A DNA stretch of 63,232 bases, from contig CAZFSA010000001.1 in NCBI GenBank assembly GCA_964521535.1, forward strand, positions 1-63,232, given 5' to 3'. The notes under the pieces are model-generated. The model was given only the letters and a program-made list of their open reading frames with translations, was not told the DNA's origin and ran no database searches. This document shows, one piece after another, positions 1 through 63,232 of this stretch. A program made the translations under genes and the position numbers. Numbering within the stretch: position 1 is the stretch's first letter; each line of letters opens with the position of its first letter. Source of the DNA: an uncultured Gemmatimonas sp. Its GTDB lineage: Bacteria; Gemmatimonadota; Gemmatimonadetes; Gemmatimonadales; GWC2-71-9.

Positions 1-1398
1 AGGTGCTCCACCCCGGCGCGCTGCACGCCGGGCGATGGCCACGATCGGCGCGGGCGGCGGCTCGCGTCCCGCAGCGTCCTCGTCCGGCGGCGCCGGCCGG
101 GAGGCTCCGAAGATTCGGGTCAGCCGATCAGCGGCGAGATCGGCACCCTGGCCGTGCGGCAGGTAGGCCACGGCCGAGACCGCGTCAGGGGCCAGATACT
201 GCGCCGTGACCTCCATCAGGCGCTCGGCGGTCACCGCCATCAGCGCCGCGTATTCCCGCTCCAGCACGTCGACCCCGGCGAAGGCCTCGGCCGCGGCGAA
301 GGCGGACGCCCGGCCCTCCACCGATTCGAGCCGCCGGGCCCACTGCGCGCCGATCAGGGTTCGAGCCCGCTCCAGCTCGGAAACGGATGGCCCCAGCCGC
401 CGAAGGCTCTCGACCTGGGCGGCGATGCCCTCGAGCGCCGGATCGATCCGATCGGGATCGAGATCGGCGGCCACCGAGAAGACACCCACTTCCGAAGGGG
501 AGTAGTGATAGGCGCCGATCGAGGTGACCACGCCGGGCTGCCGAAGGGCCCGATAGAGCCGGCTGCCCCGCCCCGAGCCGAGCACCACCGCGGCCAGATC
601 CAGGGGGGCGGCGTCCGGGTGGAGCGAGGGCAGGCCTCGCCACCCCACGGCGAGCTCGGCGCTCTTCAAGTCGCCGCGGAGGGTGCGGGCGCGGACCTCG
701 TGACGCCACGGCTCCTCCGGAGACCGGTCCACCGCACCCGGCGTTGCGGGCCAGTCCCGATAGGTCGCCTCAACCCGGTCCAACGCCCGATCGGCGTCTA
801 CCGCGCCCACGATCGAAACGATCACCCGGCCGGGCACGTAACGGGAGCGGTAGTACTCCATCACGTCGTCGCGGGTGAACTCCGCCAGCCGCTCCTCCAG
901 CCCGATCCGCCAGCGGCGGATCCGGTGCCGGTCGAAGAGCACCTCGTGAAGGGTCTCCCAGGTGACGGCGGAGGGGGTGTCGCGCTTGCGCTTGGCCTCC
1001 TCGATGATCACCCGCAGCTCGCGCCGCAGCTCGTCGGGGTCGATGGTCGCGTTCCGCAGGGCGTCGGCCTGGATGTCGAGGGCCCGCTCGAAGCCGTCGG
1101 CGGGGAGCACCACGTAATAGCTGGTGGCGTCGTAGCTGGTGGAGGCATTGAGGTAGCCGCCGAGGGCCTTGGTCTCGCTCGCGATCCGCCCCACGCCCCG
1201 GGTGGGCGTGCCCTTGAAGAACATGTGCTCCAGGACGTGGCTGATGCCCTGCCAGCGGTCGGGCTCGTCGAAGAAGCCGGCCTTGACGTGGGTCACCACG
1301 GCCACGGCGGGCGCGGCCGGATCGGCCTGGACCAGAACGGTGAGGCCGTTGTCGAGCACCCGCCGGCGAATGCCGACGGTCCAGCGTCGAGTCTCCAT
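1..1398 (-). CDS. M16 (pitrilysin) family zinc peptidase, partial (C-terminus beyond left edge)
   Basis: Absent from the ORF track because it has no stop inside the window. Hand translation of the minus strand from ATG 1398-1396 gives METRRWTVGIRRRVLDNGLTVLVQADPAAPAVAVVTHVKAGFFDEPDRWQGISHVLEHMFFKGTPTRG... This contains the inverted zincin motif HxxEH (HVLEH) followed by ELRVIIEEAKRK, as in M16 peptidases. The frame is open for all 466 codons to position 1, with G/C-ending codons. Confidence 0.85.
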   Translation of the reverse strand, partial: METRRWTVGIRRRVLDNGLTVLVQADPAAPAVAVVTHVKAGFFDEPDRWQGISHVLEHMFFKGTPTRGVGRIASETKALGGYLNASTSYDATSYYVVLPADGFERALDIQADALRNATIDPDELRRELRVIIEEAKRKRDTPSAVTWETLHEVLFDRHRIRRWRIGLEERLAEFTRDDVMEYYRSRYVPGRVIVSIVGAVDADRALDRVEATYRDWPATPGAVDRSPEEPWRHEVRARTLRGDLKSAELAVGWRGLPSLHPDAAPLDLAAVVLGSGRGSRLYRALRQPGVVTSIGAYHYSPSEVGVFSVAADLDPDRIDPALEGIAAQVESLRRLGPSVSELERARTLIGAQWARRLESVEGRASAFAAAEAFAGVDVLEREYAALMAVTAERLMEVTAQYLAPDAVSAVAYLPHGQGADLAADRLTRIFGASRPAPPDEDAAGREPPPAPIVAIARRAARRGGAP

Positions 1399-1434
1399 CA
1401 GCGAAGTATAGCCCCGCCCGCACCGGGCGGCGGC

Positions 1435-3621
1435 CTACGACCGCAGCGCCAGCCGGAGCTTCGCCGCCAGCTGATTGGACTCGAAGGCCCAACGATCCAG
1501 GCCGTTGGCCACGTTGTGGTTGTAGATCACGAACACCTCGGCGGCAGGGCTCACGATCCAGCGCAAGCGACTGTTGGATCCCAGGTCCCTCGAGCCGGTG
1601 TCGTATTGCACCAGGCTATTGAATTCGAGGTCGGGGGTGATCCCGTAGCGGAACCGCGCCCCGACCAGGGTGGTCTGGAACTGGCCCTCGGGGAGCCGGG
1701 CCACGTTCCGCTCGAGGTCGAGGCCGAGGGCGATCCCGGGGCGGGGCCGCCAGTCGACGCCAAGTTCGAACTCATGCAGCCGCCCCGTGTAGAAGCCCCC
1801 GAAGCTCCATTCCAGATCGAGGCTGAGCGGCCGACGGGCCGCCGACTGGAGCTCGACGCCGTAGCGAACGAAGCGGTAGGTGCCGGGCCCGATCACGACG
1901 CCATCTTCGACCTCGAACGGCGCGAGCAGCCGCTCCCCCTGCGGGGCGATGCGCACCTCCACCCCGTCGCCGCTTTCGAAGTGGAGGTTGACCGGGGTGG
2001 CGACGAACCGGTACGACTCCCAGCGTCCGTCCAGGTCGGCCGCAAGCGTCAGGCGCTGCTCCACGAACAGCTGCCGGATCCCCAGCCGGCCGGGACGCGG
2101 GGCGAGCACCCCGCCGAGGCTAAGGAGATGTACGCCGCGCCGCGGCACGAAGCCCAGGGGCGGATCGAACCGATCGCCGATTCGCTTCCAGGTGAGCGCG
2201 ACGTCGACCAGGTCGTTCGGGTAATCCACCTTGAGGCCCCACGCCGTGCGGTCGCCGGCGGGTACCGAGTCGCCCCCGGACCCCAGGAGCCAGGCGCCAA
2301 CCAGGAAGTTTTGATTGCCGAACAGGCGGGAGGTCCGGATCGTGGCGTCGACCCCTGCCGTCCAGGCGGCCCCGCCCCGGGGATCGCCGATCGTCGCCAG
2401 CAGCCCCACTGCCGACTCGGCGAAGAGGTTCTGGCGGACCCGGACAGCCGCCAGGGTGGAGCCGGGCGTCAGCCCTTCGGCAGGGCCGGTCCTGACCGCG
2501 ACCGCCCCGACCCGGGCGCCGCCGATCTGCCCCCCCAGCTTCGCCCCGACCCGGATCGGAACCTCGCGCCCCGCGAGGAGGCCGACTCGCCGACTGAAGA
2601 ACGGGATGACGTCGGTCCCCAGACCAAGCCCAAACTCGAACGCGTCGCTGCCTTCCAGAAAGAAGGTTCGCTTCTCGGGAAAGAACAGCGGGAACCGGGT
2701 GAGGTTGGTGCGGCGCGCGTCGACTTCAGTCTCGGCGAAGTCCGTATTCAGGGTGAGGGAGGCCAGCAGGTTGGCCGTGAGCCGTAGCTCGGCGTCAACG
2801 CTCGCGTCCCCACCGGCCTCCACCCTCGCCTCGGGCGCCGGAACCCCGGCCCAGGTGGTGACGGAGGGCCGGACGGTGAGCCCCCGGCCCAAGTCGAACC
2901 TCGGGAGACCGACCAGCAGGCCGATGCCGGTCGTCTGGCCGATCTGGCGGTTGCGGCTTACGCCGGTCCAGCGATGCACCTCCAACGCAGCCTGGATGCG
3001 GCGTTCGACGTTGAACGCCCAGGCGTCGGAACCGGGATCGAAGGAGAAGCTGCGAACGGGGAGCCGGATCTCGACCGACCACCCGGAGTCGCTGACCGCC
3101 GCCGCAGCTTCCCAATCGGCGTCCCACTCGGCGTTGGTGCCCTCTCCCTGGTTGGTAATGAGCCCGTCGGTTCGGGCACCGGCCGGCCCAACCGCGAAGA
3201 AATAGCCGGAGCGGCCATCTCGAAAGGTATCGAAGACCAGCGTGAGGTAGTCCTCGTCGTCGAGGTCAGCGTCCCGGCCCCGGGAGCGGGCCACGATCGG
3301 CACCCCGGGAGGCACGGCACAGTGCACGCCGATCACGATCGCCCGAGGCGAAGCCAACACCCGAACCACGGTGCGCCCCGCCGGGAGCCGCCCCTCAACC
3401 GGCTCGACCTCCCAGAGATTGGCGATCGAATCGACCTGGCCCCAGACCGGCTCGCTGAGCTGACCGTCGATCCGAACCAGTTCCGCACCCCGACCGGCCC
3501 GCAGGGTGGGCGCGGAGTCAGGGCTGGGCCATGCGGCGGCAGGGGCGACCTGGCCCAGGAGGACAGCCGCCAGGAGGCCCGTTGCTCGCCAGGCGCTCCC
3601 GCGGTAAGAAGGGCTGCTCAG
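1435..3621 (-). CDS. DUF5916/CBM9-like secreted or outer-membrane protein (paralogue of 53120..55777); start codon uncertain
   Basis: The ORF track gives 1435..3369. The protein resembles the 885-aa protein at 53120..55777 (e.g. DEDYLTLVFDTFRDGRSGYFFAV vs DEITVMIDSHHDRRTGFSFTV). The frame stays open upstream of 3369 and encodes a signal peptide (RGSAWRATGLLAAVLLGQVAPAAAWP). It also encodes IDGQLSEPVWGQV, matching LDGVLDDPIWATA of the paralogue. The only start candidate I see is CTG 3621-3619. Confidence 0.8.
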   Translation of the reverse strand: MSSPSYRGSAWRATGLLAAVLLGQVAPAAAWPSPDSAPTLRAGRGAELVRIDGQLSEPVWGQVDSIANLWEVEPVEGRLPAGRTVVRVLASPRAIVIGVHCAVPPGVPIVARSRGRDADLDDEDYLTLVFDTFRDGRSGYFFAVGPAGARTDGLITNQGEGTNAEWDADWEAAAAVSDSGWSVEIRLPVRSFSFDPGSDAWAFNVERRIQAALEVHRWTGVSRNRQIGQTTGIGLLVGLPRFDLGRGLTVRPSVTTWAGVPAPEARVEAGGDASVDAELRLTANLLASLTLNTDFAETEVDARRTNLTRFPLFFPEKRTFFLEGSDAFEFGLGLGTDVIPFFSRRVGLLAGREVPIRVGAKLGGQIGGARVGAVAVRTGPAEGLTPGSTLAAVRVRQNLFAESAVGLLATIGDPRGGAAWTAGVDATIRTSRLFGNQNFLVGAWLLGSGGDSVPAGDRTAWGLKVDYPNDLVDVALTWKRIGDRFDPPLGFVPRRGVHLLSLGGVLAPRPGRLGIRQLFVEQRLTLAADLDGRWESYRFVATPVNLHFESGDGVEVRIAPQGERLLAPFEVEDGVVIGPGTYRFVRYGVELQSAARRPLSLDLEWSFGGFYTGRLHEFELGVDWRPRPGIALGLDLERNVARLPEGQFQTTLVGARFRYGITPDLEFNSLVQYDTGSRDLGSNSRLRWIVSPAAEVFVIYNHNVANGLDRWAFESNQLAAKLRLALRS

Positions 3622-4739
3622 TGGATGATCCTGAGGACGCCCGCCTCGGCGCTGCCGCGGATGAAGGCCTCGGCGTCGGTGACCGGGATCACCACCCCGG
3701 TCTCCTCCTTGCCGCGCCGGGCCAGGCCGGCCATGAACTCCTCGCGGGTCTGGTGGGTGGCGCCGCCGTCGCCGGCGCGGAGCTGCTCCAGGATCTCCTC
3801 CCAGGTGCCGCGGAGGACCTGGCCTGACAGGGTCGAGACTTGATGATGGTCGGGCCGAACCCCAGGCTTCCGGAGCATCTGCTGCGGCTCCGAGTACAGC
3901 ACGCCGAAGAGCTCGAGCTGCGTGGGATCGCGGACCGAGCCGTTGCTCTGCACCGCCTCGATCTCCGCCAAGAGGTCGTCGACCGGATCGGTCGCGGCCA
4001 TCAGCTCACTCAGCCGGTCGAACCAGGCGGTGAGCGAGGGATCGTCGTCGGCCAGGCGGAAGAAGGTCCGGCGCAGTTCCATCACCCGGAAGAGGCCCAG
4101 CTCCTCGTAGTGGTCCTCGGGCGAGGTCCGATTGAAATGGAGCAGCGCCGCGGCGCTTTCGCCGCGGTCGTACAGGAGATTGGCGAGGTAGATCCGCGGC
4201 TCGGCAAAGGTCGGGTCGAGCTCCAGCGCCCGCCGGAGCCAGTAGAGCGCCGCACCCTCCCGACCCACCCGATGCGACACGTAGCCCATGCAGGCCGCTG
4301 CCTCGGCGCACTCGGGCTCGGCCGCGGCGGCCAGCTCGAAGAATCGGTAGGCCTGGGCCGCGAGACCGTCGCGAAAGAGCGCCCGTCCCACCTGGAGCAT
4401 GAGGTCGTGGTCCTCGTGAAAGCCCAGCTCCAGAATCCGCCCGAATGTCCGGAGCGCACCCTCCCGGTCGCCCACGCGGAGTTGGGTCTCGCCGAACCCG
4501 GCCAGCGCGTCCTCGTGATCGGGCTCCAGCGCCAGGGCCTGGAGGAAGCCCTGCCGGGCCCAGACGAATTCCTCGCGCGCCAGATAGGCGTACCCCACCC
4601 CCACGTGCAACTCCACGGAGGAGGGATAGACGTTGAGCCCGTCCCGCAGAACCTCGAGGGCTTCGTCGTAGCGACCTTGGTTGTAGAGCTGGTGGGCCTG
4701 TTCGTCGTATTCGTCGGAGCTGCGGAACACTTCCGACAT
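3618..4739 (-). CDS. TPR-repeat protein
   Basis: 373-aa ORF with repeated TPR-like helical pairs (YNQGRYDEALEVLRDGLNVYP, AYLAREEFVWARQGFLQALALEPDHEDA, YWLRRALELDPTFAEPRIYLANLLYDRG). Confidence 0.8.
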   Translation of the reverse strand: MSEVFRSSDEYDEQAHQLYNQGRYDEALEVLRDGLNVYPSSVELHVGVGYAYLAREEFVWARQGFLQALALEPDHEDALAGFGETQLRVGDREGALRTFGRILELGFHEDHDLMLQVGRALFRDGLAAQAYRFFELAAAAEPECAEAAACMGYVSHRVGREGAALYWLRRALELDPTFAEPRIYLANLLYDRGESAAALLHFNRTSPEDHYEELGLFRVMELRRTFFRLADDDPSLTAWFDRLSELMAATDPVDDLLAEIEAVQSNGSVRDPTQLELFGVLYSEPQQMLRKPGVRPDHHQVSTLSGQVLRGTWEEILEQLRAGDGGATHQTREEFMAGLARRGKEETGVVIPVTDAEAFIRGSAEAGVLRIIH

Positions 4740-4818
4740 CCGGCGGTGGCTCCCGATCAGGTCGGTGTAAGGTAGGGAGTGCCGCGGGACGGGGGCAAGA
4801 GGGTGGAGGCCCTCGGCA

Positions 4819-5760
4819 TCACTCCGGAGGCCCGGACCTGAACACCGCGGGCGGCTGGGGCGCGGTGTTCACCCGCAGCGTGAAGAGATCCGGCCGGGCG
4901 TAGTGGCCGGTGACGTCGAAGTCGTATTTCCCCCGGGCCAGCTCGCCCAGGTCGAGGTCGGCCACCAGCACGCCGGGCCCATCCCGAAGGGGCCCGGCAA
5001 GCACGCGACCCAAGGGGCTCACGATCAGGCTGCCGCCTCCGATCAGCACGGTTGCCGGGTCGTCGCCCTGGATCGGGCGGTAGTCGGCCGGGTAGTCGCT
5101 CCGCCGGGCGAACTGGCACGCGGAGAGCACGAAGCACCGGCCCTCCAGCGCGACGTGGCGCATCGACGAGGCCCAGACCTCGCGATCGTCCACGGTGGGC
5201 GCGCAGTAGAGCTCCACCCCCTGGGCGTACATCGCCGTCCGGAGGAGCGGCATGTAGTTCTCCCAGCAGATCACGGCCCCGATCCGGCCGATCGGGGTGT
5301 CGAGCACGGGGAGCGTGGAGCCGTCGCCAAAGCCCCAGATCAGCCGCTCCATCGCCGTGGGCATCACCTTCCGGTGGCGGCCGAGAAGGGCGCCTTCGGG
5401 CGAGAAGAAGAGCACGGTGCAGTAGAGGGTGCCGCCGGAGCGCTCCACCACGCCGATCACCAGGTGCACGCCCGCCTCGCCGGCGAGCTCGCCCAGGCGA
5501 TCGGCGACCGGACCTGGTACCTCGATCGCCCCGTCCCAGTAGCGCTGGAAGTCCTCGCGGCCACGGTCGGTACGCATCCCGACCCGGGCGCCGAAGTCGG
5601 CGCCCTTGGGGTAGCCGCCCACGAACGCCTCGGGAAAGACCACCAGCTCGGCCCCCTGGCGTCCGGCCTCGTCCAGCCGGGCCCGGACCCGGTCCAGCGT
5701 AGCCAGCGGATCGAAGGCCACGGCCGCGTCCTGCACCACGGCGGCGCGGATCGTCGTCAT
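4819..5760 (-). CDS. nitrilase / carbon-nitrogen hydrolase family protein
   Basis: 313 aa with a Glu-Lys-Cys triad context: VVFPEAF, HRKVMP, GAVICWENYMP. Confidence 0.9.
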   Translation of the reverse strand: MTTIRAAVVQDAAVAFDPLATLDRVRARLDEAGRQGAELVVFPEAFVGGYPKGADFGARVGMRTDRGREDFQRYWDGAIEVPGPVADRLGELAGEAGVHLVIGVVERSGGTLYCTVLFFSPEGALLGRHRKVMPTAMERLIWGFGDGSTLPVLDTPIGRIGAVICWENYMPLLRTAMYAQGVELYCAPTVDDREVWASSMRHVALEGRCFVLSACQFARRSDYPADYRPIQGDDPATVLIGGGSLIVSPLGRVLAGPLRDGPGVLVADLDLGELARGKYDFDVTGHYARPDLFTLRVNTAPQPPAVFRSGPPE

Positions 5761-5772
5761 GGTCGGGCTCCT

Positions 5773-6540
5773 TCAGGTCGCGGGGCAGGCGGGATGCCCG
5801 GTCTGTCTCGTAACCCGGACGTCCTGCTCCACGGTGGAGGTCATGGCCCGGAGCACCCCTGGGCGTTCGGGCACCCGCGCGTCGACTCGGATCCGCCGCT
5901 CCCACGCGACCGGCCCGTGGGCAGCCGACCAGGAAAGCTCCCCCCGTTCCCGGGTTTCCTGCCGCACGGTGACCAGACTGTCTCCCGCAGTGACGGGTTC
6001 GTCGCCGGCGCCAGCGCGGGTCCAGCGGAAGCGCTCCACCGCCAGGGCGCCCTGGCGCCCGCCGTCCAGCCGGCGGCTCTCCAGGCCCGGTCCGGTCCAG
6101 ACGCCGCCCCGGGCGAGCGGCACCGGAGCGAGCGGCGGGAAGAAGTCGTCGAGCGCGCGGCGGAGGTCGGCCAGGGTGGCGAGGTCATCGGGCACGAACG
6201 GATGGGCGAACACCTCGAACCGCCCGTCGGGCTGGAGCCTGCCCCGGTATCGCCCGCCCACGAAGCCGTCGGTATCGGCGTGCTCGGCGCCGGCTGCGGT
6301 CTCCCGCCAGACGGCGAGCGAGTCGTACCAGGCCTCGACCAGGAGCACACCGGCGGAATCCGCACTCCGGACCACCAGGAGGCCGTCGCGGCCGGCCCGG
6401 TCGCTGGTTTCGGCCCGCCCGCTCCGGGACCGGATCGTGGTGCGAACCTGCTCCTCGAACACCGCGCAGGCAAGGTGCGCCGCCGCGTACCGCGGGGGCT
6501 GCTGGGCCGGGAGCGCGGCGGCCACCGCCGCCATCGTCAC
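5773..6540 (-). CDS. hypothetical protein
   Basis: Track ORF is 5773..6675. I trimmed the start to GTG 6540 (or ATG 6534) because the upstream part overlaps the pruA 3' end and is R/S/P-rich. The remainder has a balanced composition. It sits 13 nt from both neighbours in a pruA-hyp-nitrilase string. Confidence 0.5.
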   Translation of the reverse strand: MTMAAVAAALPAQQPPRYAAAHLACAVFEEQVRTTIRSRSGRAETSDRAGRDGLLVVRSADSAGVLLVEAWYDSLAVWRETAAGAEHADTDGFVGGRYRGRLQPDGRFEVFAHPFVPDDLATLADLRRALDDFFPPLAPVPLARGGVWTGPGLESRRLDGGRQGALAVERFRWTRAGAGDEPVTAGDSLVTVRQETRERGELSWSAAHGPVAWERRIRVDARVPERPGVLRAMTSTVEQDVRVTRQTGHPACPAT

Positions 6541-6553
6541 CAGCGCCAGGGCC

Positions 6554-8182
6554 TCACTGCGCGGCCATGAAGGGATAGCCGTACCCGGTCGGGGGGACGA
6601 AGGTCTCCTTGACCGTCCGCGGCGACACCCAGCGCACCAGGTTGAGGATCGAGCCTGCCTTGTCGTTGGTTCCACTGGCCCGGGCCCCGCCGAACGGCTG
6701 CTGCCCCACCACGGCGCCGGTCGGCTTGTCGTTCACGTAGTAGTTGCCGGCCGCGTGGCGCAGCGCCGCGTTGGCCTGCCGAATCGCCGCCTGGTCGCGG
6801 GCGAAGATCGAACCGGTGAGGGCGTAGGGGCTGGTGCCGTCCACCAGCGCGAGCGTCTCCTTCCACTGGCGATCGGGGTAGACATGGGCGGTGAGGATCG
6901 GCCCGAACAGCTCCTCGCACATGGTGACGTACTTCGGGTTCGACGCCTGGATCAGGGTGGGCTCGATGAACCACCCCTTCCGGTCGTCGGCCCCGCCGCC
7001 GGCCAGGATCCTGACGCCGCGGTCCTTCCGGGCCTGGTCGAGGTAGCCCTTGAGCTTGGCGAACGCCCTGGCGTCGATCACCGCGCCGAGGAAGTTCCGG
7101 AAGTCGGTCACGTCGCCCATCTTGAGCTCGCCGATCATCGCCACCGTCCGATCGCGAACCTGGTTCCAGAGACTCTGGGGGAGGTAGGCGCGCGATGCGG
7201 CGCTGCACTTCTGGCCCTGGTACTCGAAGGCCCCGCGCACCAGCGCCACGGCCACGGCCTCGGGGTCGGCGCTGGGGTGCGCCAGCACGAAGTCCTTGCC
7301 GCCGGTCTCGCCGACCAGTCGGGGGTAGCCGGCGTACCCGGCGATTCGCTCACCCACGGTGCGCCAGAGCTGCTGGAAGACCGAGGTCGAACCGGTGAAA
7401 TGGATGCCGGCCAGGTTCCGATCGGCCAGCAGGCGATCGGTAATGGCGACGGCGTTGCCGGGGACGAAATTGATCACGCCAGGCGGCAGGCCCGCCGCTT
7501 CCAGCACCTTCATCAGGTAGTAGTTGCTGAGCGCCGCGCTGCCGGCCGGCTTCCAGATCACGGTGTTGCCCATCAGGGCGGGCGAGCCGGAGAGGTTGCC
7601 GCCGATGGCGGTGAAGTTGAAGGGCGAGATGGCGTAGACGAACCCTTCGAGCGGCCGGTATTCCAGCCGGTTCCACACGCCGGGCGACGAGATCGGCTGC
7701 TGGGCGTAGAGCTGCTCGGCGTAGTGGCAGTTGAACCGCCAGAAGTCGATCACTTCGCAGGCACTGTCGATCTCGGCCTGGAAGGCGGTCTTGCTCTGGC
7801 CGAGCATGGTGGCGGCGTTGGAGACCTGCCGCCAGGGTCCGGCGAGCAGCTCGGCGGCACGGAGGAAGACGGCTGCCCGGTCCTCGAACGGCCAGTTGGA
7901 CCATTCCTTCCAGGCCCGGGCCGCCGCGCGTACCGCAAGGTTCAGCGTCCGGGCGTCGGCCTCGTGGACCTGGGCCAGGACGTGGCGGTGATCGTGCGGG
8001 CAGACCACGGGATGGGTCTTGCCGGTCCGGATCTCCTGCCCGCCCACAACGATCGGGATATCGACCACCTCGCCCTGCTGCCGCTTGAGCTCGGCCTTGA
8101 GGGCGGCACGTTCCGCGGTGCCGGGGGCGTAGGAGAGGATCGGTTCGTTGCGGGGGGCGGGGATGTTGGCGGTGCCGTTCAT
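6554..8182 (-). CDS. pruA: L-glutamate gamma-semialdehyde (delta-1-pyrroline-5-carboxylate) dehydrogenase
   Basis: 542 aa with aldehyde dehydrogenase motifs FTGSTSVF, VGETGGKD and EYQGQKCSAASR (catalytic Cys). The N-terminal extension and C-terminal GARASGTNDKAG are typical of the long PruA type. Confidence 0.9.
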   Translation of the reverse strand: MNGTANIPAPRNEPILSYAPGTAERAALKAELKRQQGEVVDIPIVVGGQEIRTGKTHPVVCPHDHRHVLAQVHEADARTLNLAVRAAARAWKEWSNWPFEDRAAVFLRAAELLAGPWRQVSNAATMLGQSKTAFQAEIDSACEVIDFWRFNCHYAEQLYAQQPISSPGVWNRLEYRPLEGFVYAISPFNFTAIGGNLSGSPALMGNTVIWKPAGSAALSNYYLMKVLEAAGLPPGVINFVPGNAVAITDRLLADRNLAGIHFTGSTSVFQQLWRTVGERIAGYAGYPRLVGETGGKDFVLAHPSADPEAVAVALVRGAFEYQGQKCSAASRAYLPQSLWNQVRDRTVAMIGELKMGDVTDFRNFLGAVIDARAFAKLKGYLDQARKDRGVRILAGGGADDRKGWFIEPTLIQASNPKYVTMCEELFGPILTAHVYPDRQWKETLALVDGTSPYALTGSIFARDQAAIRQANAALRHAAGNYYVNDKPTGAVVGQQPFGGARASGTNDKAGSILNLVRWVSPRTVKETFVPPTGYGYPFMAAQ

Positions 8183-8415
8183 CGGAGTCGCGGGCTCGGG
8201 GTGGAGGCTGGCCTGGCGAAATTCGGCCGGCCTCTATGTAAGCACGGGACCGGTTCGGGCGCCACCTCCGGCGCGACCCGGGTTCGGGCCGCGTGAGTAG
8301 CGGATTGCGGCTACCGCTCGACCGGCCACCTCCGTCGTCGAGGTCGACTGGGGTAGTCCCGCCTCGGCCGAGGGTTTGCGCGCGCTGGCGGCGGGCTCGG
8401 CCACCACGCGCCAGG

Positions 8416-9186
8416 TCAGAACTGCATCCGCCACTCCACCCCGACCCCATCGGGCGTGGCCGCCACCCGGGGGGCGGACCGGGCGCCAAGCTTGAGCCGA
8501 CCGGTCACCGCGCGGGCGGTGAGGTGGCCCAGCACCGCCCCCGCCACCACGTCGCTCAGCCAGTGCTTATCGTCGTTCATCCGCGACCAGGCGGTGAGCG
8601 TGGCGCCGCCATAGAGCGCGGCCCGGATCCAGGGCCGGTCCACCCGCACCGCGACCACCGAAGCCGCCGCGAACGCCGCGGCGGTATGGCCCGACGGGAA
8701 GGCCTGGCCTTCCCCCAGGGCTTCAAAGGTCAGGGGACCACAGGCGCAGCGCGGCCGCTGCCGGCCGAAGGTGTACTTCAGTCCGGTGGCGGCCCCGGCC
8801 ACTGCCAGCGCCGACGCGCCGAGCTCGGCGCCGGTGCGGACGAGACCGGCGTCGCCGGCCACGAGGCCCACAAGCCCCAGTGCGACCGGCAGGACCACGT
8901 GGGTCCGCCATTCGCCGAGCTGCCGGGCGCCGCCGGCCACGGCGTCGAGAGATCGGCTCCGGTGGTCCTGGAGCAGCTCGCGGGCGGGCGCGTCGAGGGC
9001 GAGGAGCGTCATCATCCCGAACGCGGCGATGGCCAGCGGTTCGGCAACCCGGTGCGGACTCGAGCGAACCTGGATGGGGGCGGCGGCGAGCGCCGCCGCG
9101 GAATCGGGCGACTGCGCGCCGAGCGACGGCAGGCCCAGCAGCATCCCGGAGGTCGCGAACCGCGCCCCCCGCCACCAGCTCCGCAT
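8416..9186 (-). CDS. PAP2 family phosphatase (membrane)
   Basis: PAP2 motifs KYTFGRQRP, PSGH and SRMNDDKHWLSD. Start set at ATG 9186 (MRSWWRG...) because the upstream part of the track ORF is R/G/P-rich. Confidence 0.8.
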   Translation of the reverse strand: MRSWWRGARFATSGMLLGLPSLGAQSPDSAAALAAAPIQVRSSPHRVAEPLAIAAFGMMTLLALDAPARELLQDHRSRSLDAVAGGARQLGEWRTHVVLPVALGLVGLVAGDAGLVRTGAELGASALAVAGAATGLKYTFGRQRPRCACGPLTFEALGEGQAFPSGHTAAAFAAASVVAVRVDRPWIRAALYGGATLTAWSRMNDDKHWLSDVVAGAVLGHLTARAVTGRLKLGARSAPRVAATPDGVGVEWRMQF

Positions 9187-9272
9187 ACCCACCCCCAGGC
9201 TCGGGTTCCGCTCCCGCCCTCCGGGTGTTATTGTCGGCAGGTCGGTGGATCCGGACTGCCAACGAGGCCTGC

Positions 9273-9656
9273 ATGTTTCGTGCTCTTCTTCCCCTGCTCC
9301 TGCTCGCCGGGGTCGGCGGCTGCCGGCCCTACGACGGCTACACCCCCATCGCCAGCGAGCAAGGGCTGATTCCCGCCGCCCAGTATGCCCGGTATGGCAC
9401 CGAGCAGGCCCAGGCGGTGGCGATCGGCCGGTCACTGGGGCGCTGGTACGGTGGCAGGGGAGCGGATGCCCGCGCCGCCCAGGTGTCGCGCGCCGCCAAG
9501 TACGCCGGTACCCTGCCCGGGGTCGCCCACGTGGTGGCCGACACCATGGGATACCGCCTCACGGTGACTTTCAAGAGCGGCTGGAGAACAGCCATCGTTC
9601 CAATCAACGACGGCGTCGAGCCCCAGGATACGCCGGGGCTCCCGGGGGCGCAATAG
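9273..9656 (+). CDS. small lipoprotein, unknown function
   Basis: ATG 9273 gives MFRALLPLLLLAGVGGC|RPYDG, a lipobox (LAGVGGC). 127 aa. Confidence 0.65.
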   Translation: MFRALLPLLLLAGVGGCRPYDGYTPIASEQGLIPAAQYARYGTEQAQAVAIGRSLGRWYGGRGADARAAQVSRAAKYAGTLPGVAHVVADTMGYRLTVTFKSGWRTAIVPINDGVEPQDTPGLPGAQ

Positions 9657-9997
9657 CCGGGGACGCCCTGGTCCAGGTCGTCGCCACGATCGATTCGAGA
9701 CCGGCGGCGCAGGCGCTTGCGGAAGTGCTGGTGAGCGAGCGACTGGCCGCCTGCGTGCACGTGGCGGGCCCGATCGCCAGCACCTACCGGTGGCAGGGGA
9801 AGGTCGAGCAGGCCGACGAGTGGACGGTCACCGCCAAGACCACGCGGGAGCGGGCCCCGGCTGTGGTGCGGCGGCTCAGGGAACTCCACTCCTATTCGCA
9901 GCCCGAGATTCTGGTGGTCCCGGTTCTGGACGCGGATCCGGGGTACGCGGCGTGGGTGGCGGAGGAGGTGGCGCCCGGCGAGCCGGCCGGGGAGTGA
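9653..9997 (+). CDS. cutA: divalent-cation tolerance protein CutA; start codon uncertain (ATA 9653 or CTG 9668)
   Basis: The C-terminal 110 aa of track ORF 8771..9997 read ALVQVVATIDSRPAAQALAEVLVSERLAACVHVAGPIASTYRWQGKVEQADEW...HSYSQPEILVVPV. This matches the CutA pattern (ERLAAC..., Y.W.G.., HPY..PE). There is no in-frame ATG/GTG/TTG near the N-terminus. Confidence 0.8.
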   Translation: MAGDALVQVVATIDSRPAAQALAEVLVSERLAACVHVAGPIASTYRWQGKVEQADEWTVTAKTTRERAPAVVRRLRELHSYSQPEILVVPVLDADPGYAAWVAEEVAPGEPAGE

Positions 9998-10064
9998 TCC
10001 CCGGGGACCGGAGGTTCCGATCTGGTAGACGGAGCCGTCATCGCACCGTCGCCAGGAGACCCCC

Positions 10065-10498
10065 ATGCCGTTCGCCCGCGCCGCCCTGATGCACGCCGCC
10101 CCCCTGCTCATGCTGTCCGCCGTGCGACCGCCGGCGACCGCGACCTCCGCGCCGCAAAAGTATTCCGGCTGTCCCCCCGGCTACACCTTCCAGACCTCGG
10201 GCAACAACGCCCGATGCTACCTGGCCGGCACCCAGGCTATGGCCGACATCTACTGTGGCGTGGGGTACGTCAAGGCCACCGACCAGACAGCAACCCCAAT
10301 ACCCGAACCAGCGAGTTCTCGCTGCGAGACCCGGACGGGTATTACGAGACGATCAGCGCTCTGCCGACGGGCTCACAGCCGAAGAGCTTCCCTTTCCTGG
10401 TGATGAATGCCGCCGCCGTCAAGCCCAACATCCGGAAGCTCAAGGCGTTCCTAACTCCTTTCGCCGCAATGCGGACACCAGCGCTGAGCCGCCCCTGA
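10065..10498 (+). pseudogene. small secreted protein, apparently frameshifted near 10285-10295
   Basis: The frame of 10065 encodes a signal peptide and a Cys-containing segment with high GC3 up to about 10290. From there the high-GC3 frame is that of ORF 10214..10498 (…NTRTSEFSLRDPDGYYETISALPTGSQPKSFPFLVMN…). Confidence 0.35.
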
Positions 10499-10592
10499 TC
10501 CCGGCCTGACACCGCACTGATCGGCTCTCCCCAGGTTTGGCCGCGTCGACAGAGCCGCAGCCCGACTGCGGACCCCGCCAACCCGACCGGAG

Positions 10593-12059
10593 ATGCGATC
10601 AATGACGACCGGCTTCCGCCCCCCGACGACCTGGCTCGGACCGATACTCTGTGCGGTGGCACTCACCGCCTCCCTCGCCGGCGGTTCAGCCGCACAGACC
10701 CCGATCCGCCGGCCCGCCTCCGGCGCCACGATGGCCCCGCTGCCGCCCCCGCCGCCAACCGGCCTCCCACCGGTGAATCTCCGGATCGTCACCAGCGGCC
10801 CGGGCCAGCAGAACGTGATGTGGGACGTGTCTCAGCCGTTTCTCAGCTTCATCCTGGAACGGCAGGACCCAGGCATCACCAACTGGAAGTTGATCACTCC
10901 CCAACCGGTGACCGTCAAGGGCGCGCCGGACGTGAGCTTCGTCCCGCCGGGAGCGGTCTACCGGGTCACCGCCAACTATGCCGACGGCACGGTCGGCACG
11001 GCCCAGGTGACGCACCTCAACCCGGTGCCACCGACCCACCCCTCCAATTTCAGGGCAACCCAGACGGCCGAGGGAACCGTCGACCTCACCTGGGACCCGG
11101 TCTCGGGGGCAACCGGGTACCAGCTCTTTGGCCCTGGCCAGCCGGCCGGCGGGACCCTGGTTCGCGCCCAGAGCTTCCGGGTCACCGGGATCCAGCCCGG
11201 AGCCTACCAGTTCAACATCGCCTCGATCTTCGCCCCCGGGATGTGGACCGCCCCGGCCCCCGCCACCGTGGCGACCGTGCGCCGCCTCACCGCCAATTAT
11301 CGGATCTCGATCAACGGGTTCACCGTGCTCCACGAGTCCCGGGACGATCCCTTCGACCGCGACGGCAAGGCTGACGAGGTCTACGCGGCGGCCATCACCT
11401 TCCTGTACGACGGGCTCACCGCCACCCGACCGACCGGCGGGCCCCGCCAGGCGTGGACCGCGGCGTACGGCGACATCCGGGGGTACCCCGACCGGATCCC
11501 GGCCGGCTCCGGCTCGCCGACCGGCGGATTGCGGACTGGCGACGTGGTGCCCGCGGGCAACCCGGCGGCGCCCACGACCGCCGTTCCCACGAGCGGGCGG
11601 TTCCCCCTGCTGGTCTGGGACGGGAGCCTCACATCCAAACAGCAGTTCCTGGTGATCAGTCCGGCGCTCTGGGAGTCGGACCGGGACCTGTCGGCCTTCA
11701 ACTTCTGGAACTCCATCTGGACCGACGTGCTCGTCAAGGGCGTCGGGCTCTCGCCGGAAGCGCGGAGCGCGATTCGAGCCACGACGATCGAGCGGATCTT
11801 CCCGGCGGTTCGCGACGTGACCGGGGCGCCGCTCAGCACCGAAGCGAAGGACGGCAGAGATCGACCAATTGGGGCGAGCGACGGACGCACGGGGCCCGTG
11901 TTCTTCATGACCGCCGTGGTCCTGACCCAGGATCTGATCGAGGCGGCGTTGGCGGGAGCGGGGGGGACGCGGGTCGTGGTGCCGATTCAGTACCGCGACG
12001 TACCGCACCATGGGGACGGGAACTACGTCCTGTACCTGCAGATCGAGCGCCTGCCGTAG
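10593..12059 (+). CDS. secreted protein with FN3-like repeats, unknown function
   Basis: 488 aa with a signal peptide (ILCAVALTASLAGGSAAQ) and a Pro-rich linker. FN3-like segments are present (PSNFRATQTAEGTVDLTWDPVSGATGYQLFG). The C-terminal roughly 270 aa are unrecognised. Confidence 0.75.
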   Translation: MRSMTTGFRPPTTWLGPILCAVALTASLAGGSAAQTPIRRPASGATMAPLPPPPPTGLPPVNLRIVTSGPGQQNVMWDVSQPFLSFILERQDPGITNWKLITPQPVTVKGAPDVSFVPPGAVYRVTANYADGTVGTAQVTHLNPVPPTHPSNFRATQTAEGTVDLTWDPVSGATGYQLFGPGQPAGGTLVRAQSFRVTGIQPGAYQFNIASIFAPGMWTAPAPATVATVRRLTANYRISINGFTVLHESRDDPFDRDGKADEVYAAAITFLYDGLTATRPTGGPRQAWTAAYGDIRGYPDRIPAGSGSPTGGLRTGDVVPAGNPAAPTTAVPTSGRFPLLVWDGSLTSKQQFLVISPALWESDRDLSAFNFWNSIWTDVLVKGVGLSPEARSAIRATTIERIFPAVRDVTGAPLSTEAKDGRDRPIGASDGRTGPVFFMTAVVLTQDLIEAALAGAGGTRVVVPIQYRDVPHHGDGNYVLYLQIERLP

Positions 12060-12088
12060 GCAGCCCTGCGGATTCGCTCGGGTCCAGG

Positions 12089-12122
12089 GCGGGGAACGGG
12101 TGCGAGAGCACCGGTTCCCCGC
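12089..12122 (+). terminator. GC-rich stem-loop downstream of 10593..12059
   Basis: gcggggaacgggtgc-gaga-gcaccggttccccgc, about a 15-bp stem with one mismatch, 30 nt after the stop. No U-tract. Confidence 0.45.
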
Positions 12123-12150
12123 GGCTGGGGAGGCGATCTCTGCGCCTCGA

Positions 12151-12200
12151 CGTATCAGCAAGACTAATGATAACGATAAGAGCAATTAGTCCGGATTGCG
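12151..12200 (+). promoter_or_regulatory. AT-rich intergenic segment upstream of the ABC/mutase gene string (putative promoter region)
   Basis: cgtatcagcaagactaatgataacgataagagcaattagtcc is conspicuously AT-rich in a roughly 70% GC background, about 75-120 nt upstream of ATG 12275. No confident -35/-10 assignment. Confidence 0.25.
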
Positions 12201-12274
12201 CGCTCGTCCTCGGGGGGAGAGTATAGAGCCCGCAGTGGCCGGGCACCGCATCGGCCGCTCCTCCAAACCTGGAG

Positions 12275-13162
12275 ATGGTCGGCATGCTGCGGGTCGACGG
12301 CCTTCATCACGTGTATCCCAACGGGACCCGGGCGCTGGAGGCGGTGTCGCTCGAGGTGGAGCCGGGCATGTTCGGGCTGCTCGGCCCGAACGGCGCGGGC
12401 AAGTCGACGCTGATGCGCTGCATCGCGACCTTGCAGGTGCCCACCTCGGGCTCCATCCGGTTCGACACCATCGACGTCCTCGCCGAGCCGGCCGCGCTGC
12501 GGCGGACGCTGGGCTACCTGCCGCAGGACTTCGGCGTCTACCAGCGCGTCTCCGCCTACGAGATGCTCGATCACATCGCCGTGCTCAAGGGCTACGGGGC
12601 GCGCGGGGAGCGCCGCGGGGTCGTCGAGACCCTGCTCCATCAGGTCAACCTCTGGGAGGTCCGGCACCGGGCGCTGGCCGGATTCTCCGGGGGCATGCGC
12701 CAGCGTTTCGGGATCGCCCAGGCCCTGATCGGCCAGCCCCGGCTCATCATCGTCGACGAGCCCACGGCCGGCCTCGATCCCGAGGAGCGGAACCGGTTCC
12801 TCAACCTCCTCGCGGAGATCGCCGAAAACACCGTCGTCATCCTGTCGACCCACATCGTCCAGGACGTGACCGACCTCTGCGATCGGACGGCGATCATCGT
12901 GGCCGGCCGGATCGTGCGCACCGGCGCGCCGCGGGACCTGGTCTCGGGGCTCGACGGCCGGATCTGGGAAAAGACGATCGCGAAGGGCGAGCTGGACTCA
13001 TATCGCCAGGCCTTCGACGTCATCGCGACCCGCCTCCTGGGCGGCAACACGGTCATTCACGTCTTCGCGGACACCGCGCCGGGCGACGGCTTCTCGGCCA
13101 CGGCCGGCAGTCTCGAGGACGTCTACTTCGCGACCCTCTCCTCCGAGCGCCGCGGCGGCTGA
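12275..13162 (+). CDS. ABC transporter ATP-binding protein
   Basis: Walker A GPNGAGKST, signature FSGGMRQR, Walker B LIIVDEPTAGLD. Confidence 0.92.
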   Translation: MVGMLRVDGLHHVYPNGTRALEAVSLEVEPGMFGLLGPNGAGKSTLMRCIATLQVPTSGSIRFDTIDVLAEPAALRRTLGYLPQDFGVYQRVSAYEMLDHIAVLKGYGARGERRGVVETLLHQVNLWEVRHRALAGFSGGMRQRFGIAQALIGQPRLIIVDEPTAGLDPEERNRFLNLLAEIAENTVVILSTHIVQDVTDLCDRTAIIVAGRIVRTGAPRDLVSGLDGRIWEKTIAKGELDSYRQAFDVIATRLLGGNTVIHVFADTAPGDGFSATAGSLEDVYFATLSSERRGG

Positions 13163-13171
13163 GGGGCCGAG

Positions 13172-16100
13172 ATGCTGAATCAGGTCGCGTGGTTCGAGGT
13201 CCGCTACCAGCTTCGGACGCCCGTCTTCTGGGTCACGAGCGCCATCTTCTTCGCGATGACGTTCTCCCTGGCCGTGTCGGACACCGTCCCGATCGGCTGG
13301 GGCGGCTACGTGGTCCGGAACTCGCCCTTTGCCGTCGGGCTCCTGTGCCTGACGATGAGCCTGTTCGCGGTCTTCATCCTCACCGCGTTCGTCTCCAACG
13401 TCGTCCTCCGGGACGACGAGACCGGGTTCGGCCCGATCGTCTGGGCCACCCCGCTCTCGAAGTTCGACTACCTCTTCGGCCGGTTCCTGGGAGCGTTCGG
13501 CGCCGGCGCCCTGGCCTTCCTGAGCGTCCCGCTCGCCGCCCTGATCGCCGTGTCGATGCCGTGGCTCGACCCCGAGACGGTCGGGCCGTTCCGTCCCGGC
13601 GCCTATCTCTACGCCTATCTGGTTCTCTGCCTGCCGACGCTGTTCGTGCTGGGCGCCGCGTTCTTCGCGCTGGCCACGGCGACGCGCTCGATGATGACCA
13701 CGTACGTCGTGGCGATCGTGGTGGTCCTCGCCTACATCCTGACGATCACGTCGCTGCGGAGACCGGAGCTGGCCCAGGTGGTGGCGCTCCTCGACCCGTT
13801 CGGCCTCTCGGCGTTCGGCGGCGTCACCCGGCACTGGACGCCGAGCGAGCGGAACACCCTGCTGACGCCGGTCACCGGGCCCCTGCTCCAGAACCGAGTC
13901 CTCTGGTTCTCGATCTCGTTCGCGCTCCTGGCGCTGGCGTGGCGCTCGTTCAACCGGCAGAGCCGCACCGAGCGCACCCGACCGGACCCGCGACCAGAGG
14001 CCAGTCCCCTGGCGTCGACGGCAGTCGCCCGGCCGGTGAGCCCGGTGGCCCTGCCGGCAGGCAACGCTCGGGCGCTCGGCTGGGGTCCGCTGGTTGCCCT
14101 GACCCGGTTCGACGTGCTGAGCGTCCTGCGCAGTCCCGCCTACGTGCTCCTCCTTGGAGTGGCCTTCCTGAACGCCGTGGTCGGGCTCTGGCTTGCGGGA
14201 GACGACCCGGTCAGCAACACGCTTCCGGTCACCCGGATCATGATCCAGACGCTGACCGAGCAGTTCACACTGATGCCGCTGCTCATCGCCGCGTACTATG
14301 CCGGCGAGCTGGTCTGGCGGGACCGGGAACGTCGGGTGCACGAGATCCTGGACGCGACCCCGTCCTCCGACTGGGCCTTTGTGGCGCCCAAGTTCATCGC
14401 CATCGCCATCGTCCTGCTCACGATGGCGCTCATCGTCGTCGGCGCTGCGGTGTCGGTGCAGGCCGTGAAAGGGTATGCCACCTTCGAGCTGGGCCGGTAC
14501 TTCGGTTGGTACGTTGTGCCCTGGGTGCTCGACCTGCTGATCTACGCGGCGCTGGCCGTCTTCATCCAGATGCTGGTTCCGCACAAGTATGGCGGCCTGC
14601 TGGTGATGGTACTGGTGCTGGCGGCCCAGTTGACGCTTGCCCGGTTCGGGTTGGAGCACAACCTGTACCGGTACGCCGGCTCCTCGGCGGTCCCGCTCTC
14701 GGACATGAACGGCCAGGGCGATTTCGCGCGACACGCGGCGTGGTTCCGCGGCTACTGGATCGCCGCCGCCACCATCCTCGCGGTCCTCGCCTGCCTGCTC
14801 TGGCGCCGCGGCGCCAGCTCGCCGCTCCGGTGGCGCCTGCAGCGGCTGCCTGCCCGCCTCAGGGGCCCGGCCGGTTGGACCCTGGGCGGGGCGACCCTGG
14901 CGATGGCCGGGCTGGGCGGGTTCATCTACTACAACACCCACGTCCTGAACGAGTACCGGACCTTCGTCGCGGGCGGTCGATGGGCGGCCGAGTACGAGAA
15001 GACCCTGCTGGGGTTCGAGAAGGTCCGGCAGCCCCACATCACGGACGTGAACCTGGCCATCGATCTCTACCCCACGAAGCCGAGGGTCGTGACCCGCGGC
15101 TCCTACGTGGTCGAGAACCGCACCGGGGCTCCCCTCGAGGAACTCCACGTCTTCTGGGCCCGCCAGCTCGAGCAACGACTCTTCCTGGGTCCCTTCGTCA
15201 TTGGTGAGCTTCAGATGCGCTCGCTGGAGGTGCAGGGCGCCCGACTGGCCCGCGAGTTTCCGGACTTCCACTACCGGATCTACCGATTCGACCAGCCGCT
15301 GGCCCCCGGGCAGCGAACCGAGATTCACTTCGAGACGGTTCGGGAGCAGCGTGGCTTTCGCAACACGAACAACGATGTCCGGGTGGTCGCCAACGGCACC
15401 TTCCTCGACAACTTCCAGATCGCGCCCTTCCTGGGCCCGTCGCGCTGGCCCACGCTCCAGGACCGGGCGCTCCGTCGCAAGTACGGTCTGCCGCCCGAGC
15501 TGCGGCCCCCACCCCTGGAGGATGACAGCGCCCGCGCCTTCCATTACTTCCGCCACGACAGCGACTGGGTCAACGCCGACCTCAGGATCTCCACGCTGGC
15601 AGACCAGGTCATTGTGGCTCCGGGCACGCTGGTGCATTCGGAGGTGGTGAACGGCCGGCGGGTGTCACACTTCCGGACCGATTCGCCGGTCCACAACTTC
15701 TTCTCGATCCAGTCCGCGCGGTACGCGGTCCGGGAGGACCGCTGGCGGGACGTCGCACTGGCGGTCTACTACCACCCGCTGCACGGGTTCAACGTGGATC
15801 GGATGGTTCAGGCGATGAAGGAGTCATTGGAATACTATTCCGAGCACTTCAGCCCGTACCAGTTCCGTCAGCTCCGCATCGTCGAGTTTCCCGCCTACCA
15901 CAATTTCGCGCAGGCCTTTCCGGGTACGATTGCCTATTCGGAGGCGGCCGGCTTCATCTTCGATTGCGCTGATGCGGACCGGATCGACTGCGTCACCTAC
16001 GTCACGGCGCACGAGACCGGGCATCAGTGGTGGGCGCATCAGGTGATCGGCGCCGACATGCAGGGTCAGACCGTGCTGTCCGAGACCCTGGCACAGTATT

Positions 16101-16801
16101 CGGCGCTCATGGTGATGGAGCGGAAGTACGGGCCCCAGGAGATCCGGCGGTTCCTCAAGCGCTCCCTCGATGGCTACCTCCGGGAGCGGGGGACCGACCG
16201 GATCGGCGAGGTGCCGCTCGAGCGGGTCGAGAACCAGGCCCACATCCGCTACCAGAAGGGCGGCATGGTGATGTATCTGCTCAAGGACGTGATGGGCGAA
16301 GCCGCCGTGAATCGCGCGCTCCGGTCGCTGCTGGCCGACTTCGCCTTCAGGGGCCCGCCCTATCCGACCTCGCGAGACCTAGTCCAGCGGCTCCGGGCCG
16401 AAGCGGGACCCGACCATCAGGAGCTGATCAGCGACCTCTTCGAGCGGATCACCCTGTACGACCTCAAGGTGGCGGGCAGCCGGGTGACGCAGACCCCTGA
16501 TGGCCGATGGAACGTTGCGATCGACGTCGACGCGGCCAAGTTCCACGCCGACGCCAAGGGTCGCCAGTCCCCGGCCCCGCTGGATGAACTGCTGGACATC
16601 GGGGTGTTCGCGGCGGAGCCGGGGGCGAAGGGGTTCGCCGCAGAGCACGTGCTGTCCCTCGATCGGCGGCGGGTGCACAGCGGGCGGCAGACCGTGACGA
16701 TCGTCGTGGATCGCGAACCCAGGTACGTCGGGATCGATCCCTACAACAAGTACGTCGATCGCAACTCCAACGACAATGTGATGCCGATCGGACGGCAATG
16801 A
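13172..16801 (+). CDS. ABC-2-type permease fused to M1-family aminopeptidase
   Basis: 1209 aa. The N-terminal roughly 550 aa have many hydrophobic helices. The C-terminal part has the zincin motif VTAHETGHQWWAH followed by LSETLAQY. Starts 9 nt after the ATPase gene. Confidence 0.9.
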   Translation: MLNQVAWFEVRYQLRTPVFWVTSAIFFAMTFSLAVSDTVPIGWGGYVVRNSPFAVGLLCLTMSLFAVFILTAFVSNVVLRDDETGFGPIVWATPLSKFDYLFGRFLGAFGAGALAFLSVPLAALIAVSMPWLDPETVGPFRPGAYLYAYLVLCLPTLFVLGAAFFALATATRSMMTTYVVAIVVVLAYILTITSLRRPELAQVVALLDPFGLSAFGGVTRHWTPSERNTLLTPVTGPLLQNRVLWFSISFALLALAWRSFNRQSRTERTRPDPRPEASPLASTAVARPVSPVALPAGNARALGWGPLVALTRFDVLSVLRSPAYVLLLGVAFLNAVVGLWLAGDDPVSNTLPVTRIMIQTLTEQFTLMPLLIAAYYAGELVWRDRERRVHEILDATPSSDWAFVAPKFIAIAIVLLTMALIVVGAAVSVQAVKGYATFELGRYFGWYVVPWVLDLLIYAALAVFIQMLVPHKYGGLLVMVLVLAAQLTLARFGLEHNLYRYAGSSAVPLSDMNGQGDFARHAAWFRGYWIAAATILAVLACLLWRRGASSPLRWRLQRLPARLRGPAGWTLGGATLAMAGLGGFIYYNTHVLNEYRTFVAGGRWAAEYEKTLLGFEKVRQPHITDVNLAIDLYPTKPRVVTRGSYVVENRTGAPLEELHVFWARQLEQRLFLGPFVIGELQMRSLEVQGARLAREFPDFHYRIYRFDQPLAPGQRTEIHFETVREQRGFRNTNNDVRVVANGTFLDNFQIAPFLGPSRWPTLQDRALRRKYGLPPELRPPPLEDDSARAFHYFRHDSDWVNADLRISTLADQVIVAPGTLVHSEVVNGRRVSHFRTDSPVHNFFSIQSARYAVREDRWRDVALAVYYHPLHGFNVDRMVQAMKESLEYYSEHFSPYQFRQLRIVEFPAYHNFAQAFPGTIAYSEAAGFIFDCADADRIDCVTYVTAHETGHQWWAHQVIGADMQGQTVLSETLAQYSALMVMERKYGPQEIRRFLKRSLDGYLRERGTDRIGEVPLERVENQAHIRYQKGGMVMYLLKDVMGEAAVNRALRSLLADFAFRGPPYPTSRDLVQRLRAEAGPDHQELISDLFERITLYDLKVAGSRVTQTPDGRWNVAIDVDAAKFHADAKGRQSPAPLDELLDIGVFAAEPGAKGFAAEHVLSLDRRRVHSGRQTVTIVVDREPRYVGIDPYNKYVDRNSNDNVMPIGRQ

Positions 16802-18549
16802 CAGGGCGACGGCGGCGGCGGGCCCCGGATCGGAGAATGACGGTGGCACAGACCCTCGATGGGAAGACGACAGAGGATCGCAAGGCGACGAACGCATCGG
16901 CTGATCTGGATGCCTGGCGGAGCACCACCCTCGCGGCCAGCGTGGCGAGGATGCCGGCGCGGAAGGAGGCCTTTACCACCCTGTCGGGTCTCCCGATCAA
17001 GGACCTCTACACCGCGGCGGACCTCGAGGGCATCGATCCCGCCCGGGACATCGGGTTCCCGGGTGAGCTGCCCTACACCCGCGGCGTCCACCCCACCATG
17101 TACCGGGCCCGCCCTTGGACCATCCGCCAGGTGGCCGGCTTCGGGACCGCCGAGGACACCAACGGTCGATACAAGTACCTGCTGGCGCACGGGGAAACCG
17201 GGCTCTCGACAGACTTCGACCTGCCGACCCTGCTGGGCCTCGACTCCGACCACCCGATGGCGGTTCCCGAAATCGGCAAGATCGGGGTCGCGGTCGACAC
17301 CCTGGAGGATGTCCGCATCCTGATGCAGGACATCCCCCTGGACCAGGTGTCGACCTCGTACACGATCAACGCGTCGGCCTTCGTGCTGATGGGGATGTAC
17401 GAGGTCGTGGCCAAGTCGCAGGGAGTGCGCGCCGAGCAGATCACCGGCACGATTCAGAACGACATCCTGAAGGAGTATACGGCACAGAACGAGTACATCT
17501 ATCCTCCTGCGCCTGCTGTCGGCCTCGTGGTCGACACCATGGAATACGCGGCCAGAATGATGCCGCGCTACAACCCCGTGAGTGTGTCCGGCTATCACAT
17601 CCGCGACGCCGGGTCGACGGCCGTCCAGGAGCTGGCCTTTACGCTTGCCGCCGGCCACTGCTACGTGACCGAGGCGGTCAAGCGCGGCCTGGACGCCGAC
17701 TTCGTGGCCCCGCGGATCTCGTACTTCTGGAACATCCAGAACGACTTCTTCGAGGAGATCTGCAAGCTTCGCGCGGCCCGCCGCCTCTGGGCGCGGATCA
17801 TGCGCGACTGGGTCGGCGCCAGGGACCCCCGGTCCTGGATGATGCGGGCCCACTGTCAGACGTCGGGCGTGAGCCTGACGGCCCAGCAGCCGGACAACAA
17901 CATCGCCCGGACGGCCATCCAGGCGCTGGCGGCCATCCTGGGCGGCACCCAGTCGCTCCATACCAACTCCAAGGACGAGGCGTTCCAGATCCCCTCCGAG
18001 GGCGCGATCAAGATCGCCGTCCGGACGCAGCAGATCCTCGCCCTGGAGAGCCGGGTTGCGGACGTGGTGGACCCCTTGGGCGGGTCCTACTACGTCGAGT
18101 CGCTCACCACCCGCCTGGAAGAAGAGGCGGAAGCGCTGATTCGCCAGGTGCTGGATCGGGGCGGCATGGTCCGGTCGATCGAGGACGGCTTCATTCAGCG
18201 GCAGATCGCCGACGCCTCCGCCGCGTACCAGCAGGCGGTGGAGTCGCACGCCGAGTACATCGTCGGAGTGAACATCCACGCCGAGCCCGAGGCGCCGTTG
18301 CCGTTCGAGACGTTCGTCCTCGATCCCGGGCTGGCCGAGCGCCAGATCGCGCGGACCCGGCGAATCCGGCAGTCGCGGTCCGAGGCCGAGGTTGGCGCCG
18401 CGCTCAGGGAGGTGGAGCAGGCGGCCCGCGGGGGACAGAACACGATGCCCGCGGTGGTTCGCGCGGTCCGGGCGCATGCGACCGTGGGCGAGATCTGCGA
18501 CGTCCTGCGCGGGGTCTTCGGCGAGTATCGGGCGCCGCTGGTCTACTGA
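16798..18549 (+). CDS. B12-dependent acyl-CoA mutase, large (catalytic) subunit, HCM/ICM-like
   Basis: YTRGVHPTMYRARPWTIRQVAGFGTAEDTNGRYKYLL...GLSTDFDLPTLLG...GTIQNDILKEYTAQNEYIYPP...SVSGYHIRDAG matches the methylmalonyl-CoA mutase family. ATG 16798 overlaps the upstream stop (ATGA). Alternative start ATG 16837. Confidence 0.9.
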   Translation: MTGRRRRRAPDRRMTVAQTLDGKTTEDRKATNASADLDAWRSTTLAASVARMPARKEAFTTLSGLPIKDLYTAADLEGIDPARDIGFPGELPYTRGVHPTMYRARPWTIRQVAGFGTAEDTNGRYKYLLAHGETGLSTDFDLPTLLGLDSDHPMAVPEIGKIGVAVDTLEDVRILMQDIPLDQVSTSYTINASAFVLMGMYEVVAKSQGVRAEQITGTIQNDILKEYTAQNEYIYPPAPAVGLVVDTMEYAARMMPRYNPVSVSGYHIRDAGSTAVQELAFTLAAGHCYVTEAVKRGLDADFVAPRISYFWNIQNDFFEEICKLRAARRLWARIMRDWVGARDPRSWMMRAHCQTSGVSLTAQQPDNNIARTAIQALAAILGGTQSLHTNSKDEAFQIPSEGAIKIAVRTQQILALESRVADVVDPLGGSYYVESLTTRLEEEAEALIRQVLDRGGMVRSIEDGFIQRQIADASAAYQQAVESHAEYIVGVNIHAEPEAPLPFETFVLDPGLAERQIARTRRIRQSRSEAEVGAALREVEQAARGGQNTMPAVVRAVRAHATVGEICDVLRGVFGEYRAPLVY

Positions 18550-18573
18550 TCGACACTGTCGGAGGCAAGGGCG

Positions 18574-18972
18574 ATGAAGCGTCCATTACGAGTGGTCGTC
18601 GCGAAGCCGGGACTGGACGGTCACGATCGCGGCGCGAAGATCATCGCGCGGGCCTTCCGGGACGCGGGAATGGAGGTGATCTACACCGGGATCTTTCAGA
18701 CGACCGAGATGATCACCCGGGCGGTGATCGAGGAGGATGCAGACGTCCTGGGCTTGAGCATTCTTTCGGGTACGCATCTCCACTTTGCCGACGAGATCGG
18801 CCGCGCCCTGCGGGAACAGGCCACGAGAGAAGTGCTCGTGATCATGGGCGGCACGGTGCCGCCCGCCGACATTCCGAAGGTGAAGGCGCTCGGGGTGGCC
18901 GAGGTGTTTGGCCCGGGCACGCCGACCGGAACCATCGTCGATTTCGTCCGCCGGTGGCACGCCGCCCGATGA
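18574..18972 (+). CDS. acyl-CoA mutase small subunit, cobalamin-binding domain
   Basis: 132 aa with the DxHxxG motif (LDGHDRGAKIIA) and SILSG...GG, typical of a B12-binding Rossmann domain. Confidence 0.9.
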   Translation: MKRPLRVVVAKPGLDGHDRGAKIIARAFRDAGMEVIYTGIFQTTEMITRAVIEEDADVLGLSILSGTHLHFADEIGRALREQATREVLVIMGGTVPPADIPKVKALGVAEVFGPGTPTGTIVDFVRRWHAAR

Positions 18973-20528
18973 CGCAGGCCGAGTATGGCGGCGCACCCCG
19001 CCTGGACGCGCTCCTGGCGCGGGCGGCGGCGACCGCCCCGGACCGGGAGGCGGTCGTGTTCGGCGGGCTCCGCTGGACCTACGCCCAGGTTCAGGACCGT
19101 GCCCGGCGGCTGGCCGGCGGGCTCAGGCGATGGGGTGTGTTGCCGGGCGATCGGGTCGCGCTCTGGGCGCCGAACCGGCCCGAATTCATGGAACTGTTCT
19201 TTGGCGTGCCACGGGCCGGCGCGGTCTTCGCGCCGCTCGACTGCTGGTGGAACTGGACCGACGCCCACGCCGCGCTGGAGCAGATCCGGCCACGGGTGCT
19301 GGTTCTCGGCCCCGCGCAGGCCGCCGCAGCGGCGGGGTCGCCGACCGCCCTGCGCGAGGTCGGAGTGGAGCAGGTGGTGTCGCTCGACGGGCCATGCGGC
19401 GGGCCCGCGCCGGGCTCGTATCAGGACCTGGTGGCCCGCTCCGAACCGCTCGACGCTCCGGTGCCCGTCGAGCCGGCAAGTGCGGCGCTGATCCTGTTCA
19501 CGTCCGGCTCGACCGGGCGATCGAAGGGGGCGGTCCATACCCACGACGGCCTGGTGACCACGGCCATGACGATGAGCGTGGAAGTGCCGTTCACCGACGG
19601 CGAACGGACTCTCCACTTTCTGCCGCTCTTCTCATCCTGCCTCGAGCACCTGCTGCCGCTCACGTTGCTCCGCGCGACCCACGTCATCCTCCCCCGGTTT
19701 GATTCGGAAGCGGTGTGGCAGACGGTGCGCGACGAACGGATCAGCCACTTCGATGCGGTCCCGACAACGCTCCGCCGCCTGCTGGACGCGCTGCCCGAGG
19801 AGATTCCCTCCTCGCTCAGATTGATCACCTACGCCTCCGAGCGCATGCCGAACGAGCTCATCAGAGCGCTGATCGAGCGCCTGCCAGGCGTCAGCTTCGT
19901 GCAGTTCTACGGGATGATCGAGCAGCTCTGCCTGACGGTCCTGGAGGCGCCGGACCAGCTCCGGAAGGTCGGAACCGTGGGACGGCCGATGCTCGGCGCC
20001 GAGCTCCGCCTGGTCGATGGAGCCGGCGAGCCCCCTGCCGCCGGCATTGCCGGCGAGATCCTGGCGCGCGGCCCGACCCTGTTCGCCGGCTACTGGAACG
20101 ACCCGCAGGCGACCGCCAACGTGGTGGGAGGCGGGTGGCTCCGAACCGGCGATCTCGGGCGGTTCGACCAGGACGGGTTCCTGGTGCTGGAGGGGCGGAT
20201 CAAGGAACTCATCAAGACCGGTGGGCTGACCGTGATCCCCGCGGAGATCGAAGCGATCCTGGCCGCGCATCCGGCGGTTCGCGAGGCGGCGGTGATCGGC
20301 GTGCCCGACCCGGAATGGGGAGAGTCGGTCCAGGCATTCGTCACGCTGAGACCGGACGGTTCCGTGAGCGACGGGGAGCTTGAGGCGTTCTGCCGGGAAC
20401 GACTCACCGGCTACAAGCGTCCCAAGGTCATTCACGTCGTCACCGATCTGCCGAGGACCGGCATCGGGAAGATCGCGCGCCGGGCGGTGCGCGACCGGGT
20501 CATGGCATCCGGGCAAGGCGGAGAGTGA
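18969..20528 (+). CDS. AMP-forming acyl-CoA synthetase/ligase
   Basis: The real gene is the 3' 520 codons of track ORF 17115..20528. ATG 18969 overlaps the upstream TGA (ATGA). Motifs LILFTSGSTGRSKG, YGMIE, TGDLG, GKIARR. Confidence 0.9.
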   Translation: MTQAEYGGAPRLDALLARAAATAPDREAVVFGGLRWTYAQVQDRARRLAGGLRRWGVLPGDRVALWAPNRPEFMELFFGVPRAGAVFAPLDCWWNWTDAHAALEQIRPRVLVLGPAQAAAAAGSPTALREVGVEQVVSLDGPCGGPAPGSYQDLVARSEPLDAPVPVEPASAALILFTSGSTGRSKGAVHTHDGLVTTAMTMSVEVPFTDGERTLHFLPLFSSCLEHLLPLTLLRATHVILPRFDSEAVWQTVRDERISHFDAVPTTLRRLLDALPEEIPSSLRLITYASERMPNELIRALIERLPGVSFVQFYGMIEQLCLTVLEAPDQLRKVGTVGRPMLGAELRLVDGAGEPPAAGIAGEILARGPTLFAGYWNDPQATANVVGGGWLRTGDLGRFDQDGFLVLEGRIKELIKTGGLTVIPAEIEAILAAHPAVREAAVIGVPDPEWGESVQAFVTLRPDGSVSDGELEAFCRERLTGYKRPKVIHVVTDLPRTGIGKIARRAVRDRVMASGQGGE

Positions 20529-20535
20529 GGGTGCG

Positions 20536-20919
20536 ATGGAGGGCACGATTCGAGTCCGGATGTCCACCGCCGACGGCCACTACGGCGGCGGCCTCGTGGC
20601 TGGCGCCAGGATCCTGGAGCTGTTCGGCGACGCTCTGACCGAGGCCCTGATCCGCCACGACGGCGACGAGGGACTGACCCGGACCCAGAACGCCGAGTTC
20701 CTCGCGCCGGTGCACTGCGGGGACTACCTCGAGGTCCGGGCGAGGCTGCTCTCGATCGGCAGGTCGTCGCGCCAGTTCGAGTGTACGGCGCACAAGCTGA
20801 TCGCGCTCCGGAGCCCGGACGACTCGGCCGCCGAGGTCCTCGCCGAGCCACTGCTGGTCGCCAGGGCGACGGGGGTCGCGGTGGTCCCGGTGCCAAAGCA
20901 ACGAGCATCGGAGCAATGA
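20536..20919 (+). CDS. hotdog-fold protein, 3-aminobutyryl-CoA ammonia-lyase-like
   Basis: 127 aa: MEGTIRVRMSTADGHYGGGLVAGARILELFGDALTEALIRHDGDEGL...EFLAPVHCGDYLEV. This resembles (from memory) Kal-type hotdog proteins. Family assignment unverified. Confidence 0.75.
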   Translation: MEGTIRVRMSTADGHYGGGLVAGARILELFGDALTEALIRHDGDEGLTRTQNAEFLAPVHCGDYLEVRARLLSIGRSSRQFECTAHKLIALRSPDDSAAEVLAEPLLVARATGVAVVPVPKQRASEQ

Positions 20920-21866
20920 CTGCGGTCGAGGAGCTGCTGGCCGGGGCCCGCGCCGGACGGATCGCCGCGACGGCCCGACTCCTCTCCATCGTCGAGAACC
21001 ACGATCCGGAGGTGGCGGACGTCGTGCGCGCAACCATGTCCCACGCCCCCCGCGCGGCCCGGATCGGCATCACCGGCCCGCCTGGGGCCGGCAAGAGCAC
21101 GCTGGTGTCCGCCCTGGTGGCAGCCTACCGGCGCACGGTCCCGCGGGTTGCCGTCGTCGCGGTCGATCCCTCCAGCCCGTACACCGGCGGCGCCATTCTT
21201 GGCGATCGGATCCGGATGCGCGACCGCGCGCTCGATCCCGGAGTCTACTTCCGCAGCATGTCGAACCGCGGCACCTCGGGCGGGCTCGCCAGGGCGACCC
21301 GGCGGATCGTCGACGTCCTGGACGCCGTCGGGTTCGACGTGATCCTGGTGGAGACGGTCGGCGCCGGGCAGCAGGAGGTCGACGTCGCGAGGGTCGCCGA
21401 TACGGTATGCCTGCTCGCCATTCCCGGCGCGGGCGACGACGTCCAGGCCATCAAGGCCGGGATCCTGGAGGTCGCGGACATCGTGGTGGTCAACAAGGCC
21501 GATCGCCCCGGCGCCGAGGAGACCGCCAGGGACCTGATCCACACTCTGAACCTCGGCGCTCCCCGTACCGACTGGAAGACGCCGGTCATCAGGACCTCGG
21601 CGATCGAGGGAGCCGGGATCGAGGACCTGGTCGCGGCGGTCGCCCGGCATCGCGAGTGGGCTATCGGATCGGGAGCGGCGCAACGTCGGCGCGCCGAGGG
21701 CATCCGGATCGAGCTGGAGGGGCTGATCCGGGAGCGGGTCCTGAGCGACCTCGCCCGCCGCATCGGCTCGGAGGCCCTGGATCTCGCGGTCTCGCGGGTG
21801 GTCGAACGGCAGCTCGACCCCTACGACGCAGTTGACCTGCTTCTGACAGGGAATTCATCCGAATGA
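20916..21866 (+). CDS. meaB: MeaB/ArgK-type G-protein chaperone for B12 mutases
   Basis: P-loop GITGPPGAGKST, VETVGAGQ, NKAD. ATG 20916 overlaps the upstream TGA (ATGA). Confidence 0.9.
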   Translation: MTAVEELLAGARAGRIAATARLLSIVENHDPEVADVVRATMSHAPRAARIGITGPPGAGKSTLVSALVAAYRRTVPRVAVVAVDPSSPYTGGAILGDRIRMRDRALDPGVYFRSMSNRGTSGGLARATRRIVDVLDAVGFDVILVETVGAGQQEVDVARVADTVCLLAIPGAGDDVQAIKAGILEVADIVVVNKADRPGAEETARDLIHTLNLGAPRTDWKTPVIRTSAIEGAGIEDLVAAVARHREWAIGSGAAQRRRAEGIRIELEGLIRERVLSDLARRIGSEALDLAVSRVVERQLDPYDAVDLLLTGNSSE

Positions 21867-21873
21867 GGCGCCC

Positions 21874-23799
21874 GTGATCCCTGATGCCGCCCCCCTGCGA
21901 ACCGTCGTTGCGAGACTGCTGCTCCTCGGCGTCGCTGCCGCTCCGGCCGCGGCCCAGACGCCACGGCCCCGGCCGTTCAACGACATCCCGGGGAACTTCG
22001 CGGTCCGCGTCCTCCCCGAGCAGGTCGTCAGGCGCGTGGTCATGATCCCGATGCGCGATGGCGTGAGGCTCCAGACGTTCATCATCGTCCCCAGGGGCGC
22101 GCAGGGCGCGGCCATGATTCTGGAGCGGACGCCCTACAATGCCGCGATCTTCGGGCGCAACCCGGCGGCGGACCCGCTGATCCAGGCCGGCTACATTCGC
22201 GTGTATCAGGACGTCCGCGGCAAGTACGGATCCGAGGGTGACTACGTCCTGACCCGTCCGGCCCGAGGCCCGCTGAATCCGACCGGCGTCGACCACTCGA
22301 CCGATGCCTGGGACACCATCGACTGGCTGGTGAAGCACGTCGCGGAGTCGAACGGGCGGGTCGGCATGATCGGCAGCTCGTACGACGGCTTTACGGCCGC
22401 GATGGCGCTGCTCGAGCCGCATCCCGCCTTACGGGCTGTCGTCCCCCAGGGGCCGGTGCTCGACGGGTGGATGGGTGACGACTGGTTCCACTACGGCGCC
22501 TTTCGCAACATGATGCTGGGCTACATCCACTCCCAGACCGCGCAGCGCGGATCGGGCGTGATCACGCCCAGCAATACCTATGACAAGTACGAGGAGTTCC
22601 TGCGCGCCGGTTCGACCGGCGACTACATCCGGGCCAACGGCCTCGACCAGCTCCCGTGGGTCGCCCGGACCATGGCCCACCCGGCGTACGATGCCTACTG
22701 GCAGGGACAGGCGGTCGACAAGCTGCTGGCGACTCGCCCGTCAGGGGTTCCCACGCTCTGGACTCAGGGCCTCTGGGATCAGGAGGACATGTACGGTGCG
22801 AACCACGCCTGGCGCGCCCTCAAGGCGGCCGGCCTCGAGGCCACGAACTGGCTGGTGCTGGGCCCCTGGAACCACGTTCAGGTCGGCGGCACCGGAGCGT
22901 CGCTCGGGCCCCTGGTCTGGGGCGAGGAGACGGCCAGCATCTACCGCCGGGACATGTTGCTTCCCTTCTTCAACGAGCATCTCCGCGGCGGCCCACCCGC
23001 CGGCCTGGCTCGGGCGGCGGTCTACAACACCGGGGAGAAACGCTGGGAGCGCTTTGCCACCTGGCCCACGGCCTGCGATCGCGGCTGTGCCACGCCGCTC
23101 ACGCCGCTCTATCTCGGCCCCGGGTTCAGCCTGTCGTTCGACGCTCCCACGCAGCCCGGCGGTGGCGACAGCTATACCAGCGATCCCGCCAGGCCAGTAC
23201 CCTTCCTCCCCCGCCCCGTCGTCGATCCCTTCGCCGAGCTTGGCGCCGGATCGCTCGGCAGCCCCTACGAGCCGTGGAGCAGGTGGCTGGTGCATGACCA
23301 GCGATTCGTGGAGGGCCGGCCCGACGTGCTCGTCTATGAAACGCCGGTTCTGACGGCCCCGGTGCGGGTGCAGGGCATTCCCATCGCCGAGATCCGCGCC
23401 CAGACCACGGGCACCGACCTGGATCTCGTGGTCAAGCTCATCGACGTCTACCCGAAGTACGATCCGGTCAACCCGGCGCTCAGCGGCTATCAGCTGCCGA
23501 TCGCGATGGACATCTTCCGCGGCCGCTACCGCGAGAGCTTCGAGCACCCGGCGGCGATCCCGCCGAATACCCCCCAACGGTTCCGGTTCGAACTGCCCAA
23601 CGTCAACCACGTCTTCAAGCCGGGACACCGGATCATGATCCAGATCCAGTCGACCCTCTTCCCGCTGTACGACCGGAATCCCCAGACCTTCGTGCCGAAC
23701 ATCTTCGATGCGAAACCGGAAGACTACCGCAAGGCCGAGATCACGATTCTGCGTTCCCGGGCGCAGGCCTCGGCGGTGCTGCTGCCGGTCGTGAACTGA
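21874..23799 (+). CDS. CocE/NonD family hydrolase (S15 Xaa-Pro dipeptidyl-peptidase-like), secreted
   Basis: 641 aa with a signal peptide and the nucleophile elbow GMIGSSYDG. The C-terminal beta-sandwich region (…FKPGHRIMIQIQSTLFPLYDRNPQ) is typical of the family. Confidence 0.88.
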   Translation: MIPDAAPLRTVVARLLLLGVAAAPAAAQTPRPRPFNDIPGNFAVRVLPEQVVRRVVMIPMRDGVRLQTFIIVPRGAQGAAMILERTPYNAAIFGRNPAADPLIQAGYIRVYQDVRGKYGSEGDYVLTRPARGPLNPTGVDHSTDAWDTIDWLVKHVAESNGRVGMIGSSYDGFTAAMALLEPHPALRAVVPQGPVLDGWMGDDWFHYGAFRNMMLGYIHSQTAQRGSGVITPSNTYDKYEEFLRAGSTGDYIRANGLDQLPWVARTMAHPAYDAYWQGQAVDKLLATRPSGVPTLWTQGLWDQEDMYGANHAWRALKAAGLEATNWLVLGPWNHVQVGGTGASLGPLVWGEETASIYRRDMLLPFFNEHLRGGPPAGLARAAVYNTGEKRWERFATWPTACDRGCATPLTPLYLGPGFSLSFDAPTQPGGGDSYTSDPARPVPFLPRPVVDPFAELGAGSLGSPYEPWSRWLVHDQRFVEGRPDVLVYETPVLTAPVRVQGIPIAEIRAQTTGTDLDLVVKLIDVYPKYDPVNPALSGYQLPIAMDIFRGRYRESFEHPAAIPPNTPQRFRFELPNVNHVFKPGHRIMIQIQSTLFPLYDRNPQTFVPNIFDAKPEDYRKAEITILRSRAQASAVLLPVVN

Positions 23800-23811
23800 C
23801 TGGGGGGAGCC

Positions 23812-24726
23812 TCAGCGGGGCTGCTCGGCCTTCTTGCGAAGGTGCCGGGCGATCCCGTACCAGCTGGCCTTGAAGTCGGAGAAGGCCGCCGACGCCGCGA
23901 TGGCGTCCGGCGACGCCTTGTCGGCAAGCCAGCCGGAGACCCAATCATGAAACGCTGCCGCCCGTTCTGAATCCGGTCCCGCGGCGTCCAGGAAGCGCTC
24001 GGCGGCCTCGGTCCAGTCCCGAAGCCCCTGCCGCAGCTGGGCGAAATGGACGCCAAGCCTGTCGGAGAACCCGAAATGGGTGGAAAACACCCGGCGCGGC
24101 TTCCAGGCCTCCACCGCGTCGAGGCTGGCCAGCCACTTCTCCGGATCGAAATCGGGCGGCGGTGTGACCGGGATGGCATAGGGCAGCGCCGGTACCCGGA
24201 TGCCGCCCACGTCGCCGACGTACGCCGTCTCGTCGGCGCGTTCGAAGTAGGCGACGTGATGGGACGCGTGCCCCGGGGTGTAGAGTACCTCGAACGACCG
24301 ACCGCCAAGCGAGAGGTGCTCGCCCCCCGTGAGCGGGCGTACCTGGGCGGCCGGTACCGGGAGAAACGGGCCCCAGAGGTAGTCCATCTGGTCGCCGAAG
24401 ACCTGGGTGGCGCTTGCCAGGAGCTTGGTCGGGTCGATCAGGTGCGGCGCGCCGCGTTCGTGAACGTAGACCGGAAGTCCGGGATGCTCGGCGCAGACGA
24501 GGCCGATCGCCCCCGCGTGATCGAAGTGGATGTGCGACAGCAGGACGGCGTGGAGGTCGGTGACCCGAAGGCCCAGAGACGCGAGGCCGGAGTGGAGATT
24601 GGCGAGAGTGGAGCCCGGACCGGTGTCGATCAGAACGGGCCCGGCGGCCGTGCGCAGGACCCGCGACGCGACGTAGCCTTCGCGACCCAGGTGTCGGAGA
24701 TCGATGGTTGCATCGGTCATGGGCAC
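23812..24726 (-). CDS. MBL-fold metallo-hydrolase
   Basis: HxHxDH motif (LSHIHFDHAG), 304 aa. Confidence 0.88.
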   Translation of the reverse strand: MPMTDATIDLRHLGREGYVASRVLRTAAGPVLIDTGPGSTLANLHSGLASLGLRVTDLHAVLLSHIHFDHAGAIGLVCAEHPGLPVYVHERGAPHLIDPTKLLASATQVFGDQMDYLWGPFLPVPAAQVRPLTGGEHLSLGGRSFEVLYTPGHASHHVAYFERADETAYVGDVGGIRVPALPYAIPVTPPPDFDPEKWLASLDAVEAWKPRRVFSTHFGFSDRLGVHFAQLRQGLRDWTEAAERFLDAAGPDSERAAAFHDWVSGWLADKASPDAIAASAAFSDFKASWYGIARHLRKKAEQPR

Positions 24727-24766
24727 AGAATACTCACGGCGGGAGGCCAGCGGAACCAGCCGCCGC

Positions 24767-26419
24767 TCATCTCCGGACCAACCGGGCGTCCATCAGGACC
24801 CAGTTGTTCGGATCGAGGACGATCCGTGCGGGGGCAAACCCCACGGGAATCCTGAACTCGTTCCGTCGGCGATCCACCTGTACCCGGTGCAGGACCGGCT
24901 TCCCCTCCGCAGGGTAGATCGCGACCTCGACCGGCATCGTAAACAGGCTCCCGTCCTCCTGCACCTGCTCGAGGCCGAGGACCACTTCCCGCCTCGCCGT
25001 ATCGTAGCGCCAGGTCCCGCTGAGCTGCAGCGCACCCGGCCGGTACAGCCATTGCTCGAAGAACTCCTTCAAATCCAGGCCGGATGCCTCCTCCATCTCC
25101 TGCCGGAAGTCCGTCGTCGTGGCATTCCCGTTCAGGTACTTTCGATAGTACGACCGGATTCCCTTCCAGAAATGCTCCGTCCCGACCACGCCGCGCAGCA
25201 TGTGCAGGACCCACGCGCCCTTCTGATAGGTGTGCGAACTCGTGACCTGGCTCATGTCCTTCAGGTTGTCGTGCACGATCCGATACTGCGGGTTCCGTTC
25301 GTGGAACGCCATGACGACCTTCCGGCTCTCGGCGAGTCCCGCCTGGAAGGCGTCCTGCCCGTAGGCGTGCTCGATGAACAGCAGCGTGAAGTAGGTCGCG
25401 AATCCCTCGCTGAGCCAGACATCGTCCCAGTCGTACTCGGTCACGGCGTTCCCGAACCATTGGTGAGCGATCTCGTGGATCACCACGTTCCGCCAGCGTT
25501 CGTTCCGGTCGCCCACCACCGCGTTCTCGCTGTAGAGGATCGCCGACGCCGCCTCCATCCCGCCGCTGACGCTGTTCGACTGGATGTTGGCCAGCTTCTC
25601 GTAGGCGAACGGTCCGACATGGCTGCTGTAGAACTCCAGCACCTGCCTGGTCGGCACCGCAAAATCGTGGAAGCCGGCGTCGCGGTCCTGGTAGTACACC
25701 CAGGTTTCGATCGACGTGTGGTCGAATCGGTCCACGTACTGCACCGCGAACCTGGCCACGCCAAGGACATACAGCCAGGAGGCGATCGGCACCGACTGCC
25801 TCCAGTGTGTCAGCCTCATCCCCCCAGGCAGATCGGTTTGCTCGATCCTCAACCCGTTCGAGACCACCTGGTAGTGAGCGGGCGCGGTGACGATGAACTC
25901 GCAGGTTGCCTTGTCGTACGGGTGATCGACGATCGGCAGCCAGTGCCGGCCCTTGTCCGGCCAGTTGTCGCTGAAGAAGGTCCGGTCGCCATGCTTGTTC
26001 GGGGCGATCTTGAGACCCGAAGCGGGCACCCCGGAGTAGGTGATCACGTAGCTCCCGCGCTGGCCGCGCCGGGACGGCGCCGGCAGCGTGATTCGGAGTT
26101 CCTCTCCTTCGTGGACAAAGGACAGGGCCTGGCCGTCGGACTCGACCCTGGCCACCGTCATTCCCCTTCCGCCGAGCGAGGGCGAGGCCTTCACGAGGTC
26201 GAGCCGCAGAACGGCCACGCCGTCCCCGCGGTAGCGGACCTCGACCGTCGCCTCGGCGTCGATGGCGTCGGCGCGATCGGAGAGCGTGATCCGAAAGACA
26301 TAGTTCAGGACATCGATGTTTGGGTTCTTGGGGTACTCGTCTCCCCAGGCCGAGACCGGAAGCGACAGCGCCAGAACGAGCGCGGGCAGCGTTCGCATGA
26401 GACTAGCGGCGGGCGGCAA
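24767..26419 (-). CDS. M1 family aminopeptidase, secreted
   Basis: Signal peptide, HEIAHQWFGN-x-WLSEGFATY (HExxH-x18-E), and an upstream GGMEA exopeptidase-like motif. Confidence 0.9.
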   Translation of the reverse strand: MPPAASLMRTLPALVLALSLPVSAWGDEYPKNPNIDVLNYVFRITLSDRADAIDAEATVEVRYRGDGVAVLRLDLVKASPSLGGRGMTVARVESDGQALSFVHEGEELRITLPAPSRRGQRGSYVITYSGVPASGLKIAPNKHGDRTFFSDNWPDKGRHWLPIVDHPYDKATCEFIVTAPAHYQVVSNGLRIEQTDLPGGMRLTHWRQSVPIASWLYVLGVARFAVQYVDRFDHTSIETWVYYQDRDAGFHDFAVPTRQVLEFYSSHVGPFAYEKLANIQSNSVSGGMEAASAILYSENAVVGDRNERWRNVVIHEIAHQWFGNAVTEYDWDDVWLSEGFATYFTLLFIEHAYGQDAFQAGLAESRKVVMAFHERNPQYRIVHDNLKDMSQVTSSHTYQKGAWVLHMLRGVVGTEHFWKGIRSYYRKYLNGNATTTDFRQEMEEASGLDLKEFFEQWLYRPGALQLSGTWRYDTARREVVLGLEQVQEDGSLFTMPVEVAIYPAEGKPVLHRVQVDRRRNEFRIPVGFAPARIVLDPNNWVLMDARLVRR

Positions 26420-27851
26420 GGGGCAGCGAAACGGGCGGTCGGAGCGCGATCAGACCCGTCTCGCTGATCGTGGCTTCCACGTCGCGGACCCGGGACGGAA
26501 CGAACCCACTGAGATTCTCCACGCCGTCCTCGGTTACCAGTGCCACGTCTTCGATCCGGATGTACAGGCGTTCCTCGTGGATCCAGATCATCGGGTCGAT
26601 GGTGAAGACCATCCCGGGCTGAAGCGGCACGCCGCGCACCCGGCCGACGTCATGGACGGCCATGCCCACCGAATGCTGGAAGTGTCCCCGGAACCTGAGC
26701 CCCGCTTCGACCGCCTTCCGGTGCGCCGGGTTCGCGAAGGTCCTGCCTGCAAGGTACTGGCTCATGTCGGCCGCGGCCCGGTCCAGCACCTCGTCCGAGG
26801 TGACCCCGGGCTTGACGTATCGGAACAGCGCGTCGCGATAGGCGACGATGAACTCGTACAGTTCCCGCTGCTCGGCGGTGAACCTGCCGTTCACCGGCCA
26901 GATGCGGGTGACGTCGCTGGTGTAATAGCGATAGTCCGGCGCATAGTCCATCAGCACCAGGTCGCCATCCCGCAGCGGGTCGGCCTTGTGGAAGTAGTGC
27001 CCGATGTACGCGTTGGGTCCCCCGGCGACGATCGAGGCGTAGCCGTCGCCCCGCGCTCCCTGGACGTGGAAGACGTACTTGGCGACCGCATCGAGCTGGT
27101 ACTCGTAGACCCCGGGCGTCGTGGAACGCATGGCCTCCATCAGGCCGAGGCCGGCAATCTGGGTCGCCTTCCGGATGAGGTCGATCTCCGCCGGACTCTT
27201 GATCAGCCGCAGGGCATCGAGGATGGGCGAGAGATCGCGAATCTCGGATTGCGGGAAGCGCTCCCGCAGCCTCTGCACGAACAGCGCCTCCCGGGCGGGG
27301 CGCCCGTCCCAGGGATCGGCGGCAGCCCGGGCCTGGGCATAGAGGAGCTCGTCCCGGCTGTCGTTGCCGGTCTCTGCCGGGCTGAGTTCGGTGTACAGCG
27401 GCGGCGCGGGGGGGTGAAGCAGGCCCGCGCCCACCAGGTCGGCCGAGAGGAACTCAATGCCCTTGACGTGATCCACTCCCACGAGACTCCTGACCAGTTC
27501 GCCGTCCTCGGCCGACAGCACCTTGCCCTCGCTGGCTTCGGCGCCTGGATCCCGGTGGGGCAGATAGAGCGTGGCCTGCCGGGATCTGCCGTTCAGCAGC
27601 AGGTAGGCATGACGTGTCTCCAGACCGGTCAGATAGTAGAAGGTGTTGCTCTGGCGGAAGACGCTGAACCCCGGGATCCCGCTGGCGCCCTGAATCAGCG
27701 CGAGGGCATCGCTCCCGATGGCGTCAAGGACCCGCGACCGTCGCTGCGCGAGTTCCTCCCGGGCGAAGTCGGTCTGGTAGCGGTGGCTCTCCTGGGCAAC
27801 GGACGAACCAACGGCCAGGAGCAGGCACGGGATGGCGAGAAGACGCTTCAT
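26403..27851 (-). CDS. M24 family Xaa-Pro aminopeptidase, secreted
   Basis: The real gene is the 3' 482 codons of track ORF 26403..28196 (ATG 27851, MKRLLAIPCLLLAVGSSVAQ). Metal ligand context DYAPDYRYYTSDVTR, HSVGMAVHD, IEDVALVTEDG. Confidence 0.88.
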   Translation of the reverse strand: MKRLLAIPCLLLAVGSSVAQESHRYQTDFAREELAQRRSRVLDAIGSDALALIQGASGIPGFSVFRQSNTFYYLTGLETRHAYLLLNGRSRQATLYLPHRDPGAEASEGKVLSAEDGELVRSLVGVDHVKGIEFLSADLVGAGLLHPPAPPLYTELSPAETGNDSRDELLYAQARAAADPWDGRPAREALFVQRLRERFPQSEIRDLSPILDALRLIKSPAEIDLIRKATQIAGLGLMEAMRSTTPGVYEYQLDAVAKYVFHVQGARGDGYASIVAGGPNAYIGHYFHKADPLRDGDLVLMDYAPDYRYYTSDVTRIWPVNGRFTAEQRELYEFIVAYRDALFRYVKPGVTSDEVLDRAAADMSQYLAGRTFANPAHRKAVEAGLRFRGHFQHSVGMAVHDVGRVRGVPLQPGMVFTIDPMIWIHEERLYIRIEDVALVTEDGVENLSGFVPSRVRDVEATISETGLIALRPPVSLPLAARR

Positions 27852-28195
27852 GATGGCACCGGAACGCGCGACGGGTCTCGGCAACGAGACCGACACAGGA
27901 TGGAAGATGGCTCCTTGCCGGCCCAGCATCCGGGCATCAGAAGTGGGGATCGGCACCTCGATCGGCCGGCGCAAGGGACGAGGGGCAAGGTACGGGCAGC
28001 CGGCGGGGCCGTCCAGACCGCCCCGGGGGAGCCAGCCCGAGGGCGGATCGGACGCACCAATGCGCCGACCAGGCCGTCGCTCCGCGGTAGCGAGCGGGGT
28101 GGCGGCACTACAGCAGTCGCCGTACCTTGGCTCGACCGGGAGTTCGAGCCCTCGCGGCTCGCGGCCACGGACGTGTCCTTCCAGGAGCCTCGCCA

Positions 28196-28975
28196 ATGCA
28201 TCGCACGCTCGTCGCCGTCGCGTTGGCAGTCGCCGCCTCCGCCTGCCGCCCGGCCGGGCCGCCGCCGGCCAAGCCGCCGGCCGAGGCCCAGGTCCCGGTC
28301 ATCGGCAAGACCGAGGTCCGGAGCCTCCGATCGAACATCGTGGCCCAGGAGTATCGACTGTTCATTGCCCACCCCTCGCCAGCCGGGCCGCCGGGCACGA
28401 AGTATCCGGTCGTCGCGCCGATCGCGCGGTCGGGTGGGGCCCCGGCCTTCCTTCGCTTCATTCGCGAGGAGCTGAAGCCCTTCGTCGACTCGACCCTCCC
28501 CGTCGATCCGGGCAACGCCACGCTCATCGGGCACTCGTTCGGAGGCCTCTTCGCGACCTACGTGCTGCTGCACCATCCGGACACCTTCCAGCGGTACGTC
28601 ATCGGCAGCCCCTCGATCTGGTGGCATGGGCGGGTGTCGTTCGAGTTCGAGAAGGCGTACGCGGCGGCGAACCGCGATCTCCCCGCGCGGGTGTTTGTCG
28701 CGGCGGGCGGGCTCGAGACGGCGGAGGAATTCAAACGGACCGCGTCCCAGTTCCCCGAATCGATGCAGGCAGCGATCGCCGAGTGGGAACGAACGACGGG
28801 CCCGCCCCAGATGGTCGAACTGATCGGCCCGTTCGAGCGGGCGCTCAGGGGGCGTCGCTACCCGGGCCTCTCGCTGACGACCCACATCTACCCGGGCGAG
28901 ACCCACACGTCGGTGTTGCCCGGATTGATCGCCCGCGGGCTCAGGGTGGTGTTCGGGACGTACAGCGGGGGCTGA
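28196..28975 (+). CDS. alpha/beta hydrolase (putative esterase family) lipoprotein
   Basis: ATG 28196 gives MHRTLVAVALAVAASAC|RP (lipobox). Nucleophile elbow GHSFGG and the following ...YVIGSPSIWW are typical of IroE/esterase-D-like proteins. Confidence 0.8.
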   Translation: MHRTLVAVALAVAASACRPAGPPPAKPPAEAQVPVIGKTEVRSLRSNIVAQEYRLFIAHPSPAGPPGTKYPVVAPIARSGGAPAFLRFIREELKPFVDSTLPVDPGNATLIGHSFGGLFATYVLLHHPDTFQRYVIGSPSIWWHGRVSFEFEKAYAAANRDLPARVFVAAGGLETAEEFKRTASQFPESMQAAIAEWERTTGPPQMVELIGPFERALRGRRYPGLSLTTHIYPGETHTSVLPGLIARGLRVVFGTYSGG

Positions 28976-28999
28976 CGGCTTCCCGCCCTCCGCGGCGCC

Positions 29000-30409
29000 A
29001 TGTCGTCGAACGAGATCGAAGTCACCTCGAGCGGAAGCGCCGAGGTTCGCCGCTTCACCGACACGGTGCGGATCGGCCGGGCCGCCACCAACCAGGTCGT
29101 GGTCGACCACGACCTGGTGAGCGCCGAGCACCTCGAGCTCCGCCGCGAGGGCAGGACCTGGGAGATCGTGGACCTGGGGAGCGAGCACGGGACGTTCGTG
29201 GGCGACGAGCGGATCACCCGCGTGCCCGTGCGGGGCCTGTTGACGATTCGACTGGGTCCGGGAGGCCCCGAGCTTCGACTCGCGATCCCGCGCCACTCGA
29301 CCAGGGGGTGGACGCCCCTGGCGTTCGCCACCGACCTGGCCGGCCGCTACTTCTCGGACGAAGAGCCGGAGAACATGTCCGGCCGGACGGCGATGATCCG
29401 GGCGGCGTTTCGTGCCCACCGCGACCGTACGACCCGCACCTGGCAGCAGCGGATTCGTTCCCTGCGCCTCGCGGTCGCCCTGGCGGTGGCGGCGGCGGCG
29501 GCAGCCGGGGTCGCGGCGGTGTGGCAGGCGCAGCGGGTCCGGGCTCTCCGGGCGACGGCGGGCGCCATCTTCACCAGCATGAAGGCCCTCGAGCTCGACA
29601 TCCGCCGCCTCGAGGCCACCGCGGGTCCGGATCAGACGATCCAGGAGCGCCGGGCCCGGCTCGAATCCCAGTACGACGACCTGATCAGGACACTCGGCAT
29701 CTACAGCGATCGGACCCCGGCCGACATCCGGATCATCTACCGGACGATCCACCGGCTCGGCGAGTCGGAGGCCACGGTGCCGAGCGGCTTCATCAGGGAG
29801 ATCCAGCAAAGCATCAGGCGATGGCGGAGCGCGGGGATCGAGACGGCGTTCGCCCGGGCCGTCGCCACCGGGCTCGGGCCGCTGGTGACGGACATTCTCC
29901 GCCGGCACCACCTTCCCCGCGAGCTCTTCTACATCGCCCTCCAGGAGAGCAACCTCGACCCGCGGGCCATCGGCCCCTCAGGCAACTTCGGGGTCCCCAA
30001 GGGTCTCTGGCAGCTGATCCCGTCGACGGCCGAGGCCTATGGGCTCCGCCTCGGGCCGCTCCAGGGCGACCGGACGTTCGATCCTCTGGACGAGCGGCAC
30101 GACCCGGCCAAGGCGACCACTGCCGCCGCGCGCTACCTGGAGGACATCTACGCGACGGATGCCCAGGCGTCCGGCCTCCTGGTGCTGGCGTCCTACAACA
30201 TGGGCGACACGCGGCTGCGGAGGCTGCTTCGCTCGCTGCCGGAGTCGCCGGCCGAGCGGAACTACTGGGCGCTGCTGGACCGGCACCGGGCCAGGATCCC
30301 TCCGGAGACGCAGGACTACGTGCTCCGGGTGCTCGCCGCGGCGGCGATCGGGGAGGATCCGAGCCTCTTTGGATTCGAGGTGCCACCCCCCTTGGCGAGG
30401 TATCCATGA
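29000..30409 (+). CDS. FHA domain - transmembrane - lytic transglycosylase (SLT) protein
   Basis: N-terminal FHA pattern (RIGRAATNQVVVDHDLVSAEHLEL...WEIVDLGSEHGTFVGDERI). TM segment LAVALAVAAAAAAGVAAVW. SLT motifs ALQESNLDP, GLWQLIPSTA, ASYNMG. Confidence 0.85.
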   Translation: MSSNEIEVTSSGSAEVRRFTDTVRIGRAATNQVVVDHDLVSAEHLELRREGRTWEIVDLGSEHGTFVGDERITRVPVRGLLTIRLGPGGPELRLAIPRHSTRGWTPLAFATDLAGRYFSDEEPENMSGRTAMIRAAFRAHRDRTTRTWQQRIRSLRLAVALAVAAAAAAGVAAVWQAQRVRALRATAGAIFTSMKALELDIRRLEATAGPDQTIQERRARLESQYDDLIRTLGIYSDRTPADIRIIYRTIHRLGESEATVPSGFIREIQQSIRRWRSAGIETAFARAVATGLGPLVTDILRRHHLPRELFYIALQESNLDPRAIGPSGNFGVPKGLWQLIPSTAEAYGLRLGPLQGDRTFDPLDERHDPAKATTAAARYLEDIYATDAQASGLLVLASYNMGDTRLRRLLRSLPESPAERNYWALLDRHRARIPPETQDYVLRVLAAAAIGEDPSLFGFEVPPPLARYP

Positions 30410-31881
30410 TTCGAGCCCTTGTCGTGCTCCTGGTGATCGCTTCCGCCACGGCCGCTCCAGCCCAGCCGCCCGGTCCCTACGATCGGGTCATCCTCGGCGG
30501 GCGCGTCATGGACCCGGCCTCCCGCCTTGACGCCGTCCGCAACCTTGGCATCCGGAACGGCCGGATCGCCACGATCACCACCGGCCCGATCCGGGGCCGG
30601 GACACCGTCGCCGCCCGGGGGTTGGTGGTCGCCCCCGGATTCATCGACCTCCACGCCCATGGCCAGAACGACGAGAGCTACGGCTATTACGCCATGAACG
30701 GCGTGACCACCGCGCTGGAGCTGGAGACCGGCATTGGTCCGGTCGAGCGGTTCTACGCCGAGCGCGCCGGCAAGGCCCGGGTGAACTACGGCGGGGCCGC
30801 CTCGCACTTCCAGGCCCGCCGGATCGCGTTCGGCGACACCCTGGTGCCCTACGAACTCCGCGCCGCCGATACCTCGACCCGGTGGTCCCACACGCCCAGC
30901 ACCCCGGCCGCGATCGCCACCGTTCGGGCCGAACTGGAGAAGGACCTCGACCTGGGTGCGCTCGGCATCGGGATGGGCATCGCGTACACGCCCGGCGCTT
31001 CGGCGATCGAGATCCTCCGCAACTTCGAGCTCTGTGCCGTGCGGCGGGTGATCTGCTTCACCCACATCCGGGGAGCGGGCGGCGGGGTGGGCGGCTTCGG
31101 AGGGCTTCAGGAAGTGCTGGCCAATGCCATGGTGACCGGGGCGGCGCTCCACGTGGTCCACATCAACAGCTCGAGCGGCGCCAATGCCGGCTCTCCCGAC
31201 GCGGGAGAGTTCCTCCGAGCGATTCATCGGGCCCGCGCTCACGGCGTGGACGTGACCACGGAGGCATATCCCTACACCGCCAGCTCGACGCTGCTCCAGT
31301 CGTCGCTCTACGATCGGGCCCTCGACACCCCGGGCTACGACTTCGACCGGCTGGTCTGGGCGGCCACCGGCGAGCATCTCACGCGCGAGTCATTCATCCG
31401 GTATCGGCAGCAGGGCGGGATCATCATTCAGATCGGCGGGCCCGACGCGAACCTCCATCCGATCTTCCGGGACTCGATCGTCATGGTGGCGAGCGACGCG
31501 GTGCCGTATGTCCAGCACCGCGGCAATCCGCGGCTCGCGGGAACCTTTGCTCGGGTGCTGGGGCGCTACGTTCGCGAGGAGCGCCTCTTCCCGCTCATGG
31601 AAGGGCTCCGCCGGATGACGATCATGCCGGCCCAGCGGCTCCAGGCCTCGGTTCCCCAGATGGCGCGCAAAGGTCGGATCGCGGTGGGCGCGGACGCTGA
31701 TCTCACCATCTTCGACCCGGCGACCGTCATCGACCGCGCCACGGTCGAGGAGCCGGCGCAGTACTCGGCCGGGATCGTGCACGTCCTGGTCGGCGGCATC
31801 CCGGTGGTGCGGGACGCCAGGCTGGTGGATGGTGTCCTCCCCGGTCAGCCGATCCGCAGGTCGATCCGCCGGTCGGAGTGA
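30406..31881 (+). CDS. N-acyl-D-amino-acid deacylase (D-aminoacylase) family amidohydrolase, secreted
   Basis: The real gene is the 3' 491 codons of track ORF 27832..31881. ATG 30406 overlaps the upstream TGA. Signal peptide; GFIDLHAHG metal motif; C-terminal ADLTIFDP...V..V.V.G typical of the family. Confidence 0.85.
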   Translation: MIRALVVLLVIASATAAPAQPPGPYDRVILGGRVMDPASRLDAVRNLGIRNGRIATITTGPIRGRDTVAARGLVVAPGFIDLHAHGQNDESYGYYAMNGVTTALELETGIGPVERFYAERAGKARVNYGGAASHFQARRIAFGDTLVPYELRAADTSTRWSHTPSTPAAIATVRAELEKDLDLGALGIGMGIAYTPGASAIEILRNFELCAVRRVICFTHIRGAGGGVGGFGGLQEVLANAMVTGAALHVVHINSSSGANAGSPDAGEFLRAIHRARAHGVDVTTEAYPYTASSTLLQSSLYDRALDTPGYDFDRLVWAATGEHLTRESFIRYRQQGGIIIQIGGPDANLHPIFRDSIVMVASDAVPYVQHRGNPRLAGTFARVLGRYVREERLFPLMEGLRRMTIMPAQRLQASVPQMARKGRIAVGADADLTIFDPATVIDRATVEEPAQYSAGIVHVLVGGIPVVRDARLVDGVLPGQPIRRSIRRSE

Positions 31882-32016
31882 GGTGCCTTGCGGCTGACCA
31901 CCCGGCGGTGGTCGTGACCGAGATGGCCGGGCGGGCTGCGGACAGGCGGGTGGGGTGGATGCGCGATTTCGCCACGCTTCGCACGACGTTGGTTAGGCCG
32001 GTCGGCGGGTCCACCC

Positions 32017-32041
32017 GCAACCTGGCACGATGCCAGGTTGC
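32017..32041 (+). terminator. perfect 11-bp hairpin with 3-nt loop
   Basis: gcaacctggca-cga-tgccaggttgc, 135 nt after the D-aminoacylase stop and 27 nt before the Uma2 start. No U-tract, so function is uncertain. Confidence 0.3.
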
Positions 32042-32067
32042 CCCGACTCCCGCCGAGGCGTCAGATT

Positions 32068-32622
32068 ATGGCCATGGCCGTCACGCTCCGGCGCTTCACC
32101 GTCGATCAGCTCAACGCCTTCCCCGACGACGGGAACCGCTACGAGCTGCTCGACGGGGTCCTGTTCGTGACCCCGGCGCCGGGCCTTGCGCATCAGATCG
32201 TCGCCACGCGGCTCGCGGCCATTCTCCACGCGTTTCTCGAGGAGCTACCGGGCGTCTTCGTGGCGGCCCCCGGCGTCGTCGAGCTCAGGCCCGGCGTCCG
32301 GATGGAGCCGGACGTCCTGGTCGGCCGTCTCCCCCGCTCCGGCTCCCGGTGGGCCAACGTCCCCGATCACTGGCTGGCGGTCGAGGTCTCCGGCGCCGAC
32401 TCCCGCGTCCACGATCGGGAGTACAAGCGGGATGCCTACCTCGAGATCGGAGTCCGCGAAGTCTGGCTGGTGGATCTCGAGGCACGGCGGATCGACGTGT
32501 CCGGGCCCGGCGGGGAACGAGACACTCCTCACCCGCAGCTGCTGACGTGGCGCTCTCCCGGAAGCGACCGCGAGCTTCGAATCGATGTCGGCGCCGTCTT
32601 CCGCGGGGTGCCGCGCGAGTGA
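32068..32622 (+). CDS. Uma2 (DUF820) family PD-(D/E)xK endonuclease-like protein
   Basis: FPDDGNRYELLDGVL...MEPDVLV...LAVEVSGADSRVHDREYKRDAYLEIGVREVWLVD fits the Uma2 pattern (D...EvlS....D..K..Y...G..eYW.vD). Start at ATG 32068. Confidence 0.85.
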   Translation: MAMAVTLRRFTVDQLNAFPDDGNRYELLDGVLFVTPAPGLAHQIVATRLAAILHAFLEELPGVFVAAPGVVELRPGVRMEPDVLVGRLPRSGSRWANVPDHWLAVEVSGADSRVHDREYKRDAYLEIGVREVWLVDLEARRIDVSGPGGERDTPHPQLLTWRSPGSDRELRIDVGAVFRGVPRE

Positions 32623-32704
32623 GCCGGTACCGTCTCTGATTCCGTGACCCGACCGCGCGCTCGGGGTCGGCCCGGCCTCCACCCCCTGGCGGAACAGCCC
32701 GCGG

Positions 32705-34240
32705 TCACGCCATCCGTCCCCGCGACAGCTCCTGTCGCAGTTCCCGCTTCAGGGTCTTGCCCGCCACGTTGCGCGGGAAATCGGAGCGGAGCACGACCTC
32801 GCGCACCCGCTGGTACTTGGCGCCGACCCGGGCGTTGATCCACTCCTTGAGCGCCTCCGCGTCGACGGCGCCCGGCGCGATCGGAACCACCGCAGCGACC
32901 ACCGCCTCCCCCCAGCGTTCGTCCGGCACCCCAATGACCGCCACTTCCCGGACCGCCGGGTGCGCGGCGGCCACGGCTTCGATGTCCTTGGGATATACGT
33001 TGACGCCGCCCGAGATGATCATGTCCTTCTTGCGGTCCACCAGGTACAGGTACCCCTCGTCGTCGACGTATCCCAGATCGCCGGTGTAGAGCCAGCCGTC
33101 ACGAATCGCCTCGCGGGTGAGATCCGGCCGCTTGTAGTACCCGGGCGTGAGCAGCGGCCCCCGTCCGATGATCTCCCCCACGGTACCCGCCGGCAGCGGC
33201 CGTCCCTCGTCATCGACCACCTTGAGCTCCGACAGGGGGAGCGGAGCGCCGACGGACCCCGGTTTCCGGAGGAAGTCGATCGGGTCGAGCACCGTGGCAC
33301 ACCCGCCCTCTGTGAGGCCGTAGAGTTCGTAGAAGATGCCGGAACGCAGCTCCGCCAACCGCTGCTTGTACTCCAGGTGCAACGGGGCTCCCACGGTGAG
33401 CAGCATCTGGAGCGAGGCCAGCGCCTCGCGGGTGAACCCCGGCTCGGCCAGCAGCGCCACGATCTGCGAGGGGACCAGCATCACGTGCGTGGCCCGCTCC
33501 GCCACGAGGGCCTCGACGTATGAGCGCGGCTCGAACTTCGGCTGGAGCACGAGGGTCGCACCGAGATACATCCAGGGGATGAAGGTGAGCATGGCGCCGT
33601 TGAACACCAGCGAGCCCGACTGGAGCATCACGCTGTCCCGGCCCATGCGGAAGGCGGTCCCGAACACCATGCCGTAGTGGGCCCGGATGTTGTGGTCGTG
33701 CACGATGCCCTTGGGCGTTCCGGTGGTGCCGCTGGAGTACATGATGTTGTAGGGATCGGTGCCGACGACCCCGCTCGGCGGCGGCTCGGTCTCCGGGGCC
33801 CCCGCCACCAGTGCGGCATAGCTCGCGAACCCTGGCCGGCCGGCGCCGTCGACCAGCAGAAACCGATCGCACGGGATCGCGGCGAGCTGGTCGCGCACGG
33901 CGTCCACCTCGTCGGCCAGCGCGGCGCAGGTCACCAGCGCGGCGGCGTCGCTGTCGTTGAGGAGGGACACGAGTCCGGGGCCCCGCAGGAGGGGGCTCAG
34001 CGGCACGGCCACCAGGCCGGTCTTGGCGATGGCCCAGTAGAGCTCCACCAGTTCGATCCCGTTGGGGAGCAGCAGGGCGACCTTGTCGCCCTTCACGAGG
34101 TCGAGCGCGAGCAGGGCGTTGGCGGCGCGATTGATGCGCGCGTTGAGGGCGCGCCAGGTGAGACGGGTGCCCTCGAAGACCAGCGCCTCGCGGTCGCCGT
34201 AGTGCCGGGCGTTGCGGGTGGGGAGGGTTCCGATGTCCAT
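32705..34240 (-). CDS. long-chain-fatty-acid--CoA ligase-like AMP-binding enzyme
   Basis: IMYSSGTTGTPKG, YGLTE, TGDLGYVDDEGYLYLVDRKKDMI, GKTLKR. Start at ATG 34240 (MDIGTLPTRNARHYG). Confidence 0.9.
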   Translation of the reverse strand: MDIGTLPTRNARHYGDREALVFEGTRLTWRALNARINRAANALLALDLVKGDKVALLLPNGIELVELYWAIAKTGLVAVPLSPLLRGPGLVSLLNDSDAAALVTCAALADEVDAVRDQLAAIPCDRFLLVDGAGRPGFASYAALVAGAPETEPPPSGVVGTDPYNIMYSSGTTGTPKGIVHDHNIRAHYGMVFGTAFRMGRDSVMLQSGSLVFNGAMLTFIPWMYLGATLVLQPKFEPRSYVEALVAERATHVMLVPSQIVALLAEPGFTREALASLQMLLTVGAPLHLEYKQRLAELRSGIFYELYGLTEGGCATVLDPIDFLRKPGSVGAPLPLSELKVVDDEGRPLPAGTVGEIIGRGPLLTPGYYKRPDLTREAIRDGWLYTGDLGYVDDEGYLYLVDRKKDMIISGGVNVYPKDIEAVAAAHPAVREVAVIGVPDERWGEAVVAAVVPIAPGAVDAEALKEWINARVGAKYQRVREVVLRSDFPRNVAGKTLKRELRQELSRGRMA

Positions 34241-34467
34241 GTGAGGGACGTGACGAAAGCGCAGAGGGCCACGAAACGGAACGGCGCCAGGCAGAGCCAC
34301 CTGGCGGGCTCCCCTTTCTACCGTCCGGGAGGCGGGTTGTCAACACAGCAGTCGGCAGGGAGCATGGCCGGCGGACGGGACGGCGTCTTGTCGGTCGCCC
34401 CGGAAGCTTGTACTTTGTCTCGCAAAGTGCCGCGTCACCTCGACCGCGGTCCTGCCTGGAGCTGCCG

Positions 34468-34977
34468 ATGACCGCTCGCGACCCCATTCGCCGCCTCCGG
34501 GGCGCGCTGGGCAACGCCCTGATCTGGGGCGCTGGCTGGTCGGTCCTTGCCTTCGTGGTGTTCGGTACCCTCCGGCTCGCCGGCATCTTCTCGCCGGAGG
34601 CCCCCTGGACTTATATCGCCGGCCTGGCCCTGAGAGCGGGGATGGTGGGGTTCTTCGCCGGGGCCGCCTTTTCCACGCTGGTCCGGCTCCTCTACCACGG
34701 CCGGCGCCTGTCGGAGATCAGCTGGGTGTGGTTCGGCATCGGCGGCGGGATAGCGACGGGCGTGTTCGTGCCCCTCTTCCTCCAGGCGATGAACCTGCTG
34801 TCGGGCGACGGGCTGGTGCCCTGGAACCTGGTGCTGGACGATGCGGTCTGGACGGCCGGGTTTGGCGCCGTGGTGTCCGCCGGTTCGCTCAAGCTGGCCC
34901 AGCGCGCTCAGGCCGCGCTGCCCGGCCGCCCGGACGATGGCGGCGACGGGATCGGGACCCTCGAACGCCAGAACTAG
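34468..34977 (+). CDS. membrane protein, unknown function
   Basis: Four predicted hydrophobic helices (WGAGWSVLAFVVFGTL, IAGLALRAGMVGFFAGAAF, VWFGIGGGIATGVFVPLFL, AVWTAGFGAVVSAG). Start at ATG 34468. Confidence 0.6.
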   Translation: MTARDPIRRLRGALGNALIWGAGWSVLAFVVFGTLRLAGIFSPEAPWTYIAGLALRAGMVGFFAGAAFSTLVRLLYHGRRLSEISWVWFGIGGGIATGVFVPLFLQAMNLLSGDGLVPWNLVLDDAVWTAGFGAVVSAGSLKLAQRAQAALPGRPDDGGDGIGTLERQN

Positions 34978-35060
34978 CGGCGTCTGGCCCGGCCAGGGAT
35001 CCCGCCATACCTTCCCCGAGGCCAGTTCGATTCGCCCGCGGACCAACAGGAAGGTATGCG

Positions 35061-35267
35061 ATGGAAGAAGCCGCGCGACTCGAGGAGGTGACGCGCTACA
35101 TCCGCGGCAAGCACGGCAAGTTCCCGGGCATCCGGAGCACGATCATGCTGCCGGGGTGCGTGCAGGCGCATCACCTCGATACCCACTTCTACGACACGCA
35201 TTACCAGCAGGGCGCGTATCTCCAGACCCCCGCCGAGCCCCTGAAGCGCTGGCACGGCCGCGAGTGA
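35061..35267 (+). CDS. small hypothetical protein (68 aa)
   Basis: ATG 35061 is preceded by AGGAAGG. Product: MEEAARLEEVTRYIRGKHGKFPGIRSTIMLPGCVQAHHLDTHFYDTHYQQGAYLQTPAEPLKRWHGRE. No recognisable family. Confidence 0.4.
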   Translation: MEEAARLEEVTRYIRGKHGKFPGIRSTIMLPGCVQAHHLDTHFYDTHYQQGAYLQTPAEPLKRWHGRE

Positions 35268-35289
35268 GAACGCGGCTCCGGAGGCCCCC

Positions 35290-35658
35290 ATGACCCGTAC
35301 CGGGTTCGTCGTCGTCCTGCTGCTCGCCCTGCCGGCCGCGGGCTGCGGCCACTATCGGCAGAGCGCGCTCGGCATCACCCCCGCCGCCACCGCCGAGTGC
35401 CCCGATATGTCGCGGGGATGCAGCCGGACCGTGGTCGGGCTCCTCTGGAACGCGGTCCGGGTGAAGGACCCGCCGCTCGCCGCCTGCGGGCCGACTGGCC
35501 TGGCCGAGGTGACGGTGAGGAACACGTTCCTGGGGACGCTGGTCGGCGTCGTGACCCTGGGACTGGTGGCACCGCACCAGGTCGAATGGAAGTGCGCGCC
35601 GCCGCATCCGGCCTCAGGCGGGGGGATCGTCACGGACTCGACCCCGCCCAGGAGGTAG
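35290..35658 (+). CDS. Bor/Iss-like lipoprotein
   Basis: Lipobox LLALPAAGC. The C-terminal TVRNTFLGTLVGVVTLGLVAPHQVEWKC resembles (from memory) lambda Bor ...TQQTFVNGLLGFITLGIYTPLEARVYC. Confidence 0.6.
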   Translation: MTRTGFVVVLLLALPAAGCGHYRQSALGITPAATAECPDMSRGCSRTVVGLLWNAVRVKDPPLAACGPTGLAEVTVRNTFLGTLVGVVTLGLVAPHQVEWKCAPPHPASGGGIVTDSTPPRR

Positions 35659-35661
35659 ACG

Positions 35662-37173
35662 ATGCCGGCCACGGCGGCCATCTGGCGGAACTGGCACGAG
35701 ACCGTGACCCGGCCGGTTCGCCGGTTCGAGGTCCTGAGCAACCCGGACGAGACCCGGTCGACCATCCCCGGCTACAAGGCCACAGCCCGCCGGATCCAGG
35801 AACTGATCCTGGAAGCGGATGAGGGCGACGTCCGGCTCCGGGCGGTGGGGGGCGGCTGGTCGTTCACCAACGTGGCCGCGACCGACGGCATCGGACTCGG
35901 CACCCAGCGGCTCAACTATCGGTTCGGCCTCGGACCCGCGGATCTGGTCAAGTCGTACCCACCCGATCAGCTGCCGGTGCTGCTCCAGGGCGGGATCTCG
36001 GTCGCGTCGGTGAACCGGTTCCTGGCCGGACGGAACCAGGCGCTGCCCACCAGCGGGGCGAGCAACGGGCAAACCATCGCGGGGGCGATCGCCACGGGGA
36101 CGCACGGCGCGGCGATCGACGTGGGGGCGATGCAGGACTGCGTGGTGGCGATCCACCTGGCGACCCGGCCCGACGGCAAGACGCTCTGGCTGGAGCGGCA
36201 GAGCGACCCGATCCTGAGCCCGGCCGCCCGGGCGGCGCTCGACGTCGAGCTGGTGGACGACGACGCAGTGTTCGAGGCGGCGCTGGTCAGCATGGGTTGC
36301 TTCGGCGTCGTCCTTGGCGTGGTGATCGAGCCGGTGCCGATCTTCTGGCTTCACGGGTGGCGCCAGCCGATCGCCCTCACCCAGGCGCACTGGGACGCGA
36401 TCCACGCGATGGACTTCACCAGCGTCTCGCTGCCGGGCGACGACCGGGGGCCGTCGGGAGCGAAGCGGCGCCCTCACCACGTCGAGCTGCTCTGCAACGT
36501 GCTCGACGGGGAGAAGACCTTCACCCAGCTGCTGTACCGGGAGCCCGCGCGCCCGCCGGGCTCGAAGCCGGTGTCGCTCGACGGCGGCGTGGGCAAGGGC
36601 GACAGCGCGCTCGACGTGATCGGGGTGGTGACCGACGCGCTGAGCCCGGCGGCGAAGCTCGCGGCCAAGCTGCTGAGCGCGGCCTACCAGACCTACGAGA
36701 ACGTGGCCGGGACGCCAGGCGAGGTGTTCAAGGACACCTCGACCCGGGGCCGGGGCGCTTCCTCGGCGATGGGCATCCCCGTGACGGAGGCCCGGCGCGG
36801 CTTCGATCTCGCGGTCGCGGCGGTCAAGGCCGAGGAGGCGCCGGCCCTGGTGTCGATGCGGTTCGTGAAGCAGTCACGGGCCACGCTGGCGTTCACGAGT
36901 CACGACCCCGTGACCTGCATCCTGGAGGTGGACGGGGCGCACTCCGCTCGGACCCTCGCCGCGCAGCAACGGACCTGGCTCGGCGTGGCCCAGGCCAAGA
37001 TTCCCCACACCTTCCACTGGGGGAAGCGGAACGAGCTGGACGCGGCCTCGGTCCGGGCCTGCTACGGCGCCCGGGTCGATGCCTGGCTCACGGCCCGGCG
37101 CCGGCTCCTCGACGCCGAGGGCCGCCGGATCTTCTCCAACGAGTTCTCGGACCATCTCAATCTCTCGCTCTGA
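35662..37173 (+). CDS. FAD-binding PCMH-type oxidoreductase-like protein (sugar-1,4-lactone oxidase-like)
   Basis: 503 aa. VRLRAVGGGWSFTNVAATDG...QGGISVASVN...GASNGQTIAGAIATGTHG matches the FAD_binding_4/ALO pattern. It starts 4 nt after the Bor-like gene. Confidence 0.75.
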   Translation: MPATAAIWRNWHETVTRPVRRFEVLSNPDETRSTIPGYKATARRIQELILEADEGDVRLRAVGGGWSFTNVAATDGIGLGTQRLNYRFGLGPADLVKSYPPDQLPVLLQGGISVASVNRFLAGRNQALPTSGASNGQTIAGAIATGTHGAAIDVGAMQDCVVAIHLATRPDGKTLWLERQSDPILSPAARAALDVELVDDDAVFEAALVSMGCFGVVLGVVIEPVPIFWLHGWRQPIALTQAHWDAIHAMDFTSVSLPGDDRGPSGAKRRPHHVELLCNVLDGEKTFTQLLYREPARPPGSKPVSLDGGVGKGDSALDVIGVVTDALSPAAKLAAKLLSAAYQTYENVAGTPGEVFKDTSTRGRGASSAMGIPVTEARRGFDLAVAAVKAEEAPALVSMRFVKQSRATLAFTSHDPVTCILEVDGAHSARTLAAQQRTWLGVAQAKIPHTFHWGKRNELDAASVRACYGARVDAWLTARRRLLDAEGRRIFSNEFSDHLNLSL

Positions 37174-37192
37174 CCGAACGGAGGAGCCGCCG

Positions 37193-37630
37193 ATGACGCT
37201 CAACTCCCTGCCCGCCATCGTCACGCTGCTGATTGCCTTGAGCGTGGCGACGGAGCGGTTCGTGGAGATCGTGAAGGGGTTCGTGCCGTGGCTCGACGAG
37301 GCGAGCCTGAATCGGCGGCGGGAGGCCCACCGCCGCGCCTGGCTCCAGATCCTGGCCGCAACCGGCGGCGTGGGGATCACGGTCGTGACCTGGCCGGTGG
37401 TGTCCGAGGTGATCGGCGAGGCCGGGACGGGCCCGGCCACGCCGTCGATCAACTGGCCCACGGTGCTGGCGCTGGGGTTCCTGGCGAGCGGCGGCTCCGG
37501 GTTCTGGAACTCGATCCTCACGTACGTGACCAGCATGAAGGAGCTGAAGCGCGTGGATGTGCGGGACCGGGAGGCGGCGTCGGCCGCACGGCCCCTGCCC
37601 GACCCGGCGGCGGGTACCCTGTCGTCGTGA
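37193..37630 (+). CDS. membrane protein, unknown function
   Basis: ATG 37193 is preceded by GGAGGAG. 145 aa with 3 hydrophobic segments. Confidence 0.6.
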   Translation: MTLNSLPAIVTLLIALSVATERFVEIVKGFVPWLDEASLNRRREAHRRAWLQILAATGGVGITVVTWPVVSEVIGEAGTGPATPSINWPTVLALGFLASGGSGFWNSILTYVTSMKELKRVDVRDREAASAARPLPDPAAGTLSS

Positions 37631-38643
37631 GGCTGGCAGCAGGCGCGGCGCTGGGGCTGGTCCTGGCTTCGCCGCTCGGGGCGCAGGAGCCCCGCCGGAT
37701 CAACCTGCTGGCGTATCAGCTGGGCGTCGACGTCCCCGAGGCGCCGGCGCTGGTGGCGCTGGGGGTGGCGCCGCCGCTCCGAGCCGGGAGCGCACCGCGA
37801 CCCACCGGCGTGACGGCGCTCGCCGCGGTTCGAGGCGCGGAGACCGTGTACGCCGGGGCGATCGACCTCACGCCGTACTTCGAGCTCGGCGGCGGGATCC
37901 GGGACCTTGCGTCCTACCGGAGCCGGTCGCTCGGCGGACGGCTGCTCCGGGTACTGACCAAGACGATCGTGTCGGTGGGGGCTGCGCGGTCGAGCGCCGA
38001 TCCGGGCGCTACCGAACTCGGCCTCGGGCTCCGCGCCACCTGGCACGATCCGCACGACGCCGTGCTCAACCTGCCGTTTGCCGAGGAGGTGGCCGCCGCG
38101 TTCGCCCAGGCCGGGGTGCCGCACCCGTCGCCCGACGACGAGAACGTGGTGGACCATGGGGTGGAGCTGGGCCCGGTGTTCGCCCGGGCCCGCCGCACCG
38201 CGCGCGCCCGGGCGGGCGATCCGATGGTCTCGGCCGGCTGGGGTCTGGCAACGCGGCTCGGTGGCGGGCTCCTGGCGGGAGACAGCGTGGGCGCCTGGCG
38301 TCACAGTCTGTGGGCCAGCGTGCAGTACCCGTTCGGACCGCGGTACGATCTGGTCGGCTCGGGCGAACTGCGCGGCGCGTTCCGCACCGGAAGCCGGTTC
38401 ACCGGGGGTCTGGCGCTCCGGCGGAAGGGGCCCACGGCCGACGTGCAGGTCGGGCTCCGGCTCCACACCGGCCCCGCCAAGCTGGCGCCGAGCCTGCTGG
38501 TGGAGCATCGGCTGGGGCCGCAAGTCGGGGCGGTGGCGTGGGTGGAGGTGCTGGAAGGGCGCCCGACCCAGGTGGGCCGACGGCTCGGAGTGGGCGTGGC
38601 GGGACGGTGGTTCGTGGCCTCCGATCGGCTGGCGGGCCGGTAA
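37627..38643 (+). CDS. secreted/outer-membrane-like protein, unknown function
   Basis: GTG 37627 overlaps the upstream TGA (GTGA). Signal peptide VRLAAGAALGLVLASPLGAQE. Alternating beta-strand-like segments. 338 aa. Confidence 0.6.
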   Translation: MRLAAGAALGLVLASPLGAQEPRRINLLAYQLGVDVPEAPALVALGVAPPLRAGSAPRPTGVTALAAVRGAETVYAGAIDLTPYFELGGGIRDLASYRSRSLGGRLLRVLTKTIVSVGAARSSADPGATELGLGLRATWHDPHDAVLNLPFAEEVAAAFAQAGVPHPSPDDENVVDHGVELGPVFARARRTARARAGDPMVSAGWGLATRLGGGLLAGDSVGAWRHSLWASVQYPFGPRYDLVGSGELRGAFRTGSRFTGGLALRRKGPTADVQVGLRLHTGPAKLAPSLLVEHRLGPQVGAVAWVEVLEGRPTQVGRRLGVGVAGRWFVASDRLAGR

Positions 38644-38737
38644 CCGGTACCCCAGCCACCCGCGAAGCCACTCGGGGCCGATGGTCCCGGGTGGTGCGTC
38701 GCGGACGCGGCGCGGCGCCGGTACCCGCCTACCCGAC

Positions 38738-39985
38738 CTATCCGCCCAAGTCTACTGAGGCGGTGTTCCCGTACACCGCCACCCCCGGCCCGCCACCCAT
38801 CGGCCCGTAGCCGGCAAAGGGCGGCAGCTTGTACTTCCGCCAGGTCTCGTACCACGCCAGGTCAGCCTGGATCAGGAAGTCCAGCGGAATCGGGGGGTGG
38901 CCCGCCAGCGCCGTCCCCGGTTCGACGCACCAGGTGTCGAGGTGGGGCACCACGCCGTGCGACATCAGGTACTCGAACCCCTCCCGGACCGAGCGGATCG
39001 CCTCGGCCACGGTCTCGAATCCCCAGGGACGGGCCATCTCGACGCCCGAGACCATGTTGGGGCTCACCCCGCCCTCCCCCATGATGTCCACCGCGTCCAG
39101 CAGCCGCCGGACCCAGAGGTCGTAGCCGATGTACTTCTCCTTGCCGGGCGCGATGATCTGGAAGAGCCGCTTGTCCCAGACCTCCAGGTTGGCGTTGTGC
39201 GAGGTGACGCCGGCGTCGCGGAACCGCCGTACGTTCTCCAAGGGCTGCGACTCCGTGATCATCACGATCGGAATCCGGCGGCCGAGTTGCTCCCGGATCG
39301 CTTCGACGTAAGGGAGGTTGAAGTCGGTGGCATTGTCGGGGCCGCCCCGGACCGGACGGACGATCGACCCCCCGGTCATGATCACCGTGATCATCCGGCG
39401 GGCCGGGTCCGGCTCCTCGGCCATGGCCGCCAGCACCTCGACCACCTTCCCCACGTCCTTGATCGCGTCGGCCGTCACGTGGTCGCCGGTGAGCTTCCGC
39501 AGCTCCCGGAGGTTGTAGTTGATGTCGCAGAACCGGCACTCTTCCTTGTCGCCCCAGTAGTGACAGGCCCGGAAGGTGGTGATGAAGGCGTACGAGTCGT
39601 AGAGCAGGGGAATCACCTGCTCGTACCGCAGCCCGTCCGGGAACGTCCGGCCGTAATAGGCCGGCTTCGCGGGATACAGGGCCTCGGCCACCGGTACTCC
39701 GTTCTCGCAGATCATGGTCTTGCCGTCGACCACGTCGACGACATAGGGGGAGCCGCCATTCAGCACCACCCGGACCCGGGTGCGCTTGAGATCGTAGGGC
39801 CCGTCCCGGAAGACGATGTCCTCCGGTGCCGCCGTGCTCATCCCTTCCTTGAGGTCGTGGTGCCCGGAGATGTTGTAGGAGAAGAGGTAATAGGCCTGGC
39901 TCCGGGATCCGCGGGCGGCCTCCATGGCCGCATCGGTGAAGGACAGGCCCAGACGAAGGAAGTCCTCCTTGAGGATCACCTCCAT
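38738..39985 (-). CDS. radical-SAM-like Fe-S enzyme with non-canonical Cys spacing
   Basis: The real gene is the 3' 415 codons of track ORF 38738..40435 (ATG 39985, MEVILKEDF...). Cys cluster ACHYWGDKEECRFCDI (CX8CX2C), MTGGS, and SHNANLEVWD reminiscent of the radical SAM TIM-barrel. Family unverified. Confidence 0.65.
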   Translation of the reverse strand: MEVILKEDFLRLGLSFTDAAMEAARGSRSQAYYLFSYNISGHHDLKEGMSTAAPEDIVFRDGPYDLKRTRVRVVLNGGSPYVVDVVDGKTMICENGVPVAEALYPAKPAYYGRTFPDGLRYEQVIPLLYDSYAFITTFRACHYWGDKEECRFCDINYNLRELRKLTGDHVTADAIKDVGKVVEVLAAMAEEPDPARRMITVIMTGGSIVRPVRGGPDNATDFNLPYVEAIREQLGRRIPIVMITESQPLENVRRFRDAGVTSHNANLEVWDKRLFQIIAPGKEKYIGYDLWVRRLLDAVDIMGEGGVSPNMVSGVEMARPWGFETVAEAIRSVREGFEYLMSHGVVPHLDTWCVEPGTALAGHPPIPLDFLIQADLAWYETWRKYKLPPFAGYGPMGGGPGVAVYGNTASVDLGG

Positions 39986-40201
39986 TGGCACCCCGGGGTA
40001 ACGGCGTGCGTATTGTTCGACCGTGGGGTCGGCGGTGTGCTGGGTCAGGTTGTCCCCGCTGCTGGCGGTGGCGGACCGGGCGGGCGAGCTTTCCGCAGAG
40101 AACGATAGCTTGCGGGTTGGGGGGCTCGGGGTCTTGTCCGGAGCGAACCTGCTGGCCGCGGCAAACCTGGCCGAGTTGCCGCCATCCAAGGAGGCGTCCA
40201 G

Positions 40202-41020
40202 ATGTCGGCGCACGTTATCCCGGTGGCCCCCGGCGCCCGCCGGGCTGGGCTGGACGCGGGCGGCTTTTCGCTCACCGAGGCCTGGTATGGCGCGGGCCGG
40301 ACCCTCCCGCCCCACGCTCACCAGAAGCCCGTCCTGACCTTCATCCTGGATGGGCTGGTCCACGAGCAGTCGGGGTCGGAGCGGGAGACCTGCGGGCCGC
40401 TGGATCTGCTGGCCATTCCCGCCGGGGAGCCCCACAGCGAGACCTTCCCGGGCCCGGGCAGCCGCTGCCTCATCATCGAGGTGTCGCCGGAGCGGACGGC
40501 CCAGATTCGCTCCGTTTCCCCGCTTCTGGACCGGCGGTCGCGCCTCTCAGGCCCGTCGGTGGCGGGCATGGCGCTCCAGGCCTACCGGGAATTGTGCCAC
40601 CCGGACGACGTGGCGCCGCTCGCCATCGAAGGCCTGGTGCTCCAGCTTTCCGCGCTCGCCGCTCGCCACCCTCGACGTGCGGTCCGAGCGGTGGAGCCGC
40701 CATGGCTGGAGCGGGTTCGGGATGCGATCCACGGCGGGTTTCGCCGGCCGCTCTCGATCGGGGAGCTGGCGCTCGAGGCCGGGGTGCACCCGGTCTACCT
40801 AGCCCGGGCGTTTCGGAAGCGGTACGGGTGCTCCCCGGCCGAGTACGTCCGACGGCTCCGGGTGGACGCGGCGAGCGAGGCGCTGGCGCGATCGGATCGC
40901 CCGCTGGCCCAGGTGGCCCTGGAGGCGGGCTTTGCGGACCAGAGCCACTTCTCGCGCCAGTTCCGGCGGCTCACAGGGATGAGTCCGGGACGCTTCCGGG
41001 CCTGCCAACGGCTACAGTGA
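40202..41020 (+). CDS. AraC family transcriptional regulator (cupin + HTH)
   Basis: C-terminal SIGELALEAGVHPVYLARAFRKRYGCSPAEYVRRLR...VALEAGFADQSHFSRQFRRLTGMSPGRFR. Confidence 0.9.
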   Translation: MSAHVIPVAPGARRAGLDAGGFSLTEAWYGAGRTLPPHAHQKPVLTFILDGLVHEQSGSERETCGPLDLLAIPAGEPHSETFPGPGSRCLIIEVSPERTAQIRSVSPLLDRRSRLSGPSVAGMALQAYRELCHPDDVAPLAIEGLVLQLSALAARHPRRAVRAVEPPWLERVRDAIHGGFRRPLSIGELALEAGVHPVYLARAFRKRYGCSPAEYVRRLRVDAASEALARSDRPLAQVALEAGFADQSHFSRQFRRLTGMSPGRFRACQRLQ

Positions 41021-41367
41021 TGACCGCCGAGCGGACCCGGGGCTCCCACCCCGCGATCGCATGTACCCTCACCCCGGAGCAGCTCGCGGCCGCGCGAGGC
41101 GCGCTCCTGCCGGGACTGCTGGTCAGGGCGCGGGCACGGGAGCCGATCCCCGGTGGCTTTCGGTGGCGGTTCGAGCCGGACGCCGGTCTCCTCCATGACG
41201 CCGCGGCGATGATCGAGGCGGAGCGGCGCTGCTGTCGATTCCTGAGCTTCGCCTTGCGGATCGAGGCGGATGGAGGCCCGATCTGGCTCGACGTCACCGG
41301 GCCCCCGGGGACCCAAGACTTTCTGACCACCTTGCTCCGGACCGCCGCGCCGCCACCGCATGGCTGA
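41020..41367 (+). CDS. hypothetical protein with CC motif
   Basis: ATG 41020 overlaps the araC-like stop. Product [22 protein letters not shown]...[32 protein letters not shown], 115 aa. Family not recognised. Confidence 0.55.
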
Positions 41368-41698
41368 AGCGTTCCTCAGGACGACGGGCTTCTATGTCCT
41401 CGCCGCATTCTTCGAGATCGCAGGGTGCTTCGCGTTCTGGATGTGGCTTCGCCTGAACCGATCGCCCTGGTGGAGCCTCGCGGGGACCGCGAGCCTGATT
41501 CTCTTCGCCCTGTGTCTGACCCGGATCGACTCGGCCCATGCAGGAAGGGCCTTCGCGGCGTACGGCGGCATCTACATCGCCGCATCGCTCCTCTGGCTCC
41601 GGATCGTCGAGGACGCGCGGCCGGACCGCTGGGACGCGATCGGCGCCGGGCTTTGTGTGCTCGGCGCGGCGGTGATCATCTGGGGGCCGCGGTCCTGA
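41360..41698 (+). CDS. ynfA: YnfA family (UPF0060) small membrane protein
   Basis: [21 protein letters not shown]...[13 protein letters not shown]... matches the YnfA pattern. 112 aa, 8-nt overlap with the upstream gene. Confidence 0.85.
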
Positions 41699-41740
41699 CG
41701 GCACTCCGCCGGCCCGACATGCGCCGGGGGGGGGGCCAGG

Positions 41741-43006
41741 TCAGGAGGGACTCAACACCAGTCCACGCCAGACGCTCCGCCCCACGGGCCGCCCTGCTGC
41801 ATCGGTAGCCACCACTCGCCACCGAAGATCCCCCGTCAACCGCTCGCGGAGCCAGGGCGGCGCGCGGTACCCCGCAGTGCCCGCCGAGGCCAGGGCGCTG
41901 AACACCTGCTCGCCCCGCGTCGTTTCGATCTCCACCCGGTAGAGCGCGGCATGGGGCGTCTCCTGCCAGGTGAACACCAGCGGCGCGTCGGCGGCCACCG
42001 GGCCGTCGGCGGCGGGTGTGAGCAGCGTGATCGCCTCACGACCGTTCTCGGGAGCGGCGATCCCGCCGCCACTTCCCACCACATAACGCAGCACCGGCAT
42101 CGGGAACCCTGCCACCGCGCCTGACGGGACCACGCCCGATCCCGCGCCCACCGCCCCGAGGTTCGAGTCGCCCTCCTTCTCGGTCACCGCCTCGATCCGG
42201 AGCAGCACGTGGTAGACGCCGTCCGTGGCCGTGGGCAGGCGGTCAGGATCCGGACCGGCCAGCACCACGCTGCCGGTGGGCGGCAGGAAGAGGTTGAAAC
42301 GCGAGAGCTGGGTATACCGCCGCTGGGTTCCGCGGCGCTCCTGCGGCAGCGTGCCCTCGGTGAGCAGATCCTCCGGTGTCGGCAGCTCCTCGCCGGGGAG
42401 CACCACTTCCCATCGACCCACCAGCCGGCCGGTGCCGGTGTAGGCGATCCGGGCCTCGAGCCCGGGCGCGGGCTCGCCCTGCGCCACCTGGAGCACGGGG
42501 AGGTCGGGCACGAAAGCCAGACGGACGTCGGTGAGCGCCAGCGGGCTTCGCGCCCCGCCGCCGGTGAGCCGGCAGGTGACGGCCACGTACTGATCGACCC
42601 CACCGGTAAGGCTCCGGAATCGCCGCACGTAGAAGAAGGCCGACGCCGCGCCCGAGGCCGCCGCCTGGTACGCCCGCCGAGCCACCGAGGGCGGAATCGT
42701 CATGATGTCGGTGAGGCCGCCCAGCCCGCTCGCGGCGGAGCGGTCGTAGCGGATCGGCAGCGAGCCGAAGATGGTGCCGGGGTCGCACCGGAGCCCGATC
42801 GCCGGACTCGCCGGGATCAGCTCGCCGCACCAGAACGCCTCGGCCGCTTCGTACCCGGCGAGCCCGCCGAAGGTGAGGAACACGGTGGTGGCGCCCTGGG
42901 CGTTCACGTTGACGCCGGTGGGGTTCACCCGGATCTGCGCCGCGGCACCCGTCACCGACCCGGCGACCGCCGCGAGCACGAGGACCAGCAGTCGGAGTTT
43001 GGGCAT
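41741..43006 (-). CDS. secreted protein, unknown function
   Basis: 421 aa with signal peptide MPKLRLLVLVLAAVAGSVTGAAAQ. Starts 4 nt after the upstream barrel gene. Confidence 0.7.
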   Translation of the reverse strand: MPKLRLLVLVLAAVAGSVTGAAAQIRVNPTGVNVNAQGATTVFLTFGGLAGYEAAEAFWCGELIPASPAIGLRCDPGTIFGSLPIRYDRSAASGLGGLTDIMTIPPSVARRAYQAAASGAASAFFYVRRFRSLTGGVDQYVAVTCRLTGGGARSPLALTDVRLAFVPDLPVLQVAQGEPAPGLEARIAYTGTGRLVGRWEVVLPGEELPTPEDLLTEGTLPQERRGTQRRYTQLSRFNLFLPPTGSVVLAGPDPDRLPTATDGVYHVLLRIEAVTEKEGDSNLGAVGAGSGVVPSGAVAGFPMPVLRYVVGSGGGIAAPENGREAITLLTPAADGPVAADAPLVFTWQETPHAALYRVEIETTRGEQVFSALASAGTAGYRAPPWLRERLTGDLRWRVVATDAAGRPVGRSVWRGLVLSPS

Positions 43007-43009
43007 AGG

Positions 43010-45103
43010 TCAGTAGAGCCGGATCGAGGCGCCGGCGTTGAGGGTCCAGACCAGACGGGGCAGCGACGGCGTGGCGCCTGCCGCCAGCGGGTAGAACGCC
43101 GCCCGGGTCCGGGCATAGCGGAGGAACACCCGGGCCTGGGTTCCGCCGTCGGTCCGCCGGTAGAGGTCGAGCCCCTGAGACAGCTCGGCCTGAAGCTCGG
43201 TGTTGCGGCTCCGCTGGTCGCCGAAGGGCTCGTAGCCCCAGGCCTGGGAGAGCGCGCCCGAGAGGGTGGTGGTCCGGGTGAGTGACACCTGCGCGTTGGC
43301 GCCCACCCGTTCGGTCCGCTGGGTGGTGCCGAACTCGAAGTTCTTCTGCCGCTCGACGCTCGCATCCAGGCCGCCGTTGATCCCCCGCCACGGCGGCAGG
43401 CCGAGCGACAGGCCGTGGACGATGGCCCGGAAGTCAGCCCGCTCCCGGCCCGGCTGGCGGTTGTCCTGGAACGACTGGTTCCAGCGGTAGGCCAGGTTCC
43501 AGGCCCCCGAGGTCCAGGTGGCCGAGCCTGTCTGGTTGGTGCTCCACTGGTCGGGCACGTGCGAGGCCGCGAATTCTCCGTTCACCGGCACCCCTTCACC
43601 GTACTGGCGGGTGCGCTGCCAGGCGTAGGACAGCGCGGGCCAGAACCAGGCCGTGGGTGCGGCGCCGAGAAGCTGACCCAGGGGAACGGCCACGCTCGCA
43701 CCGCGGGCGCGGGTGTGGGAGGTGAGGATCGACGGAATCCCGGCCAGGTTGTCGCGGCCGTTGGAGAGCGAGGCCTGGAGCGCCAGCGGACCCAGGCTGC
43801 CGGTCAGGTCCAGGGCGTTGGTCTCCCGGTCGGCCTGCACCCAGGCGCCAATGCTCCGGTAGAGCGGATCGACTCGCTCGTGCCGTGCTGCCGCGCCCAG
43901 CGAGGCAAGGGTCCCGGACCAGAGCCTCACTCCCTGGAGCAGTTGAAGGGCCAGCTCGCCGTAGCGGGCGCTTCGAGTCTCGGCCCGCACCGCCACCACC
44001 GCGGTATCGCCGAACAGCAGAGCGTCGGCCGGGTTCACGAATCGCGATCGGGTAAACCCGCCGGCCACCCGGATCCGCTGGCGGGCGTCGCTCAACGCCA
44101 CCTGCACGCCGAGGCCGCGGCTCTCCTCGGCGTCGGTGACCGAGCCCTGGGTGAACCCGCTCCGCGGCAGCAGCGAGCCGTCGAGTCCGGAGATGTCGAG
44201 ATGAATCGCCCCGGGGCGGCTCGGCAGCAGCTCCAGGCTGAGCGTCGCGGCCGCCAGGCGGTGGTCGGGCTGCGCCAGGCCGAACGGGTTGCTCCAGCCC
44301 ACCACGTTGCTCCCGTTCAGCACCGCCGCCTCCAGCTCCGCCCCGCGCCAGAGCTGGGCGCCGGCCATGAGGCCGCGGCTCGAGAACCCGCTCACCAGGT
44401 GCCGGTTGGCGCCTGTCGCCAGGTGGCCCAGGCCCAGCCGCGCGCCGCCGCGCGCGAGCCGGACCTGGTAGTCGGCCAGATCCAACGCCGGGGCGTCGAG
44501 CTGTCGTTCGCCCCAGCGGAGCCGCTGGGTCTCTTCGGTGACGCCCAGCGCGTTGCCCCGGAACGCCAGTTCCCAGCCGCTTCGGGAGAGCGCGCTCTCC
44601 AGACCCAGCCGGAAGGTCAGATCCTGGTAGGTGCGCCGGGGCGGGGCCGGATCGCCGTGCGGCACCCGCTGGTCGAGCTGGCCGGTGCTGGTGAGATCGA
44701 GGCTTGGTACCGTCCGCGACCGCTCCAGCCCGCCGCGGGTGAGCACCCGGAGCGGTGCGCGACCCACTTCCTGCCAGGCACCGTCGGCGGTCACCAGGTA
44801 GGCCACCACCTCCGACTCGCCGGTCGGCAGCCGCCAGGCGGTGGGCCGGTAGCGGGCCCGCCGGCCGCGCACTTCCAGTTCCGCGGACACGTCGGTGTTG
44901 GCCACGATGACGGCCAGGCGTTCGTCCTGGCGCAGGTCCCGGCTCAGGGTGAGATCGACGGGTGCTCGGCCCGAGCGATAGCGGTCGGGCGTCCAGGCCG
45001 GGGTGACGGCCAGGTCCTGTGCCGTGGCGGCGGGAGCCAGGGCGCCCACCAGGGCGGTCAGGATCAGCAGGGTGCGAGGGGTCATGGCACCGGCTCCCGT
45101 CAT
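43010..45103 (-). CDS. outer-membrane beta-barrel-like protein, unknown function
   Basis: 697 aa with a signal peptide (alternative start ATG 45085). Alternating amphipathic strands, C-terminal ...NAGASIRLY (aromatic terminus). Confidence 0.72.
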   Translation of the reverse strand: MTGAGAMTPRTLLILTALVGALAPAATAQDLAVTPAWTPDRYRSGRAPVDLTLSRDLRQDERLAVIVANTDVSAELEVRGRRARYRPTAWRLPTGESEVVAYLVTADGAWQEVGRAPLRVLTRGGLERSRTVPSLDLTSTGQLDQRVPHGDPAPPRRTYQDLTFRLGLESALSRSGWELAFRGNALGVTEETQRLRWGERQLDAPALDLADYQVRLARGGARLGLGHLATGANRHLVSGFSSRGLMAGAQLWRGAELEAAVLNGSNVVGWSNPFGLAQPDHRLAAATLSLELLPSRPGAIHLDISGLDGSLLPRSGFTQGSVTDAEESRGLGVQVALSDARQRIRVAGGFTRSRFVNPADALLFGDTAVVAVRAETRSARYGELALQLLQGVRLWSGTLASLGAAARHERVDPLYRSIGAWVQADRETNALDLTGSLGPLALQASLSNGRDNLAGIPSILTSHTRARGASVAVPLGQLLGAAPTAWFWPALSYAWQRTRQYGEGVPVNGEFAASHVPDQWSTNQTGSATWTSGAWNLAYRWNQSFQDNRQPGRERADFRAIVHGLSLGLPPWRGINGGLDASVERQKNFEFGTTQRTERVGANAQVSLTRTTTLSGALSQAWGYEPFGDQRSRNTELQAELSQGLDLYRRTDGGTQARVFLRYARTRAAFYPLAAGATPSLPRLVWTLNAGASIRLY

Positions 45104-45859
45104 CCAGGCGATGGGAATGGAGCGCGCCCGCGACCGTGCCGGCTCCCGTGCCGGACCGGGTCAGAGGCTCCGTCCCGAAGCTCGGAAACCCGACGGGTGT
45201 CGGATTACGGGGGGGAACGGGCGACGCCTCGAACCGGGCGGGCGACACTTCAAGAGCGACGGTTCGGGGCGGAACTGGACATCGTGGCGTCGCGGCGGGT
45301 GCCGGGGGGTCAGGTGACCCGGTACGACGCCTGAGGGGGTGGGCGTGGTGCTCGCGGTGACCGGACGGACGGAGCGGATCCGAGGCGTGGGGCACGCCGG
45401 GCCCCCGCTGGGCGTTTCCGCGCGCGGCCCGCAGCCTAAGTCCCACAGGCTGCGAGCCGCGGTCAGGGCGCAACTCGAGGGGTAGCAGCGGGTTGTGAGG
45501 ACAGGAGGCCGGCCGAGGGGGCGGGTTATTCCTGCGAGCCCTTGCAGCATAAGGTGGAGCCACATTCGCTGCAGGACCACGTAACCTCCTGTGGGGCCGA
45601 CAATTCCGGGCCGCAGTGAGCTGGCGGCCCATAGTGACTTGGGCAGCGGGCTCTGAAGGGTGTGCGACTTATGCGGCAGGCCATGCAACCACGCGCGGTG
45701 GCTCCGTCCAGCCGGTGGTTCGGGAAGTGCTATCTTGGCAGGTACTTAGGCGCGCCGTCGAGTCATCCGACGGGAGCTTGGTGCAGGCGGAACTGGCGCG
45801 TTCCGCTCACCCAGGTGATAGGATTCCGCAGTCTAATCACAGTTAGCTCTCAGGGGTGA

Positions 45860-47269
45860 ATGATGCTTTCATTCGCGACCGACTTTCCGATAAAGCACAC
45901 CCACGGGTCGGCTGAGTTTCTGCGGGCGATCCACACCTGGGTTCTCGGATCGCCACACACCCGGCTCAGCCAAGCTGACCTCGGGGAACTCCTGGGCTCG
46001 ACGGAATCGCACATTCAGAAAGGCAACGAATCAATCGACTGTCTGCAGTTCTCGGCGGCCAGCGAGGATGCTGTGGCCATCAGATACACCAGACACGACG
46101 ACGGCCTTGAGTGGACCACAGCTGTCGTGTTCTCACGGACCACTTCGGACTCCTGGGTCGGCATCCGAGTATCCTGTGAATCGGGCCGCCCCGCGGCCCG
46201 CCTACCAGCAGCGAAGAAGCCGGTTCTGGTCCGGACCCTTCTGGACAATCTGGGAGGAGCGGCTGATGGAGCACTTCTTGTCAGTAGTGTGCCTCTCCGC
46301 CTGAACAACACAGATATCGACGTTGCCGCTCGCTTGATCACGGGAACGGCCGGCTGTCGTCTTCCGATCGTCTATGTAAGCGCAAGGTTCCAGGGAAGCT
46401 ACATAGTCGATAGCGACCGCCTGCCGCGTGAGCTCGCGGGAATGGCTCATGTTGTCGTCGAGCCGAACCGGCCGTTCTCGCTCCGTCTAAAGCTTGAAGT
46501 CGATTCCGAGAACGTCTACGGCGGAACCGTCGGCGTTTACTGGCCTGATGGTGGAGGCCGACGTTCTTTTTTCGTCGGACGAGAGTTCGAGTCGCAAGAT
46601 GACATCGCTCGTGCGATCTTCGACGAGATCCGCACGGCACTGACCAACCGGCGACCGTTAGATAGATGTACTTGGGCACATGTTCAAGAGAGTGCGTCAC
46701 GCCAAGCCATCGAGGCGCTTCAGGCTTCGGGCTCGCTCGAGGTTCAGAAGTACATCGAAACGTTCGACAAAGAGCTCGTAGCAAAGTCCCAGCGCCTCGA
46801 GGATGCGAACCGGGAAATCACGCGTCTGCAAGCGGAGCTTCGGATCCATGAGGCACGCCTCGCGGCCCGCACCGGTTCGCTCTTGCGAACAGGCGCCGAG
46901 CAGGACCTCTACCCAAACGAAGTGTTGGGCATCCTGCGAGACGCAATTGAGGATGCAGCGACCCGCGTACCACAAGATAGCAGGCGCCAGCATGTGCTTA
47001 GTGCCGTTCTCCAGGCGAACCCGATGAACGAGGACATCGCTGGCACCAAACGAGAACGGCTGAAACAGCTCCTCAAAGGTTCCAAGGGGATCGATGCGAA
47101 GGTACGGCGTGGGCTTGAGGAGTTGGGCTTCACGATCAGTGACGAGGGTAAGCACTACAAGATCGTGTTTCAGGACGATGACCGTTACACGTTTACGCTC
47201 CCGAGGAGCGGTAGCGATCATCGTGGAGGCTTGAATGCCGCGGCTGATATAGCGAGGCTACTGTTCTGA
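45860..47269 (+). CDS. hypothetical 469-aa protein: unknown N-domain, coiled coil, HicA-like C-terminal domain
   Basis: Clean 469-aa ORF in lower-GC DNA with many A/T-ending codons. Central heptad-like stretch (KELVAKSQRLEDANREITRLQAELRIHEARLAA). C-terminus LEELGFTISDEGKHYKIVFQDDDRYTFTLPRSGSDHRGGLNAAADIARLLF resembles the HicA/YcfA fold pattern (from memory). Confidence 0.75.
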   Translation: MMLSFATDFPIKHTHGSAEFLRAIHTWVLGSPHTRLSQADLGELLGSTESHIQKGNESIDCLQFSAASEDAVAIRYTRHDDGLEWTTAVVFSRTTSDSWVGIRVSCESGRPAARLPAAKKPVLVRTLLDNLGGAADGALLVSSVPLRLNNTDIDVAARLITGTAGCRLPIVYVSARFQGSYIVDSDRLPRELAGMAHVVVEPNRPFSLRLKLEVDSENVYGGTVGVYWPDGGGRRSFFVGREFESQDDIARAIFDEIRTALTNRRPLDRCTWAHVQESASRQAIEALQASGSLEVQKYIETFDKELVAKSQRLEDANREITRLQAELRIHEARLAARTGSLLRTGAEQDLYPNEVLGILRDAIEDAATRVPQDSRRQHVLSAVLQANPMNEDIAGTKRERLKQLLKGSKGIDAKVRRGLEELGFTISDEGKHYKIVFQDDDRYTFTLPRSGSDHRGGLNAAADIARLLF

Positions 47270-47349
47270 GAGCTAACAACCGGTTGCAGCGGACGGTCCA
47301 CTGCGCGGCCCGCCGCTGAACCGGAGCGTTATGTCACAAGGAACACTGC

Positions 47350-47892
47350 GTGCCGTACTTAGTCACGGAAGTGAAAGCCCATTGTTGGCCGAGCGTCGAA
47401 GCTGTAGAGGAGGCGCTTCGGGCCTTTGGCCTATCAGTGAGCGCAATGGAGGAGGTTCTTCGCTCGTGCTCCCATCCCGCGGCGCCTCGAGATGGCGTCG
47501 GCTTTCAGCTTGATCTAGGCCCCACGATGGAACGGCACCTGTCCACCGTGCTGTCGCAAGATGGGCTGCGGCCGGCGAGCACACGCTACTCCCAGAACCT
47601 GAATGAGAACGCTGATCTTGCGTTTGAATGCGACCGCTCTGGCAGGCGTGTATTCGTCGAAATCGAGTTCCGTCCTAACGTGGAGAAGGACCTCGTGAAG
47701 TTTCAGATCGGTACGAATACCGGCTCTCTGGCCGTCGCCGTGCTCATCGTTACCACAGACCGTACCTCCGTCAACGCTGGCTACACCACCATGCCGGAGT
47801 TCGGTAAGTTTGAGCGCGTCATCGAAGAACTCAGGCCGGCTTACCCCTTGCTGATGCTCGGCTTTCGCGGCCAGCACCGGCTGGGGTCGTGA
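47350..47892 (+). CDS. BglII/BamHI-fold PD-(D/E)xK nuclease-like protein (180 aa)
   Basis: GTG 47350 is preceded by AAGGAA. The core ADLAFECDRSGRRVFVEIEFRPNVEKDLVKFQIG...LAVAVLIVT...YPLLMLGF gives D-x8-E-x-E then K. From memory this is the same spacing as BglII Asp84/Glu93/Gln95. Confidence 0.65.
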   Translation: MPYLVTEVKAHCWPSVEAVEEALRAFGLSVSAMEEVLRSCSHPAAPRDGVGFQLDLGPTMERHLSTVLSQDGLRPASTRYSQNLNENADLAFECDRSGRRVFVEIEFRPNVEKDLVKFQIGTNTGSLAVAVLIVTTDRTSVNAGYTTMPEFGKFERVIEELRPAYPLLMLGFRGQHRLGS

Positions 47893-47963
47893 GCTGAGCA
47901 GCCGGGGACCCGGCTGACACAGGACCGGGGAGATGGGTAACACGCTTCTCCCTAGGGAAGTGG

Positions 47964-48610
47964 GCCCCGGTGATGCGGCGGTGCGTTCGTCAAAGCGGCC
48001 GAACAGGGTGTCATAATAGACGGTGTTCCACAGATTGTTGGCAAGCTCCTGGAAGCCGACGTACTCGTGGTTGAGGGCCTGACTCAGGACGTGCTGGCCG
48101 GAATGCAGGAGGAAGGTGCCGGCCCCGCTGAGCTTGCGGACCTCGAAGTGGCAGGGGGAGGGCCGGGGGGAAGGGCTCCAGCGCGAGGCGCGCCTTTCGT
48201 CGTCGAGCGCTTCATGCGGCCGCAGTTCGTTGTAGGTGACACGGAATCGGTTGAAGACCCGCCGTTGCAGGTTCAGGTTGGCGGCGGGGGGCCGGGTAGC
48301 GCGGCCCTTGAGCGTCTTGAGGAGCCGTTCGTGGGCCCCGTTCACCTTGGGTCTGCGCCGGGTGATCCGCTGGTGGACAATCCCGAGCTGGAGCCACCAG
48401 ACGTTGAGGCGGTTGAGGCCGTGGATCCCGGTGGAGGCGAACGGCGTGCCCTTGTCGCCACGGTCCCTCCGGGAGGCCATAGGTGCGATACAGGAGCCGG
48501 AGGTGGGGCTTCACGCACGCCCCGCTGACATCGAGCAGTCACCCATGTGCCCGGACACCTGTCACCTATGTACCCCGGTTATACCCACGCGATGCACAAC
48601 CAGGGGAATC
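47964..48610 (-). mobile_element. decayed IS481-family transposase remnant (N-terminally truncated, frameshifted pseudogene)
   Basis: Track ORF 47515..48480 aa 1-170: DRGDKGTPFASTGIHGLNRLNVWWLQLGIVHQRITRRRPKVNGAHERLLKTLKGRATRPPAANL...YNELRPHEAL...GRFDERT. This resembles the C-terminal half of the IS481 rve domain (...DNGxPFAS...GI.H.RI.PGRPQ.NGRHER.HRTLK.E..RPPA...YN.ERPHEAL). The preceding LYRTYGLPE is in another frame (ORF 48212..48514), so there is at least one frameshift. An in-frame TGA lies just upstream, and no intact N-terminus is present. Confidence 0.7.
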
Positions 48611-48763
48611 GAGCCGCCGGCGGCTGCGTTGCCCCAGCTCTTTTGCAGTGCGTAGGCAGCCTCGCCAAGGTGATCGCCAGTGCTCACGCGGGCTCCGTTG
48701 CTGCGTGGCTCCGATGCGGGCCGAGAACAGGCTTCCTTCCCGATGGACTAGGAATGCAACGCC

Positions 48764-49267
48764 ATGATGGATATCGAGAAGATTCCGAGACCGATCGTTC
48801 CGGGGGCAGAAATGGAGGCATTAGAGCGCTTCTATCCTGACGTGACATGGACCGGGACCATCGAAGCGGGCGGCATGGGCCCAGGCACCCCCGCACAGAC
48901 GGCGACGGGCTGGGGTAGGCACGAGCGCATCCAGGATGGGCGCTGGATCGTCGGCACCTACGAGCAGGATCAACGGCTGCTCGACGGCACGTTTGTGCTT
49001 CGCGGGCAACTGCACTGGGTCGTTGGCTGGGACCCGACGAACGGCGAGTATCGTGCCACACTCGCCGACAACTACGGCCACGCCGACGTCATGCGCGGGC
49101 ACATCAGTGGTGACCAGCTGGTCTTCGAGAGCATCGGCGATCCTCCCGTTCGCCTCCGTCTGACCTGGGACACTTCAGACCCGAACGACATCACCTGGCG
49201 AAACGAGGTGTCCATGAACGGTGGTCCGTGGTCGCTGGTCGAGGCCCATCACATGACCCCCGTCTGA
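48764..49267 (+). CDS. DUF1579-like protein
   Basis: 167 aa. The pattern ...GRWIVGTYEQD...GQLHWVVGWDPTNGEYRATLADNYG...LVFES...ITWRNEVSMNGGPW is consistent with the DUF1579 lipocalin-like family (from memory). Confidence 0.7.
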   Translation: MMDIEKIPRPIVPGAEMEALERFYPDVTWTGTIEAGGMGPGTPAQTATGWGRHERIQDGRWIVGTYEQDQRLLDGTFVLRGQLHWVVGWDPTNGEYRATLADNYGHADVMRGHISGDQLVFESIGDPPVRLRLTWDTSDPNDITWRNEVSMNGGPWSLVEAHHMTPV

Positions 49268-49288
49268 CAACAGCTGAGGGAGGCATGG

Positions 49289-49516
49289 ATGAGAGTACTA
49301 GCATTCGTTGGCTGCATTGCTGGAATCCTGCTCGGCGGTGTCTGGCTGCTGCAAGGACTGGCCCTGATTACGGTGAAGCCGATCCTCTGCTTTGCAGATT
49401 GCCAGCCACTGGAGGGTCCGTCGGCGACGTGGGCCTTGATCGGTGCTGGGCTCCTAGTGGCAAGCGCGCTGGGAGTCGCCCGCCTGCGCCGATCGCGGCG
49501 CCGGGCTGGGACGTAG
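49289..49516 (+). CDS. small two-TM membrane protein (75 aa)
   Basis: ATG 49289 lies 5 nt after GAGGGAGG. Product MRVLAFVGCIAGILLGGVWLLQGLALI...WALIGAGLLVASALGVARLRRSRRR. Confidence 0.5.
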   Translation: MRVLAFVGCIAGILLGGVWLLQGLALITVKPILCFADCQPLEGPSATWALIGAGLLVASALGVARLRRSRRRAGT

Positions 49517-50557
49517 TCACGGGTGCTGGTGACCGTCTCTCCCCCGTGCCGGGCGCCGCCCGGCCACCCCACCCATCCGCTCCACTCCTCCCATGTGCTC
49601 GCCCATCATCCACCAGTGCTCCAGGTCCATCACGTTGCGGGAGCCATCCTGGAACTCGTCCAGCGCGGCCTCGATCGCGCGGGCCTTCTCGGCGCGCGGC
49701 ACCAGGGGAGAGGCCAGGATGTCCGAGATGATATCGTGCAGCATGTGAAGGTTGTCGAAGACGATCGCCGCCCGCGGGTGCCGCTCGCTGAACCGGGGGG
49801 CGACCGCGCTGGTCATCGGCATCACCTCGGGAAATCGGAGCGAGTCCACCATCACCCAGAACCGGGCCACCGTCTCGCTTACCCCGTCCCGGACCTCGGC
49901 CGCATCCTCCGGAGCCGCGCCCTCCGCGGCTTCGACCAGCGGCTCGTAGAGCCCCACCTGGAGCCAGTGATAGGCCCAGATCAGTCCGTTGAACCGGGGA
50001 TTCCGCTTCCGGAAGGTCTGGCTGAAATACTGCTCGTCCATCAGCTCCATCACCTTGGGCCGGGTGGTGAAGGCCAGCTTGCGGTTGGAGAGGTAGTAAT
50101 CGGTCACCCGCTCCACCATCGCGCGCCGCTCCTCAGGACTCAATCGGCGATCGGCGTAGAGGTCGTAGATCTGCCGGTGGAGGACGTGGGCCCAGTCGAA
50201 CATCTGCTTGGCGCGCCAGGCCATCCGGGCGTAGTTCGGCATGATCGCCTCTTCCGCCACGGCGAACCGCGGGGGGCGGCGGAGGAGATCGCGGGTAAGA
50301 AAGCCGAACTCCCGTTCCTCCAGCCGTTCCGGCGGCGCTTCCGGCCTGGCATACAGGACCTCGTACAGCACCGCATGCCCGTAGTCAAACGCGTTGAAGA
50401 GCCGGGCGGCATCGGGGAACTCGCGGCGAAACGACCAGTTGAACCGGCCCGGGTAGTGGAACTGCTCGTCCCGACCCTGGGCAGCCAGCTCGGCGGCAAG
50501 GCCGGCCAGGAGCGAGAGCAGGGCGCCGACGATCACGCCGCGAGATGGGCGCGTCAT
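49517..50557 (-). CDS. secreted His-rich helical protein, unknown function
   Basis: The real gene is the 3' 346 codons of track ORF 49517..50815. ATG 50557 is preceded by GAGGAGG and overlaps the upstream TGA. Signal peptide VIVGALLSLLAGLAAELAAQ. Repeated H-containing motifs (FDYGHAVLYEVLY, WAHVLHRQIYDLY, FDNLHMLHDIISD). Confidence 0.7.
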   Translation of the reverse strand: MTRPSRGVIVGALLSLLAGLAAELAAQGRDEQFHYPGRFNWSFRREFPDAARLFNAFDYGHAVLYEVLYARPEAPPERLEEREFGFLTRDLLRRPPRFAVAEEAIMPNYARMAWRAKQMFDWAHVLHRQIYDLYADRRLSPEERRAMVERVTDYYLSNRKLAFTTRPKVMELMDEQYFSQTFRKRNPRFNGLIWAYHWLQVGLYEPLVEAAEGAAPEDAAEVRDGVSETVARFWVMVDSLRFPEVMPMTSAVAPRFSERHPRAAIVFDNLHMLHDIISDILASPLVPRAEKARAIEAALDEFQDGSRNVMDLEHWWMMGEHMGGVERMGGVAGRRPARGRDGHQHP

Positions 50558-51342
50558 GGCAGCCTCCTCGCCGGCATCAGGCCGGCGATGGCAAAGGCAT
50601 GACTGAGACCGAGCGATACCGACGTGGCACCGGCCCCTCGATGGAGGCCCTGCGTGAGCCCGACGTAGCCCACCACGGTGGGCGTGAGCTGCCGGCGAAG
50701 GGCCGCGCCCAGCGCCCAGCGCACCGCACCGTCCGGCCCGTCCTCCGCGAGCAGCTCGGCCACCACCAGGGTGCTGGTGCGGTACAGGGTGTAGTCCCAC
50801 CCGACTCCGGCCCACCAGCGCGGCTCCGCGACGTGATCCGGCCCCACCAGTTCGGCCTCGAGGTTGGCGTGCCAGCGCGACCGGCCCACCGCGCGGGTGG
50901 CGATTCCGGTCACCGAAACCGCGAGGTCGTCGAAGAGCGGCGCGGCGGTGGGCTGCCCGGCCTCCAGCGCCAGCGATACCGCCGGTGCGCCCGGGGTCTC
51001 GCGACGAAGCTGATAGAAGAGCGAAAGCCCGGCGTGGCTCGCGGCGGGCGTGGCCGACCCGTCCCGGCCGGCCACGAGGTCAAGGTCGGCACCGACCACC
51101 AGGTTCCGCGCGATGCCGTACTCCAGCGCGGGGGCGAGCGTGTGCCAGCTCGCGCCCCGACCACTATTGAACCGCCACGGGAGCGAGAGCTCGAACGCGT
51201 ATCGCTCCACCGCCACGGCGTCGGCCACCCGGGCGGGGCGGCCGCGATCCAGGTTGCGATAGTCGATCTGGCCCGGCAGGGCCGGCGGAAGCGCGATCGC
51301 TCCCCCGGCCAGCGCCAGGAAAGGCAAGCGACAAACGGGCAT
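50554..51342 (-). CDS. outer-membrane beta-barrel-like protein
   Basis: 262 aa with a signal peptide and alternating strand pattern. C-terminal region ...VSLGLSHAF. Confidence 0.65.
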   Translation of the reverse strand: MPVCRLPFLALAGGAIALPPALPGQIDYRNLDRGRPARVADAVAVERYAFELSLPWRFNSGRGASWHTLAPALEYGIARNLVVGADLDLVAGRDGSATPAASHAGLSLFYQLRRETPGAPAVSLALEAGQPTAAPLFDDLAVSVTGIATRAVGRSRWHANLEAELVGPDHVAEPRWWAGVGWDYTLYRTSTLVVAELLAEDGPDGAVRWALGAALRRQLTPTVVGYVGLTQGLHRGAGATSVSLGLSHAFAIAGLMPARRLP

Positions 51343-51420
51343 TCGATTCCTCGCCAGGAGTGGAGCCAGGCCTCGATGCCGGGAGGGGTCCCGGCGACGA
51401 GCCCGGCTCGAACAGCGACT

Positions 51421-51780
51421 CTAGGCGCGGAGCTGCGGGGGAGGCGGAATGGGCTGGGGAACGAACGACCGCCAGGCCGCGGCCAGGCGGGTCTCGGGAC
51501 CGGCCACCGCGGAAGGGTGGGTAGCCCCTGGCGGCCGAACGAGCACCACGTCCAGTGCCGGCGCGCAGTGCGTCTGGGCGGCGCACTGGGTGGGCGGGCA
51601 GTGGGGGCACTCGGTCGCAGGACCGGGTGACTCGGCCGGTGTCCCGTGGCCGTGATGCGTTTGGGCGGCCCCCTCGCCCGCGCCGCAATGGGCCCGGGCC
51701 GGGGGCACCGCTCCCGCCACCACCGCGATCGCGAGGAGGCCTGAGATGAATCGGCGAACTACCCGGAGCGAGTCAGCCAC
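51421..51780 (-). CDS. small secreted Cys/His-rich protein
   Basis: Signal peptide FISGLLAIAVVAGAVPPARA, then HCGAGEGAAQTHHGHG...ECPHCPPTQCAAQTHC. 119 aa. Confidence 0.5.
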   Translation of the reverse strand: MADSLRVVRRFISGLLAIAVVAGAVPPARAHCGAGEGAAQTHHGHGTPAESPGPATECPHCPPTQCAAQTHCAPALDVVLVRPPGATHPSAVAGPETRLAAAWRSFVPQPIPPPPQLRA

Positions 51781-51887
51781 GCTTCAACGCTAACAGAAGC
51801 CTCACCCGGCTCGCAAATCCGGACCGGCGTTCATGGTGGGGCTCCGGGGTGGGCGCCATGCCACGGGCACCGGTGTAGTTTTCCAGC

Positions 51888-52160
51888 ATGAAACCAAGCC
51901 GCAACGCGGTGTTCTGGGTCGTCGCCGCCGCCTTCGTCGCCTACCTCCTCTACTTCACCCTCCGGACCCAGCAGGTCACCTGCGAGGTCTGCATGACCTT
52001 CAACGGCGTCACCCGCTGCGCCACCGCCTCCGGACCGACCCGCGAAGCCGCGAGCGAGACCGCCCAGACCACCGCCTGCGGCCCGCTCACCAACGGGATG
52101 GACGAGACCATCGCCTGCGGCCGCCTGGCGCCCACCCGGATCACCTGCTCGGGCGAGTAG
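51888..52160 (+). CDS. small membrane-anchored Cys-rich protein (90 aa)
   Basis: N-terminal TM (VFWVVAAAFVAYLLYF) followed by 6 Cys (CEVC...C...C...C...C). Its stop lies 3 nt before the yggT-like start. Confidence 0.5.
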   Translation: MKPSRNAVFWVVAAAFVAYLLYFTLRTQQVTCEVCMTFNGVTRCATASGPTREAASETAQTTACGPLTNGMDETIACGRLAPTRITCSGE

Positions 52161-52163
52161 GAC

Positions 52164-52745
52164 GTGAGCGTCCTCGAGGCGATCGACCTGGTGGTGCGGG
52201 CGGTCGCGATCGCGGTGGTGGGTGCGGCCGCCGCCGTCGCCGCCACCCACTGGGCCGTGCGTCGCGGCGCACTCCCGCCGTTCGGGGCCTGGCCCCGCAC
52301 CGTCCGGAACCTGAGCGACCCGGTCCTCCGCCCCATCGAGCGGCGGCTGGTGCGACGGGGCGCCAACCCGCAGGACGCTCCGCTTTGGATGCTGGGGATC
52401 GCGGTAGTGGGCGGATTGCTGCTGATCAGCGGGACCCGGTGGCTGGTCGGGCTGGTCCTGATCCTGGCCGGGTTGCGCAGCGCGCCGCCCATCGTCTGGC
52501 TCCGGGTCGCGCTGGACTGGACCATCGGCATCCTGATGCTGGCGCTGATCGTGCGAGTGGTGTCGAGCTGGCTGGGAGGCTCGCCCTACTCCCGGCTCCT
52601 CCGGCCGGTCTACCTGGCCACCGACTGGCTGGTGAACCCGATCCGGCGGGTCCTTCCCACCATCGGGATGATCGATCTGAGCCCGCTCGTGGCCTACCTC
52701 GCACTGGTGCTGGTGAGAAGTCTGTTGTTCGTGGCGTTGCGGTGA
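52164..52745 (+). CDS. yggT: YggT family membrane protein
   Basis: 193 aa with two YGGT-type repeats (…LSDPVLRPIERRL… and …ATDWLVNPIRRVLPTIGMIDLSPLVAYLAL…). Confidence 0.85.
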   Translation: MSVLEAIDLVVRAVAIAVVGAAAAVAATHWAVRRGALPPFGAWPRTVRNLSDPVLRPIERRLVRRGANPQDAPLWMLGIAVVGGLLLISGTRWLVGLVLILAGLRSAPPIVWLRVALDWTIGILMLALIVRVVSSWLGGSPYSRLLRPVYLATDWLVNPIRRVLPTIGMIDLSPLVAYLALVLVRSLLFVALR

Positions 52746-53029
52746 CTCCCATCCGGGCCACGGAGACCGGCTGCCGGATCCGGGTCCGGGTACAGCCCCG
52801 GGCGTCCCGCACCGAGAGCGCCGGGATCCACGGCGACGCTCTCCGGATCCGGGTTGCCGCCCCTCCCGTTGACGGGGCCGCCAACCTGGCCCTGGTCCGA
52901 TTCCTGGCCGACCGGCTCGGGGTTCCGCAGCGCGCGGTGGTAGTGGTCCGCGGCGCCGCCGCCAGGGAGAAGGAGGTGGACGTGGCCGGCGTGAAACCGG
53001 AGACCGCGGCCCGCGCGTTGGGCGTCTGA
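52742..53029 (+). CDS. DUF167 (YggU) family protein
   Basis: GTG 52742 overlaps the yggT TGA (GTGA). Product IRVRVQPRASRTESAGIHGDALRIRVAAPPVDGAANLALVRFLADRLGVPQRAVVVVRGAAAREK matches the DUF167 pattern. Confidence 0.85.
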   Translation: MTPIRATETGCRIRVRVQPRASRTESAGIHGDALRIRVAAPPVDGAANLALVRFLADRLGVPQRAVVVVRGAAAREKEVDVAGVKPETAARALGV

Positions 53030-53119
53030 CCCTTCGCCGGACGGCCGTGCCGGCGGGCTGCAACGGTTCGGCCGCGGGCAGCGTCTAAGGGGGCGTTCGT
53101 CCAGAACGGAGCCCCGATC

Positions 53120-55777
53120 ATGCAGTGCCTCGCCCGCACGGCCGGCGTCATCCTGTTGGCAGCGTTGCCGACCCGGGCCGACCTCCTGGCGCAGCGGAAT
53201 TCGGCGCCGCCACTGCCGACCACGCCTGCGCTCGCCCGCGCAGTGCGGGCGGCGCCGACTGCACCGAAGCTGGACGGCGTACTCGACGACCCGATCTGGG
53301 CCACGGCTCCCCGATTCGGCGACTTCGTCCAGCGCGACCCGGACGAAGGACGCCCGGCCACCGAGCCCACCGAGTTCCAGGTGGCGTACACCGACGACGC
53401 GCTCTACGTGGCGGTTCGCGCCCGCGACAGCCGGCCCTCCGAGATCGCAGCCCTGCTCACCCGGCGCGACGACTGGTCGCCCTCGGACGAGATCACGGTC
53501 ATGATCGACTCGCATCACGATCGGCGGACCGGCTTCTCGTTCACGGTGAACGCCGCCGGGGTGAAGCGCGACGCCTACCTCTTCAACGACTACGAGACCG
53601 ACACCCGCTGGGACGCGGTCTGGGACGCGCGGGTGACGGTCGACGCCGAGGGATGGGCCGCCGAGTTCCGGATCCCGTTCAGCCAGCTCCGCTTCGGCCG
53701 GTCCGACAACCATACCTTTGGATTCAATGTCTCCCGGCGGCTCAATCGCCTCAACGAGACCCAGTTCTGGCGGCTGGTGCCCAAGCAGGCGTCGGGCTAT
53801 GTGTCGCTCTTCGGGGAACTCACCGACCTGGCGGGCATCCGGCCCCCGCGCCGGCTGGAGCTGCTGCCCTACTCGGCGGCGAGCAGCTACGGGCGGCCCG
53901 CCGTGCCTGGCGACCCGTTCCGCACCGGCACGGAGCGTCGCGCCACCCTGGGGGGAGACTTCAAGGTCGGGCTTTCGTCAGCGCTCACCCTGACCGGCAC
54001 GATCAATCCCGATTTCGGCCAGGTCGAGGCCGATCCGGCGGTGGTGAACCTCTCGGCGTTCGAGAGCTTCTTCGCCGAGCGGCGGCCCTTCTTCACCGAA
54101 GGGCTCGACATCTTCCGGTTCCGGATCGCGGACGGCGACGGCGACGGATCGGAGGAGGAACTGTTCTACACCCGGCGGATCGGCCGAGCGCCCCAGGGCT
54201 GGGCCGACCCGCGCGGCGGGTTCGCCGAGCGGATCGATCGGACCACGATCCTGGGCGCCGCCAAGCTGAGCGGCAAGACCCGGAACGGGTGGACCATCGG
54301 CGTGCTGGGCGCGGTCACCGACCGGGAGGACGCCCGGGTTCTCACCGGCCTCGGCCAGCGGCTGGTCGACGCGGTGGAGCCGGCGACCACCTATGGCGTG
54401 GCCCGGGTGGCCCGCGAGTTCCGGGGCGGGCTCACCCAGATCGGCTTCTTCGGCACCACGGTGCAGCGCAGCCTGCCGGAGGAGCTTCGATGGCTGCATT
54501 CGGGCGCCTACACCGCCGGCCTCAGCTGGTCGCACCGGTTCGCGGGCAACACCTACGAATTCAGCGGCCGGGTGGTGGGAAGCCGGGTCGAGGGCTCGCC
54601 CGAGGCGATCGCCCTCACCCAGCGATCCTCGGCGCGGTATTACCAGCGGCCCGACGCCGACTACGTCGAGCTGGATTCGACCCGGACCTCGCTCTCCGGC
54701 TACACCTTCGCGATGAACGGCGGGCGCACCGCGGGCAACTGGCGCTGGAATCTCAACCTCCACGCCCGCTCGCCTGGCTTCGAGGTCAACGATGCGGGCT
54801 ACATGCGGGAGGCCGACCGGATCTCGGGCGGCATCTGGGTCAACCGCCGCTGGCTCACCCCCGGCCCGGTGTTCCGCCGGTTCAACCTCAACTTCAACCA
54901 GTGGACCGCCCTCAGCTGGGGGGGCGAGCGCCGCAACATCGGCGGCAACGTCAACGCCAACTACACCCTGCGGAACTACTGGGGCGGCTGGATGGGCGTG
55001 AACCGGAACCTGGGCGGCTTGAGCACCACGGCCCTCCGCGGCGGGCCCGGCTTCCGGACGCCACCGACCTGGAGCGGGTGGTTCGGCATCGAGTCCGACA
55101 GTCGGAAGACCGTTCGGGGCGGCGGCACCATGTGGATGGGAGCGGAGGACCAGGGCGACAACTGGCACATCGGGGGCAACCTCAACCTCTCGTGGCGGCC
55201 GGCCAGCAACCTCGACCTCACGGTAGGCCCCGGCCTCGACTACAGCCGGAACGACTGGCAGTACCTGGCCACCGCCACGGTGGCCGGGCGGCCCGAGTAC
55301 CTCTTCGGCGAGATCCGCCAGAGTTCCGCGAGGATGACCCTCCGGTCCAACGCGACCTTCAGCCCCACCCTTTCGCTCCAGGTCTACGCCCAGCCCTTCG
55401 TGGCCTCGGGCCGTTACCTCGGTTTCCGCCGGGTGGCCACGCCCCGGGCCGACCGGTTCCAGGACCAGTTCGACCGGCTCACCGGCCCGCGGGCCATTCG
55501 GGACCCCGACGGCGCCGTGCGGCTCGACCTCGAGGCCGACGGGGTGACGGACGTGACCCTCGCCAATCCGGACTTCACGGTGCTCTCGTTCCGGTCCAAC
55601 GTGGTGCTCCGGTGGGAGTACCGCCCCGGATCGACCCTCTTCCTGGTCTGGCAGCATGGCCGGAACGGCTACGATCCCGACGGCCGGTTCCGCTTCGGCG
55701 ACCGCCTGGGCGACATCTTCCGTACCCCGGGCGAGAACGTGCTGCTGGTGAAGCTGAACTACTGGCTGAGCCTGTAA
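53120..55777 (+). CDS. DUF5916/CBM9-like secreted or outer-membrane protein
   Basis: 885 aa. Signal peptide, N-terminal CBM9-like region (KLDGVLDDPIWATAPRFGDFVQRDP...FQVAYTDDALYVAV), and a long beta-rich C-terminal region. Confidence 0.88.
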   Translation: MQCLARTAGVILLAALPTRADLLAQRNSAPPLPTTPALARAVRAAPTAPKLDGVLDDPIWATAPRFGDFVQRDPDEGRPATEPTEFQVAYTDDALYVAVRARDSRPSEIAALLTRRDDWSPSDEITVMIDSHHDRRTGFSFTVNAAGVKRDAYLFNDYETDTRWDAVWDARVTVDAEGWAAEFRIPFSQLRFGRSDNHTFGFNVSRRLNRLNETQFWRLVPKQASGYVSLFGELTDLAGIRPPRRLELLPYSAASSYGRPAVPGDPFRTGTERRATLGGDFKVGLSSALTLTGTINPDFGQVEADPAVVNLSAFESFFAERRPFFTEGLDIFRFRIADGDGDGSEEELFYTRRIGRAPQGWADPRGGFAERIDRTTILGAAKLSGKTRNGWTIGVLGAVTDREDARVLTGLGQRLVDAVEPATTYGVARVAREFRGGLTQIGFFGTTVQRSLPEELRWLHSGAYTAGLSWSHRFAGNTYEFSGRVVGSRVEGSPEAIALTQRSSARYYQRPDADYVELDSTRTSLSGYTFAMNGGRTAGNWRWNLNLHARSPGFEVNDAGYMREADRISGGIWVNRRWLTPGPVFRRFNLNFNQWTALSWGGERRNIGGNVNANYTLRNYWGGWMGVNRNLGGLSTTALRGGPGFRTPPTWSGWFGIESDSRKTVRGGGTMWMGAEDQGDNWHIGGNLNLSWRPASNLDLTVGPGLDYSRNDWQYLATATVAGRPEYLFGEIRQSSARMTLRSNATFSPTLSLQVYAQPFVASGRYLGFRRVATPRADRFQDQFDRLTGPRAIRDPDGAVRLDLEADGVTDVTLANPDFTVLSFRSNVVLRWEYRPGSTLFLVWQHGRNGYDPDGRFRFGDRLGDIFRTPGENVLLVKLNYWLSL

Positions 55778-55961
55778 CCCGGGTCGGACGGGCGGCACCC
55801 CCGCCCGTCCGACTCCCGCCGGGCCCGTATTCTGCTTAACTTCTCCCCTGACAACCGAGCCTCGTGGCGATTTGCGCTGATTGCGGCCACGTTAAACAAC
55901 CCGCTAAAACGCTTGCCCGGACGCGTTTTGCGCGCCGGGCTTCGTGTTCCGGAGGCCTCCC

Positions 55962-58900
55962 GTGACCCTGTCCCCCGACCCTGGCGAACGATCCCGGCGG
56001 ATCGCCCTGCTCCCGGGGTTGTTGCACGAGCGCATTCTGGTGCTGGACGGCGGCTACGGGACCGCGATCCAGCGGCACCGGCTGTCCGAGGCTGACTTCC
56101 GGGGCGAGCGCTTCGCCGACTGGCCGGCCGACCTGAAGGGCAACAACGACCTCCTCAACCTCACCCGCCCCGACGTGATCCGGGGCATCCATCAGGCGTA
56201 CCTGGAGGCCGGCGCCGACATCGTCGAGACCAACACCTTCAGCGCCACGGCGATCGCCCTGGCCGACTACGGGATGGGATCGCTCGCCCGGGAGATCAAC
56301 CTGGCGGGCGCGGTGCTGGCGCGGGAAGCGGCCGAGGCCGCTTCCCGCGCCACCGGGACCCCGCGCTTCGTGGCCGGCTCGATCGGCCCCACCAACCGGA
56401 CCGCGTCGCTCTCGCCCGACGTGAACAACCCCGGCGCCCGGAACGTGACCTTCGACGAGCTGGTGGCGGCCTACGCCGAGCAGATCGACGGCCTGCTGGA
56501 GGGCGGGGTCGACCTCCTCCTGATCGAAACCGTGTTCGATACCCTGAACGCCAAGGCCGCGATCTTCGCCGCGCTCGACCGATTCGACGTCCGGGGCGAA
56601 CGGGTACCGCTCTGGATCTCGGGCACCATCACCGACCAGAGCGGCCGGACCCTCTCGGGGCAGACCACGGAGGCCTTCTGGAACTCGGTGGCCCACGCCG
56701 AGCCGCTCATCGTCGGCCTCAATTGCGCCCTGGGCGCGCCAGCCCTCCGGCAGTACGTCCAGGAGCTGGCCCGGGTGGCACCGGCGTTCGTGAGCGCCTA
56801 CCCCAACGCGGGACTCCCCAACGCGTTCGGCGAGTACGACGACACCCCGGCGTTCATGGCCCAGGTCCTGGGCGAGTTCGCCCGGAGCGGGCTGCTCAAC
56901 GTGGTCGGTGGCTGTTGCGGCACCACGCCGGACCACATCCGGGCCATCGCCCAGGCGGTTCGCGGCGTGCCCCCCCGGACGCCGCCCACCGTCGAGCGCC
57001 GCTGCCGGCTGGCCGGGCTCGAGCCGCTCACCGTGGGACCGCCGATCGTGTTCGTGAACGTGGGCGAGCGGACCAACGTCACCGGCTCCCGCCGCTTCGC
57101 CCGGCTGATCGTCGACGGGCGCTACGAGGAGGCCCTGGAGGTGGCGCGCCAGCAGGTGGAGAACGGCGCCCAGATCATCGACGTCAACATGGATGAGGCG
57201 ATGCTCGACTCCGCCCGCGCCATGGAAACCTTCCTCCGCCTGGTGGCCTCGGAACCCGACATCGCCCGGGTGCCGGTGATGGTCGACTCGTCGAAGTGGA
57301 GCGTGATCGAGGCGGGGCTCAAATGTCTCCAGGGCAAGGGGATCGTCAACTCGATCAGCCTCAAGGAGGGCGAGGAGGAATTCCTCCGTCAGGCCCGGCT
57401 GGTGCGCCGGTATGGCGCCGCCGTGGTCGTGATGGCGTTCGACGAGCGGGGCCAGGCCGACACCGTCGAGCGAAAGGTGGAGATCTGCACCCGGGCGTAC
57501 CGGCTGCTCACCGAGCAGGCCGGCCTGCCGCCCGAGGACCTGATCTTCGATCCCAACATCTTCGCGATCGCCACCGGCATCGAGGAACACGCCAACTACG
57601 CGGTCGACTACATCGAGGCCACGCGCCGGATCAAGCAGACCCTGCCCCACGCGCTGGTGAGCGGCGGGGTGAGCAACGTGTCGTTCTCGTTCCGCGGCAA
57701 CGATCCGATTCGCGAGGCGATCCACGCGGTGTTCCTCTACCACGCCATTCAGGCCGGCATGGACATGGGGATCGTCAACGCCGGCCAGCTCGCGGTCTAC
57801 GACGACATCCCGAAGGACCTGCTGGAGCGGGTGGAAGACGTGGTGCTGAACCGCCGCCCCGACGCCACCGAACGCCTGCTGGCCGTGGCCGACTCGGTGA
57901 AGGGGCAGGGCGCCACCCGCACCGCCGACCTGAGCTGGCGCGAGCGACCCGTTGAGGAGCGGCTGGCCCATGCCCTGGTCGAGGGCATCGCCGACTGGAT
58001 CGAGGAGGACACCGAGGAGGCCCGCCGCAAGGCCGCGCGGCCGATCGAGGTGATCGAGGGCCCGCTGATGGACGGGATGAACGTGGTGGGCGACCTCTTC
58101 GGGAGCGGCCGGATGTTCCTGCCGCAGGTGGTGAAAAGCGCCCGGGTGATGAAGAAGGCCGTGGCCTACCTGGTGCCGTTCATCGAGGCGGAGAAGCAGG
58201 CCGGCGCCGGCAGCTCCAAGGGCCGGATCGTGCTCGCCACCGTGAAGGGCGACGTCCACGACATCGGGAAGAACATCGTGGGCGTGGTCCTCCAGTGCAA
58301 CAACTTCGAGGTGATCGACCTGGGCGTGATGGTGCCCTGGAGCCGGATCCTGGAGACCGCCCGCCGCGAACGGGCCGACATCATCGGGCTCTCGGGCCTC
58401 ATCACGCCGTCCCTCGAAGAGATGTGCGTGGTGGCGGGCGAACTGGAGCGGGAGGGGTTCCGGGTCCCGCTCCTGATCGGCGGGGCCACCACCTCCCGGA
58501 TCCACACCGCGGTGAAGATCGCCCCGTGCTACTCGGCGCCGGTGATCCACGTGCTCGACGCCTCCCGCGCGGTGGGCGTGGCGGGCGCCCTCCAGAGCGA
58601 CGCCCTGCGCCCGGAGCTGGTCGAAGCCACGCGGGCGGAGTACGCCGCCATCCGCGAAGCCCGGGCGGGCGCCGAGGCCGAGCGCGAGCTGCTGCCTCTC
58701 GCGGCGGCACGGGCCAACCGCCTGGTGCCCGCGTTCAATGGCCCCGCGCCGGAACCCACCTTCCTCGGCGTCCGGGCCTTCGATAACTACCCGCTGGCCG
58801 AGCTGGTGGACCGGATCGACTGGTCGCCGTTCTTCGAGACCTGGGAACTCAAGGGCCGATACCCCGCGATCCTCGACGACCCGGTGGTGGGCCGCGCCGC

Positions 58901-59672
58901 CACCGACCTCTTCCGCGACGCCCGCGCCCTGCTCGACCGGATCGTGCGGGAGCGTCTCCTCACGGCCCGCGCGGTGCTGGGCTTCTTTCCCGCGGCGGCC
59001 CAGGGTGACGACATCGTCCTGTTTCGGGATCCGGAGCGGACCGAACCGCTGGGCCGGATCCACACCCTGCGACAGCAGGCCGCGAAACGCGGCGACCGCC
59101 CCAACCTCGCCCTCGCGGACTACGTGGCCCCCGCCGGCGGCCCCGTGGACTACCTTGGCCTCTTTGCCGTGACCGCCGGCATCGGCCTCGAGGAGCTGGT
59201 GGCCGAGTTCGAGCGGGTGCACGACGACTACCACGCGATCATGGCCAAAGCCCTCGCCGATCGCCTGGCCGAGGCCTTCGCCGAGCGGCTGCACCAGCGG
59301 GTGCGCACCGAGCTGTGGGGCTACGCCCCCGGCGAGCGGCTGGAGAATGAGGCGCTGATCCGGGAGGAGTACCAGGGGATCCGCCCGGCCCCCGGGTACC
59401 CGGCCTGCCCCGATCACACCGAGAAGGCGCTGCTCTTCGAGCTGCTCGGCGCCACCGAGCGCGCGGGCATCCGGCTCACCGAGAGCTTCGCGATGCTGCC
59501 TGCCGCGTCGGTGAGCGGCTACTACTTCTGGCGGCCGGAAGCCCGCTATTTCGGCGTGGGCCGGCTGGGACGCGACCAGGTCGAGGACTATGCCCGCCGG
59601 AAGGGACTCGCCCTCAACGAGGCTGAACGCTGGCTGGCGCCGAACCTGGGGTACGAGCCCCGACTGGACTGA
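55962..59672 (+). CDS. metH: cobalamin-dependent methionine synthase
   Basis: Four-module layout. Hcy-binding ([18 protein letters not shown]), pterin-binding, B12-binding ([12 protein letters not shown], DxHxxG), and AdoMet activation domain ([12 protein letters not shown]). GTG 55962 has GGAGG 6 nt upstream. The track start GTG 55944 is the alternative. Confidence 0.93.
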
Positions 59673-59789
59673 TCGCTGGACCGATTCCGAACGCCGGCCC
59701 CTCTCGATACCTTGCGCTGGTCCGTCCGGGGGCATCCGCACCCGGTCTGTCTGGCCCGCGCCCTCCGGCGCCCTGCACCGAGACTGTTG

Positions 59790-61574
59790 ATGGCCTTCCG
59801 ATCCCTCCAGACCCGTTCCCCGCTCCGCCTCGCGAGCGTCACTCTTGCCCTCCTGGCCGCGCCCCTGGCAGCCAGAGCCCAGACCGCGGCCGGCGCCCCG
59901 CCCCAACCCGATCCGCGCGTGACCCTCAAGCCCGGCTGGAAGGATGCCGGCCAGGCGCTGTGGAACCTCCAGCTGGTCGCCAATCAGCCCCGCCCACCGG
60001 GTTTCGTGAATCCCGAGGCTCCGGGAGACTTCGCTTTCGCCAACGCCGACCTGGCCTTTCAGGGCAACTACGTCTTCCAGGGCGGCTACCACGGCATTCA
60101 GATCTGGGAACTGGGGAAGAACGGCAAGCCCCGACTCCGGGCGACGCTCGTCTGCCCCGGCGGGCAGGGCGACGTGTCGGTCTACGGCAACCTGCTCTTC
60201 ATGTCGGTCGAGGAGCCCCGGGCCCGGATCGACTGCGGCACCCAGGGCGTGGCCGACACCGTGAGCGCCGAGCGCTTCCTCGGCGTCCGGATCTTCGACA
60301 TCAGCGACCTCAGTCGCCCGCGCCAGGTGGCCGCGGTCCAGACCTGCCGCGGTTCGCATACCCACACGCTGGTCACCCACCCTGGCGACCCGGCCAACGT
60401 GTACGTCTATGTGGCCGGAACCAGCGGCGTGCGCCCCGCCGCCGAGCTGGCAGGCTGCTCCGGCCGCCCGCCCGAGGAGGATCCCAACACCTCGCTCTTC
60501 CGGATCGAGGTGATCCGGGTGCCGCTCGCCGCCCCCGAGCAGGCCCGGGTGGTGAACGAGCCCCGGCTCTTCGCGGATCAGCGCGGCAACATCGCCGGCC
60601 TCTGGAAGGGCGGCCCGCACGGCCCCGGTACCCAGGAAACGGCGCCCACCGATCAGTGCCACGACATCACCGCCTATCCGGCCATCGGACTCGCGGGCGG
60701 CGCTTGCTCCGGGAACGGGATCCTGATCGACATCCGGGATCCGGCCAATCCCCGGCGGCTCACCGAGGTAAGCGACCCCAACTTCGCCTACTGGCATTCG
60801 GCCACGTTCAACAACGAAGGCACCACCGTCCTGTTCACTGACGAGTGGGGCGGCGGCGTGGGCCCGCGCTGCCGGGCCACCGACCGGCCCGAATGGGGAG
60901 CCAACGCGATCTTCACCCGCTCCAACCACACGCTGACGTTCGCGAGCTACTACAAGCTGCCCGCCGCCCAGTCGGCGCTGGAGAACTGCGTGGCCCACAA
61001 CGGCTCGCTGATCCCGGTCCCCGGCCGCGACCTGATGGTCCAGGCCTGGTATCAGGGCGGGATCTCGGTCCTCGACTTCACCGATCCGGCCAAACCGTTC
61101 GAGATCGCCTACTTCGATCGGGGTCCGGTGAGCGCCGAGCGGCTGGTGCTGGCCGGCCACTGGTCCGCGTACTGGTACAATGGCTTCATCGTGGGCTCGG
61201 AGATCGCCCGGGGGCTCGATGTGCTGCGCCTGGTACCCAGCGCCCACCTCTCGAAGAACGAGATCGCGGCCGCGAACCTGGTCCGCCTGGACCGGTTCAA
61301 CCCCCAGCTCCAGCCGCGGCTCGAATGGCCGGCCGCCTTCGTGGTCGCCCGGGCCTACCTGGACCAGTTGACCCGCAACGGTGGCCTCCCGGCCGAGGCC
61401 CTGGCGCAGGTGGGTCGCGACCTGGACCGGGCCGAGAAGGCACGGGGAGCGCGCCGGCAGAGCGCGCTCGAGGAGCTGGCCAGCCGGTTGGACCGGGATG
61501 CCGCCGGGGCCGGCGATCCCGCCCGTGTCCGGAAACTGGCCGGTGTGGTCCGGGACTTGGCGCGGGGAGGCTGA
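59790..61574 (+). CDS. secreted LVIVD-repeat beta-propeller-like protein
   Basis: Signal peptide from ATG 59790 (MAFRSLQTRSPLRLASVTLALLAAPLAARAQ). Repeats of type VRIFDISDLSRPRQV, ILIDIRDPANPRRL, ISVLDFTDPAKPFEI. Confidence 0.78.
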   Translation: MAFRSLQTRSPLRLASVTLALLAAPLAARAQTAAGAPPQPDPRVTLKPGWKDAGQALWNLQLVANQPRPPGFVNPEAPGDFAFANADLAFQGNYVFQGGYHGIQIWELGKNGKPRLRATLVCPGGQGDVSVYGNLLFMSVEEPRARIDCGTQGVADTVSAERFLGVRIFDISDLSRPRQVAAVQTCRGSHTHTLVTHPGDPANVYVYVAGTSGVRPAAELAGCSGRPPEEDPNTSLFRIEVIRVPLAAPEQARVVNEPRLFADQRGNIAGLWKGGPHGPGTQETAPTDQCHDITAYPAIGLAGGACSGNGILIDIRDPANPRRLTEVSDPNFAYWHSATFNNEGTTVLFTDEWGGGVGPRCRATDRPEWGANAIFTRSNHTLTFASYYKLPAAQSALENCVAHNGSLIPVPGRDLMVQAWYQGGISVLDFTDPAKPFEIAYFDRGPVSAERLVLAGHWSAYWYNGFIVGSEIARGLDVLRLVPSAHLSKNEIAAANLVRLDRFNPQLQPRLEWPAAFVVARAYLDQLTRNGGLPAEALAQVGRDLDRAEKARGARRQSALEELASRLDRDAAGAGDPARVRKLAGVVRDLARGG

Positions 61575-61643
61575 AGCAGCCCCCGCCCCCCCGGGACGGC
61601 AGGCCGCGAAACTTTCGGGGCTGGCGCCCCGTCTCTGGGCGCC

Positions 61644-63014
61644 ATGCTCCGAGACTCCCTGAGTCCCCATCTCCTTGCGATCGCTGCGGTGACCGGCCTG
61701 GCGCCGGCCACCGCCGCGCAATCCCCAGAGACCGCCATCACCCACGTGACCGTGGTGGACGTCGAGCGCGGCGTCCTCCGTCCCGATCAGACGGTGGTCC
61801 TCTCGGGTCGGCGGATTGCCGCGGTCGGCCCGGCGGCCGCGGTCGCGGTCCCGGCCGGTGCGGCCGAGGTCGACGGCCGGGGCCGATTCCTGATCCCCGG
61901 CCTCTGGGACATGCACGTGCACCTCAGCGTTCCGGGCGGCGAGCCGCTGCTCGGACTCTACCCGGCCATGGGGGTAACCGGGGTGCGCGACATGAACGAC
62001 TCGTTCCCCGAGGTGGCGGCGTGGAGAGGCCGGATCGCGGTGGGGACGCTGCCCGGGCCGCGGATCGTGGCCGCGGGTCCCTATCTCGTGGGCGTCGCCC
62101 CGTCCCTTCCCCACTTCCGGGTGACCACCGCCACGGAAGGCCGGGCCGGCGTCGACACGCTCCGGCGCATGGGGGTGGATTTCGTCAAGGTCCACAACGA
62201 GATCCCGCGCGAGGCCTACTTCGCCATCGCCGACCGGGTGCGGGAGCTGGGGTGGGTGTATGCGGGACACGTGCCCCGCAGCGTCACCGTGGCCGAAGCT
62301 GCCGACGCCGGCCAGCGAAGCCTGGAACACCTCACCGGGTTCCCCAACCAGTGTTCCCCCTCCGAGGCAGCCGGGATCCGGCCCACCGGACTGGTGACCT
62401 TCCTGCTGGGCGGCTGCGACACCACCGACCTGGCGCCCATCGTCGGGCGGCTTCGCGCCAACGGGACCTGGATCACCCCGACCCTCACCGTGTTCGGCAC
62501 CCTGAGCGGCGACTCGGTCTCGCCGGTGGACTCGATGCACCGCTATCGGTCCGAGGCACTCCGACAGCTCCAGACCGTGGTGATGCGGCTCCCCCCGATG
62601 ACCCCGGAGGCATTGGCCGCCGCCCGGTTCCTGATCGGCAAACGGCTGGAGTTGGTGGGCCGGCTTTACCAGGCCGGCGTGCCGATCCTGGCCGGAAGTG
62701 ACGCCCCGACGCCCGGCACCTTCCCGGGAGTCAGCCTCCACGAAGAGCTGGACCGGCTGGTGGCGGCCGGCCTGCCGCCCGCGGCCGCGCTCAGGAGCGC
62801 CACCTGGGAACCGGCTCGCTACCTCGGGACGCTGGACTCGCTCGGCACGGTGGCCCCGGGAAAGCTGGCTGACTTGGTGCTGCTCGAGGCCGATCCGCTC
62901 ACCGACATCCGCCATACCCGGCGGGTGGCCGAGGTGTGGCTGGACGGGCGGAGGATCGACCAGAAGGAACGCCGGCGGATCCTGGATCTGGCCGAGGCGG
63001 CCGCACGGCAGTAA
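61644..63014 (+). CDS. amidohydrolase family protein, secreted
   Basis: Signal peptide. GLWDMHVHL metal motif and C-terminal ILAGSDAP...ADLVLLEADPL typical of amidohydrolase_1. Confidence 0.85.
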   Translation: MLRDSLSPHLLAIAAVTGLAPATAAQSPETAITHVTVVDVERGVLRPDQTVVLSGRRIAAVGPAAAVAVPAGAAEVDGRGRFLIPGLWDMHVHLSVPGGEPLLGLYPAMGVTGVRDMNDSFPEVAAWRGRIAVGTLPGPRIVAAGPYLVGVAPSLPHFRVTTATEGRAGVDTLRRMGVDFVKVHNEIPREAYFAIADRVRELGWVYAGHVPRSVTVAEAADAGQRSLEHLTGFPNQCSPSEAAGIRPTGLVTFLLGGCDTTDLAPIVGRLRANGTWITPTLTVFGTLSGDSVSPVDSMHRYRSEALRQLQTVVMRLPPMTPEALAAARFLIGKRLELVGRLYQAGVPILAGSDAPTPGTFPGVSLHEELDRLVAAGLPPAAALRSATWEPARYLGTLDSLGTVAPGKLADLVLLEADPLTDIRHTRRVAEVWLDGRRIDQKERRRILDLAEAAARQ

Positions 63015-63044
63015 ATACCGTTAGGGGAGAGCGACCGGACGGAC

Positions 63045-63072
63045 GCCAGGCCTTGCGTGTGCAAGGCCTGGC
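63045..63072 (+). terminator. perfect 12-bp stem-loop after the amidohydrolase gene
   Basis: gccaggccttgc-gtgt-gcaaggcctggc, 30 nt after stop 63014. No U-tract. Confidence 0.5.
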
Positions 63073-63135
63073 CCGCTGGGCCGTCCACCCCCGGCATCCC
63101 CCTGCCAATCGACCCTTCGACAGGACGCGCGAGCC

Positions 63136-63232
63136 ATGGCCATCTGGAAGGACAACACCCCCGCGAAGAAGGACGCCGCCCCCCTGGCGCCCGAGCCCCT
63201 CGCCCGCGCCCCGGAGCCGCGAGTGGACCTCC
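63136..63232 (+). CDS. 5'-partial ORF running off the right edge, unknown function
   Basis: ATG 63136 gives MAIWKDNTPAKKDAAPLAPEPLARAPEPRVDL... with G/C-ending codons. Too short to classify. Confidence 0.3.
   Translation, partial: MAIWKDNTPAKKDAAPLAPEPLARAPEPRVDL

Follow-up and report, generated by a model that had tools for sequence, protein, structure and literature searches.

Gene content of the locus

Within the 63,232-nt stretch of DNA analyzed here (the window), five co-directional genes encode the large subunit of an acyl-CoA mutase (A-type; 16798..18549, + strand; PF01642, 694 bits), a B12-binding small subunit of 132 aa (18574..18972, +; PF02310; TIGR00640, 153 bits), an AMP-forming acyl-CoA ligase of 519 aa (18969..20528, +; PF00501, PF13193), a Kal-like hotdog protein of 127 aa (20536..20919, +) and a 316-aa MeaB (20916..21866, +). 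A sequence-only reading of this DNA had described these five genes, including the DxHxxG motif of the small subunit (here DGHDRG), the 127-aa hotdog protein and the two stop/start overlaps (ATGA) located at 18969 and at 20916, and each was found where it had been placed. The longest mutase ORF encodes 583 aa, and its true start is likely ATG 16837 or GTG 16843. MeaB, which scores 329 bits on TIGR00750 (cutoff 241) and carries P-loop (GPPGAGKST) and NKxD (NKAD) motifs, is the G-protein chaperone serving the mutase.

The operon probably extends beyond this core in both directions. Its probable first gene encodes an ABC transporter ATPase (12275..13162, +; PF00005; ortholog in 15/25 related loci) and is followed, after a 9-nt gap, by a gene for a 1209-aa fusion of an ABC-2 membrane domain to an M1 metallopeptidase (13172..16801, +; PF12698, PF12679, PF01433), the stop codon of which overlaps the mutase ORF ATG at 16798 in a third ATGA. 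We propose that this fusion acts in peptide processing or import; its orthologs occur in Sphingosinicella L085 and at 11 of the 25 related loci. Downstream, 7 nt past the meaB stop codon, begins what is probably the operon's last gene, encoding an S15-family hydrolase close to alpha-amino acid ester hydrolases (AEH; 21874..23799, +; PDB 2b4k, 733 bits; orthologs in 16/25 loci), and we propose that it frees N-terminal alpha-amino acids, e.g., 2-aminoisobutyrate (Aib), from peptides or esters. On the opposite strand lie a metallo-beta-lactamase-fold gene (23812..24726, -; PF00753), a recurrent neighbor (orthologs in 6/25 loci) that sits between the S15 gene and dgdR-dgdA in three Gemmatimonadales loci, and, as part of peptidase-rich surroundings, genes for an M1 aminopeptidase (24767..26419, -; PF01433, PF17900) and an M24 Xaa-Pro aminopeptidase of the aminopeptidase P type (26403..28196, -; PF00557, PF05195), the latter with a true start probably downstream of that of its longest ORF.

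The mutase and its substrate pocket

The large subunit had been read as HCM-like, rather than MCM- or ICM-like, from the pocket strings WTIRQ-V-AGF, GLST-D-FDLPT and KEYTA-Q-NEYIYPP, all of which are present. They place Val112, Asp139 and Gln230 (583-aa ORF numbering; codons 17131-17133, 17212-17214 and 17485-17487) in the pocket, with Val-to-Asp and Val-to-Gln spacings—27 residues, as claimed, and 118—identical to those of HcmA 90/117/208. In the alignment this triad falls on HcmA Ile90/Asp117/Gln208, at positions where MCM-type sequences have Tyr/Ala/Arg and one ICM-type sequence has Phe/Ala/Gln, and among PDB matches HcmA (4r3u) ranks first with 605 bits, against 468 bits for MCM. The HCM-like pocket is thereby upheld, but the protein does not belong to the HcmA clade: A-type mutases form a clade of their own, with 80–86% identity within it and 48–50% to HcmA, and have Val for Ile90.

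The Val/Asp/Gln triad is invariant across nine A-type and five sister (B-type) mutase sequences, and Asp at the HcmA-117 position is rare among the best 150 mutase family representatives. All A- and B-type proteins differ consistently from the Ile/Asp/Gln HcmA-type proteins at just two columns of the alignment (90 and 114), each of them located at the pocket. Asp117 of HcmA reportedly binds the substrate hydroxyl. We propose that the mutase described here is a 2-aminoisobutyryl-CoA (2,2-dialkylglycyl-CoA) mutase.

The hotdog protein and the ligase

The resemblance of the hotdog protein to Kal, suggested initially from its N-terminus, was borne out by profile and structure searches. Kal models are the sole NCBIfam family that it matches, with 135.3 bits on the NF052388 Kal equivalog model (under the curated cutoff of 160). 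Against true Kal proteins of lysine-fermentation operons its identity is 52.7 and 50.4%, the former value being for Fusobacterium Kal (196.6 bits), part of a kal-kce-kdd-kamABCDE operon. Identity to Acl2 is 35%, and 31 invariant residues are common to the hotdog protein, Kal and Acl2. Pfam places the protein among 4HBT thioesterases; however, Foldseek with an AF2 model (pLDDT 88.6) returned beta-alanyl-CoA ammonia-lyase (Acl, 4mtu) on top (TM 0.91, rmsd 1.6 A), whereas thioesterases reached a TM of 0.76 at most. No homologs of kce, kdd, kamA, kamD or kamE were found by tblastn over the 63-kb window with the Fusobacterium genes as queries, in line with the sequence-only reading. The product of HCM is an (S)-3-substituted butyryl-CoA, and the substrate of EC 4.3.1.14 is L-, i.e., (S)-, 3-aminobutyryl-CoA; we propose that the hotdog protein is an (S)-3-aminobutyryl-CoA ammonia-lyase.

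The ligase is of the FadD/feruloyl-CoA-synthetase type (top PDB match 8weu, 276 bits), and there was no HCL entry among its PDB matches at E < 1e-40. An FSSC(L/M/I)EH motif, which stands in place of the canonical F-H, is invariant across 29 family ligases. We propose an Aib-CoA ligase, an enzyme of which we know no example.

Conservation and association with dgdR and dgdA

Of the 23 related genome loci whose downstream flanks are complete, 21 keep the five genes in this order. They belong to Gemmatimonadota and to Alpha-, Beta- and Gammaproteobacteria (Steroidobacteraceae, Ramlibacter, Bradyrhizobium and Pseudaminobacter), and cultured carriers include Pseudaminobacter salicylatoxidans DSM 6986, Steroidobacter flavus and Peristeroidobacter soli JW-3. 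Because the order is identical in so many independent loci, the arrangement is not due to chance. The B12 subunits are 80–87% identical across related loci, ligase and Kal are retained in 22/25 A-type loci, and P. soli carries two paralogous mutase/ligase/Kal sets adjacent to each other. Recurrent neighbors include amino-acid permeases (11 loci) and M19 dipeptidases (12), as well as S9, S8, M20, amidase and TonB-receptor genes, and genes for enoyl-CoA hydratase (ECH) and 3-hydroxyacyl-CoA dehydrogenase (3HCDH) adjoin several loci.

Two further genes link the cluster to Aib. A DgdR-ortholog LysR regulator adjoins the operon in 13/25 loci and shares 56–62% full-length identity with the LysR divergent from dgdA in B. 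cenocepacia; true DgdA (dialkylglycine decarboxylase; 706 bits to PDB 1d7r, next best 217) occurs in 3/25 loci, all Gemmatimonadales. In the sister B-type group, the Val/Asp/Gln mutase shares an operon with DgdA (666 bits), and a dgdR-like gene stands ahead of the two; the carriers are Mesorhizobium, Sphingosinicella, one genome of the Roseobacteraceae and a plasmid of S. meliloti. The rhizobial B-type operons are without a Kal gene and have ECH and DgdA instead, such that either another enzyme takes off the amine there or the pocket alone does not specify an amino substrate. Within the 63-kb window, no dgdR, dgdA, ECH, 3HCDH, adenosyltransferase or amino-acid permease gene was found, and the Aib link therefore rests on the orthologous loci.

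A proposed route for 2-aminoisobutyrate

Aib is an unusual amino acid of fungal peptide antibiotics and, as it has no alpha-hydrogen, can undergo neither transamination nor oxidative deamination. We consider it rather probable, judging from computational evidence, that the cluster activates Aib to Aib-CoA, rearranges this to (S)-3-aminobutyryl-CoA and then deaminates it to crotonyl-CoA, and so would constitute a catabolic route for Aib and perhaps also for other 2,2-dialkylglycines such as isovaline. Specifically, the substrates and reactions that we infer are as follows. Peptidases in and around the operon (the ABC2-M1 fusion, AEH-like S15 hydrolase, M1 and M24) would release Aib, probably from peptides rich in it, for example the peptaibols of fungi, and the AMP-forming ligase would convert it to 2-aminoisobutyryl-CoA. 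MeaB would load and guard the split AdoCbl mutase, which would then transfer the carbonyl of the thioester from C2 onto a methyl carbon—in parallel to HCM acting on 2-hydroxyisobutyryl-CoA—with the conserved Asp predicted to bind the amino group where HCM binds the hydroxyl. In the (S)-3-aminobutyryl-CoA so formed, the amine has been moved to the beta position beside an acidic alpha-CH2, and therefore thioester-assisted elimination becomes possible; the Kal-like enzyme would eliminate ammonia to give crotonyl-CoA, and ordinary beta-oxidation enzymes (ECH, 3HCDH) would yield two acetyl-CoA.

Several points count against this route, among them the Kal score under the curated cutoff, the window's lack of dgdR and dgdA, the rhizobial B-type operons without Kal and the want of any known Aib-CoA ligase. 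Alpha-aminoacyl-CoA thioesters are also generally labile, and four of the 25 related loci carry a close homolog of the actinobacterial 2-hydroxyisobutyryl-CoA lyase (7pt1; 457 bits), which points to hydroxy-acyl-CoA chemistry nearby. If the route is correct, a soil bacterium breaks down Aib by a B12-dependent carbon-skeleton rearrangement followed by ammonia release. The sequence-only reading knew of no such route, and we too found no description of a B12 mutase/ammonia-lyase route for Aib in the literature searched: a search on aminoisobutyryl-CoA found no papers, and the 12 top-ranked papers for dialkylglycine, mutase and MeaB never mention dialkylglycine. The Aib routes named in PMC7782822 are DGD and AibH monooxygenase only.

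Alternative explanations

The ligase-mutase-lyase sequence had been suggested for either Aib or 2-HIBA, and of the two our comparisons favor the amino acid, backed as it is by DgdR orthologs, DgdA, permeases and peptidases. An unlikely alternative is that 2-HIBA is degraded here through a genuine 2-hydroxyisobutyryl-CoA mutase, with the ligase activating 2-HIBA and the hotdog protein serving as a 3-hydroxybutyryl-CoA dehydratase or proofreading thioesterase. HcmA is indeed the top solved relative, with Asp and Gln kept at 117 and 208, a B-type protein is labeled 2-hydroxyisobutanoyl-CoA mutase in one JGI record, and the lyase homolog at four loci, the 4HBT placement and a gene architecture similar to the PM1 and Py2 hcm clusters are all consistent with it. 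Yet identity to HcmA is just 48–50%, with Val for Ile90, the ligase is not HCL-type, the regulator at related loci is a DgdR-type LysR and not GntR, and the hotdog protein, 50–53% identical to true Kal, keeps the Kal/Acl invariant residues. Moreover, a hydroxy route needs neither lyase nor ECH, because (S)-3-hydroxybutyryl-CoA passes directly to its dehydrogenase, per the PM1 cluster, and it leaves the DgdA, permease and peptidase neighbors unexplained.

Quite unlikely is that the same chemistry serves another substrate, be it isovaline or some other amino acid with two alpha substituents, or else alanyl-CoA interconverted with beta-alanyl-CoA and followed by Acl-type elimination to acryloyl-CoA. 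The hotdog protein's top solved relative is beta-alanyl-CoA ammonia-lyase, Val for Ile at position 90 widens the pocket, the two paralogous sets of P. soli suggest two related substrates, and DGD and its reported regulation respond to isovaline too (PMC10169451). However, identity to Kal is far over that to Acl2, a C4 crotonyl-CoA product fits the ECH/3HCDH neighbors, alanine has no need of such a pathway, and the DgdR/DgdA association indicates dialkylglycines, Aib being the most common of them.

Very improbable is acetone salvage, in which acetone, formed by DgdA through decarboxylation of Aib, is condensed with formyl-CoA to 2-hydroxyisobutyryl-CoA by a TPP-dependent 2-hydroxyacyl-CoA lyase, and the mutase yields 3-hydroxybutyryl-CoA, as proposed for Desulfococcus biacutus. 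Such a formylation route from acetone is on record (PMC7176365; PMC7888143), and dgdA, co-operonic with B-type mutases and near three A-type clusters, the 7pt1 homolog at four loci and a protein annotated as TPP-binding that adjoins the PM1 hcm cluster would suit it. It nevertheless leaves no role for the Kal-like protein or the ligase, which are kept in 22/25 A-type loci while dgdA is missing from 22/25 and the lyase from 21/25; the formyl-CoA source is not encoded, and neither dgdA nor a TPP lyase was found in the 63-kb window. An ordinary methylmalonyl-CoA or isobutyryl-CoA mutase beside accidentally adjacent genes, although it agrees with the public annotation (methylmalonyl-CoA mutase family proteins), has next to no probability given a pocket without MCM Tyr89 and Arg207 or ICM Phe but with Asp at 117, cross-phylum conservation of gene order and overlapping stop/start codons.

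Comparison with known hcm systems

The overall mutase, ligase and MeaB architecture of the cluster is like that of the PM1 and Py2 hcm clusters. The claimed resemblance to the Aquincola locus holds for this architecture only, because the ligase here is not HCL-type. Canonical HCM clusters combine a PaaK-type ligase with a GntR regulator and no hotdog gene; the present cluster, by contrast, pairs a FadD-type ligase with a Kal-like hotdog protein, and the related A-type loci have a DgdR-type LysR where the PM1 and Py2 hcm clusters have GntR.

Organization of the Gene Block

Five co-directional genes on the plus strand encode an acyl-CoA mutase large subunit (16798–18549; a 583-aa longest ORF, with the likely start inside it at 16837 or 16843; PF01642, 694 bits), a B12-binding small subunit (18574–18972; 132 aa; PF02310) with a DGHDRG motif of the DxHxxG type, an AMP-forming ligase (18969–20528; 519 aa; PF00501 and PF13193), a hotdog protein (20536–20919; 127 aa; PF03061) and MeaB (20916–21866; 316 aa; TIGR00750, 329 bits against a cutoff of 241). 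The PF01642 large subunit and the DxHxxG subunit together constitute a split acyl-CoA mutase. A sequence-only reading of this DNA had described these five genes and their ATGA stop/start overlaps at 18969 and 20916, and both are present as claimed. It had also confined the cluster to 16798–21866; the genes do lie there, but the block runs further both ways. Upstream, an ABC ATPase gene (12275–13162) sits 9 nt ahead of a gene (13172–16801) whose stop codon shares an ATGA with the start of the mutase ORF and whose ~1200-aa product is an M1 metallopeptidase fused with an ABC-2 membrane domain (“ABC2-M1 fusion”). Downstream, an S15 hydrolase gene (21874–23799) begins 7 nt past the meaB stop codon. 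A promoter and terminator scan of 10–25 kb of the window returned nothing exceeding shuffled expectation.

Elsewhere in the window, where G+C is ~70% overall, a region at ~46000–48500 falls to ~0.60 (vs ~0.70 elsewhere); an ORF there (47515–48480, minus strand) has a fragment of an integrase core, rve_3, and is probably the remnant of an insertion sequence. A SAM-II riboswitch (RF00521, “Alpha-proteobacteria SAM riboswitch”; 55854–55927, plus strand; 47.2 bits vs a gathering score of 36) lies directly upstream of metH, the B12-dependent methionine synthase gene (55944–59672), in a genome whose cluster genes have their closest relatives in Gemmatimonadota.

Mutase Pocket and Kinship

Compared with all PDB sequences, the mutase matched best the large subunit of 2-hydroxyisobutyryl-CoA mutase (HCM), HcmA (4r3u, 605 bits), followed by human methylmalonyl-CoA mutase (MCM; 468 bits), P. 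shermanii MCM (434 bits) and IcmF (235 bits). Both in the alignment to 4r3u and in a MAFFT alignment with reference sequences it has Val/Asp/Gln at HcmA Ile90/Asp117/Gln208, with identical spacing (27 and 118 residues); Ile90 and Asp117 are residues that we take to have pocket roles in HcmA. In MCM, Tyr89 and Arg207 (P. shermanii numbering) bind the substrate carboxylate, and ICM carries Phe and Gln there, plus Ala at the equivalent of 117. The window protein has Val and Gln at the former pair and Val/Asp/Gln overall, and on these pocket residues we rejected both an MCM and an ICM identity. The triad, its spacing and the alignment thus make the pocket HCM-like rather than MCM- or ICM-like, as had been proposed from an alignment by eye.

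The same Val/Asp/Gln triad occurs in eight further members of the window mutase's clade (“A-type”), compared with Ile/Asp/Gln in HcmA of M. petroleiphilum PM1 and X. autotrophicus Py2, Phe/Ala/Gln (ICM-type) in a Deinococcus plasmid homologue, and Tyr/Ala/Arg (MCM-type) in E. coli ScpA and in homologues from Desulfobulbaceae, Nitrospirota and Acidimicrobiia. A-type proteins, from Gemmatimonadota, Steroidobacteraceae, Ramlibacter, Bradyrhizobium and Pseudaminobacter, share 80–86% mutual identity. Another Val/Asp/Gln clade (“B-type”) shares 57% identity with HcmA and 47–48% with the A-type. In a neighbor-joining tree built without RcmA, PCM or ECM references, the A-type formed a clade of its own, and the B-type, not the A-type, was sister to HcmA. 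The triad proposed from sequence stands on alignment, but grouping with the characterized HcmA does not (48–50% identity to the PM1 and Py2 proteins), and on these sequence comparisons the window mutase is outside the characterized HcmA clade. Only two columns unite the 14 A-type and B-type sequences against three Ile/Asp/Gln sequences, namely 90 (Val vs Ile) and 114 (Leu vs Ile), both at the pocket; position 90 is always Val in the A and B clades and Ile in HcmA-type sequences.

Representatives at 50% identity were used solely for tallying pocket triads. Among the best 150 of the mutase family, 78 had Tyr/Ala/Arg, about 15 Phe/Ala/Gln and two Ile/Asp/Gln; Asp at position 117 was rare, and no representative returned by this search had Val/Asp/Gln. 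Many other, uncharacterized combinations at the three specificity positions of these 150 (P0361–P0510), e.g., VVV, IIE, VDM, QDH, QDP and RDW, hint at more acyl-CoA mutase specificities yet to be known.

The Kal-Like Hotdog Protein

The hotdog protein had been likened, from its N-terminus, to 3-aminobutyryl-CoA ammonia-lyase (Kal), and profile, identity and structure comparisons bear this out. Its NCBIfam matches were to Kal models only, with NF052388 at 135.3 bits, under the curated equivalog cutoff of 160. The Kal of Fusobacterium vincentii—its gene precedes kce, kdd, kamA, kamB, kamC, kamD and kamE, each beyond its own cutoff—scores 196.6 bits with that model and is 52.7% identical to the window protein; an Acetoanaerobium noterae homologue is 50.4% identical. 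The lone significant PDB relative by sequence is the beta-alanyl-CoA ammonia-lyase Acl2 (E = 3.6e-16; 35% identity). The window protein, five clade members, two Kal proteins and Acl2 have 31 invariant residues in common. An AlphaFold (AF2) model (pLDDT 88.6) had Acl (4mtu) as its top Foldseek match (TM 0.91, rmsd 1.6 Å), with thioesterases lower (TM ≤ 0.76). The protein is therefore predicted, from a modeled fold and invariant residues of the Kal/Acl type, to be an ammonia-lyase converting (S)-3-aminobutyryl-CoA to crotonyl-CoA.

Plasmid-borne Kal homologues were found in other contexts only. Distant Kal-like hotdogs (43–47% identical) on plasmids of Rhizobium gallicum (L087) and Streptomyces sp. 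S501 (L088) lie in a conserved mini-cluster that also encodes a carrier protein, an ectoine-synthase-like protein, an adenylating enzyme and a type III PLP enzyme, the last of which is joined to the hotdog domain in Rhizobium; the whole looks like a small biosynthetic pathway separate from the mutase clusters. Current public labels are “methylmalonyl-CoA mutase family” for the mutases and “hotdog domain-containing” for the Kal-like proteins.

The Ligase

The closest solved relative of the window ligase is a feruloyl/fatty-acyl-CoA synthetase (276 bits), and its PDB matches at E < 1e-40 included no entry for the 2-hydroxyisobutyrate (2-HIBA) CoA ligase, HCL. Ligases of the family (n = 29) are 60–69% identical to it, and all 29 carry an FSSC(L/M/I)EH motif where fatty-acyl-CoA synthetases have F-H. 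At the A4 motif we looked for an NRPS-like Asp for an alpha-amino group and found Ser instead; an invariant Glu four residues past this Ser is only suggestive, from sequence, as an amino-group contact. The window has a second AMP-binding ligase gene (32705–34300, minus strand), whose product is 34% identical to the cluster ligase and lacks FSSCLEH.

Conserved Gene Order and Neighbors

Related loci were surveyed by three look-ups seeded with the hotdog protein and by a mutase-seeded scan with one genome per species; both gave the identical arrangement. The order mutL-mutS-lig-kal-meaB (mutase large and small subunit, ligase, hotdog gene, meaB) is kept in 21 of 23 high-identity genome loci whose downstream flanks are complete; the exceptions, L018 and L023, have ECH or M19 genes after mutS. 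All ORFs flanking 25 loci were clustered and the representatives annotated. The most frequent neighbors were the S15 hydrolase (16 of 25 loci), an ABC ATPase (15), a LysR regulator (13), an M19 dipeptidase (12) and the ABC2-M1 fusion (11), followed by two families of amino-acid permeases (eight and three), a PduO-type adenosyltransferase (eight), an MBL-fold protein (six), an amidohydrolase (five), 3HCDH and a TPP enzyme (four each), and ECH, S9 peptidase, amidase and class-III aminotransferase (three each). Within the window itself we found no dgdR, dgdA, ECH, 3HCDH, adenosyltransferase or permease gene.

The S15 hydrolase encoded after meaB is closely homologous to alpha-amino acid ester hydrolases (AEH; PDB 2b4k, 733 bits). 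The natural role of these hydrolases is, to our knowledge, unclear; the steady linkage seen here suggests that this one frees N-terminal alpha-amino acids such as 2-aminoisobutyrate (Aib) from peptides.

The ABC2-M1 fusion is paired with the ABC ATPase in the window and also at L005, L007, L012, L013, L019, L021, L022, L024, L026, L065 and L085. In Peristeroidobacter soli JW-3, L001 and L022 are contiguous over ~40 kb, with A-type and B-type mutase/ligase/Kal sets side by side among peptide-related genes (TonB-receptor, S9, S8, M19, M20, S15, ABC2-M1 fusion) and others (3HCDH, TPP lyase, adenosyltransferase, permease, a dgdR-like gene). The B-type set there has a Kal copy of its own, and the two sets may serve two related substrates, e.g., Aib and isovaline.

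Association with Dialkylglycine Genes

The class-III aminotransferase is unambiguously 2,2-dialkylglycine decarboxylase (DgdA, or DGD; 706 bits vs PDB 1d7r, next family 217). It is encoded at three A-type loci and in all four B-type operons examined, and its regulator DgdR at 13 of the 25 loci. These assignments rest, for the neighboring LysR regulators, on 56–62% full-length identity to the Burkholderia cenocepacia LysR that lies divergently, 49 nt upstream of dgdA, which matches where Keller et al. (1990), cited in PMC10169451, placed DgdR. In loci without dgdA, the DgdR-like regulator stands directly upstream of mutL, again divergent. DGD acts on Aib, a soil amino acid mostly derived from peptaibols (PMC10169451; PMC7782822).

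B-type mutases are widespread at at least 84% identity, in cultured Mesorhizobium, Labrys, Sphingosinicella, Aminobacter and Pseudaminobacter, in Roseobacteraceae and on an S. meliloti plasmid. Their operons in Mesorhizobium, a Roseobacteraceae genome, Sphingosinicella rhizophila and S. meliloti LMB1 plasmid pB (L083–L086) consist of a dgdR-like LysR gene followed by dgdA-mutS-meaB-mutL-ECH-ligase (DgdA 666 bits to 1d7r). The B-type ligase belongs to a different ANL subfamily (28% identity to the window ligase), and PM1 Hcl as a tblastn query had no match in these four loci. These four operons contain no Kal gene, and therefore either the amine would be removed otherwise, with the ECH of the operon as one candidate, or a different substrate is used.

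Proposed Pathway and Alternatives

HCM-type mutases interconvert 2-X-isobutyryl-CoA and (S)-3-X-butyryl-CoA, and Kal converts (S)-3-aminobutyryl-CoA to crotonyl-CoA and ammonium. The sole metabolite that a mutase and a Kal could share is 3-aminobutyryl-CoA, and therefore X would be NH2. The stereochemistry matches: the HCM product is (S), and the L- substrate of Kal is (S)- as well, i.e., the same geometry. We consider it probable that the cluster encodes a CoA-mutase and ammonia-lyase pathway for Aib (a dialkylglycine), for which we infer every step. The AMP-forming ligase would make 2-aminoisobutyryl-CoA, the mutase—its cofactor loaded and protected by MeaB—would interconvert this with (S)-3-aminobutyryl-CoA, the Kal-like protein would release ammonium to leave crotonyl-CoA, and ECH and 3HCDH would finish the path to acetoacetyl-CoA. 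Because Aib lacks an alpha-hydrogen, it withstands the usual catabolism of amino acids, an obstacle that the rearrangement would get round. A ligase–mutase–lyase order for Aib had been put forward speculatively from sequence; the association with DgdR and DgdA in orthologous loci now backs it.

A wider and more tentative reading, which we hold to be possible but short of an even chance, takes the 11.5-kb block at 12275–23799 (ABC ATPase, ABC2-M1 fusion, mutase, B12 subunit, ligase, Kal-like protein, MeaB and AEH-like hydrolase) as a locus for the use of peptaibols or other Aib-peptides, in which peptidases would free Aib and a new AdoCbl-dependent alpha-aminoacyl-CoA mutase would lead it to crotonyl-CoA.

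Hydroxy chemistry in place of amino chemistry is an unlikely but living alternative. An HCM function on 2-hydroxyisobutyryl-CoA, or a route by acetone formylation (PMC7176365), would fit the four loci that encode a close homologue of 2-hydroxyisobutyryl-CoA lyase (L001, 14540–16252, minus strand; L029, 8143–9876, plus strand; L026; L014), a TPP enzyme with 457 bits to the actinobacterial lyase 7pt1 and 218 to the next entry. Such chemistry would leave the Kal and the ligase unexplained, as well as the lack of dgdA and the lyase at most loci. An annotated TPP-binding protein likewise follows the PM1 hcm cluster. That the substrate is an amino compound related to Aib we judge improbable. Aib biosynthesis was dismissed because the ligase, peptidases, permeases and catabolic regulator argue for degradation, and a beta-aminobutyrate catabolic cluster because the mutase would be left without a role. 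A fragment of a lysine-fermentation operon was rejected because there is no kamA, kamDE, kdd or kce gene in the window, and related loci with annotated flanking genes showed no kam, kdd or kce gene either.

Novelty and Implications

Full-text literature searches found no paper on 2-aminoisobutyryl-CoA or aminoisobutyryl-CoA and nothing relevant joining Aib with a mutase or 3-aminobutyryl-CoA; in the top-ranked literature on dialkylglycine, mutase and MeaB, the word dialkylglycine was absent. Until the AibH monooxygenase came to light, DGD alone was known to act on Aib, and these two bacterial routes are the only ones described (PMC7782822). The enzyme families are thus known, and the substrate class and pathway are, as predicted, new. 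If the prediction is true, there would be a third, carbon-conserving Aib route that combines activation to the CoA ester with a B12 mutase and an ammonia-lyase, and an alpha-amino-substituted substrate would join the short list of acyl-CoA mutase specificities. Those so far are MCM, ICM, ECM, HCM/RCM and PCM. It would also explain a large, cross-phylum set of “methylmalonyl-CoA mutase family” genes and Kal homologues outside lysine fermenters, and suggest natural functions for AEH-type hydrolases and ABC2-M1 fusions. Fungal peptaibol antibiotics are rich in Aib, and meteorites deliver it as well. Were the block a peptaibol locus, the long-orphan AEH would gain a natural role in a DgdR-controlled system widespread in soil Gemmatimonadota, Steroidobacteraceae and rhizobia. 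If the pathway is as predicted, its enzymes could serve to make or degrade alpha,alpha-dialkyl and beta-amino acids. As cultured carriers exist (A-type: Pseudaminobacter salicylatoxidans DSM 6986, Steroidobacter flavus and Peristeroidobacter soli; B-type: many Mesorhizobium and Sinorhizobium strains), the prediction is directly testable.

Comparison with Known Systems

The HcmAB/HCL/MeaH systems of Aquincola tertiaricarbonis L108, M. petroleiphilum PM1 and Xanthobacter autotrophicus Py2 are like the window in placing a split AdoCbl mutase in a single operon with a dedicated CoA ligase and a MeaB-type chaperone, in the identically spaced Asp and Gln at 117 and 208, and in the predicted 1,2-shift from 2-substituted isobutyryl-CoA to (S)-3-substituted butyryl-CoA. 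The predicted substituent, however, is NH3+ here vs OH in HCM, and the window mutase has Val for Ile90 and Leu for Ile114 and belongs to a separate clade. The PM1 and Py2 clusters run GntR, then hcmB-hcl-meaH-hcmA without a hotdog gene, whereas the window has mutL-mutS-lig-kal-meaB, with the extra Kal-like gene and with peptidase and amino-acid genes as neighbors. Their HCL is PaaK-type and the window ligase FadD-type; their regulator is GntR and that at window-related loci a DgdR-like LysR.

Kal (EC 4.3.1.14) and the window hotdog protein share a length of ~127 aa, 50–53% identity and the same predicted reaction. The window protein differs in falling below the family cutoff (135 vs 160 bits) and in lacking kamA, kamDE, kdd and kce genes in its surroundings. 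It is partnered with a carbon-skeleton mutase, whereas Kal in lysine fermentation is partnered with aminomutases, and the genomes that carry the window type belong to Proteobacteria and Gemmatimonadota of soil and rhizosphere, which are not known to ferment lysine.

AibH1H2 of Rhodococcus wratislaviensis C31-06 resembles the proposed system as dedicated Aib catabolism, in an inducible cluster with an amino-acid permease; it hydroxylates Aib with O2 to alpha-methyl-D-serine, which passes via aminomethylmalonate to L-alanine (PMC7782822). Unlike the window route, it employs neither CoA esters nor B12. The substrates predicted for the window system (Aib, isovaline) are those of DgdA/DgdR of Burkholderia cepacia, and 13 related loci have a DgdR ortholog next to the mutase operon, with dgdA in or beside several of these operons. 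The PLP enzyme DgdA turns Aib into acetone by decarboxylation and transamination, whereas the window route would proceed by CoA activation, B12 and ammonia elimination and would keep all four Aib carbons.

Follow-up and report, generated by a model that had tools for sequence, protein, structure and literature searches.

The locus lies in a low-GC island of foreign DNA (positions 45500–50200, not assigned to a strand) within a 63,232-nt window from an uncultured Gemmatimonas sp., the window being the whole stretch of DNA that was analyzed. As judged by a composition profile and GC3 values, the island departs clearly from its surroundings in a genome of ~72–75% GC: the G+C content is 0.58–0.61 between 45750 and 47750 and 0.72–0.75 in the flanks, and GC3 is 0.66 for gene A and 0.70 for gene B (0.66–0.77 among the island genes) compared with 0.88–0.90 in the flanking host genes. 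Gene A (45860–47269, + strand, as an open reading frame) and gene B (47350–47892, + strand) are co-directional and separated by 80 nt. The first-pass annotation had described this gene order, the lower G+C content and a codon usage unlike that of the host genes, and had held the DNA to be foreign and mobile; all of this was borne out. The open reading frame assigned to A also stands, although not its length of 469 residues, since alignment of the family places the start at the second ATG, giving a protein of 468 amino acids (45863–47269, + strand). The reported lack of a methyltransferase was likewise confirmed, with none in the island and none among the best 25 of the 44 Pfam families found in the 42 other proteins of the window. 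No Rfam family was detected within 44800–50400, and a sigma-70 promoter scan returned zero sites and no expression signal. On the − strand at about 48196–48456 lies the remnant of an IS481-family transposase, of which only the C-terminal ~85 residues are left (NCBIfam transpos_IS481, E = 1.3e-12, profile positions 195–278 of 284; Pfam rve_3, E = 1e-8). This decayed transposase had been correctly identified, but it does not abut the 3′ end of B, being located ~300 nt past the stop codon.

The 80-nt "spacer" between A and B is largely an attC recombination site, and forms the boundary of two separate cassettes. The site (47270–47334, + strand, 65 nt) is defined by folding, by a sequence profile and by conservation, and comprises the boxes R″ GAGCTAAC, L″ CCGGTT-G-CAGCGG, L′ CCGCTG-AACCGG and R′ GTTATGT. 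The bottom strand is predicted to fold into the recombinogenic hairpin with extrahelical bases, with an energy of −21.5 kcal/mol (z = −3.85; 0 of 200 shuffles as good) against −17.2 kcal/mol for the top strand. A sequence-only profile (R1), built from attC sites of integrase-linked arrays, has its sole strong match in the window at this position (E = 1.9e-13). Cassette A itself (45843–47328, + strand, 1,486 bp) was delimited by homology breakpoints relative to L116, the closest A relative with genomic context, and by an 8-mer signature. Its first base is the T that follows the G|TT crossover in GTTAGCTC (45842–45849), and its last is the G of the GTT in box R′ (47328–47330). Homology to related contigs begins and ends exactly at these two crossover points, 45842|45843 and 47328|47329, the bases shared with L116 being GTTAGCT at the start and …GAGCGTT at the end. 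The 5′ 8-mer GTTAGCTC is the exact reverse complement (8/8) of GAGCTAAC, which directly follows the stop codon of gene A, such that both G|TT boundaries and a cassette start complementary to its own R″ box are present. The reverse-complement signature was found at 4 of 45 A loci and 4 of 25 B loci, and in none of 280 control windows; its presence at so few loci indicates that both families reside mostly outside integrons.

We considered whether the hairpin after A might instead be a Rho-independent terminator, or a chance hairpin, with the island having arrived by another route. GC-rich DNA folds easily, and a structural attC scanner gave 11 matches in the window compared with ~4.7 in shuffled sequence. 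Given that the scanner is unspecific in DNA of 70% GC, hairpins alone are weak evidence, and no further sites were called from it. RNAalifold applied to MAFFT-aligned attC sites returned no consensus pairs, the variable loops being misaligned; the sequence-only profile obtained nevertheless discriminates. The DNA upstream of cassette A shows no attC-like fold (z = −1.3), and A may have recombined into an attI, a decayed attC or a secondary site. No T-tract terminator was reported at 47270–47334. What makes a terminator or a chance hairpin extremely improbable is the combination of canonical AAC/GTT boxes with homology breakpoints exactly at G|TT, the exact complementarity of R″ to the first bases of the cassette, the match to a profile derived from integrase-linked sites, and a degree of conservation (96.8% identity to the L116 site) that exceeds that of the open reading frames (78.5%). 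In addition, the near-identical L116 copy is part of an array that begins with the integron integrase IntI.

Cassette B (47329–47895, + strand) starts with TTATGTCACAAGGAA, is truncated at its 3′ end and has lost its attC site. The window and two loci with relatives of B, L011 and L117, have common sequence only from GTTATG onward. In both of these relatives GCGGCATAAC, the reverse complement of the cassette start, is found 6 nt after the B stop codon, and in L011 a 110-nt attC site follows B (z = −5.6); in the window, homology to the B relatives stops 3 nt after the stop codon. Thus a 3′ attC site is present for A, is absent for B here, and is present for B in L011, L077, L085, L086 and L117, where the attC-bounded cassette consists of B alone; in L011, L086 and L117, B is flanked by attC sites. 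The IS481 remnant probably accounts for the loss of the attC site of B and for the interruption of the array. A tblastn search detected no IntI in the 63-kb window, and the association with IntI and attI is accordingly not seen here; association with IntI is seen in relatives of A. In L116, the A relative lies two genes from the integrase (TIGR02249, 434 bits against a cutoff of 265), and in L053 an IntI (53% identical) is encoded on the opposite strand together with at least eight attC sites. Since the window retains only one intact attC site and no integrase, and the attC of B is missing beside the IS481 remnant, it is best called an integrase-less, decayed cassette array of the CALIN-like type.

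The first-pass annotation had proposed that A, as sensor or regulator, and B, as nuclease effector, constitute a single two-gene anti-phage or abortive-infection system. The co-directional genes and the short distance between them fit this proposal, as do sensor-like domains in A and conserved nuclease residues in B; moreover, A often has a tightly linked, variable and co-directional neighbor, an arrangement that can mimic swappable effectors. The distribution of the two families tells against it. Among 73 A loci and 44 B loci, A and B occur together only in this window, that is, at none of the 72 other A loci (60 of them from species-representative genomes) and at none of the 43 other B loci, and a conserved B-like nuclease beside homologues of A is not found. 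Such a lack of co-occurrence is an outcome that the first-pass annotation itself had named as refuting its proposal. No A is seen in any of the ~17 B loci for which 1.5 kb or more of upstream DNA is available, nor does one precede the gene in the three relatives closest to B whose upstream DNA could be used (89%, 83% and 77% identity), and in the closest relative of A (79% identity) a different gene follows A. Almost all neighbors of A and of B, as catalogued with a GC3-filtered gene caller, are unique to each locus. At L114, a locus with a distant B relative, the protein of 467 aa encoded upstream was evaluated as a candidate A-like protein and rejected, as it is a tyrosine recombinase.

The absence of joint distribution follows from the attC site, with its exact G|TT breakpoints, that separates the two cassettes. 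A two-gene system also fits poorly with a HicA-like effector domain of A's own, with the function of the related HEC-07 as a single gene (see below), and with the occurrence of B as the sole gene of a cassette that has its own attC; we judge such a system very unlikely. Based on these observations, we propose with considerable confidence that A and B are two independently mobile integron cassettes lying side by side. The two genes would be the cargo of different cassettes in a short array inside the low-GC island, each cassette having been moved independently by IntI-mediated attC recombination, and their adjacency would result from cassette insertion and not from a common function.

Gene B encodes a solitary 180-aa nuclease of the BamHI/BglII fold. 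Its AF2 model (pLDDT 96.3) superposes on OkrAI, BamHI, BglII and BstYI, and these four enzymes make up all of the top 16 Foldseek matches in the PDB (E 2e-6 to 2e-3, TM 0.52–0.66), in agreement with the fold assigned at first pass. In length B is near OkrAI (192–194 residues, 3odh). The Pfam match to the type IIP family, PF09195, reaches 15.7 bits, under the curated cutoff of 26, and phmmer and hmmsearch comparisons of A and B with PDB sequences gave coiled-coil or annexin noise only. Like the BamHI group, B has a D…E-x-E acidic set and a conserved lysine. Across 74 family members the acidic residues Asp89 (nt 47614–47616), Glu104 (47659–47661) and Glu106 (47665–47667) are invariant and form the pattern D-x14-E-x-E, the spacing of which we take to be nearer to that of BamHI than to the BglII spacing quoted previously. 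Also invariant are Phe107-Arg-Pro-Asn110, Asp114 and Phe118, while Glu112, Lys113, Lys117 and Gln119 show conservation of 90% or more. B has a signature motif of its own, EFRPN-x-EKD-L-x-KFQ, that distinguishes it from the BamHI group. In the catalytic core suggested earlier one detail is wrong: the aspartate chosen from the "ECD" stretch, Asp95, falls in a variable column, the invariant residue being Asp89.

A fold shared with type IIP enzymes could mean that B is what remains of a once ordinary type II restriction-modification system after the loss of its methyltransferase, with A as an unrelated neighbor. The DNA just 3′ of B is indeed disrupted beside the IS remnant, and one relative of B (L092) has an N6_N4 DNA methylase ~1.2 kb away. 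That methylase is, however, the only methyltransferase in 20 scanned neighbors of B relatives, so that B differs from restriction-modification enzymes of the BamHI group in lacking an adjacent methyltransferase both here and in 19 of the 20 cases examined elsewhere, as well as in being carried as a one-gene integron cassette. Because B stands alone in the attC-bounded cassettes of five relatives, its solitary state is the family norm rather than a local loss. B is intact: the protein has its full length and every invariant residue is present, which would not be expected of a remnant left unprotected. It travels as a one-gene cassette devoid of a methyltransferase. The sites GGATCC, AGATCT and RGATCY are not avoided in the 63 kb, nor is any other palindromic hexamer depleted, a result that is uninformative on the specificity of B. 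Taken together, derivation of B from a degraded restriction-modification system is improbable. B would presumably cut DNA, with the host protected by a methylase encoded elsewhere or by a specificity that is harmless to it.

The protein encoded by gene A comprises an N-terminal module of the HEC-07 type (residues ~1–262), a long helix or coiled coil followed by a helical bundle (~271–421), and a HicA-like C-terminal domain (~412–468). It belongs to a family of at least 1,684 clusters at 50% identity for which there is no Pfam model and whose members are all annotated as "hypothetical". PADLOC matches A to HEC-07 (PDLC04161) over residues 52–334 (E = 1.1e-10 and 7.3e-8), so that the match covers the N-terminal and middle part of A only (profile positions 72–370 of 553); of 92 diverse family members, 83 match HEC-07 and 24 match the PADLOC model "HicA-like". 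The N-terminal region has invariant residues at Trp26, Asp135, Pro168, Glu200 and Gly221. The first-pass annotation gave the coiled coil and the C-terminal segment correctly, and the HicA-like character it saw in the latter is supported by several lines of evidence. In the AF2 model (pLDDT 90.4) the C-terminus forms a dsRBD-like α-β-β-β-α unit (by DSSP, helix 412–421, strands 423–428, 431–436 and 443–447, helix 455–467). Alignment with E. coli HicA by hhalign has a probability of 89%, and His431 (nt 47153–47155), invariant in the 92 sequences, aligns with the histidine of the GSNH motif of that protein. Other scores are modest taken singly (Pfam, best E = 0.007; PDB profile, E = 0.19), and Pfam finds nothing in the isolated C-terminus of the A protein from the window, the signal emerging only across many family members. 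The full-length model has no Foldseek match in the PDB with E < 0.01, since no single domain makes up enough of the model; weak thioredoxin-like matches were obtained (probability up to 0.91, E above 0.1).

In E. coli, HEC-07 (Hma-embedded candidate 07 in PADLOC) lowered phage plaquing as a single gene (Payne et al., bioRxiv 10.1101/2024.01.29.577857). Both proteins are one large polypeptide with, by HMM comparison, a homologous N-terminal (putatively AdoMetDC-like) and second (putatively thioredoxin-like) region and a small C-terminal RNase domain of the mRNA-interferase type with a conserved histidine, which in A is predicted, and both occur in mobile or defense-type settings. They differ in length (~468 aa for A, ~530–553 aa for HEC-07) and in the nature of the C-terminal domain, which in HEC-07 is of the RelE family (HP0892-like) and in A is the HicA-like α-β-β-β-α unit, reached via a ~40-residue coiled coil and the helical bundle. 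With HicA toxins (PF07927; PDB 6hpb) A shares the predicted topology, a G-x-H motif with the invariant histidine, and the Gly-Phe and Pro-Lys/Arg positions. However, those toxins are free proteins of ~60 aa that are neutralized by a separately encoded HicB, whereas in A the domain makes up the C-terminal end of a chain of 468 aa, where it is fused to an N-terminal region of 410 aa. The genes beside A vary between loci without a recurrent partner, and none of the HicB type was observed.

Relatives of A are found in a range of settings, in line with a gene that works by itself. One is located in a prophage-like element directly behind an XRE+M78 regulator, and another directly behind a WYL/WCX regulator; a TIR_2 protein and YoeB/Phd are also among the neighbors, and on 5.9-kb ColE1-type Klebsiella plasmids the A relative is the largest cargo gene, beside a ParE/RelE toxin-antitoxin pair. 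WYL and XRE+M78 regulators are typical of defense genes (BrxR/CapW, CapH/CapP). Judging from the HEC-07 match and these regulators, A is plausibly defense-related, and to that extent the initial view of the locus as one of defense is retained, although not the partnership with B. A different role for A, chiefly as an addiction or stabilization element in which a single-chain toxin with a built-in inhibitor retains its carrier rather than fights phage, is suggested by the resemblance to HicA and by the occurrence of relatives next to ParE/RelE on small plasmids, next to YoeB/Phd and in cassette arrays. Toxin-antitoxin cassettes, known from chromosomal integrons and small plasmids, are common in such arrays. 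We consider such a role unlikely, though less so than the alternatives above, given that most family members match a protein that lowered phage plaquing, that some relatives lie directly behind regulators of the defense type, and that the unstable-antitoxin logic of classical addiction has no counterpart in a single polypeptide. Addiction and defense roles of A are not mutually exclusive.

Our preferred reading is that A is probably a stand-alone anti-phage RNase related to HEC-07, and it is best read, at the level of sequence and predicted structure, as a new effector variant of this known single-gene defense, in which a HicA-type domain would replace the RelE-type domain. The N-terminal module may keep the RNase inactive and sense an infection cue; activation, possibly by oligomerization through the coiled coil, would then allow the HicA domain to cleave RNA by means of the invariant His431, leading to arrest of the infected cell. 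More broadly, it is possible, although on balance we lean against it, that (i) the A family and HEC-07 belong together in a single large superfamily of immune proteins, each consisting of one chain and with interchangeable toxin domains (RelE or HicA), and that, separately, (ii) the B family consists of restriction-fold nucleases that work without a dedicated methyltransferase. In such a superfamily the conserved N-terminal module would perhaps act as a sensor, by binding a ligand or by catalysis, the logic of toxin and antitoxin would be united in a single chain, and the compact product could spread as an integron cassette, as small-plasmid cargo or as a prophage gene.

Phage-defense integron cassettes have been described as BRiCs in class 1 and class 2 mobile integrons (Kieffer et al., bioRxiv 10.1101/2024.07.02.601719), where a companion chromosomal-integron study of the Vibrio superintegron (Darracq et al.) is cited. 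As with BRiCs, compact genes of the defense type are present here as promoterless cassettes with attC, homologues also exist outside integrons, and the arrays amount to small defense islands. The array differs from those of BRiCs in belonging to a high-GC environmental genome, in having no IntI in the window and in being partly degraded; the terms "HEC" and "HicA" are absent from the main text of the BRiC paper.

These findings remove a false lead, as adjacency within a cassette array is no evidence of a functional pair. The point bears on screens based on guilt by association, since small genes that are unrelated end up closely packed and in the same direction in integron arrays. The findings also flag a family of BamHI-fold nucleases without a methylase that hosts apparently tolerate, and they extend to an environmental genome of high GC content the recent observation that genes for phage defense are stockpiled in integron cassettes. 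Finally, a very large unannotated family emerges as probably related to a single-gene defense that has been validated by experiment, apparently with its RNase effector swapped; His431 offers a concrete target for mutation, and RelE and HicA effectors become directly comparable.

The first-pass annotation had described genes A and B as a two-gene defence module in a low-GC island. Its ORF positions (A at 45860..47269 and B at 47350..47892, both on the plus strand with an 80-nt gap) hold, and the family alignment places the true start of A at the second ATG, 45863, yielding 468 aa. The island is equally real: G+C is 0.58–0.61 over the pair versus 0.72–0.75 in the flanks, with GC3 values of 0.66 (A) and 0.70 (B) compared with 0.88–0.90 in neighbouring host genes. 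In line with the stated lack of a DNA methyltransferase in the window, none occurs among the best 25 of 44 Pfam families matched by the 42 other predicted proteins, and these are housekeeping enzymes in the Pfam scan. One of 42 scanned window proteins matches Uma2 (PF05685, “putative restriction endonuclease”, E=3.5e-21) and has no relation to the island. Two more co-directional genes lie within the island at 48764–49516, encoding a 167-aa DUF1579 protein (Pfam E=5e-7; GC3 0.77) and, starting 21 nt after it, a predicted 75-aa membrane protein (GC3 0.68); the surroundings of these two genes yielded no attC.

We evaluated whether A and B travel together in other genomes. After addition of 40 metagenomic B loci, the set comprised 73 loci with an A relative and 44 with a B relative, about 17 of the latter with enough upstream DNA to reveal an A, and both genes occur together only in the window. 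A scan of species-representative genomes found no B relative within 10 kb of an A relative (0/60 loci). The nearest relatives of B (89%, 83% and 77%) have unrelated DNA or genes in front, a different gene follows the nearest A relative with context (79%), and the neighbours of both families are almost all locus-specific. The module reading therefore fails.

The junctions explain the pairing. Compared with L116, a locus carrying an A relative, the window shows near-perfect identity for 59 nt (47270–47328) beyond the A stop codon, amounting to 96.8% over the compared 62-nt stretch versus 78.5% for the ORF. This identity stops exactly at ...GAGCGTT, the homology of two B loci (L011 and L117) to the B region starts exactly at GTTATG, and upstream of A the likeness to L116 sets in exactly at GTTAGCT. 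Furthermore, the A stop is followed immediately by GAGCTAAC, of which GTTAGCTC is the exact reverse complement. Integron gene cassettes recombine at a G|TT crossover and have a 5' end complementary to the R'' box of their own attC. Given the G|TT breakpoints and this complementarity, the A/B junctions have integron gene cassette architecture: cassette A (45843..47328), its attC (47270..47334) and cassette B (47329..47895), all on the plus strand. The 65-nt element after A adopts the canonical attC bottom-strand fold, in which an unpaired spacer separates the R-box stem from an L-box stem that contains extrahelical bases and is capped by a terminal loop; at –21.5 kcal/mol (z=–3.85), the bottom strand folds better than the top strand. 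A strict test, in which the 8-mer at the cassette start must be the reverse complement of the R'' box, was positive for 4/45 distinct A loci and 4/25 B loci, and for 0/280 shifted control windows.

Some relatives of each gene are found in integron contexts. In L116, the recombinase two genes upstream of the A relative is an integron integrase (TIGR02249, 434 bits; cutoff 265); a second A locus, L053, encodes, on the opposite strand, an IntI of 53% identity and has at least eight attC sites in the same orientation around the A relative. B forms a one-gene cassette with attC sites on both sides in L011, L086 and L117. A and B are thus shown to be independent cassettes, whose side-by-side position created the impression of a two-gene system. 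A Caulobacteraceae MAG contig (L030:685–4035) contains at least five near-identical attC repeats of ~131 nt (GGCCTAAC...GTTAGGCC) whose hairpins are highly stable (–58 to –62 kcal/mol), and is a typical sedentary chromosomal integron array with an A relative among its cassettes. The attC after the Geothrix fermentans A relative (L016:11411–11472) reads TATC...GATA where AAC...GTT is expected; complementary mutations in both R boxes keep the stem and abolish the canonical crossover triplet, and the site may be inactivated or a variant. Visibly decayed copies of one attC lie directly past the A stop in L012 (2140–2210), where the right half alone survives (CCGCTGAACCGGAGTGT), and in L013/L024, where an internal deletion comes after the left half; this decay suggests fixation of A cassettes away from active integrons.

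A profile built from 11 attC sites detects exactly one strong site in the window, after A (E=1.9e-13). No IntI was found in the window, and the stretch preceding cassette A has no attC fold. Other B cassettes cease to match 3 bases past the B stop, where their attC would start, and the IS481-type transposase fragment (~48196–48456, minus strand) downstream of B lies just past this point. The array is short, decayed and integrase-less. The ~740 nt (45104–45842) that separate cassette A from the host outer-membrane-like gene are without a convincing gene or attC-like fold; G+C drops from 0.74 to 0.63 along this segment, which includes a perfect small palindrome (GCGGAAC-TGGCGC-GTTCCGC, ~45788–45807). 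A 4318-bp contig from a sister strain (L119, Logan SRR12977061) matches the window perfectly in the 756-nt upstream region and in the attC, and breaks off right at the GTT of this attC, which would fit, without proving, population-level variation in the content after cassette A.

Gene B matches Pfam Endonuc-BglII below threshold (E=0.013), a tag borne by many of its 106 homologues. With 74 sequences as input, AlphaFold2 models B at very high confidence (pLDDT 96.3, pTM 0.92), and since the best 16 PDB matches are exclusively OkrAI, BamHI, BglII and BstYI (E 2e-6 to 2e-3, TM 0.52–0.66), the BamHI/BglII fold assigned at first pass is right. The catalytic Asp placed in “ECD” sits in a variable alignment column; the acidic positions that never vary are D89, E104 and E106, the last followed by F107-R-P-N110, E112-K113-D114 and K117-x-Q119. 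B retains the complete set of invariant residues and is probably an active nuclease. No BamHI-family site avoidance was seen in the window. Relatives of B adjoin Mrr_cat, HD, FRG, XRE-M78 or HTH proteins, and one of 20 neighbours is a DNA methylase.

No Pfam family was found for A, and PADLOC HEC-07 models match residues 52–334 (E=1.1e-10). HEC-07, already known as a PADLOC entry, is a single-gene candidate embedded in Hma defence systems, with AdoMetDC-like and thioredoxin-like domains and a C-terminal RelE-family RNase; seven of nine candidates, HEC-07 included, lowered phage plaquing in E. coli (bioRxiv 10.1101/2024.01.29.577857). An exhaustive search returned 1,684 cluster representatives of the A family (458 with E<=1e-30), nearly all 460–475 aa and alignable end to end down to ~30% identity; among 92 diverse members, 83 match HEC-07 and 24 the PADLOC “HicA-like” model (best E=1.7e-7). 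The AlphaFold2 model (pLDDT 90.4) starts at the N-terminus with a beta-rich domain, continues through an alpha/beta domain in the middle, a long helix (294–335) and a helical bundle, and closes at the C-terminus with an alpha-beta-beta-beta-alpha unit. E. coli HicA is the top PDB sequence match for the profile of this unit, hhalign gives 89% probability against HicA, 13/49 family members touch Pfam HicA_toxin, and the invariant His431 aligns with the His of the HicA GSNH motif; together these matches support the earlier HicA suggestion. The most fitting description of A is a HEC-07-type protein with a HicA-type domain in place of the RelE-type RNase.

The settings of A relatives are diverse. 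In some loci, an XRE + M78 peptidase pair precedes the A relative within a prophage-like element common to Pseudomonas, Caldimonas and Ralstonia. This conserved block (L001–L010, L025 and L027; e.g. L001:4268–11684), from Pseudomonas aeruginosa, Caldimonas thermodepolymerans, Ralstonia mannitolilytica and several metagenomes, begins with two minus-strand proteins (~413–417 and ~321 aa) for which no Pfam family was found, followed by XRE (115 aa), Peptidase_M78 (301 aa), the A relative, DUF2924 and a large serine recombinase, and ends in phage-like genes (Bro-N, AAA_24). Its proteins are 91–100% identical across genera, implying very recent horizontal spread. Other A relatives adjoin a TIR_2 protein or follow a WYL/WCX regulator; in L120 (4921–5904) and L121 (2009–2950), with A relatives of 72% identity, this regulator is co-directional and 96 nt upstream, the arrangement reported for BrxR/CapW-type defence regulators. 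An A relative is also the largest cargo gene on 5.9-kb ColE1-type Klebsiella plasmids. These small ColRNAI mobilizable clinical plasmids (K. pneumoniae pKP5076-3, NZ_CP106657.1, 5,896 bp, and four sister plasmids) encode it full-length (34% identity, annotated hypothetical), directly after a TraY-domain/ParE-RelE toxin-antitoxin pair.

BrxR/CapW-type WYL proteins and CapH/CapP-type XRE+M78 pairs are frequent controllers of defence genes. Based on these two kinds of upstream regulator, the gene's autonomy on tiny plasmids and homology to a validated single-gene defence, we infer that A may be a self-contained abortive-infection or defence RNase, in which the HEC-07-type N-terminal module would hold the HicA domain inactive until infection, with His431 as candidate catalytic residue. 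Alternatively, A could reasonably be given an addiction-type role, which is compatible with the defence role. Phage-defence genes on integron cassettes are already known (bioRxiv 10.1101/2024.07.02.601719). What is new is that the apparent two-gene system is accounted for by cassette adjacency, that a very large “hypothetical” family is recognised as a HicA-ended HEC-07 variant, and that this family and a solitary BamHI-fold family both circulate as cassettes.
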